Of a stretch of 64,000 nt of DNA, positions 1 through 64,000 are shown piece by piece. The stretch's first letter is position 1. Each line of letters opens with the position of its first letter. Position numbers and translations under genes: made by a program. A model generated the notes under the pieces. The model had not been told where the DNA came from and ran no database searches. It saw nothing but the letters and a program-made list of their open reading frames with translations. This DNA is from Carcharhinus amblyrhynchos (lineage: Eukaryota): assembly GCA_965287045.1 (NCBI GenBank), contig OZ336899.1, positions 14,074,001 through 14,138,000 of the forward strand. The letters are read 5' to 3'.

Positions 1-79
1 TGTGTCGCCAGTGAGACACGGATTTCACCTGCTGACTGGCAAGCATGCGATTCACCTGTCAATGACCGCACTGGATAAA

Positions 80-533
80 CTGTCTGAGTTCCAAGGTTGT
101 TGTATGAGGAGCACTTGAGGATTTTGGATCTGTACTCATTGAGTTTAGAAGGATGAGGGGGGATCTTATTGAAACCTACAGGATACTGCGAGGCCTGGAT
201 AGAGTGTTCATGGAGAAGATGTTTCCACTAGTAGGAAAAATTAGAACCAGAGGGCCCAACCTCAGGCTAAAGGAACGATCCTTTAAAACAGAGATGAGGA
301 GGAATTTCTTCAGCCAGAGAGTGGTGAACCTGTGGAACTCTTTGCCGCAGAAGGCTGTGGAGGCCAGGTCATTGAGTGTCCTTAAGACAGAGATAGATAG
401 GTTCTTGACTGATAAGGGGATCAGGAGTTATGGGGAAAAGGCAGGAGAATGGGGATGAGAGAAATATCAGTGATGATTGAATGGCGGAGCAGACTCGATG
501 GGCCGAGTGGGCTAATTCTGCTCCTATGTCTTT
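80..533 (+). mobile_element. CR1-type LINE, 5'-truncated ORF2 C-terminus and 3' tail
   Basis: MRGDLIETYRIL...RRNFFSQRVVNLWNSLP is the CR1 ORF2 C-terminal signature; similar copy at 51638-52002. Confidence 0.9.
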
Positions 534-554
534 TGATCATCATGAGACTCAATT

Positions 555-678
555 GTCAGAATTTTACTGTCCCACCTGCCCTAGAATTGGGGTGGGCGAG
601 GCTTGCAGAACGTCATTCTCTGTTGGCTTTGGGCAGGATATTAACAGCCTCGGGCGGGTGAGGTGGTAAAATTCCGGC
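555..678. mobile_element. Short palindromic MITE (Harbinger-like termini)
   Basis: Imperfect ~30-bp terminal inverted repeats gtcagaattttac / gtaaaattccggc; related pieces near 18635-18760 and 31246-31463. Confidence 0.5.
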
Positions 679-799
679 ACATTTGTTTGCATCTGTTGGG
701 AACCCCTTACCAACCAGAAAATGCTTTTGTCTCCATTACCACCAAAACACCAACAACAGTAAAGGAAGCTTCACTGGCTCTGTATTGGAGTAACAAGTT

Positions 800-1097
800 T
801 TAAGGTTTTTTTAAAGTTTATTTATTAGTGTCACAAGTAGGCTTCCATTAACACTGCAATGAAGTTACTGTGAAAATCCTCGAGTCGCCACACTCTGCTG
901 CTTGTTTGGGTACACTGAGGCAGAATTTAGCACGGCCGATGCATTTAACCAGCATGTCTTTTGGAGTGTGGGAGGAAATCCACATAGACAGAGGGAGAAC
1001 GTGCAGACTCTGCACAGACAACGACCCAAGCTGGGAATCGAACGCGGTCCCTGGTGCTGTGGGGCAGCAGTGCTAACCATTGTGCCACTGTGTTGCC
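800..1097 (-). mobile_element. V-SINE (HE1-like head and V-domain) with aaacttt-type tail
   Basis: tRNA-like head ggcacaatggttagcactgc / ttcgattccc, V-domain, tail ...cctacttgtgacactaataaataaacttt. Confidence 0.8.
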
Positions 1098-1252
1098 TCA
1101 AAACCCTCTACTGACAATAACACACTCTCCAACTGAGGGTTAAGTGTCTTCAAACTGAGGCTTCAGTCCAGATCTCTTTTGAAAAGCTGAAGCCCCAGTC
1201 CAAAGCCCCAAAAAGACTGAGAAAAGAATTCTGTTCACATGTGACGTCCTAC

Positions 1253-1446
1253 CTGATTTTCTGTTGGACCATAGCAGCTGTCCTTCGCTTTTGCCTCATT
1301 TTCCCATACTCCTTGTAGCTGCGGTAATACTGCTGGATAAGAACAGCTGCCCGCCGACTCTGCTGGAACTTCTTCTGCTCGTAGTAACTGCGGAACTTGC
1401 TCTGGATCAGGATGGCGGCCAGCGTCATCTTTTTGTAAAGTGCATA
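1253..1446 (-). CDS. CAMTA1: CAMTA exon, IQ motifs (YALYKKMTLAAILIQSKFRSYYEQKKFQQSRRAAVLIQQYYRSYKEYGK...QQKIR)
   Basis: Near-identical to the vertebrate CAMTA1 IQ region; acceptor cttccag|TAT, donor AG|gtagga; 194 nt, phase 0 to 2; gene continues beyond the left edge. Confidence 0.95.
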
Positions 1447-1748
1447 CTGGAAGAGCACAGAGGAGATCCCGGTCAGGAAGGGGATGGATGTGGAGAGAGG
1501 GGGACCCTGAAAAGAAAGGTGAATGGGGGCCAGGGTGTGGAGAAGGGTCCCTCATTAAAATGATCACCCCTGCCTCAATCACCCCAGCCACAGCAACCTC
1601 AATATTCCAGGACCTTCACTTCAACTGGCTACCAACAAGGCTAAACAGCAACAACAGAAAGAACATAAGGAATTGGAGTGGGCCCCAAACCCAAGCTTGC
1701 TTCACCAGTCAGCAAAGACATGAGTGATCCTCTCTCACAGCTCCACTT

Positions 1749-2562
1749 AGAGTCATAGAGATTTACAGCATGGAAACAATCCCTTCAGCCCAACTTGTCC
1801 ATGCTGCCTTTTTTTTTAAACCCCTTAGGCTAATCCCAATTACCCGCATATGGTCCATATCCCTCTGTACCCAACTTACCCATGTAACTATCTAAATGTT
1901 TCTTAAAAGACAAAATTGTGCCCGCCTCTACTACTACCTCTGGCAGCTTGTTCCAGACACTCACCACCCACTGTGTGAGGAAATTGCCGCTCTGGACACT
2001 TTTGTATCTCTTCCCTCTCACCTTAAACCTATGCCGTCTAGTTTTAGACTCCCCTACCTTTGGGAAAAGATATTGACTATCTAACTGATTTGTGCCCCTC
2101 ATTATTTTATAGACCTCTATAAGATCACCCCTCAGCCTCCTACGCTCCAGAGAAAAAAGTCCCAATCTATCCAGCCTCTCCTTATAACTCAAACCATCAA
2201 GTCCCGGTAGCATCCTAGTGAATCTTTTCTGCATTCCTTCTAGTTTAATAATATCCTTTCTATAATAGGGTGACCAGAACTTTACACAATATTTCAAGAG
2301 TAGCCTCGCCAATGTCCTGCACAACTGCAACAAGTCATCCCAACTCATGTGTTCAATGTTCTGACCAATGAAACTAAGCATGTTGAATGCCTTCTTCGCC
2401 ACTCTGTCCACCCATGACTCCACATTCAAGGAGTTATGAACAAGTACCCCTAGATCTCTTTGTTCTGTAACTTTCCCCAGTGCCCTACCATTAACTGAGT
2501 AATTCCTGCCCCGGTTCAATCTACCAAAATGCATCGCCTCGCATTAGTCTAAATTAAACTCC
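1749..2562 (-). mobile_element. CR1-type LINE 3' fragment
   Basis: 234-aa ORF with YCVKFWSP..KDI, RRLRGDLIEVYKI and VVSVWNKLP; tandem ctctatga tail. Confidence 0.9.
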
Positions 2563-2778
2563 TCCCTTTTCCCGTATATCCCGCAATTCCCTGCGTGCCT
2601 ATAAAAATAATGGAGGGGAAAACATAGATATCTTTGAATCAGTAATCATTGACTTTGATACCTCATTTACTGTTTTCCTGCCTGGATAAAGCTGGCCAAC
2701 ACATATAGGCTGCAAGCTTAACCTACAACCACCTACTAGAAAACATATACAGGTCAACGCCCAACTGCAGTGTACCAT

Positions 2779-3053
2779 GGGGTTGCCAACTCTGCCTGGA
2801 TGTATTCCTGGAGCTTTCATTGCATGGCCAATTGGCCAAGCATCCCAGTAAATTTTTATTTTCAAAATTTTATAGCTAATTAAAAAAAGCATTCACAGGA
2901 AATGAAAAATAAACACACCATTTTTCAACATTCTCTTGCGATTTTTCTCCCCCTGTTTTGCTCACTGCTTTTGCAGAGTGGCGGTGGTGATGAGGGGGAT
3001 TAATCTTTAATTCCAGGAGACTCCAGGATGATCCTGGAGGGTTGGCAGTCCCT
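2779..3053. mobile_element. Old MITE with GGGTTGCCAAC-type TIRs (hAT-Blackjack-like)
   Basis: ggggttgccaac ... gttggcagtccct; diverged copies at ~26470-26550, 27068-27455, 34048-34317 and 52900-53146. Confidence 0.55.
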
Positions 3054-4098
3054 ATACTCTACATTGATCATTCTGGATAAGTTGAAGCCAGAGTGTGGAG
3101 GCATCAAAGCTCACTCTATTGGCAGGCGGCTCGCGAAAGACTAGTTTAGCATTTTCCCTGCTGGCAGCAGGAACATGCGGCTGTGCGAGAATCCTTGCGT
3201 TGTAACAGGATTAGATACAAATAGCAGTGACCCCACCACACACTGAGAGACCGCTTCCATATCGCAGATAAACTCACTTGAATCTACGAGAATAAGATTC
3301 AGTTTGTGGGAGAAGCTGGGCTTGTTCTTCTGGGAGCAGAAAAGCTGAATGGGAGGTTTAATACATTCCAAGTCCTGGAAGGGGGGGAGGTTGGTTTCAT
3401 TGAGTAAATAAGGAAAATTATTTCCATTGCCAGGGGCATTGTTAGCCAAAGAACAGAGATTTAGCGGCAGAAGAAACTGGGGATGGGAGAATGGTTGGTG
3501 ATGGGGGATGATTTAGGTGCTGAGGGGTGTGGGGGTGGGGAGGGTGTTGGGAGGGTTAGAGCAAATTGTTTCTTCTTGCGCTGTTATGAGCTGGAAAGCA
3601 CTGCCCGAAAACACTCTGGGAGCAAATTCAGTTATAACTTTCAAAAGGGAATGGGATAAATCCTTGACAAGGAAACACCTGGAAGGCCATTGGGAAAGAA
3701 CAGAGGAGTGGGGCTAATTGGAATGCTTTTACAAAGAGCTGGCTTGCACAGGCATGATGGACCGAGTGGACTCCATCAATGCTGTATCATTCTATGATGA
3801 GGTCAGGGCAGGCAGATCCCAGTTTTTTTCCCTCTCACTCTGCACTGCAACCTGTTCACAAAGCAACACTTTCTTTTAAAATGAAGATGAAACCACACAC
3901 TGTTGCATGGTGTCTGAAGGCTTCAATGAACAGAAAAGATTTGCTGCAAATCCACATGGACAGTGGCTGGACAAGCAGTACGTGTGCACACAATGCTTGA
4001 GGCGACTGTGTCTCGGCTCAACATATTTGGAAGTACAGGGCAGAAGGGGTGACAGGAAAGACAACATTTCTGTTTTTTTATTCCATGGCAGCACAATA

Positions 4099-4408
4099 GT
4101 TTAAAGTTTATTTTCGTTAGTGTCACTAGTCGGCTTACACGCCGACACACTGCAATGAAGTTACTGTGAAAATCCCCTAGTCGCCACATTCCGGTGCCTG
4201 TTCGGGTACACTGAGGGAGAATTTAGCACGGCCAATGCGTCTGACCAGCACGTCTTTCGGACTGTGGGAGAAAACTGGAGCACCTGGAGGAAACCCATGC
4301 AGACACAGGGCGAACATGCAGACTCTGCATTGACCCAAACCGGGAATTGAACCCATGTTCCAGGCACTGTGAGGCAGCAGTGCTAACCGCTGTGCCACTG
4401 TATCGCCC
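4099..4408 (-). mobile_element. V-SINE, aaacttt-type tail
   Basis: Full head (A/B-box-like), V-domain and tail. Confidence 0.85.
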
Positions 4409-4998
4409 AATAATTATGCAGATAGAGTAAGATGAAGTGGGTTAGGAGGAGGTTTGAGTGGACCATAGCACCAACATCAAACAGCTGGGTTGAATGGCCT
4501 CTTTCTGTGTTACAAATTCTATGCCATTATATGTATGTAATTTTAATAATTTTGAATGCTTTGTTTAAATCTACCCATAACCTTCTCTGCTCTAAAGACA
4601 GCAAGCTCATCTTCTCCAGTTCTCCAATAACTGAAGTCCCACATTCCCAATCCCATTCTAATAAATCTCTCCTGCACTTTCTAAAAAGTGAGAAGGGCTC
4701 ACACAAAAATAGCTTAATCTGATTTTAATTATAATTCGAATGGAACATTTTGATTTGTTCTGGAAGGATTCTACTCGGCATATGGAGACAGCAAGTAGCA
4801 ACCCCAACGTCACTGCCTTCAGAGATCTCAATATGGTGCTCAGAACTTAAAAAGTTTCATTAAAAAATAGCAACACAAGCTTATTCCCAAATACCACTTC
4901 ATAACGCTTGGTCGCATAGTGACTGACAAAGAAATTGCTGAATATCACAGCAGTGTGCAATGAATCAGACCAACATTTCATTTGTGTAATTGCATTAC

Positions 4999-5019
4999 CT
5001 TCAAGGCTATCCATGTAAG
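4999..5019 (-). CDS. CAMTA1: CAMTA 21-nt microexon encoding LTWIALK
   Basis: ctttgcaag|CTTACATGGATAGCCTTGAAG|gtaatg; phase 0-0; peptide recalled from vertebrate CAMTA1/2 isoforms between ...YRKYKQ and YALYKK. Confidence 0.9.
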
Positions 5020-6007
5020 CTTGCAAAGTGAATACAATAGACCATTAGTACCAGAGAAAAAAGAACTCTTCAATTCAAGAGGGGAGCTTGTTCTAATTGG
5101 TGCTGGGACACAAGCTGCATCTATACAACGTCTTAACTTAGAAAATTATCCCAAAAGTACTTCCCAGAGGCATAATCTTAGCCAAAGAAAGGATGATTAG
5201 TACAGCTCAATCATTCTGCTTTATGATTGACAGCATACAGTTCAAAAGAGTGTGTTTTAAAGAGAGTCTGGGAGGAAGAGAAGTGGGGTGGGGGTGCTCG
5301 AGAAGCATGAGGATTAGGGCAACTTTTAATCTCTTAAGCACAAATATGGTTGATCTTTGGTATTCTGAAGCCATGTGCCAATTCACCATCCCTTTGTCAG
5401 AAGACCGAATAAGAAGAGGACAAGACTATTCAGTCCCTTAGGTTTGTCCTGTCAATGCAGTTAGATCATGGCTGGCCCATCTTGGTTCCATAACCTTTAA
5501 TTTTCCTTGCCTGTCAAACCAAAACATATTGAATCGACTGGATTGGGGACCATTGGTTTCACACCCTTCCAATTTTATTCGCTGTTGAAGCTAGTATTGG
5601 ATGGAGTGTAAAACCAGTATTCCACTAGATCCCCTGAGATTTCTGTCCATCGAGATAGGTTATAATTCACCCCACGTTCCCCCAGCTCTTCACATCTAGG
5701 GACCTGACCAAATTATGTCAATTCAGGGGAAAAGCAGGCAGCGGAAGCCAATTTAAATCTCACTGAACTGATATCCAAGATCAAGTTCTACAGGACACAG
5801 GCAGGGTTAAACTGTGCAGCAGAAAATTCACAAACAAATCAGGAAATAGGCATTGGATGGCCCCAAGATCAAAGCTTTTGAAAAAAAAAATGATTGGAGG
5901 AAGAAGAAATGGCAAAGGGTGGCGGAGCTAGACTTCTGGGAATTATTCTCAGTAATAGAAGACAGCGCAGCATGTCTTGAATTCAACACAGTGAGAATGC
6001 AGAGAGG

Positions 6008-6247
6008 CATGGGTGTGTAGGATGGTGCACTGGGGAGTAAGATGGTGCATGAGTGTGTAAGATGTGCATGGGCGTGTAAGATGGTGCATGAGTGTGTAAG
6101 CTGTGCATGGGCGTGTAAGATGGTGCATGAATGTGTAAGATTTGCATGGGCATGTAAGATGGTGCATTGATGTGTAGGACGGTGCATGGGTGTGTAAGAT
6201 GGTGCATGGGTGTAAAATGGTACACTGTGTGTAAGATGGTGCATGGA
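6008..6247. repeat. ~19-20-bp minisatellite (gtgtaagatggtgcatgg), ~12 copies
   Basis: Direct tandem periodicity; explains the repetitive His/Thr ORFs at 5828-6430. Confidence 0.9.
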
Positions 6248-6777
6248 AGAAAATGGAAACACATTAATCAAAGTAACCTCAGTGAAATCATGGGAGACAA
6301 GAAGGATGATGTCCGAAAGAGGGAGATTGGAGCCCAGAGTATCAGTGCACTGTGAAAACCTAGTGGGCTTCAGAAGAGATACCAGGAGATACCAGTATCT
6401 AACATTGGGAGCTAATCTGTAAGTTTCCAATGCTGCTCCTCTTGTGGTTCTCTTGCCATCTGTTTTGTATCATTTGTGTAACTGGGCCCAGGCTGAGTGT
6501 TTTTTTTACAGTTTTTGTGAATATTTTCTCAAAAATGATGGCTGTTAGCGTTTGGGAATGGGACACTTCCAAGATACAGCACCCATATTTGGGATATGGA
6601 CAGTTAAATGAGAATCTCCCACTATGTTGCCCATTAATCACCAATATCTGAAGTATGGATAGTTAGATGCAAAATAAGGTTCCCTCCACCCTGCCTTGTC
6701 AAGTACTCCCAGGTTAGCCAAAGCACAGGTTAGATGCATAGTAAAAATTTCCTCTGCTTTTGCCCCAAAAGTGTGCC

Positions 6778-7129
6778 ATTTTTTCTTGTATTCATTTGTG
6801 AGACCTGGGCGTCACTAGTTGGCCAGCATTTATTGCCCATCCCTAGTTGCCCTTGTTCAGAGGGCAATTGAGAAACAGCCACACTGCTGTGGCTCTGCAG
6901 TCACATGGAGGCCAGACCAGGTAAGGATGGCCGATTTCCTTCCCTGAAGGATATTAGTGAACCAGATGGGTTTTTTCGACAATCAACAATGGTCATCAGT
7001 AGATTCTTAATTCCAGATTTTTAAAATTCAATTCAATCTGCTATAGTGGGATTCGAACCCAGGTCCCCAGAACATTAGCTGAGTTTCTGGATTAATAATC
7101 TAGCAATAATATCACTAGGCCATCGCCTC
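6778..7129 (-). mobile_element. tRNA-derived SINE, third family (ggcaataaatgctggcc tail)
   Basis: Head gatggcctagtg...gggttcgaatccc; same body as 14361-14720. Confidence 0.75.
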
Positions 7130-8154
7130 AGTACAATCTCTTGAAGACCAGCCCCCAACTTAACATGGCCAATCAACCTAATCTGTACATCTTTGGGGTG
7201 TGGGAGAAAATCTGAGCTCACGGAGGAAACCCACACAGACACAACAAGAATGTGCAAACTCCACACAGACAATGACCCCAGGCTGGAATTGAATCTGCAC
7301 TGGCACTGTGAGGCAGCAGTGTCATCATGCTGCCCTGGGATAATCTCTGAACAACAGGCGAACTACTGCAGGGCACATGGAACAATGGGCAGAACATTTA
7401 GCTTGGGCGGAGAGACATAAAAAAGGAGACTCTTTCATTACTTCCAATAGAAGATGTGGTGCAGGTCCTGTGTACAGGAGCACAGAGATTTTCTGACTGT
7501 GCTGGGAACAGAGAGAACTATTTAGTTTCATTCTAGAGTTGCTGCTATTTTGGAGCTGGATTTCTTGACAAACTCATTACAGAGTAGGTAGAGCTCTCAT
7601 CTCTCCCAAAGAGATGCGATGTGACATGTTCAGTGAAGTGTGACAGTAAACTCCTGCTGTGGTGCAAGTAATTACTGAGGCCAGATGGGTTAGCAAGTCG
7701 GAGACTCTTTATGTGATGTATAACAGTGCGTCAATAAAGGAGCATCAATGTCACATCTTTTAGCCCCTCACAAATAAAAATTAAAATCACTTCAAGCCAA
7801 CCACCTCCCTTTAGAATCATAGAATCATGCAGTGCAGAGGAGGCCCATTAGCCCATCGAGTCTGCACCGGTGTGGATTAAACATCTAACCTCTCACCTAA
7901 TCCCATTCACCAGCACTTGGCCCATAGCCTGTATTGCAAATGGATTGATTTTCACTTTTAGCAATGTGTTTAGGCTGATTTTTCTTCTGAATGTTCCTCT
8001 TTTGTTCCCAAAACTGTACACAAACTCTGAATGTGAGACACGTTTCACTATCTGCTAAACAAACTTGTCACTCTTTCCTCACTCTATAGGATATGTCATC
8101 CCAAATTTAAGATCAGCCAGCCACTGTTACTGCTTAAGTCTTCTTTCAGTGTTT

Positions 8155-8470
8155 TCATAGAATAGAATCCCTACATTGCAGAGGAGGCCATTTGGCCCAT
8201 CGAGCTTGCACCGACAACAATCTCACCCACGTCCCAACCCTGTAACCCCATGTATTTACCCTCCTAATCCCCCTGAGAGTAATGTGCAATTTATCTTGGC
8301 CAATCCACCTAACCTGCACATCTTCGGACCGTGGGAGGAAAATGAAGCACCTGGAGGAAACCCACGCAGACACAGAGAGAATATGTATACTCCGCACAGA
8401 CAGTGACCTGAGGCCGGAATTGATCCTGGATCCCTGGCACTGTGAGGCAGCAGTACTAACCACTGTGCCA
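8155..8470 (-). mobile_element. HE1-like V-SINE with CR1-like tail (gattctat repeats)
   Basis: Head, V-domain and tail gatgggccaaatggcctcc...gggattctattctatg. Confidence 0.85.
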
Positions 8471-8654
8471 TGATATTGGGAAAAAAATGCTGTAAATTGA
8501 AGTCCAGCCAATTTCCAAACAGTACCTTAGTTTTAAACAAAGAGTTAATGTCCCAAAGCCAAGTATCAGATCTACCAATGTTAGCACAATCAGCAACTGT
8601 GGAAACTCCCAGCGCAACAGTTGACATGTGTCCATCTGATTTGTTTTGGTAGGT

Positions 8655-9289
8655 TTCACTCGCGAGGGGGATTGAATATAAAAGTAGGGAGGTCTTGCTG
8701 CAGCTGTATAGGGCATTGGTGAGGCCGCAGCTGGAGTACTGTGTGCAGTTTTGGGCGCCGCACCTGCGCAAGGATATTTTGGCCCTGGAGGGAGTGCAGA
8801 GGAGGTTTACTAGGCTGATACCGGAGTTGAGGGGATTGAGCTATGAGGGGAGGCTGAATAAACTAGGCTTGTACTCGTTAGAGTTTAGAAGAATGAGGGG
8901 AGATCTCATTGAGACGTATAAGATGATGAATGGGATGGATAGGATAGAGGTGGAGAGACTCTTCCCGCTCAAAAAAGACAGTAGGACTAGGGGGCACAGC
9001 CTCAAGATAAAGGGGAGGCGGTTTAGAACGGAGTTGAGGAGGAACTTCTTCACTCAAAGGGTGGTGAATCTCTGGAATTCTCTGCCCGTTGAAGTGGTGG
9101 AGGCTGCCTCACTAAATATTTTTAAGAAGCGGGTTGATGGGTTCTTGATAAGAGAGGGGATTAAGGGTTATGGGGAGAGGGCGGGAAAGTGGAACTGAGC
9201 CACAACAGATCAGCCATGATCTTACTGAATGGCGGGGCAGGCTCGAAGGGCTAGATGGCCTACTCCTGCTCCTATTTCTCATGTTCTTA
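8655..9289 (+). mobile_element. Young CR1 LINE, 5'-truncated
   Basis: Open 167-aa ORF2 C-terminus running to the native stop; ~96% identical (manual count) to the 19380-20193 copy. Confidence 0.92.
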
Positions 9290-9317
9290 AAGTGTCTTCC
9301 CATTACCCCCAACACTC

Positions 9318-9663
9318 CTTTTATTATTCATTCATGGGACATGGGCATCACTGGCTGGCCAGCATTTATTGCCATCTCTAGTTGCTCTTGGAGGGCAGTT
9401 GTGAATCAATCACATTGCTGTGGCTCTGGAGTCACATATAGGCCAGACCGGGTAAGGACGGCAGATTTCCTTCCCTAAAGGAAAGTGAATAGATGGGATT
9501 TTTTTCTGACAATCAGCAATGATTTCACAGTTATCAGCAGATTCTTAATTCCAGATTCTTTTTATATTGAATTCAGATTGCATCGTGGCAGGATTCGAAC
9601 CCAGATCTCCAGAACATTGGCTGAGTTTCTGAATTAATAATTCCACTAGGCCATCGCCTCCCC
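9318..9663 (-). mobile_element. tRNA-derived SINE, third family
   Basis: Reverse complement of 14361-14720. Confidence 0.8.
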
Positions 9664-9982
9664 TGAAGGTGTTACTTGCTAATGTTGTATTTTACGGACA
9701 CTGCTGTGCCCCACCATCAACACTATCTGAGTGGCCATGTGGCGAAGATAGACAGCGATTGTTGACAAGCTATTCCCCCTGTGAGGGCACCGGGGCCAAG
9801 TTAGATCCTACCCGAGGGAGGTGGGGGATGGTGGATGGGGAACCCTGACTGGTATTTCCTCTCCCACTAACTCAGTAACACTAAGCCCCAGTACAGCTAA
9901 CAGAGCACATATGGCTTGGTTGTCCATGCTGCTTTGTGGGTGCCCCCTCCACAACATGCAAAGTGTCACTTTTCATTTTTAC

Positions 9983-10054
9983 CTGTTTATATTTTCTATA
10001 GCAGCGCTGAATGACAGCAACAGCCATTTCCTGTTGTTCCCTGAAAGGACGTCC
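9983..10054 (-). CDS. CAMTA1: CAMTA exon, IQ-like motif (GRPFREQQEMAVAVIQRCYRKYKQ)
   Basis: Not in the ORF track; tttttttag|GGA...CAG|gtaaaa; 72 nt, phase 0-0; matches CAMTA1 GRPLREQQEVAAAVIQRCYRKYKQ. Confidence 0.95.
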
Positions 10055-10476
10055 CTAAAAAAAGGAAAACATGATGTTACCAACTGCGACTCTCCACACT
10101 TCCTTTCAGAATCATAGACTGATACAGCAAAGAGGGAGGGCATTCAGCCCATCAGGCCTGTGCCAGCACTTTGGTCGAGCTACTCAATTAATCCCACTCT
10201 CCTGCTCTTTTCCCATAGCCCTGTAATATGTTTCTCTTCACAAATGAATCTAATTCTCTTTTGGAAGTCACCACTGAATCTGTTTCAACCACCATTTCAC
10301 ATAGAATCCCTACAGTGCAGAAACAGGCCGTTTGGCCCATCGAGTCCTCACTGACTCTCCAAAACAGCATCTCACTAAAGCCCATCTCGCCCAGATCACA
10401 CCATCTTGTAAAAAGGTTTTGTTTCCACTTGTCACGTTTTGCCAATCACTTTAATCCTGTGGTTACTGACTGTTGT

Positions 10477-10671
10477 AAGAAGTCTCACAACATCAGGTTA
10501 AAGTCCAATAGGTTTATTTGGTAGCACAAGCCACTAGCTTTCATAGTGCTGTCCCTCAGCGCTTCCAAAGCTAATGGCTTGTGCTACCAAATAAACTTGC
10601 TGGACTTTAACCTGGTGTTGTGAGACCTCTTACTGTGGTTACCCTAGTCCAACGCCAGCATCTCCACGTTG
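10477..10671. mobile_element. Palindromic Penelope-like remnant (family A) with a 13-bp TSD
   Basis: ~65-bp inverted arms aagaagtctcacaac...agcttt / aaagct...gagacctctt plus extension; flanked by tactgactgttgt at 10464-10476 and 10672-10684. Confidence 0.75.
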
Positions 10672-11059
10672 TACTGACTGTTGTGCCATTTTTCTATATC
10701 AATACCTGTTATTTATATTTTGGCAATCTTTCTACCCGCGCCCCCACCTTTTACTGAAAGGGGTTCCACAGACATGAGATACCCTCCAGTATACCCACCT
10801 GTAAGTGCGTGTATGTTGTCATTGGCCATGGTACAGGAATTGGCTACTTTTGTGTCTCAACTGCCAATTCCTGTATCATGGCCAATGACAACACAAACGC
10901 ACTTATCAATGCAGGTGACTAGGCATTGATCTTAAACAGCACAGATGGCTGATGTTACACATCTCAGCCCCAGAGATGGTGACGCTGCAGGAATGTTCCA
11001 CAGAGCAATTGAACTCTTAAAACCCAGAGAATATTATTGAAATAAAAGAAACACAATGG

Positions 11060-11405
11060 CCAATTTAATCTCAGAAGGGTCCCACAAACTGCAATGAGAT
11101 AATTGCTAGATAATCTGGAGAGATGTTTGTTTGAGAGGTCAATATTGGGTCAGGACACCAGAGAGAACAACCTAGTTCTTTTGAAAAATGGAATGATGTG
11201 ATTTTTTTAACGTCCAAAAGAGAAGGAAGACAGGGCTGATTTTAACACGACAGCTAGAAGACAGCACCTCCAACAGTGCAGCACCCCTCAGTACAGGCAC
11301 TGGGAGTGTTGGCCTGGACCAAGTGCTCAAGTACCTGCAGTGGGACTTGAACCCATGACCAGCTGGCTCAAAGGCAAGGGTGCTACCCTCGAACCACAGC
11401 TGAAA
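11060..11405 (-). mobile_element. DeuSINE / SacSINE1-like SINE
   Basis: tRNA-like head (gggttcaagtccc) and Deu-like core gcactgttggaggtgctgtcttc; copies near 22560-22810, 29700-29980, 37940-38170 and 48250-48650. Confidence 0.65.
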
Positions 11406-11485
11406 ACAAGCTGACACACGGACACAGGACATGTTTGTACGCTGCAACTCACATGCTGATCCTATGTGAGGACAGCGCCTCTAAC

Positions 11486-11732
11486 CTTGTATTTCCGGAA
11501 GGCAGTTTGCACCAGCTTGGCAGCCTCGTACAGCTCTCTCTGCTCGTGGTCTGACAAGGTCAGCTGGGCAAATTCATTCTCCATCTTTTCACTGGTCGAC
11601 GCGCTCAGGAACTCGGACCAATCGGCTGCTGACGGGAGAGTGGGTTTCTCAAAATTAACCTCGCTGCTTGGTGACAAGGCGGGGCTTTGGCTTGCATTGG
11701 AGGGAGGAGTCAGGGGCTCACTGTACAAAGAC
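11486..11732 (-). CDS. CAMTA1: CAMTA exon (SLYSEPLTP...SAADWSEFLSASTSEKMENEFAQLTLSDHEQRELYEAAKLVQTAFRKYK)
   Basis: ttctag|G TCT, AAG|gttaga; 247 nt, phase 2 to 0; conserved CAMTA pre-IQ segment. Confidence 0.95.
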
Positions 11733-12049
11733 CTAGAATATAAAAGGAAAGTGGGGAAGGAGGAGTTTAGGTAAAGATGATCAGTCATATTGTGAGCTCA
11801 CAAACATAGAAACTAGACGCAGGAGTAGGCCGTTTGACCCTTCGAGCCTGCTCTGCTATTCATTATGATCATGGCCGATCATCAAATTCAATATCCTGGT
11901 TCCCCCTTTCCCCCATCTCCCTTGATCCCTTTAGCCCCAACAGCGGTATCTAATCTCTTCTTGAAATCACACAATGTTTTGAACAAGGTATCTATCACCT
12001 GGCAACTGGTTTTCATCTAAATTGATAACAGCACTTTGAGCAAGGAGCC

Positions 12050-13010
12050 GGTTCAACAACAACCTGCATTTATCTAGACCCTTAAGACAGTGAAACATCC
12101 CTTCATAGGGGTGTAATCAGACACAATTTGCTACCAAGCTACGTAAGGAGATTTTTGGTCACACGAAAGTCTGGTCAAATCGGAAAGTTTGAAAGGAGCA
12201 TCTTAAAATAGGAGCAAGAGGTGGAGATGTTCAGGGAGGGAATTTCAGAGCCAAACACGCCCCCCCCCCCTCCAACTTGACAGTTCGAATGCATTGATGG
12301 GTGAAGGAAATCAGGGAGGCCGGAATTGGAGTGGTGCAGAGATTTTTGTGAATTGTGGGGTTGGAAGTGATTACAAAAACAAGGAAGGCCAAGAGTACAG
12401 AGGGATTTGAACACAACTTTTAACTCAAGGTGTTGCTGAATTGGGAGCCAGTGTAGGCCAGTGGACACAGAGGTGATTGCTCAATGGGACTTGGCCCAAA
12501 CTCAGATATTGGCATCAGAATTTGGGAAAGTTTTAAAGTTTTAAAGTTTATTTATTAGTGGCACAAGTAGGCTTACATTAACACTGCAACGATGTTACTG
12601 TGGAAATTCCCTTGTCGCCACACTCCAGCGTCTGTTCCAGTACACTGAGAGAATTTAGCACGGACAGTGCATCTAACCAGCGCATATCTGGACTGTGGGA
12701 GGAAACCGCAGCATTTGGAGGAAAGCCATGCAGATACGGGGAGAACAAGCAGATCCATACAGACAGTGATCCAAGTTGGGAATTGAACCCAGGTCCCTGG
12801 TGTTATGAGGCAGCAGTGCTAACCACTGTCCCACCAAGCTGCCTGCTAAGGTTTACGGAAGTTGGAAGATGGGAGGCTGGCCAGGAAAACATTGGAATAG
12901 TCATGCAAGGAAGTCGTAAAACCACGGATGAAGCTGCAGACGGGTTGAGGAAAAGACAGAAACAGGCAACGTCACGATGGTGGAAGTAGACAATGTTGAT
13001 GATGGAGAGG
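12050..13010 (-). mobile_element. Degenerate L2-type LINE 3' region interrupted by a V-SINE
   Basis: LHWLP..Q..ELKV-like translation (ORF 12175-12468) and aaatgcaggttgttgttg tail; similar pieces at 19040-19370 and 54490-54900. Confidence 0.5.
12528..12836 (-). mobile_element. V-SINE, aaacttt-type tail
   Basis: Tail with (aaactttt/aaacttt)n repeats, V-domain, head. Confidence 0.85.
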
Positions 13011-13868
13011 AAGAAAATTGTTAAAAGCAGGACACCTTTAATAGATTTGTAAATTAAGTACGCGTACTGATACCAAATGATTAGCTGAGCTGGCTCCTTC
13101 CTTTAACTGATGGGGTAGTTAGAGATCTGGGTCAAAACTCTGATTTCCCCTTCCATAAGCCAGCAACACCAAAGATAACCGGTGACCTGAACATTGTTCC
13201 TACAGGGAGCACTGTGTTGCCCCATATTACAACAGTGACTATATTTCAAAAAATCTTAACTGATTGTGAAGCATGTTAGGATGTCCTCATAGTGTGAAAG
13301 ATACGATACAGACACACATCTATTTTTTCTTGAGTATTTTCTCCAAGCAATTGAGGCAAGTCACGTCAGCAGTGTGCCAAACCATAAATGAGTGGGGAGT
13401 GTCGATTGGACATTCAGCTTCTGATTGTTAACTCCCTAACAATGCAGTTGATTCAACTTGACTCTTGTGAACTGGGTGAAATATAGTTAACAAAGAACGA
13501 CCCTGCAGCTAGGAACTGACTGGAGACACATTCCAAGCTCTCAACCTTCCTCCCTTGTTCCATCTAACTTCCAAGTCCAGTGCTCCACATGCTCTTAGTT
13601 CTACCCTAGAAGTTGTGTGGAAATCAATCCTCATCATCATTTTATCTCCACCTCAAATCTTATTTTGTCCCTGGGTCTTAAATCTGTGGAGCTCACTTCT
13701 CTGTGTCTCCTCTGCCTCCTACAGTCAAAAGCCTGAGCTTGACCAATCACCTAATTATTGCCTCTTGAGTCATTCCTGTTTCCTCCCCTCCTTTGAATAT
13801 TTACTGACTTCTTGTGGACTTTCGTCTAGGTTCATTCATAATAACGGAAGGTTTCCCAAGCTACTGAC

Positions 13869-14056
13869 CGAAGCTGAGATAAGCTGGGTAAATGGTCCAC
13901 ATCTGCCAGGTAACTGGCCAACCAGGTCAAGGTGGTGTTCACACTGGGGATGTCCCCTCGCTCAGATAACGAAAATTCCATAGGGATGAAATTTTCCCGT
14001 TTGATCCTGTCTGGTGTGGCTTCAATGATCTGCTCAGCCAAGGACATCATATTAGC
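13869..14056 (-). CDS. CAMTA1: CAMTA exon (ANMMSLAEQIIEATPDRIKRENF...WLASYLADVDHLPSLSQLR)
   Basis: cctcag|GCT, CG|gtcagt; 188 nt, phase 0 to 2; conserved IIEATP.RIK and WLASYL motifs. Confidence 0.93.
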
Positions 14057-14360
14057 CTGAGGAAGCAAAAGCAATTTAATTATATTTTCCTTTGTCTTCC
14101 TAACACCATAGTATTAAAGTTTTAATGTTGGGCTTTGGAAGTTAAGATGAGCAAAGGGCATTGGCATCAGCAACTCAATTGTTGAAGAATCTTTCAGAAT
14201 GTTCTGGAAATCTGTCTTTCAAAAATACTGCTGATCAATGTTACATTTTATGATATCTGCATCACGTGACCTAATATCCACAATAGAGAAATAGGCCACA
14301 AGCAGATGCAGCTATATAAACACCACAGAATAGCACGTAACCTTTATAGCATGTAACCTT

Positions 14361-14856
14361 GGCGAGGCAATGGCATAGTGGTATTATTGCTAGATTATTA
14401 ACCCAGAAACTCAGCTAATGTTCTGGGACCCAGGTTCGAATCCCGCCATGGCAAATGATGGAATTTGAATTCAGTACAAAAAAAAACTGGAATTAAGAAT
14501 CTATGGCTGACCATGAAACCATTGGTCGATTGTCAGAAAAATCCATCTGGTTCACTAATGTCCTTTAGGGAAGGAAATCTGCCATCCTTACCTGGTCTGG
14601 CTTACATGTGACTCCAGAACCACAGCAATGTGGTTGACTCTCAACTACCCTCAGGCAACTAGGGATGAGCCATAAATGCTGGCCAGCCAGCGATATCCAT
14701 GTCCCACAAATTAATTTTTTAAAATGTGGTTGATTTTCAATTGCCCTCTGAAATGGCCTAGCAAGTCACTCAGTTCACCACCACCCTCTCATGGGCAACT
14801 AGGATGGATAAATACTGGGCAGCCAACAATGCCTGCGTCCCATGAATGAAAAAAAA
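14361..14856 (+). mobile_element. tRNA-derived SINE, third family, followed by a second tail
   Basis: A-box-like tggcatagtgg, B-box ggttcgaatccc; tail repeated at ~14725-14856. Confidence 0.8.
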
Positions 14857-15302
14857 CTCTCATTTCATTTTCTCCTGAGGGTGCTGATTCATGCTGTGAT
14901 ATGACTCCTTCAATTGAATGGCCATTCTTCATTTAAACCTAACAACAGGATTATCCACCAAATCTGATCCTGTCATCCACACGCACGCACACTTTCCAGT
15001 GTGTGTTGCTGGGCGGGAGTTAGGGGCAGGAGGGCTGGCTGCCCTTACTTCCCTTCTTGGGCTCAGCCACTGAAGCCAGTAATCCAACAATTGTTGGCCC
15101 AGCTGCAATCAGGCAGCCTGGTTCAGACCAGTGCTTGAAACGGGGGCCTCTCCTGGTTCCAGCCCACTTGGCTTGGATATGGGGTCCTGGTAAACACAGC
15201 AAGAGTCATCTTTTCTTGGGAGAAGACGTGGGCAAATATAATGAAAGAATAAATGGGATGATCCTGTGCGCAGCTGAAGGTTACTCATTCTGCGTCTCAT
15301 AC

Positions 15303-15841
15303 CTGCAAGTCATCCATATGTTGGAGACACTCCTCTTTCTCCTTGTACGAAAGTAATTCTGCATCCACCATGTCCCTCTCTGATAACATCAGAACACTGA
15401 TGTCCTGCTTCTGTTGTATCCTGTGAGCAATGGACCCAGCGCTGAGACCTGAGACCTTCCTTATCACCACAGGCTGCCCCGTCGTAGTCTGTGCTGCCAC
15501 ACTGACATAAATCTCCTTCTGGCTCCACTTTGGACTCGTCTGGTTCCCGACATTTCTGCATCCGGAGGCGAGGGGCAAAGGGAATTCTGAGGTATGTTGG
15601 GAAGATTCCCTGGGACTCTTCCTCTCCATTTTGGAATCAATTGCATCGGGGGGCGGTTGCTTGGGGCTGGAGCTCAGTTTGGCGGTGTTCTTCTGCTCCA
15701 GGTTTAGTGGCGGGGGAGATGATTTGTCTTGCCTGGAGTGGAAGTGTTCTGTGTTTAGTTTGTGTTTCTTAGAAGCTGGGAGATCCCTCTGGCTGTCATT
15801 CCCATGGCACTGCAGGGATTCCGATCTCGGCCGTCTGAGAT
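15303..15841 (-). CDS. CAMTA1: CAMTA linker exon (DLRRPRSES...KKHKLN...CLQHMDDLQ)
   Basis: tgtattag|AT, CAG|gtatga; 539 nt, phase 1 to 0; LRRPRSE, KKHKLN and MDD.Q anchors shared with CAMTA1. Confidence 0.9.
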
Positions 15842-15966
15842 CTAATACAATAAAGAAGGCCCTGTGTTTATTTACCTCATAACATATCCTCCAGAGACAT
15901 CTCAGAAACGTGTCACATAGAATTATAGAATCATACAGCACAGACAAAAGCCACTCAGTCCATCAT

Positions 15967-16277
15967 GGGGCGGTACAGTGGCCAGTGGTTAGCACTGCTA
16001 CCTCACAGCGCCAGGGACCCAGATTTGATTCCAGGCTTGGGTCACTATCTGTGTGGGGCCTGCACGTTCTCCCCGTCTCTGTGTGGGTTTCCTCCAGGTA
16101 CTCTGGTTTCCTCCCACAGTCTGAAAAACAAGCTGGTTAGGTGCTTTGGCCATGCTAAATTTTCCCTCAGTGTACCCAAACAGGTATCAGAGTGTGGCAA
16201 AGAGGGGGTTTTCACAGTAACTTCATTGCAGTATTAATGTAAACCTACTTGTGGCAGTAATAAATAAACTTTACTTT
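15967..16277 (+). mobile_element. V-SINE, aaacttt-type tail
   Basis: Full-length copy ending taaataaactttacttt. Confidence 0.85.
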
Positions 16278-16959
16278 GAAAGAGCTAGCCAACTAGTTCT
16301 AGCTGCCTTCTCCTTCTTCATCTGCCAGCAATGTTTTCCCTTTATGTATTTATTCAACTCTTTTTTTAGAAGCTAGGATTGAATCTGCTTCCACCATCCT
16401 TTCATGAAGTGTATTTCAGGAGAAATAGTTTAAGAGCATTCCTGTTGCTATGGCTACATTCTGTACAGAATGCAGAATTATGAATTGAGGGAAAAGCAGA
16501 CCACAAAGGGAGAGGATGTTAATTATAACTGACACTGAACTCTTGACAATTGGACCCATAGGTCCACAAGAAGTGGAGGGGGTCATTCAGTTCCTCAAGC
16601 CCATTCTGACATTAAAGACATTCTGGCTGATCTGAACCCAAAGCAGCTCCATGTGTGGCTTTCAATGGTGGCTGCCTCACACGTGCCTCTAATAAATGTG
16701 TGTTAACCAAATCCTAGCAACCCAGAGGTCAAATCCCACCATTAGAGTGCTTCATCAGATTGGGATTAGTTGCTAGAATGCAGATTAAAGACTCTGACTG
16801 CCTTCCATGCCTTCATCCAGGTGACCTTCTATCATGTACCTCATCAGCCTACTAAGCAGGAATAAGATATTCGCTGGAGGGTGTCCACTGATGTTCATAC
16901 AAGTGCTTTCCCAAATTGAGATTCGGTTAGCCACAGAACAAGGACTGACTCTGGTATCT

Positions 16960-17304
16960 TAGAGTCTTTACATGCAGAAGGAGGCCATTCATCCCATTGA
17001 GTCTGCACCAACTCTCTGACTGAGTATCTTATCCAAGCCCTCTACCCTGTTCTATCCTTGTAACCCCACACCTTTACCATGGCTAATTCATCTAAACTAC
17101 ACATCTTGGACCACTAGAGGCAATTTAGCATGGTCAATCCAGCAAATGTGCACATCTTTAGACTGTGAAAGGAAACCAGAGGAAACCACACAGACATGGG
17201 GAGAATGTGTAAAATCTATACAGGCAGTCACCCAAGGTTCGAATAGAACCTGGGTCTCTGGCGCTGTGAAGCAGCATGCTAACCACTCTGCCACCGTGCT
17301 GCCC
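16960..17304 (-). mobile_element. HE1-like V-SINE with CR1-like tail
   Basis: Head gggcagcacggtggcagagtggttagc, V-domain, tail. Confidence 0.8.
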
Positions 17305-18102
17305 ATTGTCCTCATCTGTATGCCATTTGACCGAGTTGGGCAGATTGGGGAACATTCTCCATGCTCTGGGGGTGGGTCACATAGAGATCTGGTGTAGATC
17401 CAAAGAAAACAGCGGAGGTGTAGAAACTTGTCACGGGGCAGGCAGAAAGAGAGCGACAGACCAACTGCTCCCTCAGAAGCAGGAGGGTGATAACCCAGGA
17501 ACTGCAGAGAAAACAGAAGAGTTCATTTTGTCACCACAAAAGGTTTCAACCTGGCTCAGCCTTGGGAAACAGACCTCTGCTTTCTGGGGCAGTTGTAAAG
17601 ATTCGAAGCGAAGAAATTTTCAAGTTGATCCTAATGTACATGGCACAACAGAAAAATCTGTATATCATATTACTCAGAAAGATCACAGGATGGTTAATGT
17701 TGGGAATAAAAACAATATATTGAGAGGCAGAAAGCACTCATGGAGGCCCACTGCTAAGGCAGAATAGAGGGAACTTTATTCTGATTCTTACCTGTGCTAT
17801 AATCAGCCTAGTGTATTTGATGGGCAGTGGAGAGGAAACTTATCTAATGCATGCTTTACCTTTGCTGGATGTGTTTCATGGGATATGATGAATGGAGATT
17901 TGCTTTGTGTCTGATCTGGGTTCATTACACCTGGGGAGTTTTGCTGCTAACACAGGGTTCTCAAAATAGAATTGTTCCATTCCCTGGCACGACATCCAGA
18001 CTTTAGCTCATATAAAATTCACCGGAATAAAAAAAAGACAGAGGTCCATGAATACACAAAGTAGTGATTGCTAAATACACTGTCGAAATGAATAAAGTGC
18101 AC

Positions 18103-18421
18103 CTGTGGGAGGAGATGTGCTGATGTTCTTCTGGGGCTCCTGACTGCTGTTACTGCTGCTGTTCCATTGTCCAATCCAGCCATCACTCCCTGACTTTGCA
18201 ATGGGAGAGCAAACCATTCCAGGCGTTTGAGGAAGACCAGGGAGCTGTGACTCATCTTCTCTCTGTAGTTCTTCCAGATACTCTGCCAACTTCACGTGCC
18301 CTCTTGAGCGGGCAATTGTCAGGGGCAAACGACCCAGTGAATCAGGGATGGAGAGAGCTCGGTGGTCCCACTTATATAGAACAACAGCTGCTTCAGTGTG
18401 CCCCAATGCACAAGCCCACAT
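18103..18421 (-). CDS. CAMTA1: CAMTA ankyrin-repeat exon (MWACALGHTEAAVVLYKWDHRALSIPDSLGRLPLTIARSRGHVKLAEYLEELQ...)
   Basis: caccag|ATG, G|gtgcac (weak donor but correct phase); 319 nt, phase 0 to 1. Confidence 0.93.
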
Positions 18422-19379
18422 CTGGTGAAAAGTAGAGGGACAATTATTTTATTATTTCACATCCTTCCCAACAGAGTGGACAAGTAAAAAATTAGCATTG
18501 GCTCTCAGTTGCAACTGCACTTTCTCCAGTGTTGGCAAGTTGATGCGATCCTTGCCAAAGGACAAAAACATGATATAAATGCTAATTTCTCCTTTTTTTA
18601 ATGATCACTAACCCAACACAATGTGGAGACATTATCTGGAATTTTAGTGCCTTGCCCATGCGGGGCGTGTAAAATCCTGCCCGAGGCCAAGGGAGAATGC
18701 TGTTCCGCAAGCCTCAATCACCTCGATTCTGGGTGGGCAAGATGGTCAAGTTCCGGCCATTAGCTGCTTTTAAATAACGGGACAAATATTCCCATTCCAT
18801 TTGCCAAGGAAATGGAAGCTGGCAAGGGACAGACCTTAGAGTGGTCCATTGATCTTGGGCATCCAGTATATGACTTTTATTGTAACTTCCATCTCCTTAA
18901 TCACAGTGAACTATACACATGGATCTGGCAATTCGCCCCAAAGTCAGCAACTGTGAAGACCATTTCTAGCTTCACTTGATAACTTCACACCAAGCAGCAA
19001 CAAAAATCCTGCCTGCTGTTCTAGGAGCTGGAGCTCCGACATCAAGAGAACAATGACAATTTCCATTTATAGGTGGCTGTTAACATGGTAAAACCATCTC
19101 AAGCTGCTTCATAAGATGCAGTTGGATAAGATTTGACACGAAATCATACAAGGAGATATTAGGACAGATGCTTGGTCAAAAAGATTTGAAGGAGAGTCAT
19201 AAAGAAGGAGATGGAGAGGCAAAGGTTTGGGGAGGGAATTGCGGGCTTTGGGACGAAGACGAGTGAAGACATGGTTGCCAATGGTGAGTGTGAAAGAAAT
19301 CAAGTACAAGGAAGAGACCAGACCTGGAGAAGTCGTGAGATCTCAAAGGCTGTCAGGAATTTAATGTTGGCAAGTGTTG

Positions 19380-20193
19380 GCAAGAGTGAGGTGGTCTACT
19401 TTGGTAGGAATAATGGTAGGAAGGACTATTACTTACGTGGCGAAAAACTGCAGCAGGCGACAGTGCAGAGGGACCTCGGGGTCCTTGTGCATGAGTCGCA
19501 AAAACCCAGCTTGCAGGTGCAGCAGGTGGTCAGGAAGGCGAATGGGATGCTGGCCTTCATAGCGAGGGGGATTGAATATAAAAGTAGGGAGGTCTTGCTG
19601 CAGCTGTATAGGGCATTGGTGAGGCCGCAGCTGGAGTACTGTGTGCAGTTTTGGTCACTGCGCTTACACAAGGATATTTTGGCCTTGGAGGGAGTGCAGA
19701 GGAGGTTTACTAGGCTGATACTGGAGTTGAGGGGGTTGAGCTATGAGGAGAGGCTGAATAAACTAGGCTTGTACTCGTTAGAGTTTAGAAGAATGAGGGG
19801 AGATCTCATTGAGACATATAAGATGATGAATGGGATGGATAGGATAGAGGTGGAGAGACTCTTCCTGCTCAGAAAGGACAGTAGGACTAGGGGGCACAGC
19901 CTCAAGATAAAGGGGGGGCGGTTTAGAATGGAGTTGAGGAGGAACTTCTTCACTCAAAGGGTGGTGAATCTCTGGAATTCTCTGCCCGTTGAAGTGGTGG
20001 AGGCTGCCTCGATAAATATTTTTAAGACGCGGGTTGATGGTTTTTGATAAGAGAGGGGATTAAGGGTTATGGGGAGAGGGCGGGAAAGTGGAACTGAGCC
20101 ACGACAGATCAGCCATGATCTTATTGAATGGCGGGGCAGGCTCGAAGGGCTAGATGGCCTACTCCTGCTCCTATTTCTTATGTTCTTATGTTC
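19380..20193 (+). mobile_element. Young CR1 LINE, 5'-truncated, inserted into an older L2-like fragment
   Basis: ORF KSEVVYFG...QRDLGVLV...RPQLEYCVQFW...NSLP; (tatgttct)n tail; 1-bp loss near the end truncates the ORF. Confidence 0.92.
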
Positions 20194-20426
20194 ATGCAAG
20201 AGGTTACAGAAAAAGGGAGGGGAGAGAACATGGAGGGATTTGAACACAGGGATGAGAATTTTAAGTTTGATTGTTGCTGGGCCGGAAACCCAGTGTTGGT
20301 CAGCAACAGTATGAATTCAATTGTAATCTTTTTTAAATAACTTTTCAAGATGTCAATCATCACAGCCTGTTCTGTACAGATTGATCAGCCACAGAGAACC
20401 TATAAAACACTCTCCCATATACTTTC

Positions 20427-20637
20427 CAGTATGAAGTCTCACAACTTGATTGAAATCCAATAGGTTTATTTGGAATCACGAGCTTTCGGAGCGCTGCACC
20501 TCCATCAGCTGAGTCCTGATGAAGGAGCAGTGCTCTGAAAGCTCGTGATTCCAAACAAACCTATTGGACTTTAACCTGGTGTGGTGAGACTTCTTGCTGT
20601 GCCCACTCCAGTCGAATGCCAGCATCTCTACATCATG
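20427..20637. mobile_element. Palindromic Penelope-like remnant (family A) with hammerhead-like core
   Basis: Inverted arms 20432-20510 / 20515-20597; CTGATGA-aggagcagtgctct-GAAA-gcTC at 20516-20544. Confidence 0.75.
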
Positions 20638-20672
20638 ACATACTTTTTAAACAGAGGGGACATTTTACTTAC

Positions 20673-20751
20673 CAGGGGTGTGCAGGAAAAATGATCAACA
20701 TTCAATGGATCCACCTCCAGTTCCAGATCAATACTATCTGCATGTTTTGCA
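20673..20751 (-). CDS. CAMTA1: CAMTA ankyrin exon (AKHADSIDLELEVDPLNVDHFSCTPL)
   Basis: Not in the ORF track; cttttacag|T GCA, CTG|gtaagt; 79 nt, phase 2 to 0. Confidence 0.95.
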
Positions 20752-20885
20752 CTGTAAAAGAACAGACATAAGTTGTTAATGGAGCACTTTCCTTCGCGAG
20801 CCAGCATACTGGCAATTTATCGGTGAGGGTTTGTGAAGGATTCACTCTAAAATATTCTTCCAGGACCTCTTACGCAGTGAGGGAC

Positions 20886-20975
20886 ACAGTAAGAAGTCTC
20901 ACAACACCAGGTTAAAGTCCAACAAGTTTATCTGGTATCATGAGCTTTTGGAGTGTTGGTCCTTTATCAGGTGAA
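20886..20975 (-). mobile_element. Single arm of the Penelope-like family A remnant
   Basis: cagtaagaagtctcacaacaccaggttaaagtccaac...tcaggtga. Confidence 0.75.
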
Positions 20976-21794
20976 TGGCAGTGAGGGACGTGAGATAAAT
21001 CTGTTATCAGATGGGCTACCCTACTTTCTTACCCCTAATCTCCCATCTCTCTCTCACTGTCACATTCTCCCTTTGACTCTCACTTCAATGTGATTATTGT
21101 TTCTCTGAGCTTTGCTTTATTTCCCACACACACCCTCTTCCTCTTCCCGCCATTCTCACTGTCCTTAAATCGGCCCTCTTCATTTTTTCCCATGAGCTCA
21201 AAAGGATGGAACTCCTCACCTCATTAGTCAGCTTTTCACTCACAAGCATCAGGGATTTTCAAACCTGGTGTAACTTTTGGTATATCATTAGCTTGCCAGC
21301 TTGGCTTTACACAGCCTTAGTAGATCAACCATCGAGTGAAGAAACATCCCACTTCACATTGCACTGAAAACCCTTGGTTTCCTTTCCTCAGAATTAAATA
21401 AATATAGAAATTAATATGCCAGAACTTGTTCTAATCAATCTTCCCAATGTAATTATTTCTACCTTCGTTGTACACAGACACCTGAGTACAGTAACAATCA
21501 TAGAATCCCGAAGGAAGCCATTCGGCCCATTGCGCCTGCACTGACAACAGTCCCACCTAGGCCCTATCCCCGTAACCCCACGTGTTTACCCCGCTCTGCA
21601 AGTTCAATCCCACTGGACAAAGTTCTTGACCTCAGTTGCACAGCCGGGATGCTGGGGATATAACCAGGCAAATCTGCAACTCCTGCAACTGTATTCCAAC
21701 AACGTTCCTGTCCAGAAAATTACTCCCTATTATATCTTCAAGCCAAACTCCCAATCGGAGTAGCTGTCCAAGAAAACAACAAAATAAAATGAAG

Positions 21795-22088
21795 TGGCAC
21801 GCTGTTACAGTGGTTAGCATTGCTGCTTCACAGCACTAAGGACCTGGTTCAATTCTAACCTCGGGTCACTGTGGAGTTTGCACATTCTCCGCATGTCTGT
21901 GCGGGGTTTCCTCTGGGTGCTCCAGTTTCCTCCCACAGCCCAAAGTTGTGCACCTAAGTTGGCCTTAGTGTAAGGGCAATTAATAGGATAAATATGTGGG
22001 CTTACAGGGATGGGACCTGGGTGGGATTGTAGTTGGTGCCGGCCCAATGGGCTGAATGGCCTTCTTCTGCACAGTAGGGATTCTATGA
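21795..22088 (+). mobile_element. HE1-like V-SINE with CR1-like tail
   Basis: Head, V-domain and gggattctatga tail. Confidence 0.8.
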
Positions 22089-22222
22089 TCAATGAAAACA
22101 AAACAGTAATGATACAGCAACAGACCACACCTCATCCATTTGGTTTTAATCACTGTTACCCTTGTTGACTGTGGAAGCACATGTACCCCTCACCTCATCC
22201 TTGGAGCCTGCTTGTTGCTTAC

Positions 22223-22413
22223 CGCCATTTGATGAGTGTCTGGATTAGTGTGGCGTAGCCCTGGGCAGCTGCCAGATGCAGGAGGGTCATTCCTCGGAAG
22301 GTCTTGGAGTGGATGAGGTGTTTCGATTTGACCCAGCAGGCACGGCTCATCATCTTCTCACACACCAGCACCACGCGGTTCTCGAAGGAGCAGCTGGCCA
22401 CCCTGGATGCACA
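22223..22413 (-). CDS. CAMTA1: CAMTA ankyrin exon (CASRVASCSFENRVVLVCEKMMSRACW...GMTLLHLAAAQGYATLIQTLIKWR)
   Basis: gtgcag|TGT, CG|gtaagc; 191 nt, phase 0 to 2; almost identical to CAMTA1. Confidence 0.93.
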
Positions 22414-22826
22414 CTGCACATTGGGGTGAAGAACACACACTGAGATCAGTCCTGTCATGTAACACTATGTTCAGCTCAGAGGGACAATAACAACTATAGC
22501 AATCATACAACATTGTTGGTGGGACTGGAAGATCCCATCAGCAGGAATGGCTGGAAAAGTCAGGCCATTGTTTAAATGAAACATTAAAAGGACGCCCAGT
22601 CCCCGAATGTAAAAGATCCCATGAAGCTATCAAGAAGAACAGTAGAGGTGCTCTCAATGTATCATGACCATCATTTATCCTCAACTTACAGCTAAAAACA
22701 GATTACCTGTTCATTATTGCACTGCTAGGTGAGGGAGCTTGCTGTGCACAAATTGGTTTCCACATTTACTACACTGCAACTCTGTTTCAAAAGTACTTAA
22801 TTGGCTATAAAGCCAACAGCCAATTT

Positions 22827-23134
22827 AGGGACAGCACGGTGGCACAGTGGTTAGCACTGCTGCCTGACAGCGCTAGGGACCCAGGTTAAATTCACTGACT
22901 GTGTGGAGTTTGCACTTTCTCCCCATGTTTGTGTGGGTTTCCTCCAGGTGCTACGGTTCCCTCCCATAGTCTAAAGATGTACGAGTTAGGTTGATTGGCC
23001 ATGATAAATTGACTCTAGTATCGGGGGATAAGCAGGGTAAATGAGGGTTACAGGAATAGGGCGTGGGTGGGATTGCGGTTGGTGCAGATTCAATGGGCTG
23101 AATGGCCTCTTTTTGTACTGTAGGGATTCCATGA
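22827..23134 (+). mobile_element. HE1-like V-SINE with CR1-like tail
   Basis: gggacagcacggtggcacagtggttagc head; V-domain; tail. Confidence 0.85.
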
Positions 23135-23382
23135 TCTCACTCTGAGATAGCTAAAGTTGTGAAAGGCACTATATAAATAGAAGTTATTTCATTTTTCTGT
23201 AAGTCTCAAATCGTATCCCCTTTCCTATTACGTGTACTATCTGACATGTACTCTCTTAGTCACCTCCACTCATTTCATGCTCATTGTGTGTGCAAATCAA
23301 ATATTTAGACAGCCATGACAGGCGATCACCCAAACATGAGTCCGTTGCCTTTGGATCCCAAAGATCTCACGGTGTGCCGTAC

Positions 23383-23516
23383 CTGCGCCTGGCTGTTGCC
23401 ACCCCCTCCTCCGTTACCCCCTCCAGTCTGCTGGTGGTGCTGGTGAGATCCCATCTCCGACATCCGCCTTTCCATTTGTTCCAGGCGCTCCAAGATGGAC
23501 ATCCTGAACTGGTTGT
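23383..23516 (-). CDS. CAMTA1: CAMTA post-TIG exon (DNQFRMSILERLEQMERRMSEM...GGGNSQAQ)
   Basis: ttttccag|AC, CAG|gtacgg; 134 nt, phase 1 to 0. Confidence 0.95.
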
Positions 23517-23635
23517 CTGGAAAAGAACAAGAACAAGCTTGGGTCAGCACATCAAAAACCAAATCACAGTGGTTCAGTAGAACCACCCCTGGAGAAATCA
23601 AAGCCTCTACTTTGTTAGTGAGTAACATAAAAGCT

Positions 23636-23770
23636 GGATAAAAGCAAATTACTGCGGATGCTGGAATTTGAAACTATAAGAGAAAATGCTGGAAAATCTC
23701 AGCAGGCCTGGCAGCATCTGTAAGGAGAAAAATGAGCTGATGTTTCGAGTCCAAATGATCCTCTGTCAAA
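23636..23770 (-). mobile_element. Penelope-like family B single arm
   Basis: Homologous to the 44705-44915 palindrome (cagatgctgccaggcctgctgagattttccagc). Confidence 0.6.
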
Positions 23771-23954
23771 ACACTGGATTGCCTTTGCGGGGAGGTGGGG
23801 TATGGTGTCCAGGTTGTTATGTTACTGTGTCGGTCAGCTAGAAGCTCAGATGTGAATTAAACCCTGCCAATTAAGTCTGAATTTGAATTCAGTTAATTGA
23901 ATTAATCTGGAATTGAAAAAGCTAGCACTGACCATGAAGCTGTCACATTGGTTA

Positions 23955-24500
23955 GAACATGGATCAATACAGCACAGGAACAGGCCCTTCAGCCCACAGT
24001 GTTGTGCCAAACATGACTCCAAATTAAACTAATCCCTTCTGTCTGCCCTTGGTCCATATCCCTCTATTTCTTACATATTCATGTGCTGATCTAAAACCAT
24101 CTATCGTATCTGCCTGCATCACCAATCTGGCAGTGTATTCCATACACCACCGCCACTCTGTAAAGAACTTGCTCCTCACATCTCCTTCGAACTTTTCCCC
24201 TCTCACCTTAAGTGCGTGCCCCCTTGTATTAAACATTTCAACTCTAGGAAAAAGATTCTGACTGTCATCTCTATCATGCCTCTCATAATTTTATAGATTT
24301 CTATCAGGTTTCCCCTCAGCCTCTGCCATTCCAGTAAAAACAACTCTAATTTGTCCAGCCTCTCCAGATAGCTCATTTCCTCTAATCAAGGCAGCATCCT
24401 GGTAAACCTCTTCTGCACCCTCTCTAAAGCCTCCACGTCCTTCCTCTAAGTGAATGCAATACTCTAAGTGCAGCCTAACCAAAGTTTTATAAAGCTGCAA
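23955..24500 (-). mobile_element. CR1-type LINE 3' fragment (frameshifted)
   Basis: QLYKTLVRLHLEYC and TRGHALKVRGEKF fragments. Confidence 0.85.
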
Positions 24501-25314
24501 CTCTTGTACTCAATACAATAAAGCATTGTACTCAATAAAGCATTCAAATTAAATCAAAAGAAAACACATAATTTATTTTAACGTCCCATGACCTTCTCAC
24601 AGATTGTTTGCAGAAGAGTCTGGGAGATTAACTGTTAATAACATCATTCTCTTGCTTCTTTCCTATCTTCACTTATGCTCTCTCTGAACTCATCTTATTC
24701 ATGAGACCCACTTCCAGCTTCCTTAATCCTATTCCCATGAAACCACTGACCACTCAACTTGCCCCTTGGTCATTAACTGACATTCTAAATGTTCCTCTCA
24801 ATTCAGGTTTTTCCCTCTATGTAAATGTTAAGTTCATTTGTTTGTTGGCAAACTCCTCCAAAGTCCTTGGGCCAACCTCAAGCAAACTTGGTGGCATGAT
24901 ACCTTGGACCAAGGAGCATGTCACCTTGGACCAAGGGGCATGTCATAGGGGAGTTGACATCTAATCACTGCCACCAGGAGGGCTTAAGTCCGAGCAGGGA
25001 TCTTGTGGCCCTGCCTACAATGTTCCCTGCTGACAGTGTAACTCAGACTTGCCACACTTTAATCAACATTCACTATACATTCCGAGAAAGAATGCGATGA
25101 ATTTACATCATAAATTCCTGACTTTTGTTCTATTTCATTGTTTTCTCTAATATTTTATTTGTTTCAGACAAGTTGACAATACACTTTATTATTTGACAAG
25201 GGGAAGGGGCAGGCAGCACAAAGAGCCAGGGAAGAGGAAGTGGCTAGAAGAGAAAAGGCTAACAGGGAGCAATAGGCAGCACTTAGAGAAAGGAAAGATA
25301 AAGAGGCGAGGAGT

Positions 25315-25530
25315 TGATTTTGATTTGCTTCATTATTGTCACATGTAACAGTATACAGTGAAAAGTATTGTTTCTTGTGTGCTTTACAGACAAAGCATAC
25401 TGTTCATAGAGAAGGAAATGAGACAGTGCAGAATGTAGTGCTACAGTCATAGCTAGAGTGCAGAGAAAGATCAACTTAATGCAACATAAGTGCATTCAAA
25501 AACCCGATGACAGCAGGAAAGAAGCTGACA
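25315..25530 (-). mobile_element. Rex1/Babar-type 3' tail
   Basis: Reverse complement of the 53850-54021 tail ending in (aaatc)n. Confidence 0.6.
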
Positions 25531-25710
25531 GGGACAGAGAGTGACAGGATGCAAGGACAACCAGAGCTACAAAAGAGACCAAGACCCTTTCAGGAAGCTT
25601 TCACTACGATCCTCATCATAATTATGAGTCAGTCCCAGATTCTGATATTACCAGTAGATCAGATACATGTGAACATCACTTGCAAGAATGTGGGATTGAA
25701 AGATTGCTGC

Positions 25711-26374
25711 CCCTGAGTGAATCATCTGATCCATTGAATGTTCTTTTATGGGAATAACAATGAAATCAAACATTCCATGAAGCTGTAACAGTTGAGTAGG
25801 AGCACCAAAAAATCTCTTTATTTTCCTCTCAAGAAGGAAGAACTTCAAACGTGGCCCATCACAAAATATTTAATGTTTCAACAAACATTGAAAATGCAGA
25901 GAGCAATACTGAAAATGTAGAGAGTGATCCTACAGATATTGTCTTTGACACTGTTGATGAAATATCAAACGCTGAGGAAATAGGTGTGAATATAGATTTT
26001 GACCCTGAGGATTTTGAGAGTGGCACTGAGGATGGGGAGGATGATTGCCAGAAATCATCCAGTGGAAATCATAAATCTAAACAAACTAGACTCAAGCCAA
26101 ATAAAGTAAAGCCAATGAAAATAAATTCATTTGAGAAGAAATATTTTTTGTCAGATAATATTTCTGAGTGGAATATTTTTGGGTGAATGTAAGTAGTTGT
26201 GGTTCATATTTGTGGGATTAAAGTTAATTAAAAAGAGGTAATTGAGTGAATTGTTGAATTAAATCAATTGGATTTAAGAAATGTTTCAAATTAGTTCCTT
26301 AATAGAAACATTTTTATGGTTTGATTTTCAGCTTTAATACTGATCTCATTCAGTCCATATACCCAGAGGGTAAA
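25711..26374 (+). mobile_element. Possible internally deleted piggyBac-like relic
   Basis: AT-rich island with an acidic 111-aa ORF (25851-26186) and a right end cagaggg|taaa resembling AGGG|TTAA; left end uncertain. Confidence 0.3.
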
Positions 26375-28206
26375 TATCTCAACTTATTATTTCAGAAGAA
26401 CATTTTCTTCATCTTATTTTTCAATCCTATTTTTAACTCTCACCCCTTTATTTCTTGGATGTAATATGAGTGGCCAGGCTTGTATCAAGTTGTTGGTGAC
26501 GTTAATTCCTGGAGACTATACGACAATCCTGGAGGAGTTGACAACACTACCACCAGCTGAGTGGAAAGCTTATACCTCAGTGTCTGGGTTCTGGGTTCAG
26601 GAACCAACTGGGGTCACTTAGAGTAGGGGGTGGATGAGCCTGCTTTCCAGAGGTGAAGCTCAGCAAGGAATCTTTGAGAGAGGAGGGGGAAGAAAACAGG
26701 AGGAAAAATCAAACATCCTGATAAAAACACAACAGCTTCTGTTTTGAAAGCAAGTTGTCAATCACAGCATGTTTTTTAAAACCTTCTTTGAGGGTCAAAA
26801 TCCAGACAAGAACAATGAATAATTCCTGCTCAGCCTCATTTCCCTCTTTGACTGCGAGGACAGCATCAGATGGGACTCCACCCACCAATTATTGGTAAAC
26901 ACTGCAGTGTTGCTGCCTGCAGCATGTCCAGACTGCAGTGGATACTGTGGGGAGAAGGGAGGCACGTTAGAGGCCAGCTTACGAGTGAGATGCATTCATA
27001 AATTAACCCACTGGCTCCCACACATCACTTGTTAGCTACCATGAGTTGCATCTCTGTGAATTCAACTTCCAACCCTCCAGGACTGCCTAGGAATCTCCAG
27101 GAACTAAAGATTAATATCCAGTTCTCTGCTGTGAAAATCCAGGGAGGAAAATACATCATGGCAGCAGATAAGGAAAATCTTTCTGTTTCATTTTCTTTGG
27201 AGCTGTTATTAGATTTCTTGGAAATGGAAAGAACAAAAGGCTCTTTGATTGAGAGTCAAGAATCACAGATGATCTGCTGCATCTGTGTTACAACAGATGA
27301 GTGTGATTGCTGTCCAGTTGGCTTTGGTACGTGATGCATCATGAGACTGGATGTATCAGGTGACCAATGTTAGTCGTGGGGGAGGGAAAAGTGGGATAGA
27401 AGCAGGTCATGTGATGAAATCACCATGAGTACATCCAACTAGAATTGGCAACTCTTCTGTGAAGTGATTTGTTCTTTGAAGAAGTGGACATTATGGTACT
27501 TGCTTAAAATTGAGTCAGCTTTTTACCCCAGCTGACAATATGGGAACAGGAGTAAGCCATTTAGCCCCTTAGAAGATCATAGAATAGAGCACAGAATTAA
27601 GATAATAGAATCCCAACGGTGCAGGAGAAGGCCATTCAGCCCTTCGAGCCTGTGCCGACAACAATCCCACCTATCTCATAACTCCACATATTTACCCTGC
27701 TAGTCTCCCTGACACTAAGGGACAATTTTGCATGGCCAGTCACCTAACCCACACATCCTTGCAATGTGGGAGGAAACCGAAGCACCTGGAGGAAACCCAT
27801 GCAGAATGGGGAGAACGTCCATTCCACATTTCACGACTGGGTCTGTGATTTAAATCTGTCCACCCATCTTTTCCCCACTTTCTTTAATATCTTTGGTTTA
27901 CAAAAATCTATCAGTCTCAGATTTAAAATTAAAATTGATCTAGCATCAGCTCTGAAGAGTTCCACATCGCACATAACTTAATTCCTGACAGGCCTGGTTT
28001 TAGTTTTCAGGCTGTGCCCACAAGTCCTGAACTCCCATCCTGTGGAAATAGTTTCCCTCTAACTATTCAATCAGCATCCCTGGGTTTAGAGCTTCGGATC
28101 TCCTCCAGCAGCTGAGAATTAACAAAAGAGCAATGCCCTTAAAATTCAGAGCTTGTGACAGACAGGTCTGGCCAAATAGGCTTTTCCCATTCCTCAAAGT
28201 GATTAA

Positions 28207-28560
28207 GAGGAGGCAATAACCAAGTGGTATTATCGCTAGACTATTAATCCAGAATATCAGCTAATGTTCTGCGGGCCCGAGTTTGAATCCCGCCACGGCA
28301 GATGGTGACATCTGAATTCAATAAAAAATATCTGGAATTAAGAATCTACTGATGACCATTGTTGATTGTCAGAAAAACCCATCTGGTTCACTAATGTCCT
28401 TTAGGGAAGGAAATCTGCCATCCTTACCTGGTTTGGCCAACATGTGACTCCAGAGCCACAGCAATGTGACTCTCAACTGCCCTCTGAACAAGAGCAGCTA
28501 GGGATGGGCAATAAATGCTGGCCAGCCAGTGATTAATGTCCCATTAATGAATTAGAAAAA
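28207..28560 (+). mobile_element. tRNA-derived SINE, third family
   Basis: Colinear with 14361-14720. Confidence 0.8.
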
Positions 28561-28744
28561 ACTACCCAAGACTTGGGAGTTTATCAGCTGTCTGACAGTA
28601 TGCCAATCCATCATCTGTCTCTCATGAAAGTAGTTAGTGAATTGAAGGACAAATTTTGTGAGGCTGCCTTCCTGCTTGCTAACAGTGCTGCTTTGCTGAA
28701 TTTGTCCTTTAAACTTTTAGCCTGTTGTTCTTCCCTTGTTTGTA

Positions 28745-29700
28745 AGTACAAAGAACAAAGAAAGTACAGCACAGGAACAGGCCCTCCAGCCCTCCATGCC
28801 CATGCCTATCATGATGCCCTATCTAAACTAAAAACAAAACCTTCTGCCCTTAGTCAGTCCATATCCTTCTACTTCCTCCCTATTCATGTACTCATCCAGA
28901 TGCCTCTTAAATGTTGCTAATGTGCCTGCTTCCGCCACCTCCTTTGGCAGTGCGTTCCAGGTACCGACCACTCTCTGCATGAAAACCTCTCCCCCGCACA
29001 TTTCCCTTAAACTTTCCCCCTCTCATCTTGAACCTATGCCCCCTTGTAATTGACACTTCCACCCTGGGGAAAAAGCCTCTGATTATCCACCTTGCCTATG
29101 CCTCTCATAATTTTGCAGACCTCCATCAGGTCTTCCTTCAGCCTCTGTCTTTCCAGTGAAAACAATCCCAGTTTTATTGAACCTCTCCACATATCCAACA
29201 CCCTCAAGATCAGGCAAAATCCCGGTGAGCCTTCCTTGCATTCTCTCCAAAGCTTCCAAGCCTTCTGGTAGTGTGGTGACCAGAACTGCACACAACACTC
29301 CAAATGTGGCCCAACCAAATTTTTATTTATCTGCAACGTGATTTCCTATTTCTTGTACCCCATGTCCCACTGGTGAAGGCAAACATGCCATATGCCTTCT
29401 TGATCAACGTGCCACTTTTAGGGAACTGTGGACCTGCACACCCAGATCCCTCTGGATGTTAATGTTTTTGAGGCGACATTCTAAGTTGTTCACGCTCTTC
29501 TTTTAGTTCTGCATTCCCTCCACCATCGGGAACATTCTTTCAGAATCTACTTGTCTAACCCTGTTAGAGTTTTATAAGTTTCTATGAGATCCCCTCTTGC
29601 TCTTCTCAACTCCAATGAATATAATCTTAACTGACTTAGTCTCTCCTTATATGACAGACCTGCCATCCCAGGAATCAGCCTGGTAAACCTTTGCTGCACT
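28745..29700 (-). mobile_element. Two adjacent CR1 fragments
   Basis: PHLECCVQFWSP and ERQRLKEDLMEVCKIMRG translations; (ttctttg)n tail at ~28750. Confidence 0.8.
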
Positions 29701-29982
29701 CCTAATCCAGGCTGACATGTCAGTGCAGTGCTGAGTGAGTGCTACATTGTTGGAGGTGCCGTCTTTTAGATGAGATGTCAAATCAAGGCTCTTGGTTTGG
29801 CCTCGCAATTGGATGCAAAAGATGTTATCATACAAATTCAAAGCTTTTTCCTTGGTGTCATGCACCAACCTTTAGCCCTCAACAGCCACCAGCGGGACAG
29901 TATATCTCACTGGTGTCACAAGTTTACTGAGTGTAAATTGGCTGCTGTATTTCCTACAGCAGTGACTACAATTTATCGACTG

Positions 29983-30261
29983 TAAAATTTATTTATTATT
30001 GTCACAAGTAGGCTTACATCAACACTGCTATGAAGTCACTGTGAAAATCCCTTAGTCGCCACACTCCTGCACCTGTTCAGGTACACCAAGGGAGAATTTA
30101 TCATGGCCAATGCAGCTAACCAGCACATCTTTTGGACTGTGGGAGGAAACCCACATAGACACGGGGAGAATGTGCAAACTCCACACAGACAGTGACCCAA
30201 GCCGGGAATTGAACCTGGGTCCCTGGCACTCTGAGGTAGCAGTGCTAACCACTGTGCTGCC
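29983..30261 (-). mobile_element. V-SINE, aaacttt-type tail
   Basis: Head, V-domain with an internal deletion, tail. Confidence 0.8.
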
Positions 30262-31245
30262 CAGAGGTAGAGTGCTTTTACTTTGAAAACAACAGAACTT
30301 TTATTGCCATCGAGACTAAACCGTCACACTAGACTCTTCCTCATTTCTGAAATAACCATTTGCTCTACCATTTGATAAACAAACATTCCTCCCTGTCTAG
30401 GGGGTAAAGTAAGTTTGCAGAATAAAGTGCTGGACTCTCCACTTATTTTCCTAGAAGAATACACAACATGTAAAGTGCTTTGGGACATGAACATTGCTTT
30501 CTAAATGCAAGTCATTCATTTCTTTGTGGCTTGGCAGGCGATCCCAATGCGTCAGAGGTACTAAATTTGCAGCTACATTTTGTTGATGTTGTGATCACTA
30601 GGTCCCATCGCATTGACAATGATAAGTTTTGGGAAGTGAAATTGATTCACTTCATTGAGAAACACACTGCCCAAGGTGATGGGTGACAGCAGAAACAGAC
30701 CTGTTTATTCATCTTCGAAACATAGAAAATAGAAGCAGCAGTAGGCCATTCGGCCCTTTGGGCCTGCTCTACCATTCATTTCATATCATGGCTGATCATC
30801 GAATTCAATATCCTGATCCTGCCTTCCCCCCACATATATAAATCCAGTCAATAAAGCATGAAGGAATTAGGGAGTAGCCGCAGCCCTTAGATGTTGTTGG
30901 ACAGTATAGTGTGTGTGTCTCCTTGTGGTTGATGAGCCTGTGTTCATGTATTTAAGGACCCTAATCCAGATGTAAGACTGCTTCCAATTGGGTTGAGGTT
31001 GAAGCCAGAACAGAAATAAATCACTTCGGTCACAACATTACCACATTTAAGTGGTGGCAATGCTTTGACATATTAGATACGAGTGAAAAAAAGGTTATCC
31101 TAAGGTTCTTTTATTTAATAAAGTTAGTATTCTCTTAAGGTGGTTGGGAGAGTTGAACTTCCTCACAAAGAGAGTTTTGCCCAATTTCCTTCTGCCATTG
31201 ACTGAGAGACTTGTGTGTCCTAATAGATCAACACTCAGTCACATT

Positions 31246-31463
31246 GGGCAGAGTTTTCCAAACCACCCCCCTCACCACCACATGGTGGATTTCCCTGCAC
31301 TGGAGGCAGCTTATCATTTGTCACTGACAGAATCTTTGATCTGTCAAACTCAATGGCAGTTTGCATGGCTAGCCAGTCCTGTGGCTGAAGCACCCCCAAA
31401 GGGGGTGGACTTTGGCAGGACCGGAAGATTCCACTTGCGGGAAGGGTCAGAAAATCCCGCCCA
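31246..31463. mobile_element. Harbinger-like MITE
   Basis: Termini gggcagagttttc / gaaaatcccgccc are inverted repeats. Confidence 0.5.
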
Positions 31464-31715
31464 TCGTTGCTGCTTGTCTCTGACATTACACACTATTACA
31501 CATCATTGTATGATCCATAAATATCTGTAACAAGCTAATAACAGATTATCAAGGAACTATTTGCTATGTGCAAGTGTTTCACGGGGAACACATTTCATAA
31601 CTGTACAAAAGAGGCAAATGATATGTAACAGAACCAGTTCAAACCAGTCCTTCATTTGTACATGGCAGCACAGCTAGTATTAAACACAAAGAGCTCTTCT
31701 CTTGCAAAACTTACA

Positions 31716-32810
31716 GGGAGCGACTTACCAAAAACATTCCAAGTCCTGAATAAGCATGAAAATGGGAGTTTCAGATCTGTTTTTATGGCGATGCCACAAG
31801 TCCAAGCTTATGCCACTCCACAAAAAAAACTAAATCTGTTTCCTTCCAGGAAGTGGGAGGGAGGCAGGGCCTATGTTCACTGGAAAGCAGCCACTGACAG
31901 CACAGGGCACAATTGTGCATGCCCAGATCTCTGCTTTGTGCAATGGCACAGAGAGATCTGTCACTCACCTGCCCCCCTGTATACCACCCACCTCCCCCTT
32001 CATGATCGCTGGCCTGCACAGCTTCCTCCCTGCGATTGCTGGCCAGCGCTGCTGATCGGCCTCCTCCCCACACCCGCAATCACGGCCCCCCCATGGCCAA
32101 TTGGCCCTCCTATCTATCCTCCAGCCCAATCGACTGCCTTCCCCACCCTAGCCCATCCCGGTCAATTGCTGGCCCCCGATCATCACCAGCTGTATAGTGC
32201 GCAGCACCTCCCCGCGCACGCCACCCACCCCCCACCCCCCACCAATCACAATCCTGGTTGCAGAGTGCATAGCTCCCCCCACCTCCCCTTACGCCCTGGC
32301 CACATCCAGGCCTCACCCCCGCCCTGTCACCTTAGGCCCCATCCCCTCATGTCCCACCCCTTGGCATTGCCCGGTGCCAAGTGGACACTGCTAATGTGCC
32401 AGGCTGGCAGTGCCAGTGTGTCAAATGGGCAGTGCCAGTGTGCCAGACAGACACTACCAGGGTGCCAGGCTGGCACTGCCAAAGGGGCACTGTCCCCAGT
32501 GCCTGACCTACTGGGGGGGGGTCGCAATAGCTTCCGGTCCTTCTGGCGAGGCCATCACAACAGGTCCTCATTGATGGGGACCATAAGTGTTCCTTGCTGG
32601 TGAGGACCTTCATTGGTGAGGCCACTAAGGCAAGTTAGCCGAGATGATTATGTCCTAGCTCCCTAATAATATTTAAATCGGTTTAAATATTATAATCAGC
32701 CTCGCGCTCTGATCTCGCTGGATATCCGGACCCAGTAAGATTGCGATAGGTGAGAAATCAGGTGCGAGTCTGACCTTTTTGCCTATCTCGCGATTTTATT
32801 GGTTCACCCC
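31716..32810. mobile_element. GC-rich non-autonomous DNA-transposon-like repeat
   Basis: Abrupt GC/CpG rise, internal tgccag/ggcactgcc sub-repeats (32360-32500), weak inverted ends; ORF 31656-32603 has no recognisable domain. Confidence 0.45.
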
Positions 32811-33392
32811 ATCAAAGGTAAGATGCCCCTAAATTGTGATTATAAGCAACATCTGGGAAGCAAAAATCAAAAACACGTAGCAATGGTGGCAGCGCCTGTA
32901 CATAAACATCAAGCATTTAAAATTAATTTAATGCTGATTTGGGAAATCGACCTCACCTTAGAGGCAGAAGAAATTTATACAAAGAGGCAAAACAAAATAT
33001 CAACCAGCACAGCAATAAATGCTACAGCTCGTATTGATTTGGGGAGCTGATGATGTTGGGGAGGTATTCGTGAAGTTTAAACAAAAATGCAGCTTGCTAT
33101 TTAGTAGTTTGCTCAAAGGCATTCGCAGTGGAGAGAGGTCAGTTATCTTCTCCCTCTTTGGGCAGGAGATTACATTTGTTTGACAGCTGGGGAGTTTACA
33201 GAAGAGGTTGGCAAAATCCAGACATAATTTTTGAAAAATTCAGCACCCATCTCCAGCCAAAATTGGATCATCTCTTTGGAACTACTGGTATAAATTCCAA
33301 AGCCGCAACAGGAATTAAGCAAGCTAATGCTAACTGTGTAACAGGATTAAAAAAGCGCAGTTTCGGAACACAGATAAAATGTTGATATGGGC

Positions 33393-34287
33393 AGTCTCCA
33401 AAAATTAAGGATTATTCCCCTGCAAACTGTTGCAAGCAAAAACACCTGGGAGGAAAAGAAAATCACCAAAACAGAAATTTTCATCAAACACTTTCAATTC
33501 TTAATGATAAAGTTACTGAAATAGTGGGAGTGGGAGATATTGGCTTTTGACCAGGCAGAGGTGGTTAGTAATGTGCTAAATGTTCCAGCTTGAGGCAGCA
33601 CCACTACGAATGTATCCTCATCCCAACTAGCCTAATTAAACCTATCAACCTTCCTACTGTCCTTTCTGATTTTGATTCTGGTGGAACATTTTACATGGTG
33701 AAAATATTCAGCCCCTCATCAATCACTGCAACCTCATAGTCATTTAACACTCTTGAGGACCACCCCTCACATGGGCAGAAGCCCCGCCTCTTTGTTGCCA
33801 GAGTCTACAAGATTATGAGGAGCATGGTCAGAGTGGATAGTCAGAAGCTTTTTCCCAGGGTGGAAGAGTCAATTACTAGGGGGCATAGGTTTAAGGTCCG
33901 AGGGGCAAGGTTTAAAGGGAATGTACGAGGCAAGCTTTTTGTACAGTAAATGGTCCTACGATTGTCTGAGATAGGGACAATTTACCCAGAGCCCTGATAC
34001 TGAACCCTATCCACTAACCCCTGCTGGAAGGCACACCCATAAAGAACGGCTAGTTGGGATGAGGATACATTCGTAGTGGTGCTGCCTCAAGCTGGAATAT
34101 TTAGCACATTACTAACCACCTCTGCCTGGTCAAAAGCCAATATCCCCCACTCCCACTCCTTCAGTAACTCTATCATTAAGAATTGAAAGTGTTTGATGAA
34201 AATTTCTGTTTTGGTGATTTTTTTTATCTCCTAGGTGTTTTTGCTTGCAACAGTTTGCAGGGGAATAATCCTTGATTTCTGGAGACT
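33393..34287. repeat. Long inverted repeat, 240-bp arms (33393-33632 / 34048-34287) with a 415-bp spacer
   Basis: Arms are reverse complements with ~10-12 differences. Confidence 0.95.
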
Positions 34288-34889
34288 CCAGGAGAATCTT
34301 GGAGGGTTGGCAACCCTAAGTTTGGAGGGAAGCCAGTGCTCATGGAACCCAGGTCACGTTGGTGAGATGGGGCTCTCTCCAACAAACCAGATGGGGAAGA
34401 AATAACCAGGACAACAGTGTCAAAACCTATCGACAAAATTATAAATCTACAATTGAGATATATTGAGAAGTGGAAAGGGGGGGGGGGGAGGGCGGGTGGT
34501 GAGTTGTTCAACTAGGGTGAGTGTTGGCTGGTTGTCATGTGTGGAACTGACAAGCTATTGTTCTGACTGTCTGCAGTGCAGTCTGCTGCATTGCTGATGA
34601 TTTCATGGTCTCCGTTCTGTTCACAGAGCTCACCATGTTCACTGCAGAGCATTTAACTAATCTGACATCACTGCACTAACTCTTGAATTTGAATCCACGT
34701 TTATCTGTATGTCTGTGCTCCATTGTGAATGCACGGGTGCAAACATCAAAAGAACAAGGAGTCAGTTACAGCTCAGAAACCAAACCAAGACCTTTGGATA
34801 GTTTACATTCAGGAACAATGGGCATCAAGGAGAGAGTTACAGATGGGAATCTAATCAAGATTTGATATGTAGAAAAGATCATCATTAAT

Positions 34890-35200
34890 ACATGATAATC
34901 ACTCCAGGGTATTGGTTACTGTAAAATATGAAACACACAAAATTCCTAATTAGGTACCAGATGAAAACTTACTCCTGGGTATCTGTTACTCTGTACATAA
35001 AGCACCCAAAACTCTTGATAAGATTCCAACCTGTAACTCACGACTCAGTGTCCATTGCCCTATATATATAGTGTATATATATATATATATATATATACCA
35101 TCTGAATCCCTTGCTTTAAATATTAGTCTATAACTCACTCCCTGGTATCTATTATTTTCTGTACAAACTACCCAAATGCCTTTAGTAGATTCTAGCCAGT
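34890..35200. repeat. Degenerate tandem repeat (actcc..gggtatctgtta..ctgta) with an embedded (TA)n at ~35061-35097
   Basis: Recurring motif at ~34900, 34970, 35035 and 35135. Confidence 0.55.
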
Positions 35201-35281
35201 ATCATATCATCTGTATATCTTCCCCTCCTTCAAGAATTTTTAAATTAGACTTTTGTAAAAACATCACACCTCTCCCAAGAT

Positions 35282-35570
35282 ATGGTGGCACAGTGGTTAG
35301 CACTGCTGCCTCACAGCACCAAAGACTCAGATTCAATTCCAGCCTCAGCTGACTATCTGTGTGGAATTTGCACATTCTCTCCATGTCTGTGTGGGTTTCC
35401 TCCGGGTGCTCCGGTTTCCTCCCACAGTCCAAAGATGTGTGGATTAGGTGGATTGGCCATGCTAAATTGATCCTTAGTATCGGGGGAAATACAGGGCTTA
35501 TGGGGCAGGACTGTTGTCGGCACAGACTCAATGGGCCAAACAGGCTCCTTCTGCATTGTAGGGATTCTGA
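35282..35570 (+). mobile_element. HE1-like V-SINE with CR1-like tail
   Basis: Head, V-domain and tail. Confidence 0.85.
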
Positions 35571-36397
35571 CTCTGATAATTGTGGATCAGTGTTGTATCC
35601 AGTTGACAGTGAAACAGTGAGGTCTGGCTTGTGAAGGAATAGCCGCACTTATGTTTTAATTTCTTTTAAGCCTAAGGTAATTTGCTTTTAAAATTGCGTG
35701 TGAATGTTTGATGCTCTTCATTGCAGTGATTTATCAATGATCTGTATTCCCAAATGGTCTGGAAAGGTTCCACTTCAAAGCTACAATAAGCGCGACTATT
35801 AAATTTAATGTGCTTCAGATATACTTGTCAGGTCGTTTCATCCTCTCGTTTACACTGATTTCTGTAGAAGATGGTATTTTATAGGGCCACAGATGTTGGC
35901 ATATTCTATGCTCACTTCTCAAATTTTAACTTATATCACTGTTATTCCCACCCCCCGCTATCTCCAATTCTCTCCCTTTCTCTTTTGTATTTGTTATGCC
36001 ACGTGCATTCCCGATACTCTCAGGTTCTGCCTGACATGCCCCTTTCCTCACTCCCCCATTTCTTTCACTTGATCATTCTCTCCCTCTCTCCACTTCCACT
36101 TTTTTCTATCTCCCTCTATCAAGCTTCTCATCTCCCTTCTTTCCCCTTTCCTGCCTGTGTGTGCCCAGGTCTTTCCCTGACTTCTGTGTGCTTTCTCCTC
36201 TTTCTACCACATCATCTGTGTTCATTTCTCTCCACTCCTGTGCTTTTCCAATCCTACCTTTTCTTTCTGATCCAACCTTTTCCTCCTCTCACGTTTCCTC
36301 ACTCCTTGGATAAATCCCTTGATCTCTAACTTCCCTGTTTCTCACAGATTTTTATTCCTCCTACATGAACCTCCCTGCAGCTTCCACATTCTCTCAT

Positions 36398-36702
36398 AAA
36401 GTTAAAGTTTATTTATTGGTCACAAGTGAGGCTTACGTTAACACTGTAATGAAGTTACTGTGAAAATCCCTAATCGCTACACTTCGGTGCCTGTTCGGGA
36501 ACACTGAGGGAGAATTTGGCACGGCCAAAGCACCAAACTAGCACGTCTTCCGGAATGTGGGAGGAAACTGGGGCACCCTGGAGGAAAGCCACACAGACAC
36601 GGGGAGAACGTGCTGACTCCGCAGTGGCCCAAGCTGGGAATCGAACCTGGGTTCCTGGCGTTGTGAGGCAGCAGTGCTAACAACTGTGCCACCGTGCCAC
36701 CC
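36398..36702 (-). mobile_element. V-SINE, aaacttt-type tail
   Basis: Full copy. Confidence 0.8.
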
Positions 36703-37349
36703 GTTGTCTCTCACCAGGCAGTTTCTCAGCTGGTACCTTCCTGGCCTGAGGAACATCCATCTGTCAGCAACTTACTGTTCCTTACAAAGCCCTCAATATG
36801 CCTGTATCGTCTGACTGATATGCTATTAGGTCTTGATCAAGATTTCTTTGCATTATGATTAGAATGATTTGAAAGGTTAAAGGGTAGATTTAATAGAGGT
36901 GTCTCAAAATTAGCTGGGATCTCGTTAGGGTAAATAAGGAGAAATAATTTCCACAGGTAGGGAGGGTGAGTAACCAAAGAGGGATGATTTATAATAATTG
37001 GAATAAGACTCAGGGAGGAAGATGAAGGTTTTTTTAACTCAGTGCACTATTATGGTCTGGAATGTAGCACCTGAAAGAATGCTGAAAACATGTTTAGTCA
37101 TAAGTTTGAAATGGAAACCGGATAAACACTTAAAGGAAAAATAATTAGCCTCCCACAGTAAGAAACAGGAAAGGGGGGAGGGGCATGGGAAAACATGGGT
37201 CTTTGCTCCTGGTCACATATAAAGTTTTGGAAACTGTGGGTGTAGGGATGAGTTGGAGCTTTAAGATCATGCTAATCAAATATCCCGTGATATTTGATCA
37301 CACGCTGTAGGCTGATAGGAGCCACACGCAGAGGAATGGGAATCCAAAT

Positions 37350-37736
37350 TCTTTTTATTTATCAATGAGACATGGGCGTTGCTGGCTGGCTGGTATTTAT
37401 TGCCCATCCCTCACAGTCCTTGGACTGAGTGGCTTACTCAGCCATTTCAGAGAGCATTTAAGAGGTCAACCATATTGTTGTGGCTCTGAAGTCCCACGTA
37501 GGCCAGACCAGGTAAGGACGGCAGATTTCCTTCCCTAAATGACATTAGTGAACCAGATGGGTTTTCCCGATAATTGACAATTGTTTCGTGGTCATCAGCA
37601 AATTTTTAATTCCAGATTTTTTAAAATTTAATTCAAATCCCACCATCTGCTGTGGCAGGATTCGAACCTGGGTCCCCATTAGCTGAGTTTCTGGATTAGT
37701 TGTCGAGCGATAATATCACTGGGCCAACACCTCCCC
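37350..37736 (-). mobile_element. tRNA-derived SINE, third family
   Basis: Reverse complement of 14361-14720. Confidence 0.8.
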
Positions 37737-38216
37737 TATATAGAAGTGACTAATTGCTTTTCATGTTAATAAGTAATACCAGAAATAGGCACTGTCATTG
37801 TGTTTACCTTTTTGTATGTTTGCTGGGGAAATGGAAAGATGAAAAGCAAAATATACAAGGGTGTATTTTATTGTTGTGAGTGCCTGACTTCTTGGATCCT
37901 GAGTTGTGGTGAATGTTCTGTGATAAATATATGCATGATCTCAAGACATTCCAAAGTGCTTTACAGCCAATTGGTGCTTTTTAAGTGTAGTCCCGTTTGT
38001 ACTATAGGAAATATGGCAACCAATTTGCACACAGCAAGCTCCTGCAGACCGCAATGTGATAAATGACCAGATGACCTGCTGGTTAAGGGATTATGTGCTC
38101 AAGTCTCCAGAAGATGGTTTAAACCTCAGCCTTCTGACTCAGAAGCAAGAGGTCATCATTGTGTATAGGCTGGAATCCAATTGAAGCGTTCTGTGCCTGA
38201 CTCTGTGTGATAATTA

Positions 38217-38480
38217 TAAATAAAGTTGATTTATTAGCTACAAGTAAGGTTTACTGCAATGAAGTTACTATGAAATCCCCCCTCGTTGCCACACTCTGAT
38301 GCCTGTTTGGTCAGTGCACCTAACTAGCATGTCTTTCAGACTGTGGGAGGAAACCAGAGGACCCGGAGGAAACCCATACAGACACAGGGAGAACATGCAA
38401 ACACCACACAGACACAAGCCAAGCCGGGAACTGAACCTGGGTCCCTGGCACTGCGAGGGAGCAGTGTTAACCACTGTGTC
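38217..38480 (-). mobile_element. V-SINE, aaacttt-type tail
   Basis: Head, V-domain and tail. Confidence 0.8.
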
Positions 38481-39152
38481 ATAGTAAGAAAGTAGAGTAG
38501 GTGGTTAAAATAGTGTACCCAGAGTTACATCTGTGGCTATCTATAGGACAACACTGGATTGAAGGTCTCAGTGGAGCCAAACTGCAGCAGGACATTGCAT
38601 TTTTTTCAAGCAGTCCTGATGAGATGAGAGACTGGATAGAGATGAAAGTCTGAGTGTTACATCTGTCTGAAGTACACTTCAAACAGTACATGAAATACAA
38701 AGCGAGGAGTAAATAGACAGTATTTGAGCATGTTCCGGGAGAAGGTTGCTGGGGGATAATAAGTCATTTTCAGTGTGTCAACATTCTAATAGAAATCTAC
38801 ACATGGCAAAAACTAGAAGGGAAAGATTATCAAAACACACTGTACTTCTCTTGTTCTTCTTTGTTGCTTTCAGCTCTCTGTTGCTAGGGCTGTTGTTAAG
38901 CAAGGTGATGTCAGTGGAACTCTGTGTGTTATAACTTCTTTCATACAGTGTGGAGTTTTTTTTTCTAAAACTGCCTGCATCAATCGCCAGACCATCAGAT
39001 CTCAATCTTGATCCGCACAAAACACATGTGACGGATACTAAAAAGAGGGGGCGGTGAAGGGCAAGGGGTAGCAATTTTGGAAGGGTAGGTAATAAAAGGT
39101 TATTTGACAAATCAATAACAAGAAGGCATAATCTCAGGATTAGTACCAGAAT

Positions 39153-39437
39153 GCAGGGTACAGTGGTTAGCACTGCTGCCTCACAGTGCCAGGGATCAGG
39201 GTTCAATTCTGCCTTTGGATCACTGTCTGTGTGGAGTTCGCACATTCTCCTTGTGTCTGCGTGGGTTTTCCACAGATGCTCCGGTTTCCCCCTACACTCC
39301 AAAGATGTGCAGTTAGATGGATTGGCCATGTTAAATTGCCCCTTAGTGTTAGGGGGACTAGCAGGGTAAATACATGGGGTTGGTGCAGGTTTGATGGGCC
39401 GAATGGCCTCCTTCTGCACTGTAGGGATTCTATGATT
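39153..39437 (+). mobile_element. HE1-like V-SINE with CR1-like tail
   Basis: Head, V-domain and tail. Confidence 0.85.
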
Positions 39438-39650
39438 TGATAAGCCCAAAGGGGAAGAGTGAAGGAGCTTTTCACCTATAGGGTGGTTAAAACATGGGAT
39501 ATTTCTCCACAAGGAGCAACTGTAAGCAAATTATGAATAACATTAAGAGGGAATGAAATAAACACTCTGATGGAGAAAACATGGCATGGGGAATGAGCAG
39601 AGGAGTGGGATTGTAGTGGTTGGAGCCAATGGGAGAAGTCAGCACTAGTT

Positions 39651-39843
39651 AAGAAGTCTCACAACACCAGGTTAAAGTCCAACAGGTTTATTTGGTTGCA
39701 TGAGCTTTCAGAGCACTGCTCCTTCGTCAGGTGAGTCATGCTCTGAAAGCTCGTGCTACCAAATAAACCTGTTGGACTTTAACCTGGTGTTGTGAGAATT
39801 CTTACTGTACCCGCCCCAATCCAATGCTAGCAACTCCACATCC
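39651..39843. mobile_element. Palindromic Penelope-like remnant (family A) with a hammerhead-like core on the minus strand
   Basis: Inverted arms; minus strand cacCTGACGA-aggagcagtgctct-GAAA-gcTC at 39733-39702. Confidence 0.75.
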
Positions 39844-39847
39844 CATC

Positions 39848-40068
39848 AAGTTACTGTGAAAATCCCCTCGTCGCCACACTCCAGCACTTGTTCAGGTACA
39901 CTGAGAGAGAATTTAGCATGGCCAATGCACCTAACCTGCACATCTCTGGGACTGTGGGAGGAAACTGGAGCACCAGGAGAAAACCCACACAGACATGGGG
40001 AGAATGTGCAAACTCCACACAGACAGTGACCAAAGCCAGGAATCAAACCCAGGTCCATGGTGCTGTGA
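39848..40068 (-). mobile_element. V-SINE (partial), aaacttt-type body
   Basis: V-domain and ggggattttcacagtaact segment. Confidence 0.75.
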
Positions 40069-41979
40069 GTGCCGCCTTGCATTCTGTTCACTGAGGTTCA
40101 TGCGGACTTTTTTTAAATAGATGCTGTAGATTGCTTGCTGTGGTTGGCTGTTTAAACAGACATTTTGATGAGTAATTAGACAATTTGCTGTGAAATAGAC
40201 TGTGAGTCCTGCTGTTAAGTCCCACTTTCTTCTCGCTCATTGGCTAAGACACAGTATAACCCATTAGCTGACAGAGCACTGTCAATCAACACTCTGAGAA
40301 AACTTTACTTTCAGTTTTTAAACATTAATTGAGATGACAAGACTATCTACCAGTGTTTTCATCATCAGCCCATTGAAATGAGGATGATATCTGCTACGTT
40401 TCATGACTTGTGTCCTCAGGTGACTCAACATGCCAATCCTGAAGCCACAGGTCTCTGGACAGGAAGGACAAGACTTGCCCGGAGGAAGGGAGGTTCACAA
40501 GCCATTCCTGCTCACCTGCTTTTGTTCCTTCTCTCGAGCAGAGTTTGTGCAGTCAGTGTTTTCAGACTGTTTTGCAGCTTGTTGGATGAGGTACTGCTAC
40601 ATGGTACAATTTGTTGCAGGTTCCTCCTTGTGCACCAATGTTCCTTTTTCAATAAAGCCTTCAGGGTGCCCTTTAAAATATTTTCTCAGTTCTCCTTGAG
40701 ATTGGGCACCAACAGTTTACAATTTAGCGGCAGCAAAGAGTGAGCGAGCAGAGCCCTGTGAACGTGGAGTTTTCAAAAAACGTTTATGCCATTCTTAAAG
40801 TTACAAAGTCAATGCGCAGAATAGAGGGCAAGCTCTTGATCCATCTCCTTGCTCGCTTCAGAAATGCATTCAAATTGAATCCAATTCATGGTCCCCACAA
40901 AAGAGACAAACAAGATTCAAGCTGACAAGAAAAGGCATTGCATCTGGTCTTGGGCTTGATCTGACTCTTCATCTTAGCCAAACATTCAAGATGCACAGGT
41001 TTGTCTCTACTTGGTACGATTTGTGTTCTGCTGACCACACGACAGACTGTAGTGGTGGCCCACCTTGCGGTACAAATGAGGTGACAGCAAGAGACTGTGG
41101 TAACCCAGGGAGACAGCAAGGACCCAGGAGATGGCAGTCGAGTGACAATGGGAGTTTGTAGTGCAAACTGACATATAATAATGCCATTATATTGGTTCAT
41201 TAATCAGGGCTGTAATTCCAGTTGGATGGAGGCAATAAATAGGCTGGATTGCATTAGTCACCTTGTTACACACCAGAACAGAGACAGCTCCATCACAGAC
41301 AATAGAATTAACTGTCTTAGGCGGGATGCCTAAAACGTGGTCAATACTATATCATCTGTTTTTGTGTGACCATCCAAGCCAAACTTCTACCTAGTGATGC
41401 CTGGCTGCATTCTGTATGGCAGTCATTTTACATAAACAAAGTTGCAAGTTTCCATTTTGGCTCAGACTCGGCAGTGTAAAGACAGACAGGATAAACAGAG
41501 TTTCTGCTTGAATGGGGAACGGGTGAATGTCTTTACAAACACAATCACATCAAATATTTACACCATTTGTTGGCAGCAAACAGAAATTCTAATCACCAGA
41601 TTAGACACTGAGCAGCTGCATCCAAAGGAAATTTTCAATAAATATATCACTGTGTGTTACTGCTTCCCAAAATATTGACATTCTACATTATTCAATGTAC
41701 CATTCAAGGTATAGTACTCACTGAATGTGATTCCTTTTCTAAAAATTAACTGGGTTTCATTGGATTTGATGGGACATTTTTCTCCTGTGGTATGGGAACA
41801 TAGGAATGTAGGCTGGTTAGCCCCCAAGCCTGTTTCACCATTCAATTAGATCATGCTGATCTGCATCTCAACTCCATCTACTTGCCTTGATTCCACAATA
41901 CCTTGGCCTCACAATAATTAGCCATGCAATGCCTTCAGAAAAAATGCATTCTTCACGGAAAGGTCAGCATTTATTGTCT

Positions 41980-42232
41980 AGAACCGAGATGAGGAGGAAT
42001 TTCTTTCACCAGACAAGGGAAATCTGTGAAATTCATTGCCAGAGAGGGCTGTGGAGGCCAGATCATTCAGTGTATTTAAGGCAGAGATTGATAGGTTTTT
42101 GGTTGGTAAAGGGATCAAAGGTTACGGGCAAAAGATGGGAGAATGAGGTTTAGAAACATATCAGCCATGATCGAACTGCAGAGTAGACTTAATGGGCCAA
42201 ATGGCCTAATTCTGCTCCTATATCTTATGTTC
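41980..42232 (+). mobile_element. CR1 3' end
   Basis: RTEMRRNFF signature and ctcctatatcttatgtt tail. Confidence 0.8.
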
Positions 42233-42565
42233 TGTCCTTAGTTGGTGTTTCTTGTTATGATGGTGCTTCTACAATGGTGTTCAGTGGGAAGCTCCAGGTA
42301 TAATGAAGGAACAATCTCACAATCTGGATGGCTTGTAATGGAGAAAGGAAAATGGATGTGACAGCTCTCACGTGGCCTTACTGCTGTTATCCTCTGTGAC
42401 AAAGAATTCGCAGGGTTGGACGGTGCTGTCAAAGTGACGTAGGTGAAGTGCTGCAGAGAGTTCTGTATTTTCTGCTGAAATGATCCAGTTGAAGATGGAG
42501 AGGGGGAGGATAGACAATGTGCTCACCAGCAGAGACACCTATTAAAAAAACTGCTCAGTCCTGTC

Positions 42566-42881
42566 TGGTGTTAACACTGCTGCTTCACAGCACCAGGGTC
42601 CCAGGTTCGATTCCTGGCTTGGGTCACTGTCTATGCAGAGACTGCATGTCCTCCCCGTTTCTGCATGGGTTTCCTTTGGGTGCTCTGGTTTCCTCCCACA
42701 GTCCGAAAGACATGCTGGTTCGGTGCATTGGCCATGCTAAATTCTCTCTTAGTGCACCTGAACAGGTGCTGGAATATGCAACTAGGGGATTTTCACAGTA
42801 ACTTCATTGCAGTGTTAATATAACTTCATTGCAGTGCTACTTGTGGCACTATGAAATAAACTTTAAAAAAACTTAAAACTT
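42566..42881 (+). mobile_element. V-SINE, aaacttt-type tail
   Basis: V-domain; internal duplication of taacttcattgcagtg. Confidence 0.8.
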
Positions 42882-43146
42882 GTTACTCCAATGCAGAATC
42901 AGCGAAGCTTCCTTGACTGTTGTTTGTGTTTTGATGTCAATGGAGACAAAAGCATTTTCCAGGTGGTAAGAGGTTCCCAAGCGATGGCAAACAAATGGAG
43001 TCTCATGATGATGGTGCGCCTTGGAGCTTGGGCTGTTTATTAGCCTTTGACAGGTAAATCTACATGTTACACTAATAAATAAACTTTAAACTTCATGACC
43101 CACAACTTTCTGCTGGGAAAATGCCAGAACTACTAAATCGAGTCAA

Positions 43147-43338
43147 GCATCTGGTAAGGAGAGATTCGAATTGATATTTTGAGTCCAGATGACCCTTTGT
43201 CAAAGCTTTGTCAAACGGTCATCTGCACTCAAAATGGCAGCTCGTTTCTCTCCTTACAGATGCTGCCAGACCTGTTAAGATTTTTCTGTATTTTCTCTTC
43301 TGGTTTTAGGTTCCAGCATCTGCAGTAATTTGCTTTTA
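43147..43338. mobile_element. Palindromic Penelope-like remnant (family B, degenerate)
   Basis: Inverted arms centred on aaagcttt (43202-43209). Confidence 0.6.
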
Positions 43339-43811
43339 CCCTACAAGTGGAACTGTTTTTCCGACATTTATCCGATCAAACCCTTTCATAATTTTGAAGG
43401 TCTCACTTCAGAACCTTCACTTTTTCTGAGAAGGGTCTAATGGTCTCTTCTTGTTCCTAAAACAACATTATAATAAACAATGTGATGTTCTGCTTTTCAT
43501 GATCACTTGTGATTACAATAGGGACTGCACGTCAAAAGTGATTTATTAGTTGTGACACGCTTTGAGACACTGCAAGGCACTACTTGGTGGGGCATTTCTC
43601 TCAGGTTATCGGCTCTACTTGTCTCTATACAGATATTTAATCCACTCTTGTATTCCTCAAGCGCATAGGCTTGAATACTATATGCACTATCCAATCCTTC
43701 CAGGTTACAATTAAAATAATAGGTTATTATCGCGCAGTCATAGCCCCAAAAGACTTTCAGCAGAGAGTTGTGTCCCTCAAGCAGTCTAAACATTCCTAGA
43801 CTGAGTGTCAG

Positions 43812-44127
43812 GGCAGGACAATAGCACAGTGGGTAGCACTACTGCCTCACTGTGCCAGGGACCCGGGTTCAATTCCCAGCTTGTGTCACTGTCTGTGCGG
43901 AATCTGCAACGTTTTCCGCTTGTCTGCGTGGGTTTCCTCTGGGTGCTCCGGTTTCCTCCCACACTCCAAAGGTGTGTGGGTTAGATTGAGTGGCCATGCT
44001 ACATTTACCCTGGTGTCAAGGGGATTAGCAGGGTAAATGTGTGGGATTATGGGAATAGGGTTTGGGTGGGATTGTCGGTACAGACTCGATGGATCAAATG
44101 GCCTTCTTCTGTACTGTAGGGATTCTT
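43812..44127 (+). mobile_element. HE1-like V-SINE with CR1-like tail
   Basis: Head, V-domain and tail. Confidence 0.85.
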
Positions 44128-44222
44128 TGATAAACTGCACAGGATTGTCAGCCTCATATGCTTGATAGAAGTCAACAAGGTTACACTAAGGCTTCATTTG
44201 AAGCAAGTTTTTGAAACACTAT

Positions 44223-44348
44223 CTAGGCCTTTGGCTAAGATGAAGCTTAGCTCAAGCCCAGGAGGGGTGTAGTGCTGCTCTTATCAGCTTGGATCATGTA
44301 GATAAAGCCCAAGACAGGAAAAATGGGCCTGTCTTGTCAGCTTGGATC
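44223..44348 (+). pseudogene. U2 snRNA-derived sequence with an insertion and two tandem hairpins
   Basis: ctaggcctttggctaagatgaag resembles U2 nt 8-31; gtgtagtgctgctcttatcag resembles U2 nt 31-52; not an intact U2 gene. Confidence 0.6.
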
Positions 44349-44704
44349 AGGAATGTCTCTCTTGATTGACCAGTTTGGTTTTTTGATTGGATATAAATTT
44401 TTTAAAAATTATTAAGACATGGGACTTGAACTAACAACTTTGAGCTGAGAAGTGAGATGCTAGCCACTGAGTCAAGCCTTTGTGGAGGTGCTTCAATTGA
44501 TCTCAGTGACGAAAGAGGGAAACATTGTCAGAAAGCCATTGTCTTGAAATGTTCACTGTGCTTTTCTCTCTCCACAGATGCTACCAAATCTGCTGAGTAT
44601 TTACAGCATTTTTCTGTTTTTATCATCACTCAGGGCTCCCTGCTTATCTACTGTTATCTCTTGGAAAGTGGGTCTGAATGGATGTCAGGTCAGGAAAGGG
44701 TCAG

Positions 44705-44915
44705 TCTCAGCAGGTCTGACAACATCTGTGGAGAGAGAGAATAGAGCCAACGTTTCGAATCTGGATGACCCTTCATCCGAGCTCTGACAAAGGGTCACCT
44801 AGACTCGAAACGTTGGCTCTATTCTCTCCCTCTACAGATGCTGTCAGACCTGCTGAGATTTTCTAGCATTTTCTGTTTTTGTTTCAGATTCCAGTATCCG
44901 CCGTATTTTGCATTT
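44705..44915. mobile_element. Palindromic Penelope-like remnant (family B), 154-bp palindrome plus extension
   Basis: 44705-44858 is symmetric about gagctc (44779-44784); decayed hammerhead-like cores on both arms. Confidence 0.7.
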
Positions 44916-46218
44916 ATTTTAAGAAAGGGGCAGGTTCAGTTTCAATGCCGTCCATGGGTGAATCATCTGTTGACACTTACTTTCCAGCCTCATACACGAG
45001 AAATGTCTTCTGATCCTCCTGGACATACATACAAATACACACGTGCTTATACACACACAGACATGCACAAATGTGGGAAGTATACACAAGCACTTCAGGT
45101 ACACACGTGCACACACAAACACAAGGGCAATGCCCACAAAAGTGTTTGCACAAACACTTCCTGGCACTGGTCATTAGAAAGCAACTAGTGAGTGGCTGTT
45201 TTTATTAATATTTTACTCTTTAATTGGAGCCAACTGTACTTCCTCCACCGCACCTTGGATGGAAATGCTTCAATTCAGTGTGGAGTAGGGATCAAATATT
45301 AGGCTGGAAAATCTACCTTATATTTGAAGAATTAACTTCAAGGAATCTGTCACTTTAAGATTTAGCATCAGAAATACTGTGCAAGTTCACAATGCCATGG
45401 TGTCAATCGTAATCAGGCACACATTTACTAGACAATTTCTCATGGACGTATTGCCACTTTCTGAAATATTATATCCTACATAACGTACCATGTCACCTAT
45501 TTGTCGACCTTCATTGTGGACAGCCTCTTATCACACATTTAATGCCTTGCGGAGAGAACTGAAGGTCACCAAGGTTCAGGACAATGGCTTTGTTTAAAGT
45601 GACACTGAGGGTAAAATGTTTATCAAACGTCAATTTTGAGTGGGGCTGGTGGGGGGAGGCAAGAGGAGCAATTTATGCACTGCACTGTATCATTGACAAC
45701 ATAGTTTAAAAAAAATGTCTGGCAAACACTTTATTACCAGTGACGCATCGCATAAAGCTCTCAGTAAGATGATTGGTGCTACACACTGAGTCTGTACTCA
45801 GCTCACACCAGTCACTGGATTCAGTCTTCCAACTCTTGTCCTTTTGTGCAGTCAATCGCAACTGAGGTCATAGGTACAAAATCCACACTCAACTGCAACA
45901 CAAGTGACAGGCACATAGTGGGCAGTCAGTCGCAATAGCAGTCTGTCTTCCTGCAGTTAATCTTTGCACTTCAATAGGAGGCCTTATGGCACATTAGTAG
46001 CATTCCTAACATTGGACCAGAAGCTCTGGATTTGAGTCCAACTTGTTGCCAGGGAAAGGGCAGCCAACACAGTTAAATGAGCTGATAATCAGCTCAGGAA
46101 TCCTTCCACCAGTTCCCCCAACTATTCCCCCAAGGATAAAAAACAGTGTGGCTGCGAAGATATGCTAAAAACAAAACCCTCTGGTACTTGCCAACCATCT
46201 GGTGGTACTCAATAAAAT

Positions 46219-46437
46219 CCTGTGTGGAGGTTGCATGTTCTCCCTGTGTCCAAGTGGGTTCTTCCCACATTCCAAAGATGTGCAAGTTAGGGGATTGGCC
46301 TTACTACATTGCCCCTTAGTATTGGGGGTTCAGGAGGGTAAATATGTGGGGTTTTGGGGATAGGGCCTGGGTGGAATTGTTGTCAGTGTAGGCTCAATGG
46401 GCAAATAGCCCTCCTTCTGCATAGTAGGGATTCTATG
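46219..46437 (+). mobile_element. HE1-like V-SINE, 5'-truncated
   Basis: V-domain and CR1-like tail. Confidence 0.75.
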
Positions 46438-46928
46438 AAACAGTCTCCAACTACAATGGGCCATGCTTGGTAAAATTCTGATTTATAATCCACTTCTTTG
46501 ATGCTAGGTTAAATATTTGAAAATCTATTGCTCCTCACCACCTTTGGGCTCCTGTAGCTTTAATATGTAACAGGTGAAAAAGCAAACTTTGTTTAAAGAA
46601 ATATATTACAACATTACATGACAAGATGCAAGTTTTCACCTACATCTCCATGCGGTGGATAAAGGTGTGCTGCCTGCTTGGCTGTAATAGCACATTTAAG
46701 AGAGGAAAAGTAAGTACAAATAATGGAATAGCAAAGCACAAAGGAAGGACCAGATGGGACCATAATTTTTACACCAGCTTTTCATCTCAAAGAATTGGAC
46801 ACACTTCCAAAAATAGGCTGTTGGGACAAAAATTTTCTTTGCTTGTTGGGTATAAAGCCTAGTGTTTGGGTTCTCTCAATCTACTTCCTGGTGGTCTTCA
46901 GACCATAGCACAAACCATCCTTGGGTAG

Positions 46929-47626
46929 GAGCTTTACTCTGTATCTAACCTCATGCTGTACCTGTCCTGGGAGTGTTTGATGGGGACAGTGTAGAGAGAG
47001 CTTTACTCTGTATCTAACCCCGTGCTGTACCTATCCTGAGAGTGTTTGATGGGGACATTGTCAAGAGAGCTTTACTGTGTATCTAACCCGGTGCTGTACC
47101 TGTCCTGGGAGTGTTTGATGGGACAGTGTAGAGGGAGCTTTACTCTGTATCTAACCCCATGCTGTACCTGTCCTGGGAGTGTTTGATGGGGAGTGTAGGA
47201 AGAGCTTTACTCTGTATCTAACCTCGTGCTATACCTGTCCTGTGAGTGTTTGATGGGAATAGTGTGGAAGGAGCTTTACTCTCTACCTAACCCCATGCTG
47301 TACCTGTCCTAAGAGTGTTTGATGTGACAATGTAGAGGGAGCTTTACTCTGTATCTAACCCCGTGCTATACCAGTCCTGGGAGTGTTTGATGGGGACAGT
47401 GCAGAGGAAGCTTTATTCTGTACCTAACCAAGTGCTGTACCTATCCTGGGACTGTTTGATGGGGACAGTGTAAAGGGGGCTTTACTCTGTATCTAACCCT
47501 GTGCTGTACCTGTCCTGAGAGTGTTTGATGGAGACAATGTCAAGGGAGCTTGACCCCATGCTGCACCTGTCCTGGGAGTGTTTAATGGGACAGTGTAGCG
47601 GGAGCTTTACTCTGTAGCTAACCCCC
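46929..47626. repeat. 69-bp minisatellite, ~10 copies (gagctttactctgtatctaaccccgtgctgtacctgtcctgggagtgtttgatggggacagtgtagagg)
   Basis: Unit starts at 46931, 47000, 47069, 47137, 47204, 47273, 47341, 47410, 47479, 47548, 47604. Confidence 0.95.
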
Positions 47627-49179
47627 TGATGCTCTGAAAGTATTTGTCAGGATTGTGGAAAGAGAGCATTAAGGGGAAGCATGTGAAGACAAAAAGAAAG
47701 AAGGAAATACTAGTTGTTGAGATGAAGTAAGAGTGGGAGGAGGCTCATGTGGAGCCACAATGTGAATTAATTGGACCAAATGCCTGATATTGTGCTGTAA
47801 GTACTCTGTAATTCTACCTAAAAGAAGCTGAGAGACATTGCCTTTTATGGTATTTGGCTGTGAATGTCCTTGTATGGGAAATCTGTGTGTATATTAAAAA
47901 GTCAAACTTAAATATTTGCCAATGTTTACTATTCTAGAGACTTTGTCCTTCATAAATCATTTCAAGTGTGTGCTTTAAGGAAGAGACGACAGAAGGGTTT
48001 GTTTGTTTATCAATGTCTATGGTGGGGTCACACAGGCACCATGCAGAAGCCGTACATTACATTTATCCCCGTGAAGCTGGGCCATAGTGATATCTATGCA
48101 ACACAATCCGATGCCAGCTATCGTGGCACAGGCAGGAAAGTAGTTTCACAAACTTCTGCCAGTGAAGACTCTGCCTGTCTCAACAGGAAAACTCATCTCT
48201 GCCAGACTTTATAAAACTCACTTAAACATTGCTTAGCATTCCACAAGAAAGAAACAAAGGCTTGTATTTGCATAACTGCTTTCACAACCTAGGATGTCCC
48301 TTTGCATTTTACAGTCAAATAAATACTTTTTAAGGTGTAGCCACTGTGGGAATGTGGGAAATGTGGCAGCTAGTGAGTAGCAAAGTGATAATTACCAAAT
48401 TGTTTTTTTTATGTTGATCGGGGGATGAATATTTCCCAGAACACCCCGGGGAGCTTCCCAACACTACTTCAACATAGTGTCATGGGGATCTTTGATGTCC
48501 ACTTGAGATAGGGTTTCGGTTTAAAGTCTTGACCAGAACACAGCACCCCCAACAGTGTAGCACTCCCTCAGTACTGTACTGGAGCTGCAACCTAGATTTT
48601 GGTGCCCAGGGGATGAGTGTGGACCTCTCGCCAGACATTCTGAGCAACTTAAAATAAAAACTAGGTTCACCTTCATGTGAAAGAAATCATCACTCAGACA
48701 ATGTTTCAAAACTGTACTTTTGGTGGACTGATTTCAAGTCACTGTTCCCAATAAATTGTCCTGAATTCCACCACCCCTCCCCCTCCAACAAGATTTGGGA
48801 CTGGTAGATGAATTTTCCAACAGAATTAACAGAGCAATGTTACTTCGTTAAAAAAAAATGTTCTGCAGAAAATCAGATTTGAGTTTGGTATCTCTTTCCT
48901 CTCACTCAAAAGGAGAATTACTTCTGGAAGTGTGTAATAGTATATTTCTACTCAGCAGGAGTATTGTGGGGAACACAAGTAAGGTAAACAGAATAGTTAA
49001 GCAGAAGAAAATGAACTTCAAACAAAGAGCGGCAGAAAGAATGCTCCACACTGCTCTGAGATCTGTTCAATAAAAACAAGCACCGGCTAAGAGGAAGCAA
49101 TTCCCCAGTCAGTGCCTTACTAACACACACTGAAATATATTTTCTGGACAGTAACACACATAACCCGTAGAAAGCTACA

Positions 49180-49201
49180 AACACACACAAAGAAACACAC
49201 A

Positions 49202-49237
<36 letters not shown>

Positions 49238-49263
49238 CACGCGCTTACACACAAACGCACACA
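49180..49263. repeat. (CA)n microsatellite
   Basis: Direct reading. Confidence 0.95.
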
Positions 49264-49282
49264 GCTCAGAGGAGTTCAATAC

Positions 49283-49301
49283 CTTGCACTTCACTTGTCA
49301 T
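49283..49301 (-). CDS. CAMTA1: Candidate coding part of an internal alternative first exon (MTSEVQ-D)
   Basis: ATG ACA AGT GAA GTG CAA G|gtattg; phase-1 donor fits the 23516 acceptor (G+AC=Asp); upstream in-frame stop; repeat-free surroundings. Confidence 0.45.
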
Positions 49302-50259
49302 CTGGAGCTCTCTGCTCAGTAATTTCACTCTCAGGACACAAACAATCTCCCGTGCCTCTTTCTCCCCTCTTTTGTTTTTAAATAGTGCAAAAAGGCAGCC
49401 ACTGCAGCACAGGAGGATCCAGGAGCCCTGTGGCCCCTCTCTGCATACTCACACGTGCTGGAGATAAACAGTTGCCCCACTTTGAGTGCTCCAGATCTTA
49501 TCCTCACCCTGCAAGCCCTGTCACTTTGGCTAAACGAATAGCAAACCCTTTGACAGTCCACCCCCACTCCCTTTTCTCCTTCCCTCCCTCCGAATTCCAA
49601 TGAGGACTCAAGATTCCCAAGGAACAACAGCCAAGTGCTTGACTGACTGCAGGGGCTGTTGGAACACGCCCCTGCATCACCCTCCCCCTGCAAGCGACCA
49701 TCTGACAGGTGGGGACTTCCATGAGGCCCCTTCAGAAATCCAGCTCTCTCTCTCTCTCTTTCTTTTGTCCTTCTCTCCTGTACCTGCAATGCCGCAGAAT
49801 GATCATCCCTGCATTATGACAAATCAAGGCAGGCATCTGTACTCTTACTACATCACACTTACACACTGACTGAGAGAGACTAAAATAGGCACAAGGGCTT
49901 GATGAAATAGCAGGCTGGGAAAAGGGTGCGTTTCAAAATAAGAGCCGCTCCTCACACTGCACCATTACAGATCTCCCTTTACCAGCAGGGATCCCGCGTT
50001 AGCAACTGATCCCATTGAAGTGCACGGAGCCTGTTCTGCTGAGAGAATTCTGTCCACAATGGGAGCATTCATCACAGAATGTAACATACAAACAAGCAAG
50101 ACTGTGTTCTCACAACAGCAACTTGTGTTCACACGGTGCCTTTAAGGTAATAAGACGTTTCGAGCCCTTTGACAGGAGCGATTATCAAAGTTTGACATCA
50201 AGTCACAAATGGCAATATTTAGGACAGGGGGTTTAAACAGAGTTTCTTTCTCTTGACTC

Positions 50260-50672
50260 TTTCACTGGAAAGATGGAAGCTGAGGGGAGACCTGATCGAG
50301 GTCTACAAAATTATGAGAGGCATAGACAGGGTGGACAGTCAAAGGCTTTTTTCCCAGAGTGGAAGTGTCAGTTACAAGGGGGGCACAGGTTCAAGGTAAG
50401 AAGGGACAAGTTTAAGGAGATGTGCGGCGGGGGGGGGGGTAGTTTTTCACACAGAGTGTGGGGATTACTGGAACACGCTAACAGAGGAGGTGTTGGAGGC
50501 AGGCACATTAGAAACATTTAAGAATCATCTGGATGGGTACATGACTAGGGAAGGAAAATGGCTGAGTAAGGGCAGAAGGGTGTTTTTTTCAGTTTAATTA
50601 GGGCATCATGATCGGCACGGGATTGGAGGACTGAAGGATCTGTTTCTGTGCTGTACTTTTCTTTGTTCTTTT
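50260..50672 (+). mobile_element. CR1 3' fragment
   Basis: gctgaggggagacctgatcgaggtctacaaaattatgagagg; ctgtacttttctttgttct tail. Confidence 0.8.
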
Positions 50673-51345
50673 TAGTTTGAAGATGTAGTTTTAACAAGTC
50701 TCTTAAAGGAGAGACGGACACAAGTTCAGGGAGGGAATTCTGGAATTTGGAAGTTTATATGGCTGAAGGCGCAACTGGCAATGGTAGAGCAAAGACATTG
50801 GAGATCATAGAATGATGCAGTACTGAAGAAGGCCATTTGGCCCATTCAGCACATGCTTCCTCTTTGATAGAGCTATCCAATTAATCTCAGCAAGCTGTAT
50901 TTATTTTCTTTTAAGTACTTATCCAATCCTCCTTTGAAAGTTAATACTGAATCACTTTCACTGCCCTTTTCAGGCAGTGCACTCCAGATTATAAAAACAT
51001 GCTGCGTAAGATAAACATTTCCCCATGCTGCCTCCAGTTCTGTTGCTAAGGACCTTAAATCCATGGCCTTTGGTTCCCATCCCTCCTGCAGCTTGAAACA
51101 GTTTCTCTTTATTCACTCTATTACACTGCTGAATTGAACACCTGAGGAAGCAAGCGGAATTGGAGGAGCACCGAGGGCTCGGATCATTGAAGCAGGTTAT
51201 AAAGTGAAGCAGGGACCAAGACCATGGAGAATTTCAAAAACAGACTTTGTCAGACAGGAGAGCTCAGTTCCGTCTTTATATTCTGAACATGAATGAGAAT
51301 AAAGTCCCTTCACTTCCGACATTCGTGATATTCAATTCTATCAAG

Positions 51346-51612
51346 GCCAGGGACCCGGGTTCAATTCCAGCCTCGGGGTGACTGTTTGTGTGGAGTTTGC
51401 ACATTCTCTCTGTGTATCCGTGGATTTCCTCTGGACGCTTTGGTTTCCTTCCACAGTCCAAAGATGAGTGAGTTAGGTGGATTGGCCATGCTAAATTGCC
51501 CCTTTGTGTCAGGGGACTAGCTATGGTTACGGGGATACAATCTGGGTGGGACTGTTGTTGGTGCAGGCTCAATGGGCCTTCTTCTGCACTGTAGGGATTC
51601 TATGATTCTATG
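51346..51612 (+). mobile_element. HE1-like V-SINE with CR1-like tail
   Basis: B-box, V-domain, (gattctat)2 tail. Confidence 0.8.
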
Positions 51613-51637
51613 CGAAACAATTTAAGACTTTGAAACT

Positions 51638-52002
51638 TATAGGATACTGCGAGGCCTGGATAGAGTGGACATCGAGAGGATGTTTCCACATGTAGGAAAA
51701 ACTAGAACCAGGGGGCACAACCTCAGACTAAAGAGATGATCCTTTAAAACAGAGATGAGGAGGATTTTCTTCAGCCAGAGAATGGTGAATCTGTAGAACT
51801 CTTTGCCACAGAAGGCTGTGGACACCAGGTCACTGAGTGTCTTTAAGATCGAGATTGATAGGTTCTTGATTAATAAGGGGATCAGGAGTTATGGGGAAAA
51901 GGTAGGAGAATGGGGATAAGAAAAATATCAGCCATGATTGAATGGCAGAGCGGACTCAATGGGCCGACTGGCCTAATTCAGCTCTTATGTCTTATGGTCT
52001 TA
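51638..52002 (+). mobile_element. CR1 3' fragment (same subfamily as 80-533)
   Basis: Colinear with 175-533; (tcttatgg)n tail. Confidence 0.88.
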
Positions 52003-52574
52003 TGGAGACACAAGGAGCAGAAGGTTGATACTCAATCCCCAATTTACACGAGTAAGATGGTGCCATCCAAGCAACAATCGAGCTACTTGAATTGATGCCA
52101 GTGGGAGGAGGGCTCAGATTTAAATCATTGTCAAATTTTGTCTGAAAATCATATACTACATTTCAGGTACTATATGAACAGAAGATAGTCATAGAGTCAA
52201 TAAGGCACACAAGAAAGCCATTTGGCTCACATTGTTCATGCTGGCTCTCTGTAGAGCAATTCAATCAGTCCCATTCCCATGCTCCATTGCCCTTTTATCT
52301 CCTGTTTATATATTGATTTATCCACCAGTGAGGCGACAGACTGAAGGACAACCTTTCCAAAACTCCCAGCCACAAGGAATTCAAGTAGGAACAAAGTAGA
52401 CTGAAACTTCATGGGCTTTGACAGCAAGATTGCCAGGGCATGTGAGCCACATAGTGCGATGTGATAACTACAAACAACATTTATATATATTGTCTTTAAT
52501 GCAAGGAAACATCTCACAGTCTTTGCTAAACGAGAAACGTGCTGAGTGGTGAAATGGGTTAAGTGTTGGATTAA

Positions 52575-52890
52575 GGGGAGGTGATGACCTAATGGTATTA
52601 ATGCCAGACTATTAATGCAAAAACTCAGCTAATGTTCTGGAGACCCGGGTTTGAATACTGCCGCAGCAGATAGTGAAATTTGAATTCAATAAAAGATATC
52701 TGGAATTAAGAATCTACTGATGATTGTTGGAAAAGGCCATCTGGTTCATCAGTGTCCTTTAGGGAAGGAAATCTGCCATCCTTACCCGGTCTGGCCTACA
52801 TGTGACTCCAGAGCCACAGCAATGTGGTTGACTCTGTGGTTGGGCAATAAATGTTGGCTGGCACATGTCCCGTGAACGAATACAAAGAAT
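52575..52890 (+). mobile_element. tRNA-derived SINE, third family
   Basis: Colinear with 14361-14720, with deletions. Confidence 0.75.
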
Positions 52891-53629
52891 AAAGAATTAA
52901 GTTGCCAACTCTGGTTGGGCATAATCTTGGAGATTTCAACATATGACCTCCTAACCCCAATCACCTCCACCCAGCAAACAAATTTCTTTATTCTAATGTC
53001 TATTTTATGGCAAATCGGCAAAGGGTTTAAAGTCGGTGAATAAAATTGACTTTTGATTGTTCTCTCCAGTTACTCACAGCAGCCCTGGAAGATTAATCTT
53101 TAAATTCCTAGAGGCTCCTGGACAATCCTGGAGGGTCGGGGAATCTGGTGTTGGAAGAAGTGACCAAAAATGTGGTCAAATAGTACTTTTGGCAAAAGAT
53201 TTGAAAGGAGTCAAGAAATAGGACAAGGCAGAGGAGTTTTGAGTGGAGGCGTGCGGGGTAGAGACAGCTGAAGGCTTCCCAATTAAAGGGCAAACGGTGG
53301 CTGCAAAGGAGGCTGGAGTACGAAGAGTGGAGGAATCCATCATCACCATCAGTGCCATGTAGTATTACATGGGAGCAAGTGACCTACTGTTTCCTTACGC
53401 AATGACTTGTTCTTCAAGTATGAGCAGAACTAGTGGGGAGTGATTGCGTTCTCTCCTCCTCTCATGAGGTGCTGGACATCAGCATGGAAGGCATCACACT
53501 GGAACCTGCTCATGCCTCACCCAAGTGTGCAAAGGCAGACACACTATCACACACACTCAGGCACACACACAAACACATACACACTCACGTGCGTATATAC
53601 ATTCACAAACAGACCACAAGAGATCATGA

Positions 53630-54021
53630 TTGTAGCCCAATCCATCATTCAAACCAGCCTCCCATCCACTGACACTGTCTACACTTCCCACTACCTTGGC
53701 AAAGCAGCCAGTATAATTAAGGACCCCACGCACCCTAGACATTCTCCCTTCCACCTTCTTTCATCGGGAAAAAGATATAAAAGTCCGAGGTCTCTTATCA
53801 ATCAACTCAAGAACAGCTTCTTTTCTGCTGCCATCAGACTTTTGAATGGACCTACCTCGTATTAAGTTTTTTTTCTACATCCTAACTATGAATGTAACAC
53901 TACATTCTGCATTCTCTTCTTTCCTTCTCTATGAACAGTATGCTCTGTCCGTATAGTGCAAAAAACAATACTTTTCACTGTATGCCAATAAATGTGACAA
54001 TAATAAATCAAATCAAATCAA
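53630..54021 (+). mobile_element. Rex1/Babar-type non-LTR retrotransposon 3' end
   Basis: LPS.D.VY....KAASIIKDPTHP.H..F.LL.SGKRY.S......LKNSFF..AIRLLN signature; (aaatc)n tail. Confidence 0.75.
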
Positions 54022-55339
54022 AAGTCATTACACTTCTGCACTCTCTCCTTTTCTTCTCCCCATGTTTTGATTTGATTTTGATTTATTATTGTCACATTGG
54101 TTTGTAATCTATGAATGGTATGCATTGTCTGTGTAGCTGTGTAATCTATGTACAGTATGTTGTCTGCGTAATCTATGAACAGTATGCATTGTCTGTGTAG
54201 CACTCAAGAAACAATACTTTTCACTGTATACTAATACACATGACAATAATAACTCAAATCAAAAACTTGCATATATATAAATACTCATCCACATTTACTC
54301 AAATGAACATACCCACATTCATAAACATTCACATAAAGACACACCGCACAAGCATTCCCATACAAACACTTAAATACCTGTTGTCATACAGCACATCCGC
54401 ACACATTCTGCAGCAGTAGTCAGTGAGTAATAGTCAGAGGCAGGCAAATCCTTGCCCCTCCTATGTTGTCCTCACTCAGTTCAGCTAATTCAAGATCAGC
54501 AATTTGTGTTTATATTGCACTAACATTCCAAAGCATTTCACAGGAGCACTATTGATCAGAATGTGGCACCGACAAAGACACAGAACGACAAGTGAACAAA
54601 AGCTTGGTCAAAGAAGGTAGTTCTATGTCGTGCCTTAAAGGAGGAGGGAGAGACGGAGAGATAGAGAAGATTGTCGGATTGGAGGAAGTGACAGTGATAG
54701 GCAGGGATGAGTCCATGAAGAAATGTGACAACAAGGAGGAATGTTCTTACATCAAGGCATTGCCAGATGAGGGGTCACTGAAGGTCAGCAAGTACAGGAG
54801 TGATGGGTTAATGGAACTTTGGCAGAAGGATGATACAGATAGTGGAGTTTTGAACAAGTCAAAGTCTATGGAAGGTCAGAGTTCAGGAGAATGCTGGAAT
54901 AGTACTTGAATAACTCAGTTTTAGACATTTAAAGCAATATAAGTTCCAAAGCTTTGGCAGTCTGCCCATAACTTAGACCGTGCTTTCATGGTGAAAAATA
55001 TTCTCTGACACTGAACTTAGAATGCCCTGTGAATCTTCAGCCTGGGTGGCAGAAATAGGTAAGATTCTGTCTGTCAGTCTGATGCACAATAACTTTTCAA
55101 TTCACTTTGTTTGAGCGAATCAGATTTTCCCATTACAACTAATGTAAAAGCTGTAGTGAGGTTCCATGAGACCATTTTCATCAGAAAAAAACATTAAAAC
55201 ATCAGACCCTTCCATTGGGATCCTGTACATTCCTAAACGCAATGGGCGTAAATTAAATAACGTTCAAAATAATAGAAAGACGTTATTTCCTGCGTACTGC
55301 CTCTCCTATTGGTTGTTCCTTCTGTACCCCACCAACTAT

Positions 55340-56145
55340 CTGTCCGCCCCCTAACTCTTTGTACTCCGCGACCCTCTGTCCTCCTAACTCTCGGCCCTCT
55401 GCCTGCTCTCTGTGCGCCCTGACTCCATGCACACCCCGGCTCTCTGCCCCCCCAACTCTCTGTCCTCCCTGACTCTCTGTTCCTCGTGACTGTCAGCCCC
55501 CCCACTCTCTGCCCCCCCGACTCTCTCCGCCCTCCCCGACTTTCTGGCACCCCCGACTCTCTGCCCCCCCCCCCACTCTCTGCCCCCCCGACTCTGTCCC
55601 CACTGACTCTCTGTTCCCCCGACTCTCCGTACCCCCCGACTCTCTGCCCCCCCGACTCTCCGCCCCCACTGACTCTGTCCCCCCAGCTCTCTGCCCTCCC
55701 GAATGTCTGCCCTCCTGATTGCCTGTCCCCCACCTCCGATTCTCTGCCACCCCCAACTCTCTGCCCCCTGCCGGCTCTCTGTGACCCCCCGACTCTCCGT
55801 CCCCCTGACTCTCTGTTCCCCCGACTCTCCGTCCCCTCCCTGGACTCTCCGTTTCCCCCCCCCCACCTCCGACTCTCCGTCCTTCCCGAGTCTCCGTATC
55901 CCCCAACTCTCTTCCCCCCTCCGACTCTCTGCCCCCCGCTCGATTCTCTGCCCCCCCCGACTCTCTGTGCCACCTGATTCTCTTCACCCCCCGACTCTGC
56001 GCGCCCCCGGCTCTCTGCAACCCCCTGGTTCTCCACGCCCCCGACTCTCTGCCCCAACTTTCTGTCCCCCTGATTCCTTGCTCCTCGAACTCAATTCTTA
56101 CTGACTCTCTGCAACTCCCCCCGACTCTGTCCCTCGGACTCTGTG
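55340..56145. repeat. C-rich, CpG-containing degenerate minisatellite (~15-17 bp, ccccccgactctctg)
   Basis: Recurring ccgactctc motif; source of the Gly/Arg- and Pro-rich ORFs. Confidence 0.85.
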
Positions 56146-56917
56146 CCATTTGAAGGAGTTGGAAGTTTGCCGTTGCAGGAGAGTCAGTGAGGAGAAATTG
56201 CACCTAAATGGTGTCAAGCAGGTTCCATGATGACACACGGCTCTGATGTGAAATAAAGCCAGAGTGGAAATTGCAGTGCACAGACCAGCCCCGTTATATC
56301 TGTGATGCTAAAGCAGAAGGACACTGAGTGAGGGATCTTAAATTGAGTAATTATTGTATTATCCTCTCTTCCCTTTGAAATCAAAATTGTGTAAAAGAAA
56401 GCTCAAAAAGACACCCTCACAATTAATTAAAACTATCCATTCAGATAAAATTCAATGTCCCATTAGTAAACCACCCTGCTGCTCTGAACAGAGGCTCCCT
56501 GATAAGCCAATAATCGCCAACAATTAGCTGTCTGTTCACTTCCATTCTTTGATACGTGTTTGATACAAGCAAACCCGTGAAGCAGTCAAGTTCGACAAAG
56601 GATAAATGACTGTAAAAAAAAGATTGCTGCGTTTAAAACTTCTTCCGCCACCGCCCCCCCCGTCCCCCCTTTGTTCTGGATTTTCCCACGAGAGGAAATA
56701 GTTTCTCAATGTTTACCTTATCAACTCCTTTGATTATTTCAAACAACTCGATTCAATTCCTCCTCAATCTTCTAAACTCAAAGGAACACGAGACAGCGTA
56801 TGCAATTGCTGTTCTGAGAATTGATGTGTTTAAGAGCTGGCATCACACTAATGAATCTCTGCTGATATCTCCTTTCCAAGTTCCTCTGTACCAGTGAAGC
56901 AGAACTTCAAACCCTGT

Positions 56918-57205
56918 ACAGAATCCCAACAGTACAGCAGGAGGCCATTCGGCACATCGAGCCTGCACCGACAACAATCACACCCTATCCCTGTAAGCCC
57001 ACCCATTTATCTCCAAAACCAGGGGCAATTTAGCACGGCCAATCAACCTAACCCGCGCATCTTTGGAATGTGGGAGGAAACCAGAGCATCTGGAGGATAC
57101 CCATGCAAACATGGGGAGAATGTACAAACTCCACATAGTCACCCGAGGCCAGAATTGATCCCGGATCCCTGGCACTGTGAGGCAGCAGTGCTAACCACTG
57201 TGCCA
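56918..57205 (-). mobile_element. HE1-like V-SINE with CR1-like tail
   Basis: Head, V-domain and tail. Confidence 0.8.
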
Positions 57206-57766
57206 TTGTCCCTAAATCACTGTAAATCTGTGCTCTCTTCTTGATCCTTCTAAGAGGGGGGACAGTTTCTCCCCATCTACTCTGTCCAGCCACATTCACC
57301 CTCTTGAGATTAAGGTCAACCTTCAAATGGTTTCTTTGACTACTTTTTGTGCCAGGTTGAACTGTAGGAGACAGGTTCAATCAAGGCATTTAAGAGGACA
57401 TTAAATGATTCCTTCTATTCAAGTAATGTGAAGGAATACGGAGAAAAAGTAGGAGAATGGCACTAAGTCATGAGGCTCCTTGGACAGCCGGTGCAGACAT
57501 GATGGGCCAAATGGCCTCTTTCTGCACTGTAACAATTCTGTGATGCTTGGGGGAGGAATCTGAACTGTGATTCCTGTTTCTGGTTGCTATCCAGCTACTC
57601 CTATTAGATTGTAAGATGGATAAAGGGTAGGCAAGGACTGGGTTTGGTTGTGCTACCTGCCAGGATCAAATTGCCTGGCAACACAATGCCTTGGTTCACT
57701 GCTGAAAAATGGCTATGTGAGGTGAGATAGTGGTGGGCTGCTGGCATCAATGGAGCACACCTCAGT

Positions 57767-58810
57767 AAGAGTCAGCACTTTCAGGAGAGGGGCTGAACCC
57801 CAGTGAGAATCAGCACCTTAAGGAGAGGGACTGAACCCCAGTGAGAGTCAGCACCTTCAGGACAGGGGCTGAACCCCAGTGAGAGTCAGCACCTTCAGGA
57901 GAGGAGCTGAACCCCAGTGAGAGTCAGCACCTTCAGGAGAGGGACTGAACCCCAGTGAGAGTCAGCACCTTCAGGAGAGGAGCTGAACCCCAGTGAGAGT
58001 CAGCACCTTCAGGAGAGGAGCTGAACCCCAGTGAGAGTCAGCACCTTCAGGAGAGGGACTGAGCCCCAGTGAGAGTCAGCACCTTCAGGAGAGGAGCTGA
58101 GCCCCAGTGAGAGTCAGCACCTTCAGGAGAGGAGCTGAACCCCAGTGAGAGTCAGCACCTTCAGGAGAGGAGCTGAACCCCAGTGAGAGTCAGCACCTTC
58201 AGGAGAGGGACTGAACCCCAGTGAGAGTCAGCACCTTCAGGAGAGGAGCTGAGCCCCAGTGAGAGTCAGCACCTTCAGGAGAGGAGCTGAACCCCAGTGA
58301 GAGTCAGCACCTTCAGGAGAGGAGCTGAACCCCAGTGAGAGTCAGCACCTTCAGGAGAGGGACTGAACCCCAGTGACAGTAGCACCTTCAGGAGAGGAGC
58401 TGAACCCCAGTGAGAGTCAGCACCTTCAGGAGAGGGACTGAACCCCAGTGAGAGTCAGCACCTTCAGGAGAGGGACTGAGCCCCAGTGAGAATCAGCACC
58501 TTCAGGAGAGGAGCTGAACCCCAGTGAGAGTCAGCACCTTCAGGAGAGGAGCTGAACCCCAGTGAGAGTCAGCACCTTCAGGAGAGGGACTGAGCCCCAG
58601 TGAGAGTCAGCACCTTCAGGAGAGGGACTGAACCCCAGTGAGGGTCAGCACCTTCAGGAGAGGGACTGAGCCCCAGTGAGAGTCAGCACCTTCAGGAGAG
58701 GGACTGAACCCCAGTGAGAGTCGGCACCTTCAGGAGAGGGACTGAACCCCAGTGAGAGTCAGCACCTTCAGGAGAGGGACTGAACCCCAGTGAGAGTCAG
58801 CACCTTCAGG
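57767..58810. repeat. 38-bp minisatellite, ~27 highly homogeneous copies (gtgagagtcagcaccttcaggagaggagctgaacccca)
   Basis: 38-bp period; variation mostly limited to ag/ga and a/g sites. Confidence 0.97.
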
Positions 58811-59319
58811 CAAGAATTTAATAGAAAATAAAGGGAGGGAAACTACTTAAAATAGAATACCACCGTTTAGAAAAGATAGCGAAAATAAACAAAGAGAGGT
58901 AGGTTGCTTTTCTGCTGTGATGCAAAAATTGACGGTGGATCAAAGCAGAAAAGTGTCCGACTACCCAAGAGTCCGGATGCTTCTATTTTGAAGTGGAAAC
59001 TGAGGCAGTGAAGCTCATCGCAAAAGCAGGAGTTGAGCAGAGCCCAGGCACAAAGAAGCTGGCCTCGGAGCTGCACTCTCCTTTGTTCTGAGTGGCACTT
59101 GATGCTGCAGTGAGATTTAAGAGGAAGGGGCAGGGAGCGGTTGGCAACACAGGGGTCGGTACGATATATCCACATGGCTGGATCGGAGGCACTGGGTCAT
59201 CTATTCTGTTCAATAGACACTTGTGTTGATTGTATTCCCATTTATTGGAATTCTCGCAGACTCCTGGTCCGGACCATTGTTTTTTTCAGTCAAACAGTGG
59301 AGTGGAAAGACTCTCAGTG

Positions 59320-60330
59320 GCAAGAAGAGGCGAAGAGAGAGGAGGCAGAAAGAGAGAGAGAGTGGAAGAAGGAGAAAGAGGCAGAGAGAAAGATGCAAAG
59401 GAGAGGAGGCAAGAGGGAAGAGGCAGGAGCCCGTGGGGTGGTGGAGCGCAAAGAAAATTAAGCAGAGTGATGTGGCAGGGAGAGGGAGCAGAGAGAGAGA
59501 GAGCGAGAGCACAGAGAGAGAGCAGCGAAATAGCAGAGACAGAGGACACAAAGGAGGAGCAGAAAGAGGGGGAAGAGAGAAGGGGCAGAGGGAGGTGCAG
59601 AGGGGGCAGTAACAGAAACAGAGAGAGGGGAAAAAAGAGTGGCAGAGAGAGGGCATAGAGAGGGGGAACGCTGATAGAGAAGAGGCAGAGACGAGACAGA
59701 GAGATGGGAACAGGAACAGATAACCCCAGCTTTGGTGTTTCTTCACTCTGTCTCTTTGTTCTTCCTCCATTTTTGTGTACATCTCCTCAATTGTTTCAGC
59801 TCTCTTACTCAACCTTTCTTTTCCTGTTTTCCTGTGTTCTTTTAACGGATTCTTCTGCCTCCTCTCTCTTTTCCCTTCTCTTTCTATCCCCTCTCTCTGC
59901 CACCTCTTCTTGAGCTATTTCTCTGCCCTCCCCTTTGTGCCCCCTCTCCCTGCCCCTCCCTCTGCTCTATTTCTGCCTCCCTCTCCACCGCCCTCTCTTT
60001 CTGCCCTCCTCTCCATGCTCCCTCCTTCTGTCTCCTCCCTGTGTCCTTCTCACTGCCACTTCTCTCACTGCCCCTTCTCTCCCTACTCCCTCTCCTTACT
60101 CCTCTCGCTATGCCCACTCTCTGCCCCCTCTTTGCCCCCACCCCCTCCCTTTGCCTGCTCTGCCTCCCAACTTCCTGCTCTCTCTCTCTGCCCCATTCCC
60201 TCTCTCTGCCCCCCTGCCCCAACTCTCTGTTCCCCTCTCTACCCTATCTTCCTCCGCACACTTCCTGCCCCTTCTCTGCCCCATCTCCTTCCCCAATCTC
60301 CATGCCCACCCACTCTCTCTGCCCTCCTCT
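59320..60330. repeat. Purine-rich tract switching to a pyrimidine-rich tract (switch near 59725)
   Basis: GA-rich at 59320-59720, CT-rich at 59740-60330. Confidence 0.85.
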
Positions 60331-63190
60331 CTGCCCCATCTCTTTCCCCACACTCCCTGCCCCTCACTCTCCCTGCCCTCTCCCCCGCCCCTCACTCTTT
60401 CTGCCCCCTCTCCCTGCCCCCCACTCTCCCTGCCCCCTTCTCCCTGCCTCTCACACTCTCTGCCCACTCTCCCTGTCCCTCACTCTCCCTGCCCCTCACT
60501 CTGCCCACTCCTCCGCCCCTCACTCTTTCTGCCCCCTCTCCCTGCCCCCCACTCTCCCTGCCCCTCACTCTCTCTACCCTCTCTCCCTGTCCCTCACTCT
60601 TTCTGCCCCCTCTCCCTGCCCCCCACTCTCCCTGTCCCTCACTCTCCCTGCCCCTCACTCTGCCCACTCCTCCGCCCCTCACTCTTTCTGCCCCCTCTCC
60701 CTGCCCCCCACTCTCCCTGCCCCTCACTCTCTCTACCCTCTCTCCCTGTCCCTCACTCTTTCTGCCCCCTCTCCCTGCCCCCCACTCTCCCTGCCCCTCA
60801 CTCTCCCTGCCCCTCACTCTCTCTGCCCACTCTCCCTGTCCCTCACTCTCCCTGCCCCCTCTCCCTGCCCCTCACTCTCCCTGTCCCTCACTCTCCCTGC
60901 CCCCTCTCCCTGCCCCCCACTCTCCCTGTCCCTCACTCTCCCTGCCCCTCACTCTCTCTGCCCACTCTCCCTGTCCCTCACTCTCCCTGCCCCCTCTCCC
61001 TGCCCTCCACTCTCCCTATCCCTCACTCTCCCTGCCCCCCACTCTCCCTGCCCCTCTCCCTGCCCCCCACTCTCCCTGCCCCCTCTCCCTGCCCCTCACT
61101 CTCTCTGCCCACTCTCCCTGTCCCTCACTCTCCCTGCCCCCTCTCCCTGCCCCACACTCTCCCTGCCCCTCACTCTCCCTGCCTCTCACTCTCCCTGCCC
61201 CTCACTCTCTCTGCCCACTCTTCCTGTCCCTCACTCTCCCTGCCCACTCTCCCTGTCCCTCACTCTCCCTGCCCCTCACTCTCCCTGCCCCCCTCTCCCT
61301 GCCCCTCACTCTCCCTGCCCCCCACTCTCCCTGCCCCCTCTCCCTGCCCCCCACTCTCCCTGCCCCTCACTCTCCCTGCCCCCCACTCTCCCTGCCCCTC
61401 ACTCTCCCTGCCCCCCTCTCCCTGCCCCCCACTCTCCCTGCCCCCCTCTCCCTGCCCCTCACTCTCCCTGCCCCTCACTCTCCCTGCCCCTCACTCTCCC
61501 TGCCCCCCTCTCCCTGCCCCTCACTCTCCCTGCCCCTCACTCTCCCTGCCCCCTCTCCCTGCCCCTCACTCTCCCTGCCCCCCTCTCCCTGCCCCTCACT
61601 CTCCCTGCCCCCCTCTCCCTGCCCCCCACTCTCCCTGCCCCTCACTCTCCCTGCCCCTCACTCTCCCTGCCCCTCACTCTCCCTGCCCCCTACTCTCCCT
61701 GCCCCCCACTCTCCCTGCCCCTCACTCTCCCTGCCCCTCACTCTCCCGGCCCCTCACTCTCCCTGCCCCTCACTCTCCCTGCCCCCCACTCTCCCTGCCC
61801 CCTACTCTCCCTGCCCCCTCTCCCTGCCCCTCACTCTCCCTGCCCCTCACTCTCTCTGCCCACTCTTCCTGTCCCCTCTCCCTGTCCCTCACTCTCCCTG
61901 TCCCTCACTCTCCCTGCCCCTCACTCTCCCTGCCCCCCACTCTCCCTGCCCTCCACTCTCCCTGCCCTCCACTCTCCCTGCCCCTCACTCTCCCTGCCCC
62001 TCACTCTCCCTGCCCCTCACTCTCTCTGCCCACTCTTCCTGTCCCCTCTCCCTGTCCCTCACTCTCCCTGTCCCTCACTCTCCCTGCCCCTCACTCTCCC
62101 TGCCCCCCTCTCCCTGCCCCTCACTCTCCCTGCCCCTCACTCTCCCTGCCCCTCACTCTCCCTGCCCCTCACTCTCCCTGCCCCCTCTCCCTGCCCCTCA
62201 CTCTCCCTGCCCCCTCTCCCTGCCCCCCACTCTCCCTGCCCCTCACTCTCCCTGCCCCTCACTCTCCCTGCCCCCCTCTCCCTGCTCCCCACTCTCCCTG
62301 CCCCTCACTCTCCCTGCCCCCCTCTCCCTGCCCCCCTCTCCCTGCCCCTCACTCTCCCTGCCCCTCACTCTCCCTGCCCCTCACTCTCCCTGCCCCTCAC
62401 TCTCCCTGCCCCTCACTCTCCCTGCCCCTCACTCTCCCTGCCCCTCACTCTCCCTGCCCCCCACTCTCCCTGCCCCCTCTCCCTGTCCCTCACTCTCCCT
62501 GTCCTTCACTCTCCCTGCCCCCCACTCTCCCTGCCCCCTCTCCCTGTCCCTCACTCTCCCTGTCCTTCACTCTCCCTGCCCCCCTCTCCCTGCCCCTCAC
62601 TCTCCCTGCCCCTCACTCTCCCTGCCCCCCACTCTCCCTGCCCCCTCTCCCTGCCCCTCACTCTCCCTGCCCCTCACTCTCCCTGCCCCCTCTCCCTGCC
62701 CCCCACTCTCCCTGCCCCCCTCTCCCTGCCCCTCACTCTCCCTGCCCCTCACTCTCCCTGCCCCCCTCTCCCTGCCCCCCACTCTCCCTGCCCCCCTCTC
62801 CCTGCCCCTCACTCTCCCTGCCCCTCACTCTCCCTGCCCCTCACTCTCCCTGCCCCTCACTCTCCCTGCCCCTCACTCTCCCTGCCCCTCACTCTCCCTG
62901 CCCCCCACTCTCCCTGCCCCCTCTCCCTGCCCCCTACTCTCCCTGCCCCCTCTCCCTGCCCCCTACTCTCCCTGCCCCCTCTCCCTGCCCCCCACTCTCC
63001 CTGCCCCTCACTCTCCCTGCCCCTCACTCTCCCTGCCCCCTCTCCCTGCCCCCCACTCTCCCTGCCCTCCACTCTCCCTGCCCCTCACTCTCCCTGCCCC
63101 TCACTCTCCCTGCCCCTCACTCTCCCTGCCCCCCCCTCTCCCTGCCCCTCACTCTCCCTGCCCCTCACTCTCCCTGCCCCCTCCCTCTCT
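60330..63190. repeat. ~2.9-kb C-rich minisatellite, 17-bp unit cccctcactctccctgc with 14-15-bp variants
   Basis: Direct periodicity; 159-bp higher-order duplication near 60510/60670; no stops in the three + frames. Confidence 0.97.
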
Positions 63191-64000
63191 CTGCTCCATC
63201 TCCCTGTCCACTCTCTGCTTCCTTCTCTCTTGGATTCAGCGACGGGAGTGGAAAATATCGCAAAAAGGCCAAAGTTGCACATGATGTGAATGTTGTGGTC
63301 GTGGTGGCCTTCGCCCCTCCCCGTTGCCAGGGTGCGCTTGACAACGTTCAGCCTCAGGAACATTATTTAAATTTATTAACGTACTATTATCCTGAATCAC
63401 CCACCCCGCCAGAAAATTCAACCATGCCAGTGGGACCGCAGAACGGCGTGAAACCTGACTGGTCTCCCAAAATGTGCACTTATCAAGCTCACCTCCTGGG
63501 GTGCTCAGGGGAATGCAGCGCTCGAGGTGACAGAGAGGGGGCCTGGGTGGGATTGTGGTCAGTGCAGGCTCGATGGGCCAAATGGCCTCCTTCTGTACTG
63601 TGGGGATTCTATGAAAGGTAAGGGACCAGAGGGTAAAGTGAAGCTCAATTCAGGGTTAAACTGGAGGGCAGTGCCAGAGTATTGCCAGGCTCAGTGCCGG
63701 GAGAGTATAAGGGCGGTTCCAGGATGAACTCCTTTGTGCTGGGGTGGTCTTTAGAAATGGTGGCCCAATCCTTGAGTTGCTGGTGGGGTGGGCAAATCCG
63801 AGACTGCCCCGCCAACGATATGCTGTGGGACCTGTTTGTTTAAGATTTTTCCTCAAAATCCAGGACTATATAGTGAAGAAATCCAATGTTGCTGTCAGCG
63901 GCTTTAATGCCGGATTTCCCAGCTACCATCGACCTTTGCCAACTTCTGGGAAAAATTTCAACGAGAGAAGAAAAATGAGGAATGAAAAACAGAGAGTGAA

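Follow-up and report, generated by a model that had tools for sequence, protein, structure and literature searches.

A 21-nt cassette microexon of shark CAMTA1, found from hagfish to human, lies inside the second IQ-like motif

Two 21-nt CAMTA exons have already been catalogued in human brain. Supplemental File 2 of PMC4317164 (2015), a set of 145 human brain-specific micro-exons defined by a median PSI of at least 25 in brain and an 80th percentile of at most 10 elsewhere, contains one such exon in CAMTA1 and one in CAMTA2, the former (chr1:7809830-7809851) lying upstream of a 31-nt exon of the same gene. In the tables of PMC7935315, a human 21-nt CAMTA2 exon (HsaEX0012302) rises with SRRM4 from a PSI of 1.9 to 99.6 in HEK293, from 2 to 80 in DU145 and from 0 to 100 in HeLa cells, and its mean PSI is about 1 in the seven of nine non-neural tissues that have values; the mouse 21-nt Camta2 exon shows a mean difference of -18.8 in the nSR100 mutant table of PMC4387716, read here as mutant minus wild type. 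For mouse Camta1, a frame-preserving microexon was a hit of a 2026 deletion screen (PMC12868881), in which its deletion or skipping changed neuronal gene expression. The targets described for that screen all preserve the frame and encode 3-9 residues, criteria that exclude the 31-nt exon and thereby point, by elimination, to the 21-nt Camta1 exon. Gene, length and exon order suggest that these published 21-nt exons correspond to the LTWIALK exon described below, which is already annotated; its listing as a neural exon and its genetic study in mouse have very probably been done as well. The available portions of PMC12713644, PMC5314398 and bioRxiv 2024.11.28.625692 concern other CAMTA events or leave the exon unnamed, and the VastDB row HsaEX0012296 (PSI 0 to 39 with SRRM4 in SH-SY5Y), which is given without gene or length, was not used.

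The shark counterpart lies in the window, the whole 64,000-nt stretch of Carcharhinus amblyrhynchos DNA analysed here, which carries the ankyrin and IQ exons of a CAMTA gene on its minus strand; close homologues have CG-1, TIG, ankyrin and IQ regions, of which the CG-1 and TIG exons are not part of the window. In a quick maximum-likelihood tree of 25 rows, this gene groups with CAMTA1 (support 99), its closest row being Scyliorhinus CAMTA1 at 98% identity, and a second gene on contig C769 groups with CAMTA2 (support 100); reciprocal tblastn returns the same two identities. Searching the genome with the exon downstream of the microexon gives two hits, one in the window itself and one on C769 (80% identity). 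The features of the locus are as follows, in window coordinates.

4999-5019, minus strand: cassette microexon of CAMTA1 encoding LTWIALK in phase 0 (sequence, database inserts and contig depth).
5020-5022, minus strand: 3' splice site AAG, with the AG at 5021-5020 (sequence).
5023-5025, minus strand: UGC at -6 to -4, candidate SRRM3/4 element (sequence; putative role drawn from bioRxiv 2024.09.17.613571).
5044-5050, minus strand: TACTAAT, candidate branch point with the A at 5045 (-26) (sequence; aligned with CACTAAC in the paralogue).
5053-5065, minus strand: U/C-rich tract TTCTTTTTTCTCT, upstream of the branch-like motif (sequence).
4993-4998, minus strand: 5' splice site GTAATG, with the exon ending in AAG (sequence).
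9983-10054, minus strand: upstream exon, 72 nt, encoding IQ2 positions 1-10 (IQRCYRKYKQ).
1253-1446, minus strand: downstream exon, 194 nt, contig-covered, encoding the end of IQ2 when the microexon is skipped, then IQ3 and IQ4.
11486-11732, minus strand: exon with IQ1 (VQTAFR).
13853-23517, minus strand: six more CAMTA1 coding exons of the ankyrin region and linker, with approximate tblastn bounds (23517-23383, 22419-22222, 20765-20670, 18421-18104, 15842-15300 and 14059-13853).

No further CAMTA1 coding exon was found at window 23517-64000, and an intron of about 40 kb therefore lies above 23.5 kb. Several short shark isoform models start just before the 23517 exon, which suggests an internal start at that point. 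Elsewhere in the window, tandem arrays occupy 46928-47625 (ten copies of 69 nt), 57759-58810 (28 copies of 38 nt, 94% matches) and 60257-63215 (188 copies of a C-rich 16-nt unit), and the last of these accounts for the extreme strand skew of the window. About 6.8 kb past the low end of the window (L007:3170-3200, minus strand) lies a second CAMTA1 exon, 31 nt long and frame-shifting (PLVDHRLYKR), which switches the C-terminus and has a TGCATG about 55 nt downstream; this exon is already known in human (PMC4317164) and zebrafish (PMC12626424).

The microexon reads CTTACATGGATAGCCTTGAAG at 5019-4999 and is flanked by AG and GT. The elements that the initial annotation described, namely the AG with a proximal TGC, the TACTAAT motif at 5050-5044 and a pyrimidine tract, are all present in the sequence. 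It falls within the 3-27 nt class of microexons, keeps the frame through two phase-0 junctions (with exons 10054-9983 and 1446-1253) and has canonical splice sites. An AAG acceptor is weaker than CAG or TAG, and the closest AG upstream of it lies at -48. The UGC stands between the candidate branch point and the AG with a CU-rich element upstream, an arrangement of low specificity: of the 5,049 minus-strand AGs, 21% have a TGC no more than 20 nt away, and for this reason the TGC alone is weak evidence. TACTAAY at -45 to -10 is found for 0.2% of minus-strand AGs. Additionally, a UCUC within the tract at 5065-5053 loosely resembles the UCU/CUC half of the bipartite enhancer described for microexons, and no RBFOX motif TGCATG occurs within 300 nt on either side of the microexon. 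A further TACTAAT lies at about 5203-5197 on the minus strand, roughly 180 nt before the microexon. Quaking recognises ACUAAY too, so one or both TACTAAT copies may be regulatory instead of branch points.

Protein models and public contigs together identify the microexon as a real, alternatively spliced cassette exon of shark CAMTA1. LTWIALK occurs in 78 of the 120 best homologues listed (the best 120 of 1,803), sharks included, and the 43 cartilaginous-fish CAMTA1 models comprise 24 with the insert, 18 without it and one without the IQ region; both forms are annotated within a single species in S. canicula, Stegostoma and Mobula hypostoma. These counts contradict the earlier expectation that gene predictors would miss the exon. 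Four of 22 listed public runs, all contigs that are presumed to be RNA and carry no tissue labels, were compared with window 1200-5400, a stretch that does not contain the upstream exon, and junction use was deduced from contig ends and depth sums, the microexon joint not being among the 15 of 81 joints listed. Specifically, run X1 has a 1,959-nt contig at depth 9.02 that covers 1252-1446, and its depth near the microexon is confined to two 141-base bins (0.51 and 0.96), which match the values expected (0.512 and 0.960) for that same contig covering 4999-5021, that is, the exon plus two bases common to the end of the upstream exon. Runs X15 and X4 reach 1449, reading CAG as at the end of the upstream exon, with zero depth on the adjoining intron and on the microexon; X4 reaches just one base beyond and lends weak support to skipping, and run X2 ended before the junction. 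Inclusion is compatible with the contigs of X1, skipping with those of X15 and, weakly, of X4. Dispersed repeats at about 1700-2600 and 4150-4400, probably SINE or LINE pieces, are covered by contigs to a very great depth in each of the four runs.

The exon also has a copy in the paralogous gene. A degenerate pattern of AG, LTWIALK codons and GT has two matches in the 2.92-Gb genome, one per CAMTA paralogue, and the reversed control pattern has none; the second match is the same microexon in shark CAMTA2 (C769:64130-64150), where a CACTAAC branch-like motif stands at the aligned place, the acceptor is TAG, a pyrimidine run follows the branch motif and the closest TGC lies at -56. Among cartilaginous-fish CAMTA2 models, the insert appears in one of 18, as LTWIARK. 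Both the missing proximal TGC (none in the 55 nt next to the acceptor) and the single model with the insert contrast with human CAMTA2, whose exon responds very strongly to SRRM4. The initial annotation placed the same peptide in mammalian CAMTA isoforms, and it is indeed found in database proteins of both paralogues: human CAMTA1 proteins occur with and without LTWIALK, and human CAMTA2 (O94983) carries it at the same junction. A 2026 review (PMC13663517) gives a human CAMTA1 sequence that lacks the peptide and a CAMTA2 sequence that has it, and its available text makes no remark on an alternative exon.

Conservation of the insert extends to hagfish. The 332 vertebrate-type junction proteins, which are redundant isoform models and not independent species, divide into 165 with LTWIALK, 159 with no insert, six with W-containing variants and two with unrelated inserts, so that 165 of 171 homologous inserts are identical and the Trp is kept in all 171. 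In the hagfish Myxine glutinosa, three CAMTA isoforms have LTWIALK and two do not, and the hagfish, CAMTA1 and CAMTA2 sequences form a three-way split without branching order in the quick tree of 25 rows. By parsimony, presence in hagfish and in both paralogues places the exon before the paralogue split and before the cyclostome-gnathostome split; an origin at least as old as jawed vertebrates, as first proposed, was correct in that gnathostomes have the exon and understated its age. A pre-vertebrate origin was rejected, as no LTWIALK-type insert occurs among 52 invertebrate-type sequences, including amphioxus (four models), starfish (two) and scallop (nine). The IQ2-IQ3 spacing of these 52 is 23 in 47, 20 in four amphioxus models and 19 in one sponge. 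In a single Ciona intestinalis model the junction holds VSILPIK, a 7-mer unrelated to LTWIALK and missing in C. savignyi, and it is treated as a probable gene-model artefact because its initial V resembles donor read-through. Other CAMTA arrays vary in their own ways: in hagfish (Myxine and Eptatretus) a 22-residue insert between IQ1 and IQ2 gives a spacing of 45 against 23, and amphioxus CAMTA has five IQ-like motifs with an IQ2-IQ3 spacing of 20. The presence of the exon in hagfish and both paralogues, together with its location inside IQ2, is what this analysis adds; a search of part of the literature, outside most subscription journals and several supplements, returned no paper on the hagfish or paralogue age or on the IQ2 position.

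Within the protein, the four IQ-like motifs begin at 11512, 10012, 1407 and 1338 (VQTAFR, IQRCYR, IQSKFR and IQQYYR). As computed from the flanking exons, they stand exactly 23 residues apart without the exon, in agreement with the initial annotation, and the spacing changes from 23/23/23 in the skipped form to 23/30/23 in the included form. The further claim that inclusion alters only the middle spacing holds for the step from 23 to 30 and fails for the motif itself: the junction falls after IQ2 position 10, and the insert therefore lies inside IQ2 and rewrites positions 11-14 from YALY to LTWI. The motif table of PMC4076516 counts positions 11 and 14 among those that define an IQ. None of the four motifs matches the canonical form [FILV]Qxxx[RK]Gxxx[RK]xx[FILVWY], since G7 is missing in all four and R/K11 is present only in IQ1, and all four fit only the IQ-like class of Table 1 in PMC4076516; PF00612 scores above its cut-off in five of six homologues scanned, the sixth reaching 19.9 against 20.3 bits.

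By the definitions given in PMC4076516, the canonical Ca2+-dependent calmodulin motifs touching the junction increase from two in the skipped form to 14 in the included form. However, 384 of 2,520 permutations of the insert do equally well and one intronic pseudo-exon yields more still (18), so the gain shows hydrophobicity and not a tuned register, and this control rules out motif counts as proof of a designed calmodulin site. The new motifs include a Trp-anchored 1-8-14 motif that depends on a shark Leu: the segment at 1446-1420 (minus strand) reads KKMTLAAIL in shark CAMTA1, compared with KKMTQAAIL in most tetrapods and in CAMTA2, and the Leu completes the motif in the included form only. 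AlphaFold2 was applied to bird CAMTA1 fragments with and without the insert; a helix spans the junction in both, at mean pLDDT of 50 and 61, and the models were dropped as structural evidence on account of this low confidence. No CAMTA IQ structure is present among the eight PDB sequence matches at E <= 1, the best of which are weak matches to myosin V tandem IQ chains (E 0.03-0.09).

Collectively, the locus is probably best read as an optional exon inside IQ2, likely neuronal and likely under SRRM3/4 control, that is predicted to change how calmodulin seats on the IQ array. By analogy with the human and mouse counterparts, the weak acceptor and displaced pyrimidine tract would make skipping of the microexon the default, with its inclusion in neurons promoted by SRRM3/4 through the UGC. 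Judged from sequence only, the seven added residues, if they continue an ideal helix, would set IQ3 and IQ4 10.5 Å farther from IQ1 and IQ2 with a rotation of -20 degrees, and the insert, besides exchanging YALY for LTWI, would add Leu, Trp, Ile and Leu anchors of the Ca2+-calmodulin type. Coupling between neighbouring calmodulins might thereby be loosened, the middle of the array might become more Ca2+-sensitive, and the calmodulin feedback of CAMTA could be tuned in neurons. In worm, the four IQ motifs of CAMTA mediate repression by calmodulin of its own gene (bioRxiv 2020.09.14.296137). Altered calmodulin occupancy through spacing and new anchors is the most likely consequence predicted from these features; the literature searched, outside most subscription journals and several supplements, contained no calmodulin-binding test of the two isoforms.

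The insert might instead act purely as a spacer, the mechanism of the initial annotation: two more helical turns would separate IQ2 from IQ3 and disrupt contacts between calmodulins, with no role for the side chains. The helical geometry given above fits this, the invertebrate-type IQ2-IQ3 spacing never exceeds 23, the tandem IQ chains of myosin V are the nearest, if weak, PDB matches, and, according to a review, how tightly calmodulin binds an IQ depends on the one next to it. A neutral spacer, however, would be expected to drift, whereas the inserts are nearly all identical with an invariant Trp, and this one is located within IQ2 itself, which makes the spacer alone an unlikely explanation. 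A comparably low probability attaches to the proposal that the hydrophobic peptide forms a surface for a partner other than calmodulin, such as an intramolecular ankyrin contact, a dimer contact, a transport factor or a cofactor. Its near-invariance would suit such a surface; moreover, worm CAMTA with all four IQ motifs mutated leaves oxygen-avoidance behaviour, a main phenotype, intact (bioRxiv 2020.09.14.296137), and PMC13663517, in its available text, describes experimental validation of human CAMTA-calmodulin sites as lacking. Against this, calmodulin is the best-documented ligand of the four-IQ array at whose centre the peptide lies, and no alternative partner was identified in the present analysis. 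Altered seating of calmodulin remains the preferred reading.

On the regulatory side, the shark exon is likely included mainly in neurons and likely controlled by SRRM3/4, as its human and mouse counterparts suggest. Broad or partial inclusion, or control by other factors, would make it no neuronal switch, and several observations lean that way: ES cells include the mouse Camta1 microexon at a basal level of about 56 PSI (PMC12868881), a CAMTA1 row is missing from the 314-exon HEK293 SRRM4 target list of PMC7935315, the zebrafish neural-exon table of PMC12626424 lists for CAMTA1 only the 31-nt camta1b exon and no 21-nt one, and proximal TGCs are common on the strand, whereas the shark CAMTA2 copy has its closest one only at -56. 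Yet the human CAMTA1 21-nt exon satisfied the brain-specific definition of PMC4317164, the UGC, found in about three quarters of SRRM3/4 microexons, is described as helpful and not strictly required for the SRRM4 response (bioRxiv 2024.09.17.613571), and shark databases and contigs often show the skipped form; this alternative is improbable, somewhat more so than the two above. The intron of 8,536 nt contains 25 AG-21nt-GT candidates, 18 of them open, among which only the LTWIALK one combines a proximal TGC with a branch-like motif. That the exon is a chance pseudo-exon of this long intron, as those 25 candidates might suggest, is already refuted by conservation, the peptide being identical across vertebrates and present in the paralogue with contig depth exactly on the exon, and has a negligible probability.

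A bolder and distinctly tentative extension of the preferred reading, less probable than its negation, is that the exon arose once in a vertebrate ancestor before the CAMTA1/CAMTA2 split, has hardly changed since and, in neurons, turns the middle of an apo-calmodulin array into a site for Ca2+-calmodulin that is anchored by the Trp. If true, SRRM3/4 would directly control the feedback through which calmodulin regulates its own gene, and this would account for the transcriptional change seen on deletion of the mouse Camta1 microexon. The exon itself is catalogued and the shark copy adds little to that; a peptide constant from hagfish to human, in both paralogues and in a calmodulin-binding motif of a neurodevelopmental-disease gene, nevertheless makes a binding comparison of the two isoforms worthwhile.

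Compared with the described systems, the shark exon belongs to the same gene as the human CAMTA1 and mouse Camta1 microexons and shares with the human one its length and its order before the 31-nt exon. With the SRRM3/4 neuronal programme of 3-27 nt exons it has in common length, frame, UGC, weak acceptor, displaced pyrimidine tract and deep conservation. Its length equals that of the CAMTA2 microexon (HsaEX0012302 and MmuEX0009028), an SRRM4/nSR100 target, whereas the shark CAMTA2 copy differs from shark CAMTA1 in its TAG acceptor, in the tract that follows the branch motif and in having no TGC nearer than -56. Beyond the CAMTA family, splicing edits the calmodulin-binding helix of myosin-1B, which has 4-6 IQ motifs, much as proposed here for CAMTA1, and PMCA4 likewise has a splice site inside its calmodulin-binding domain. 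In CAMTA1, by contrast, splicing leaves the number of IQ motifs unchanged and inserts seven residues into one motif of a transcription factor.
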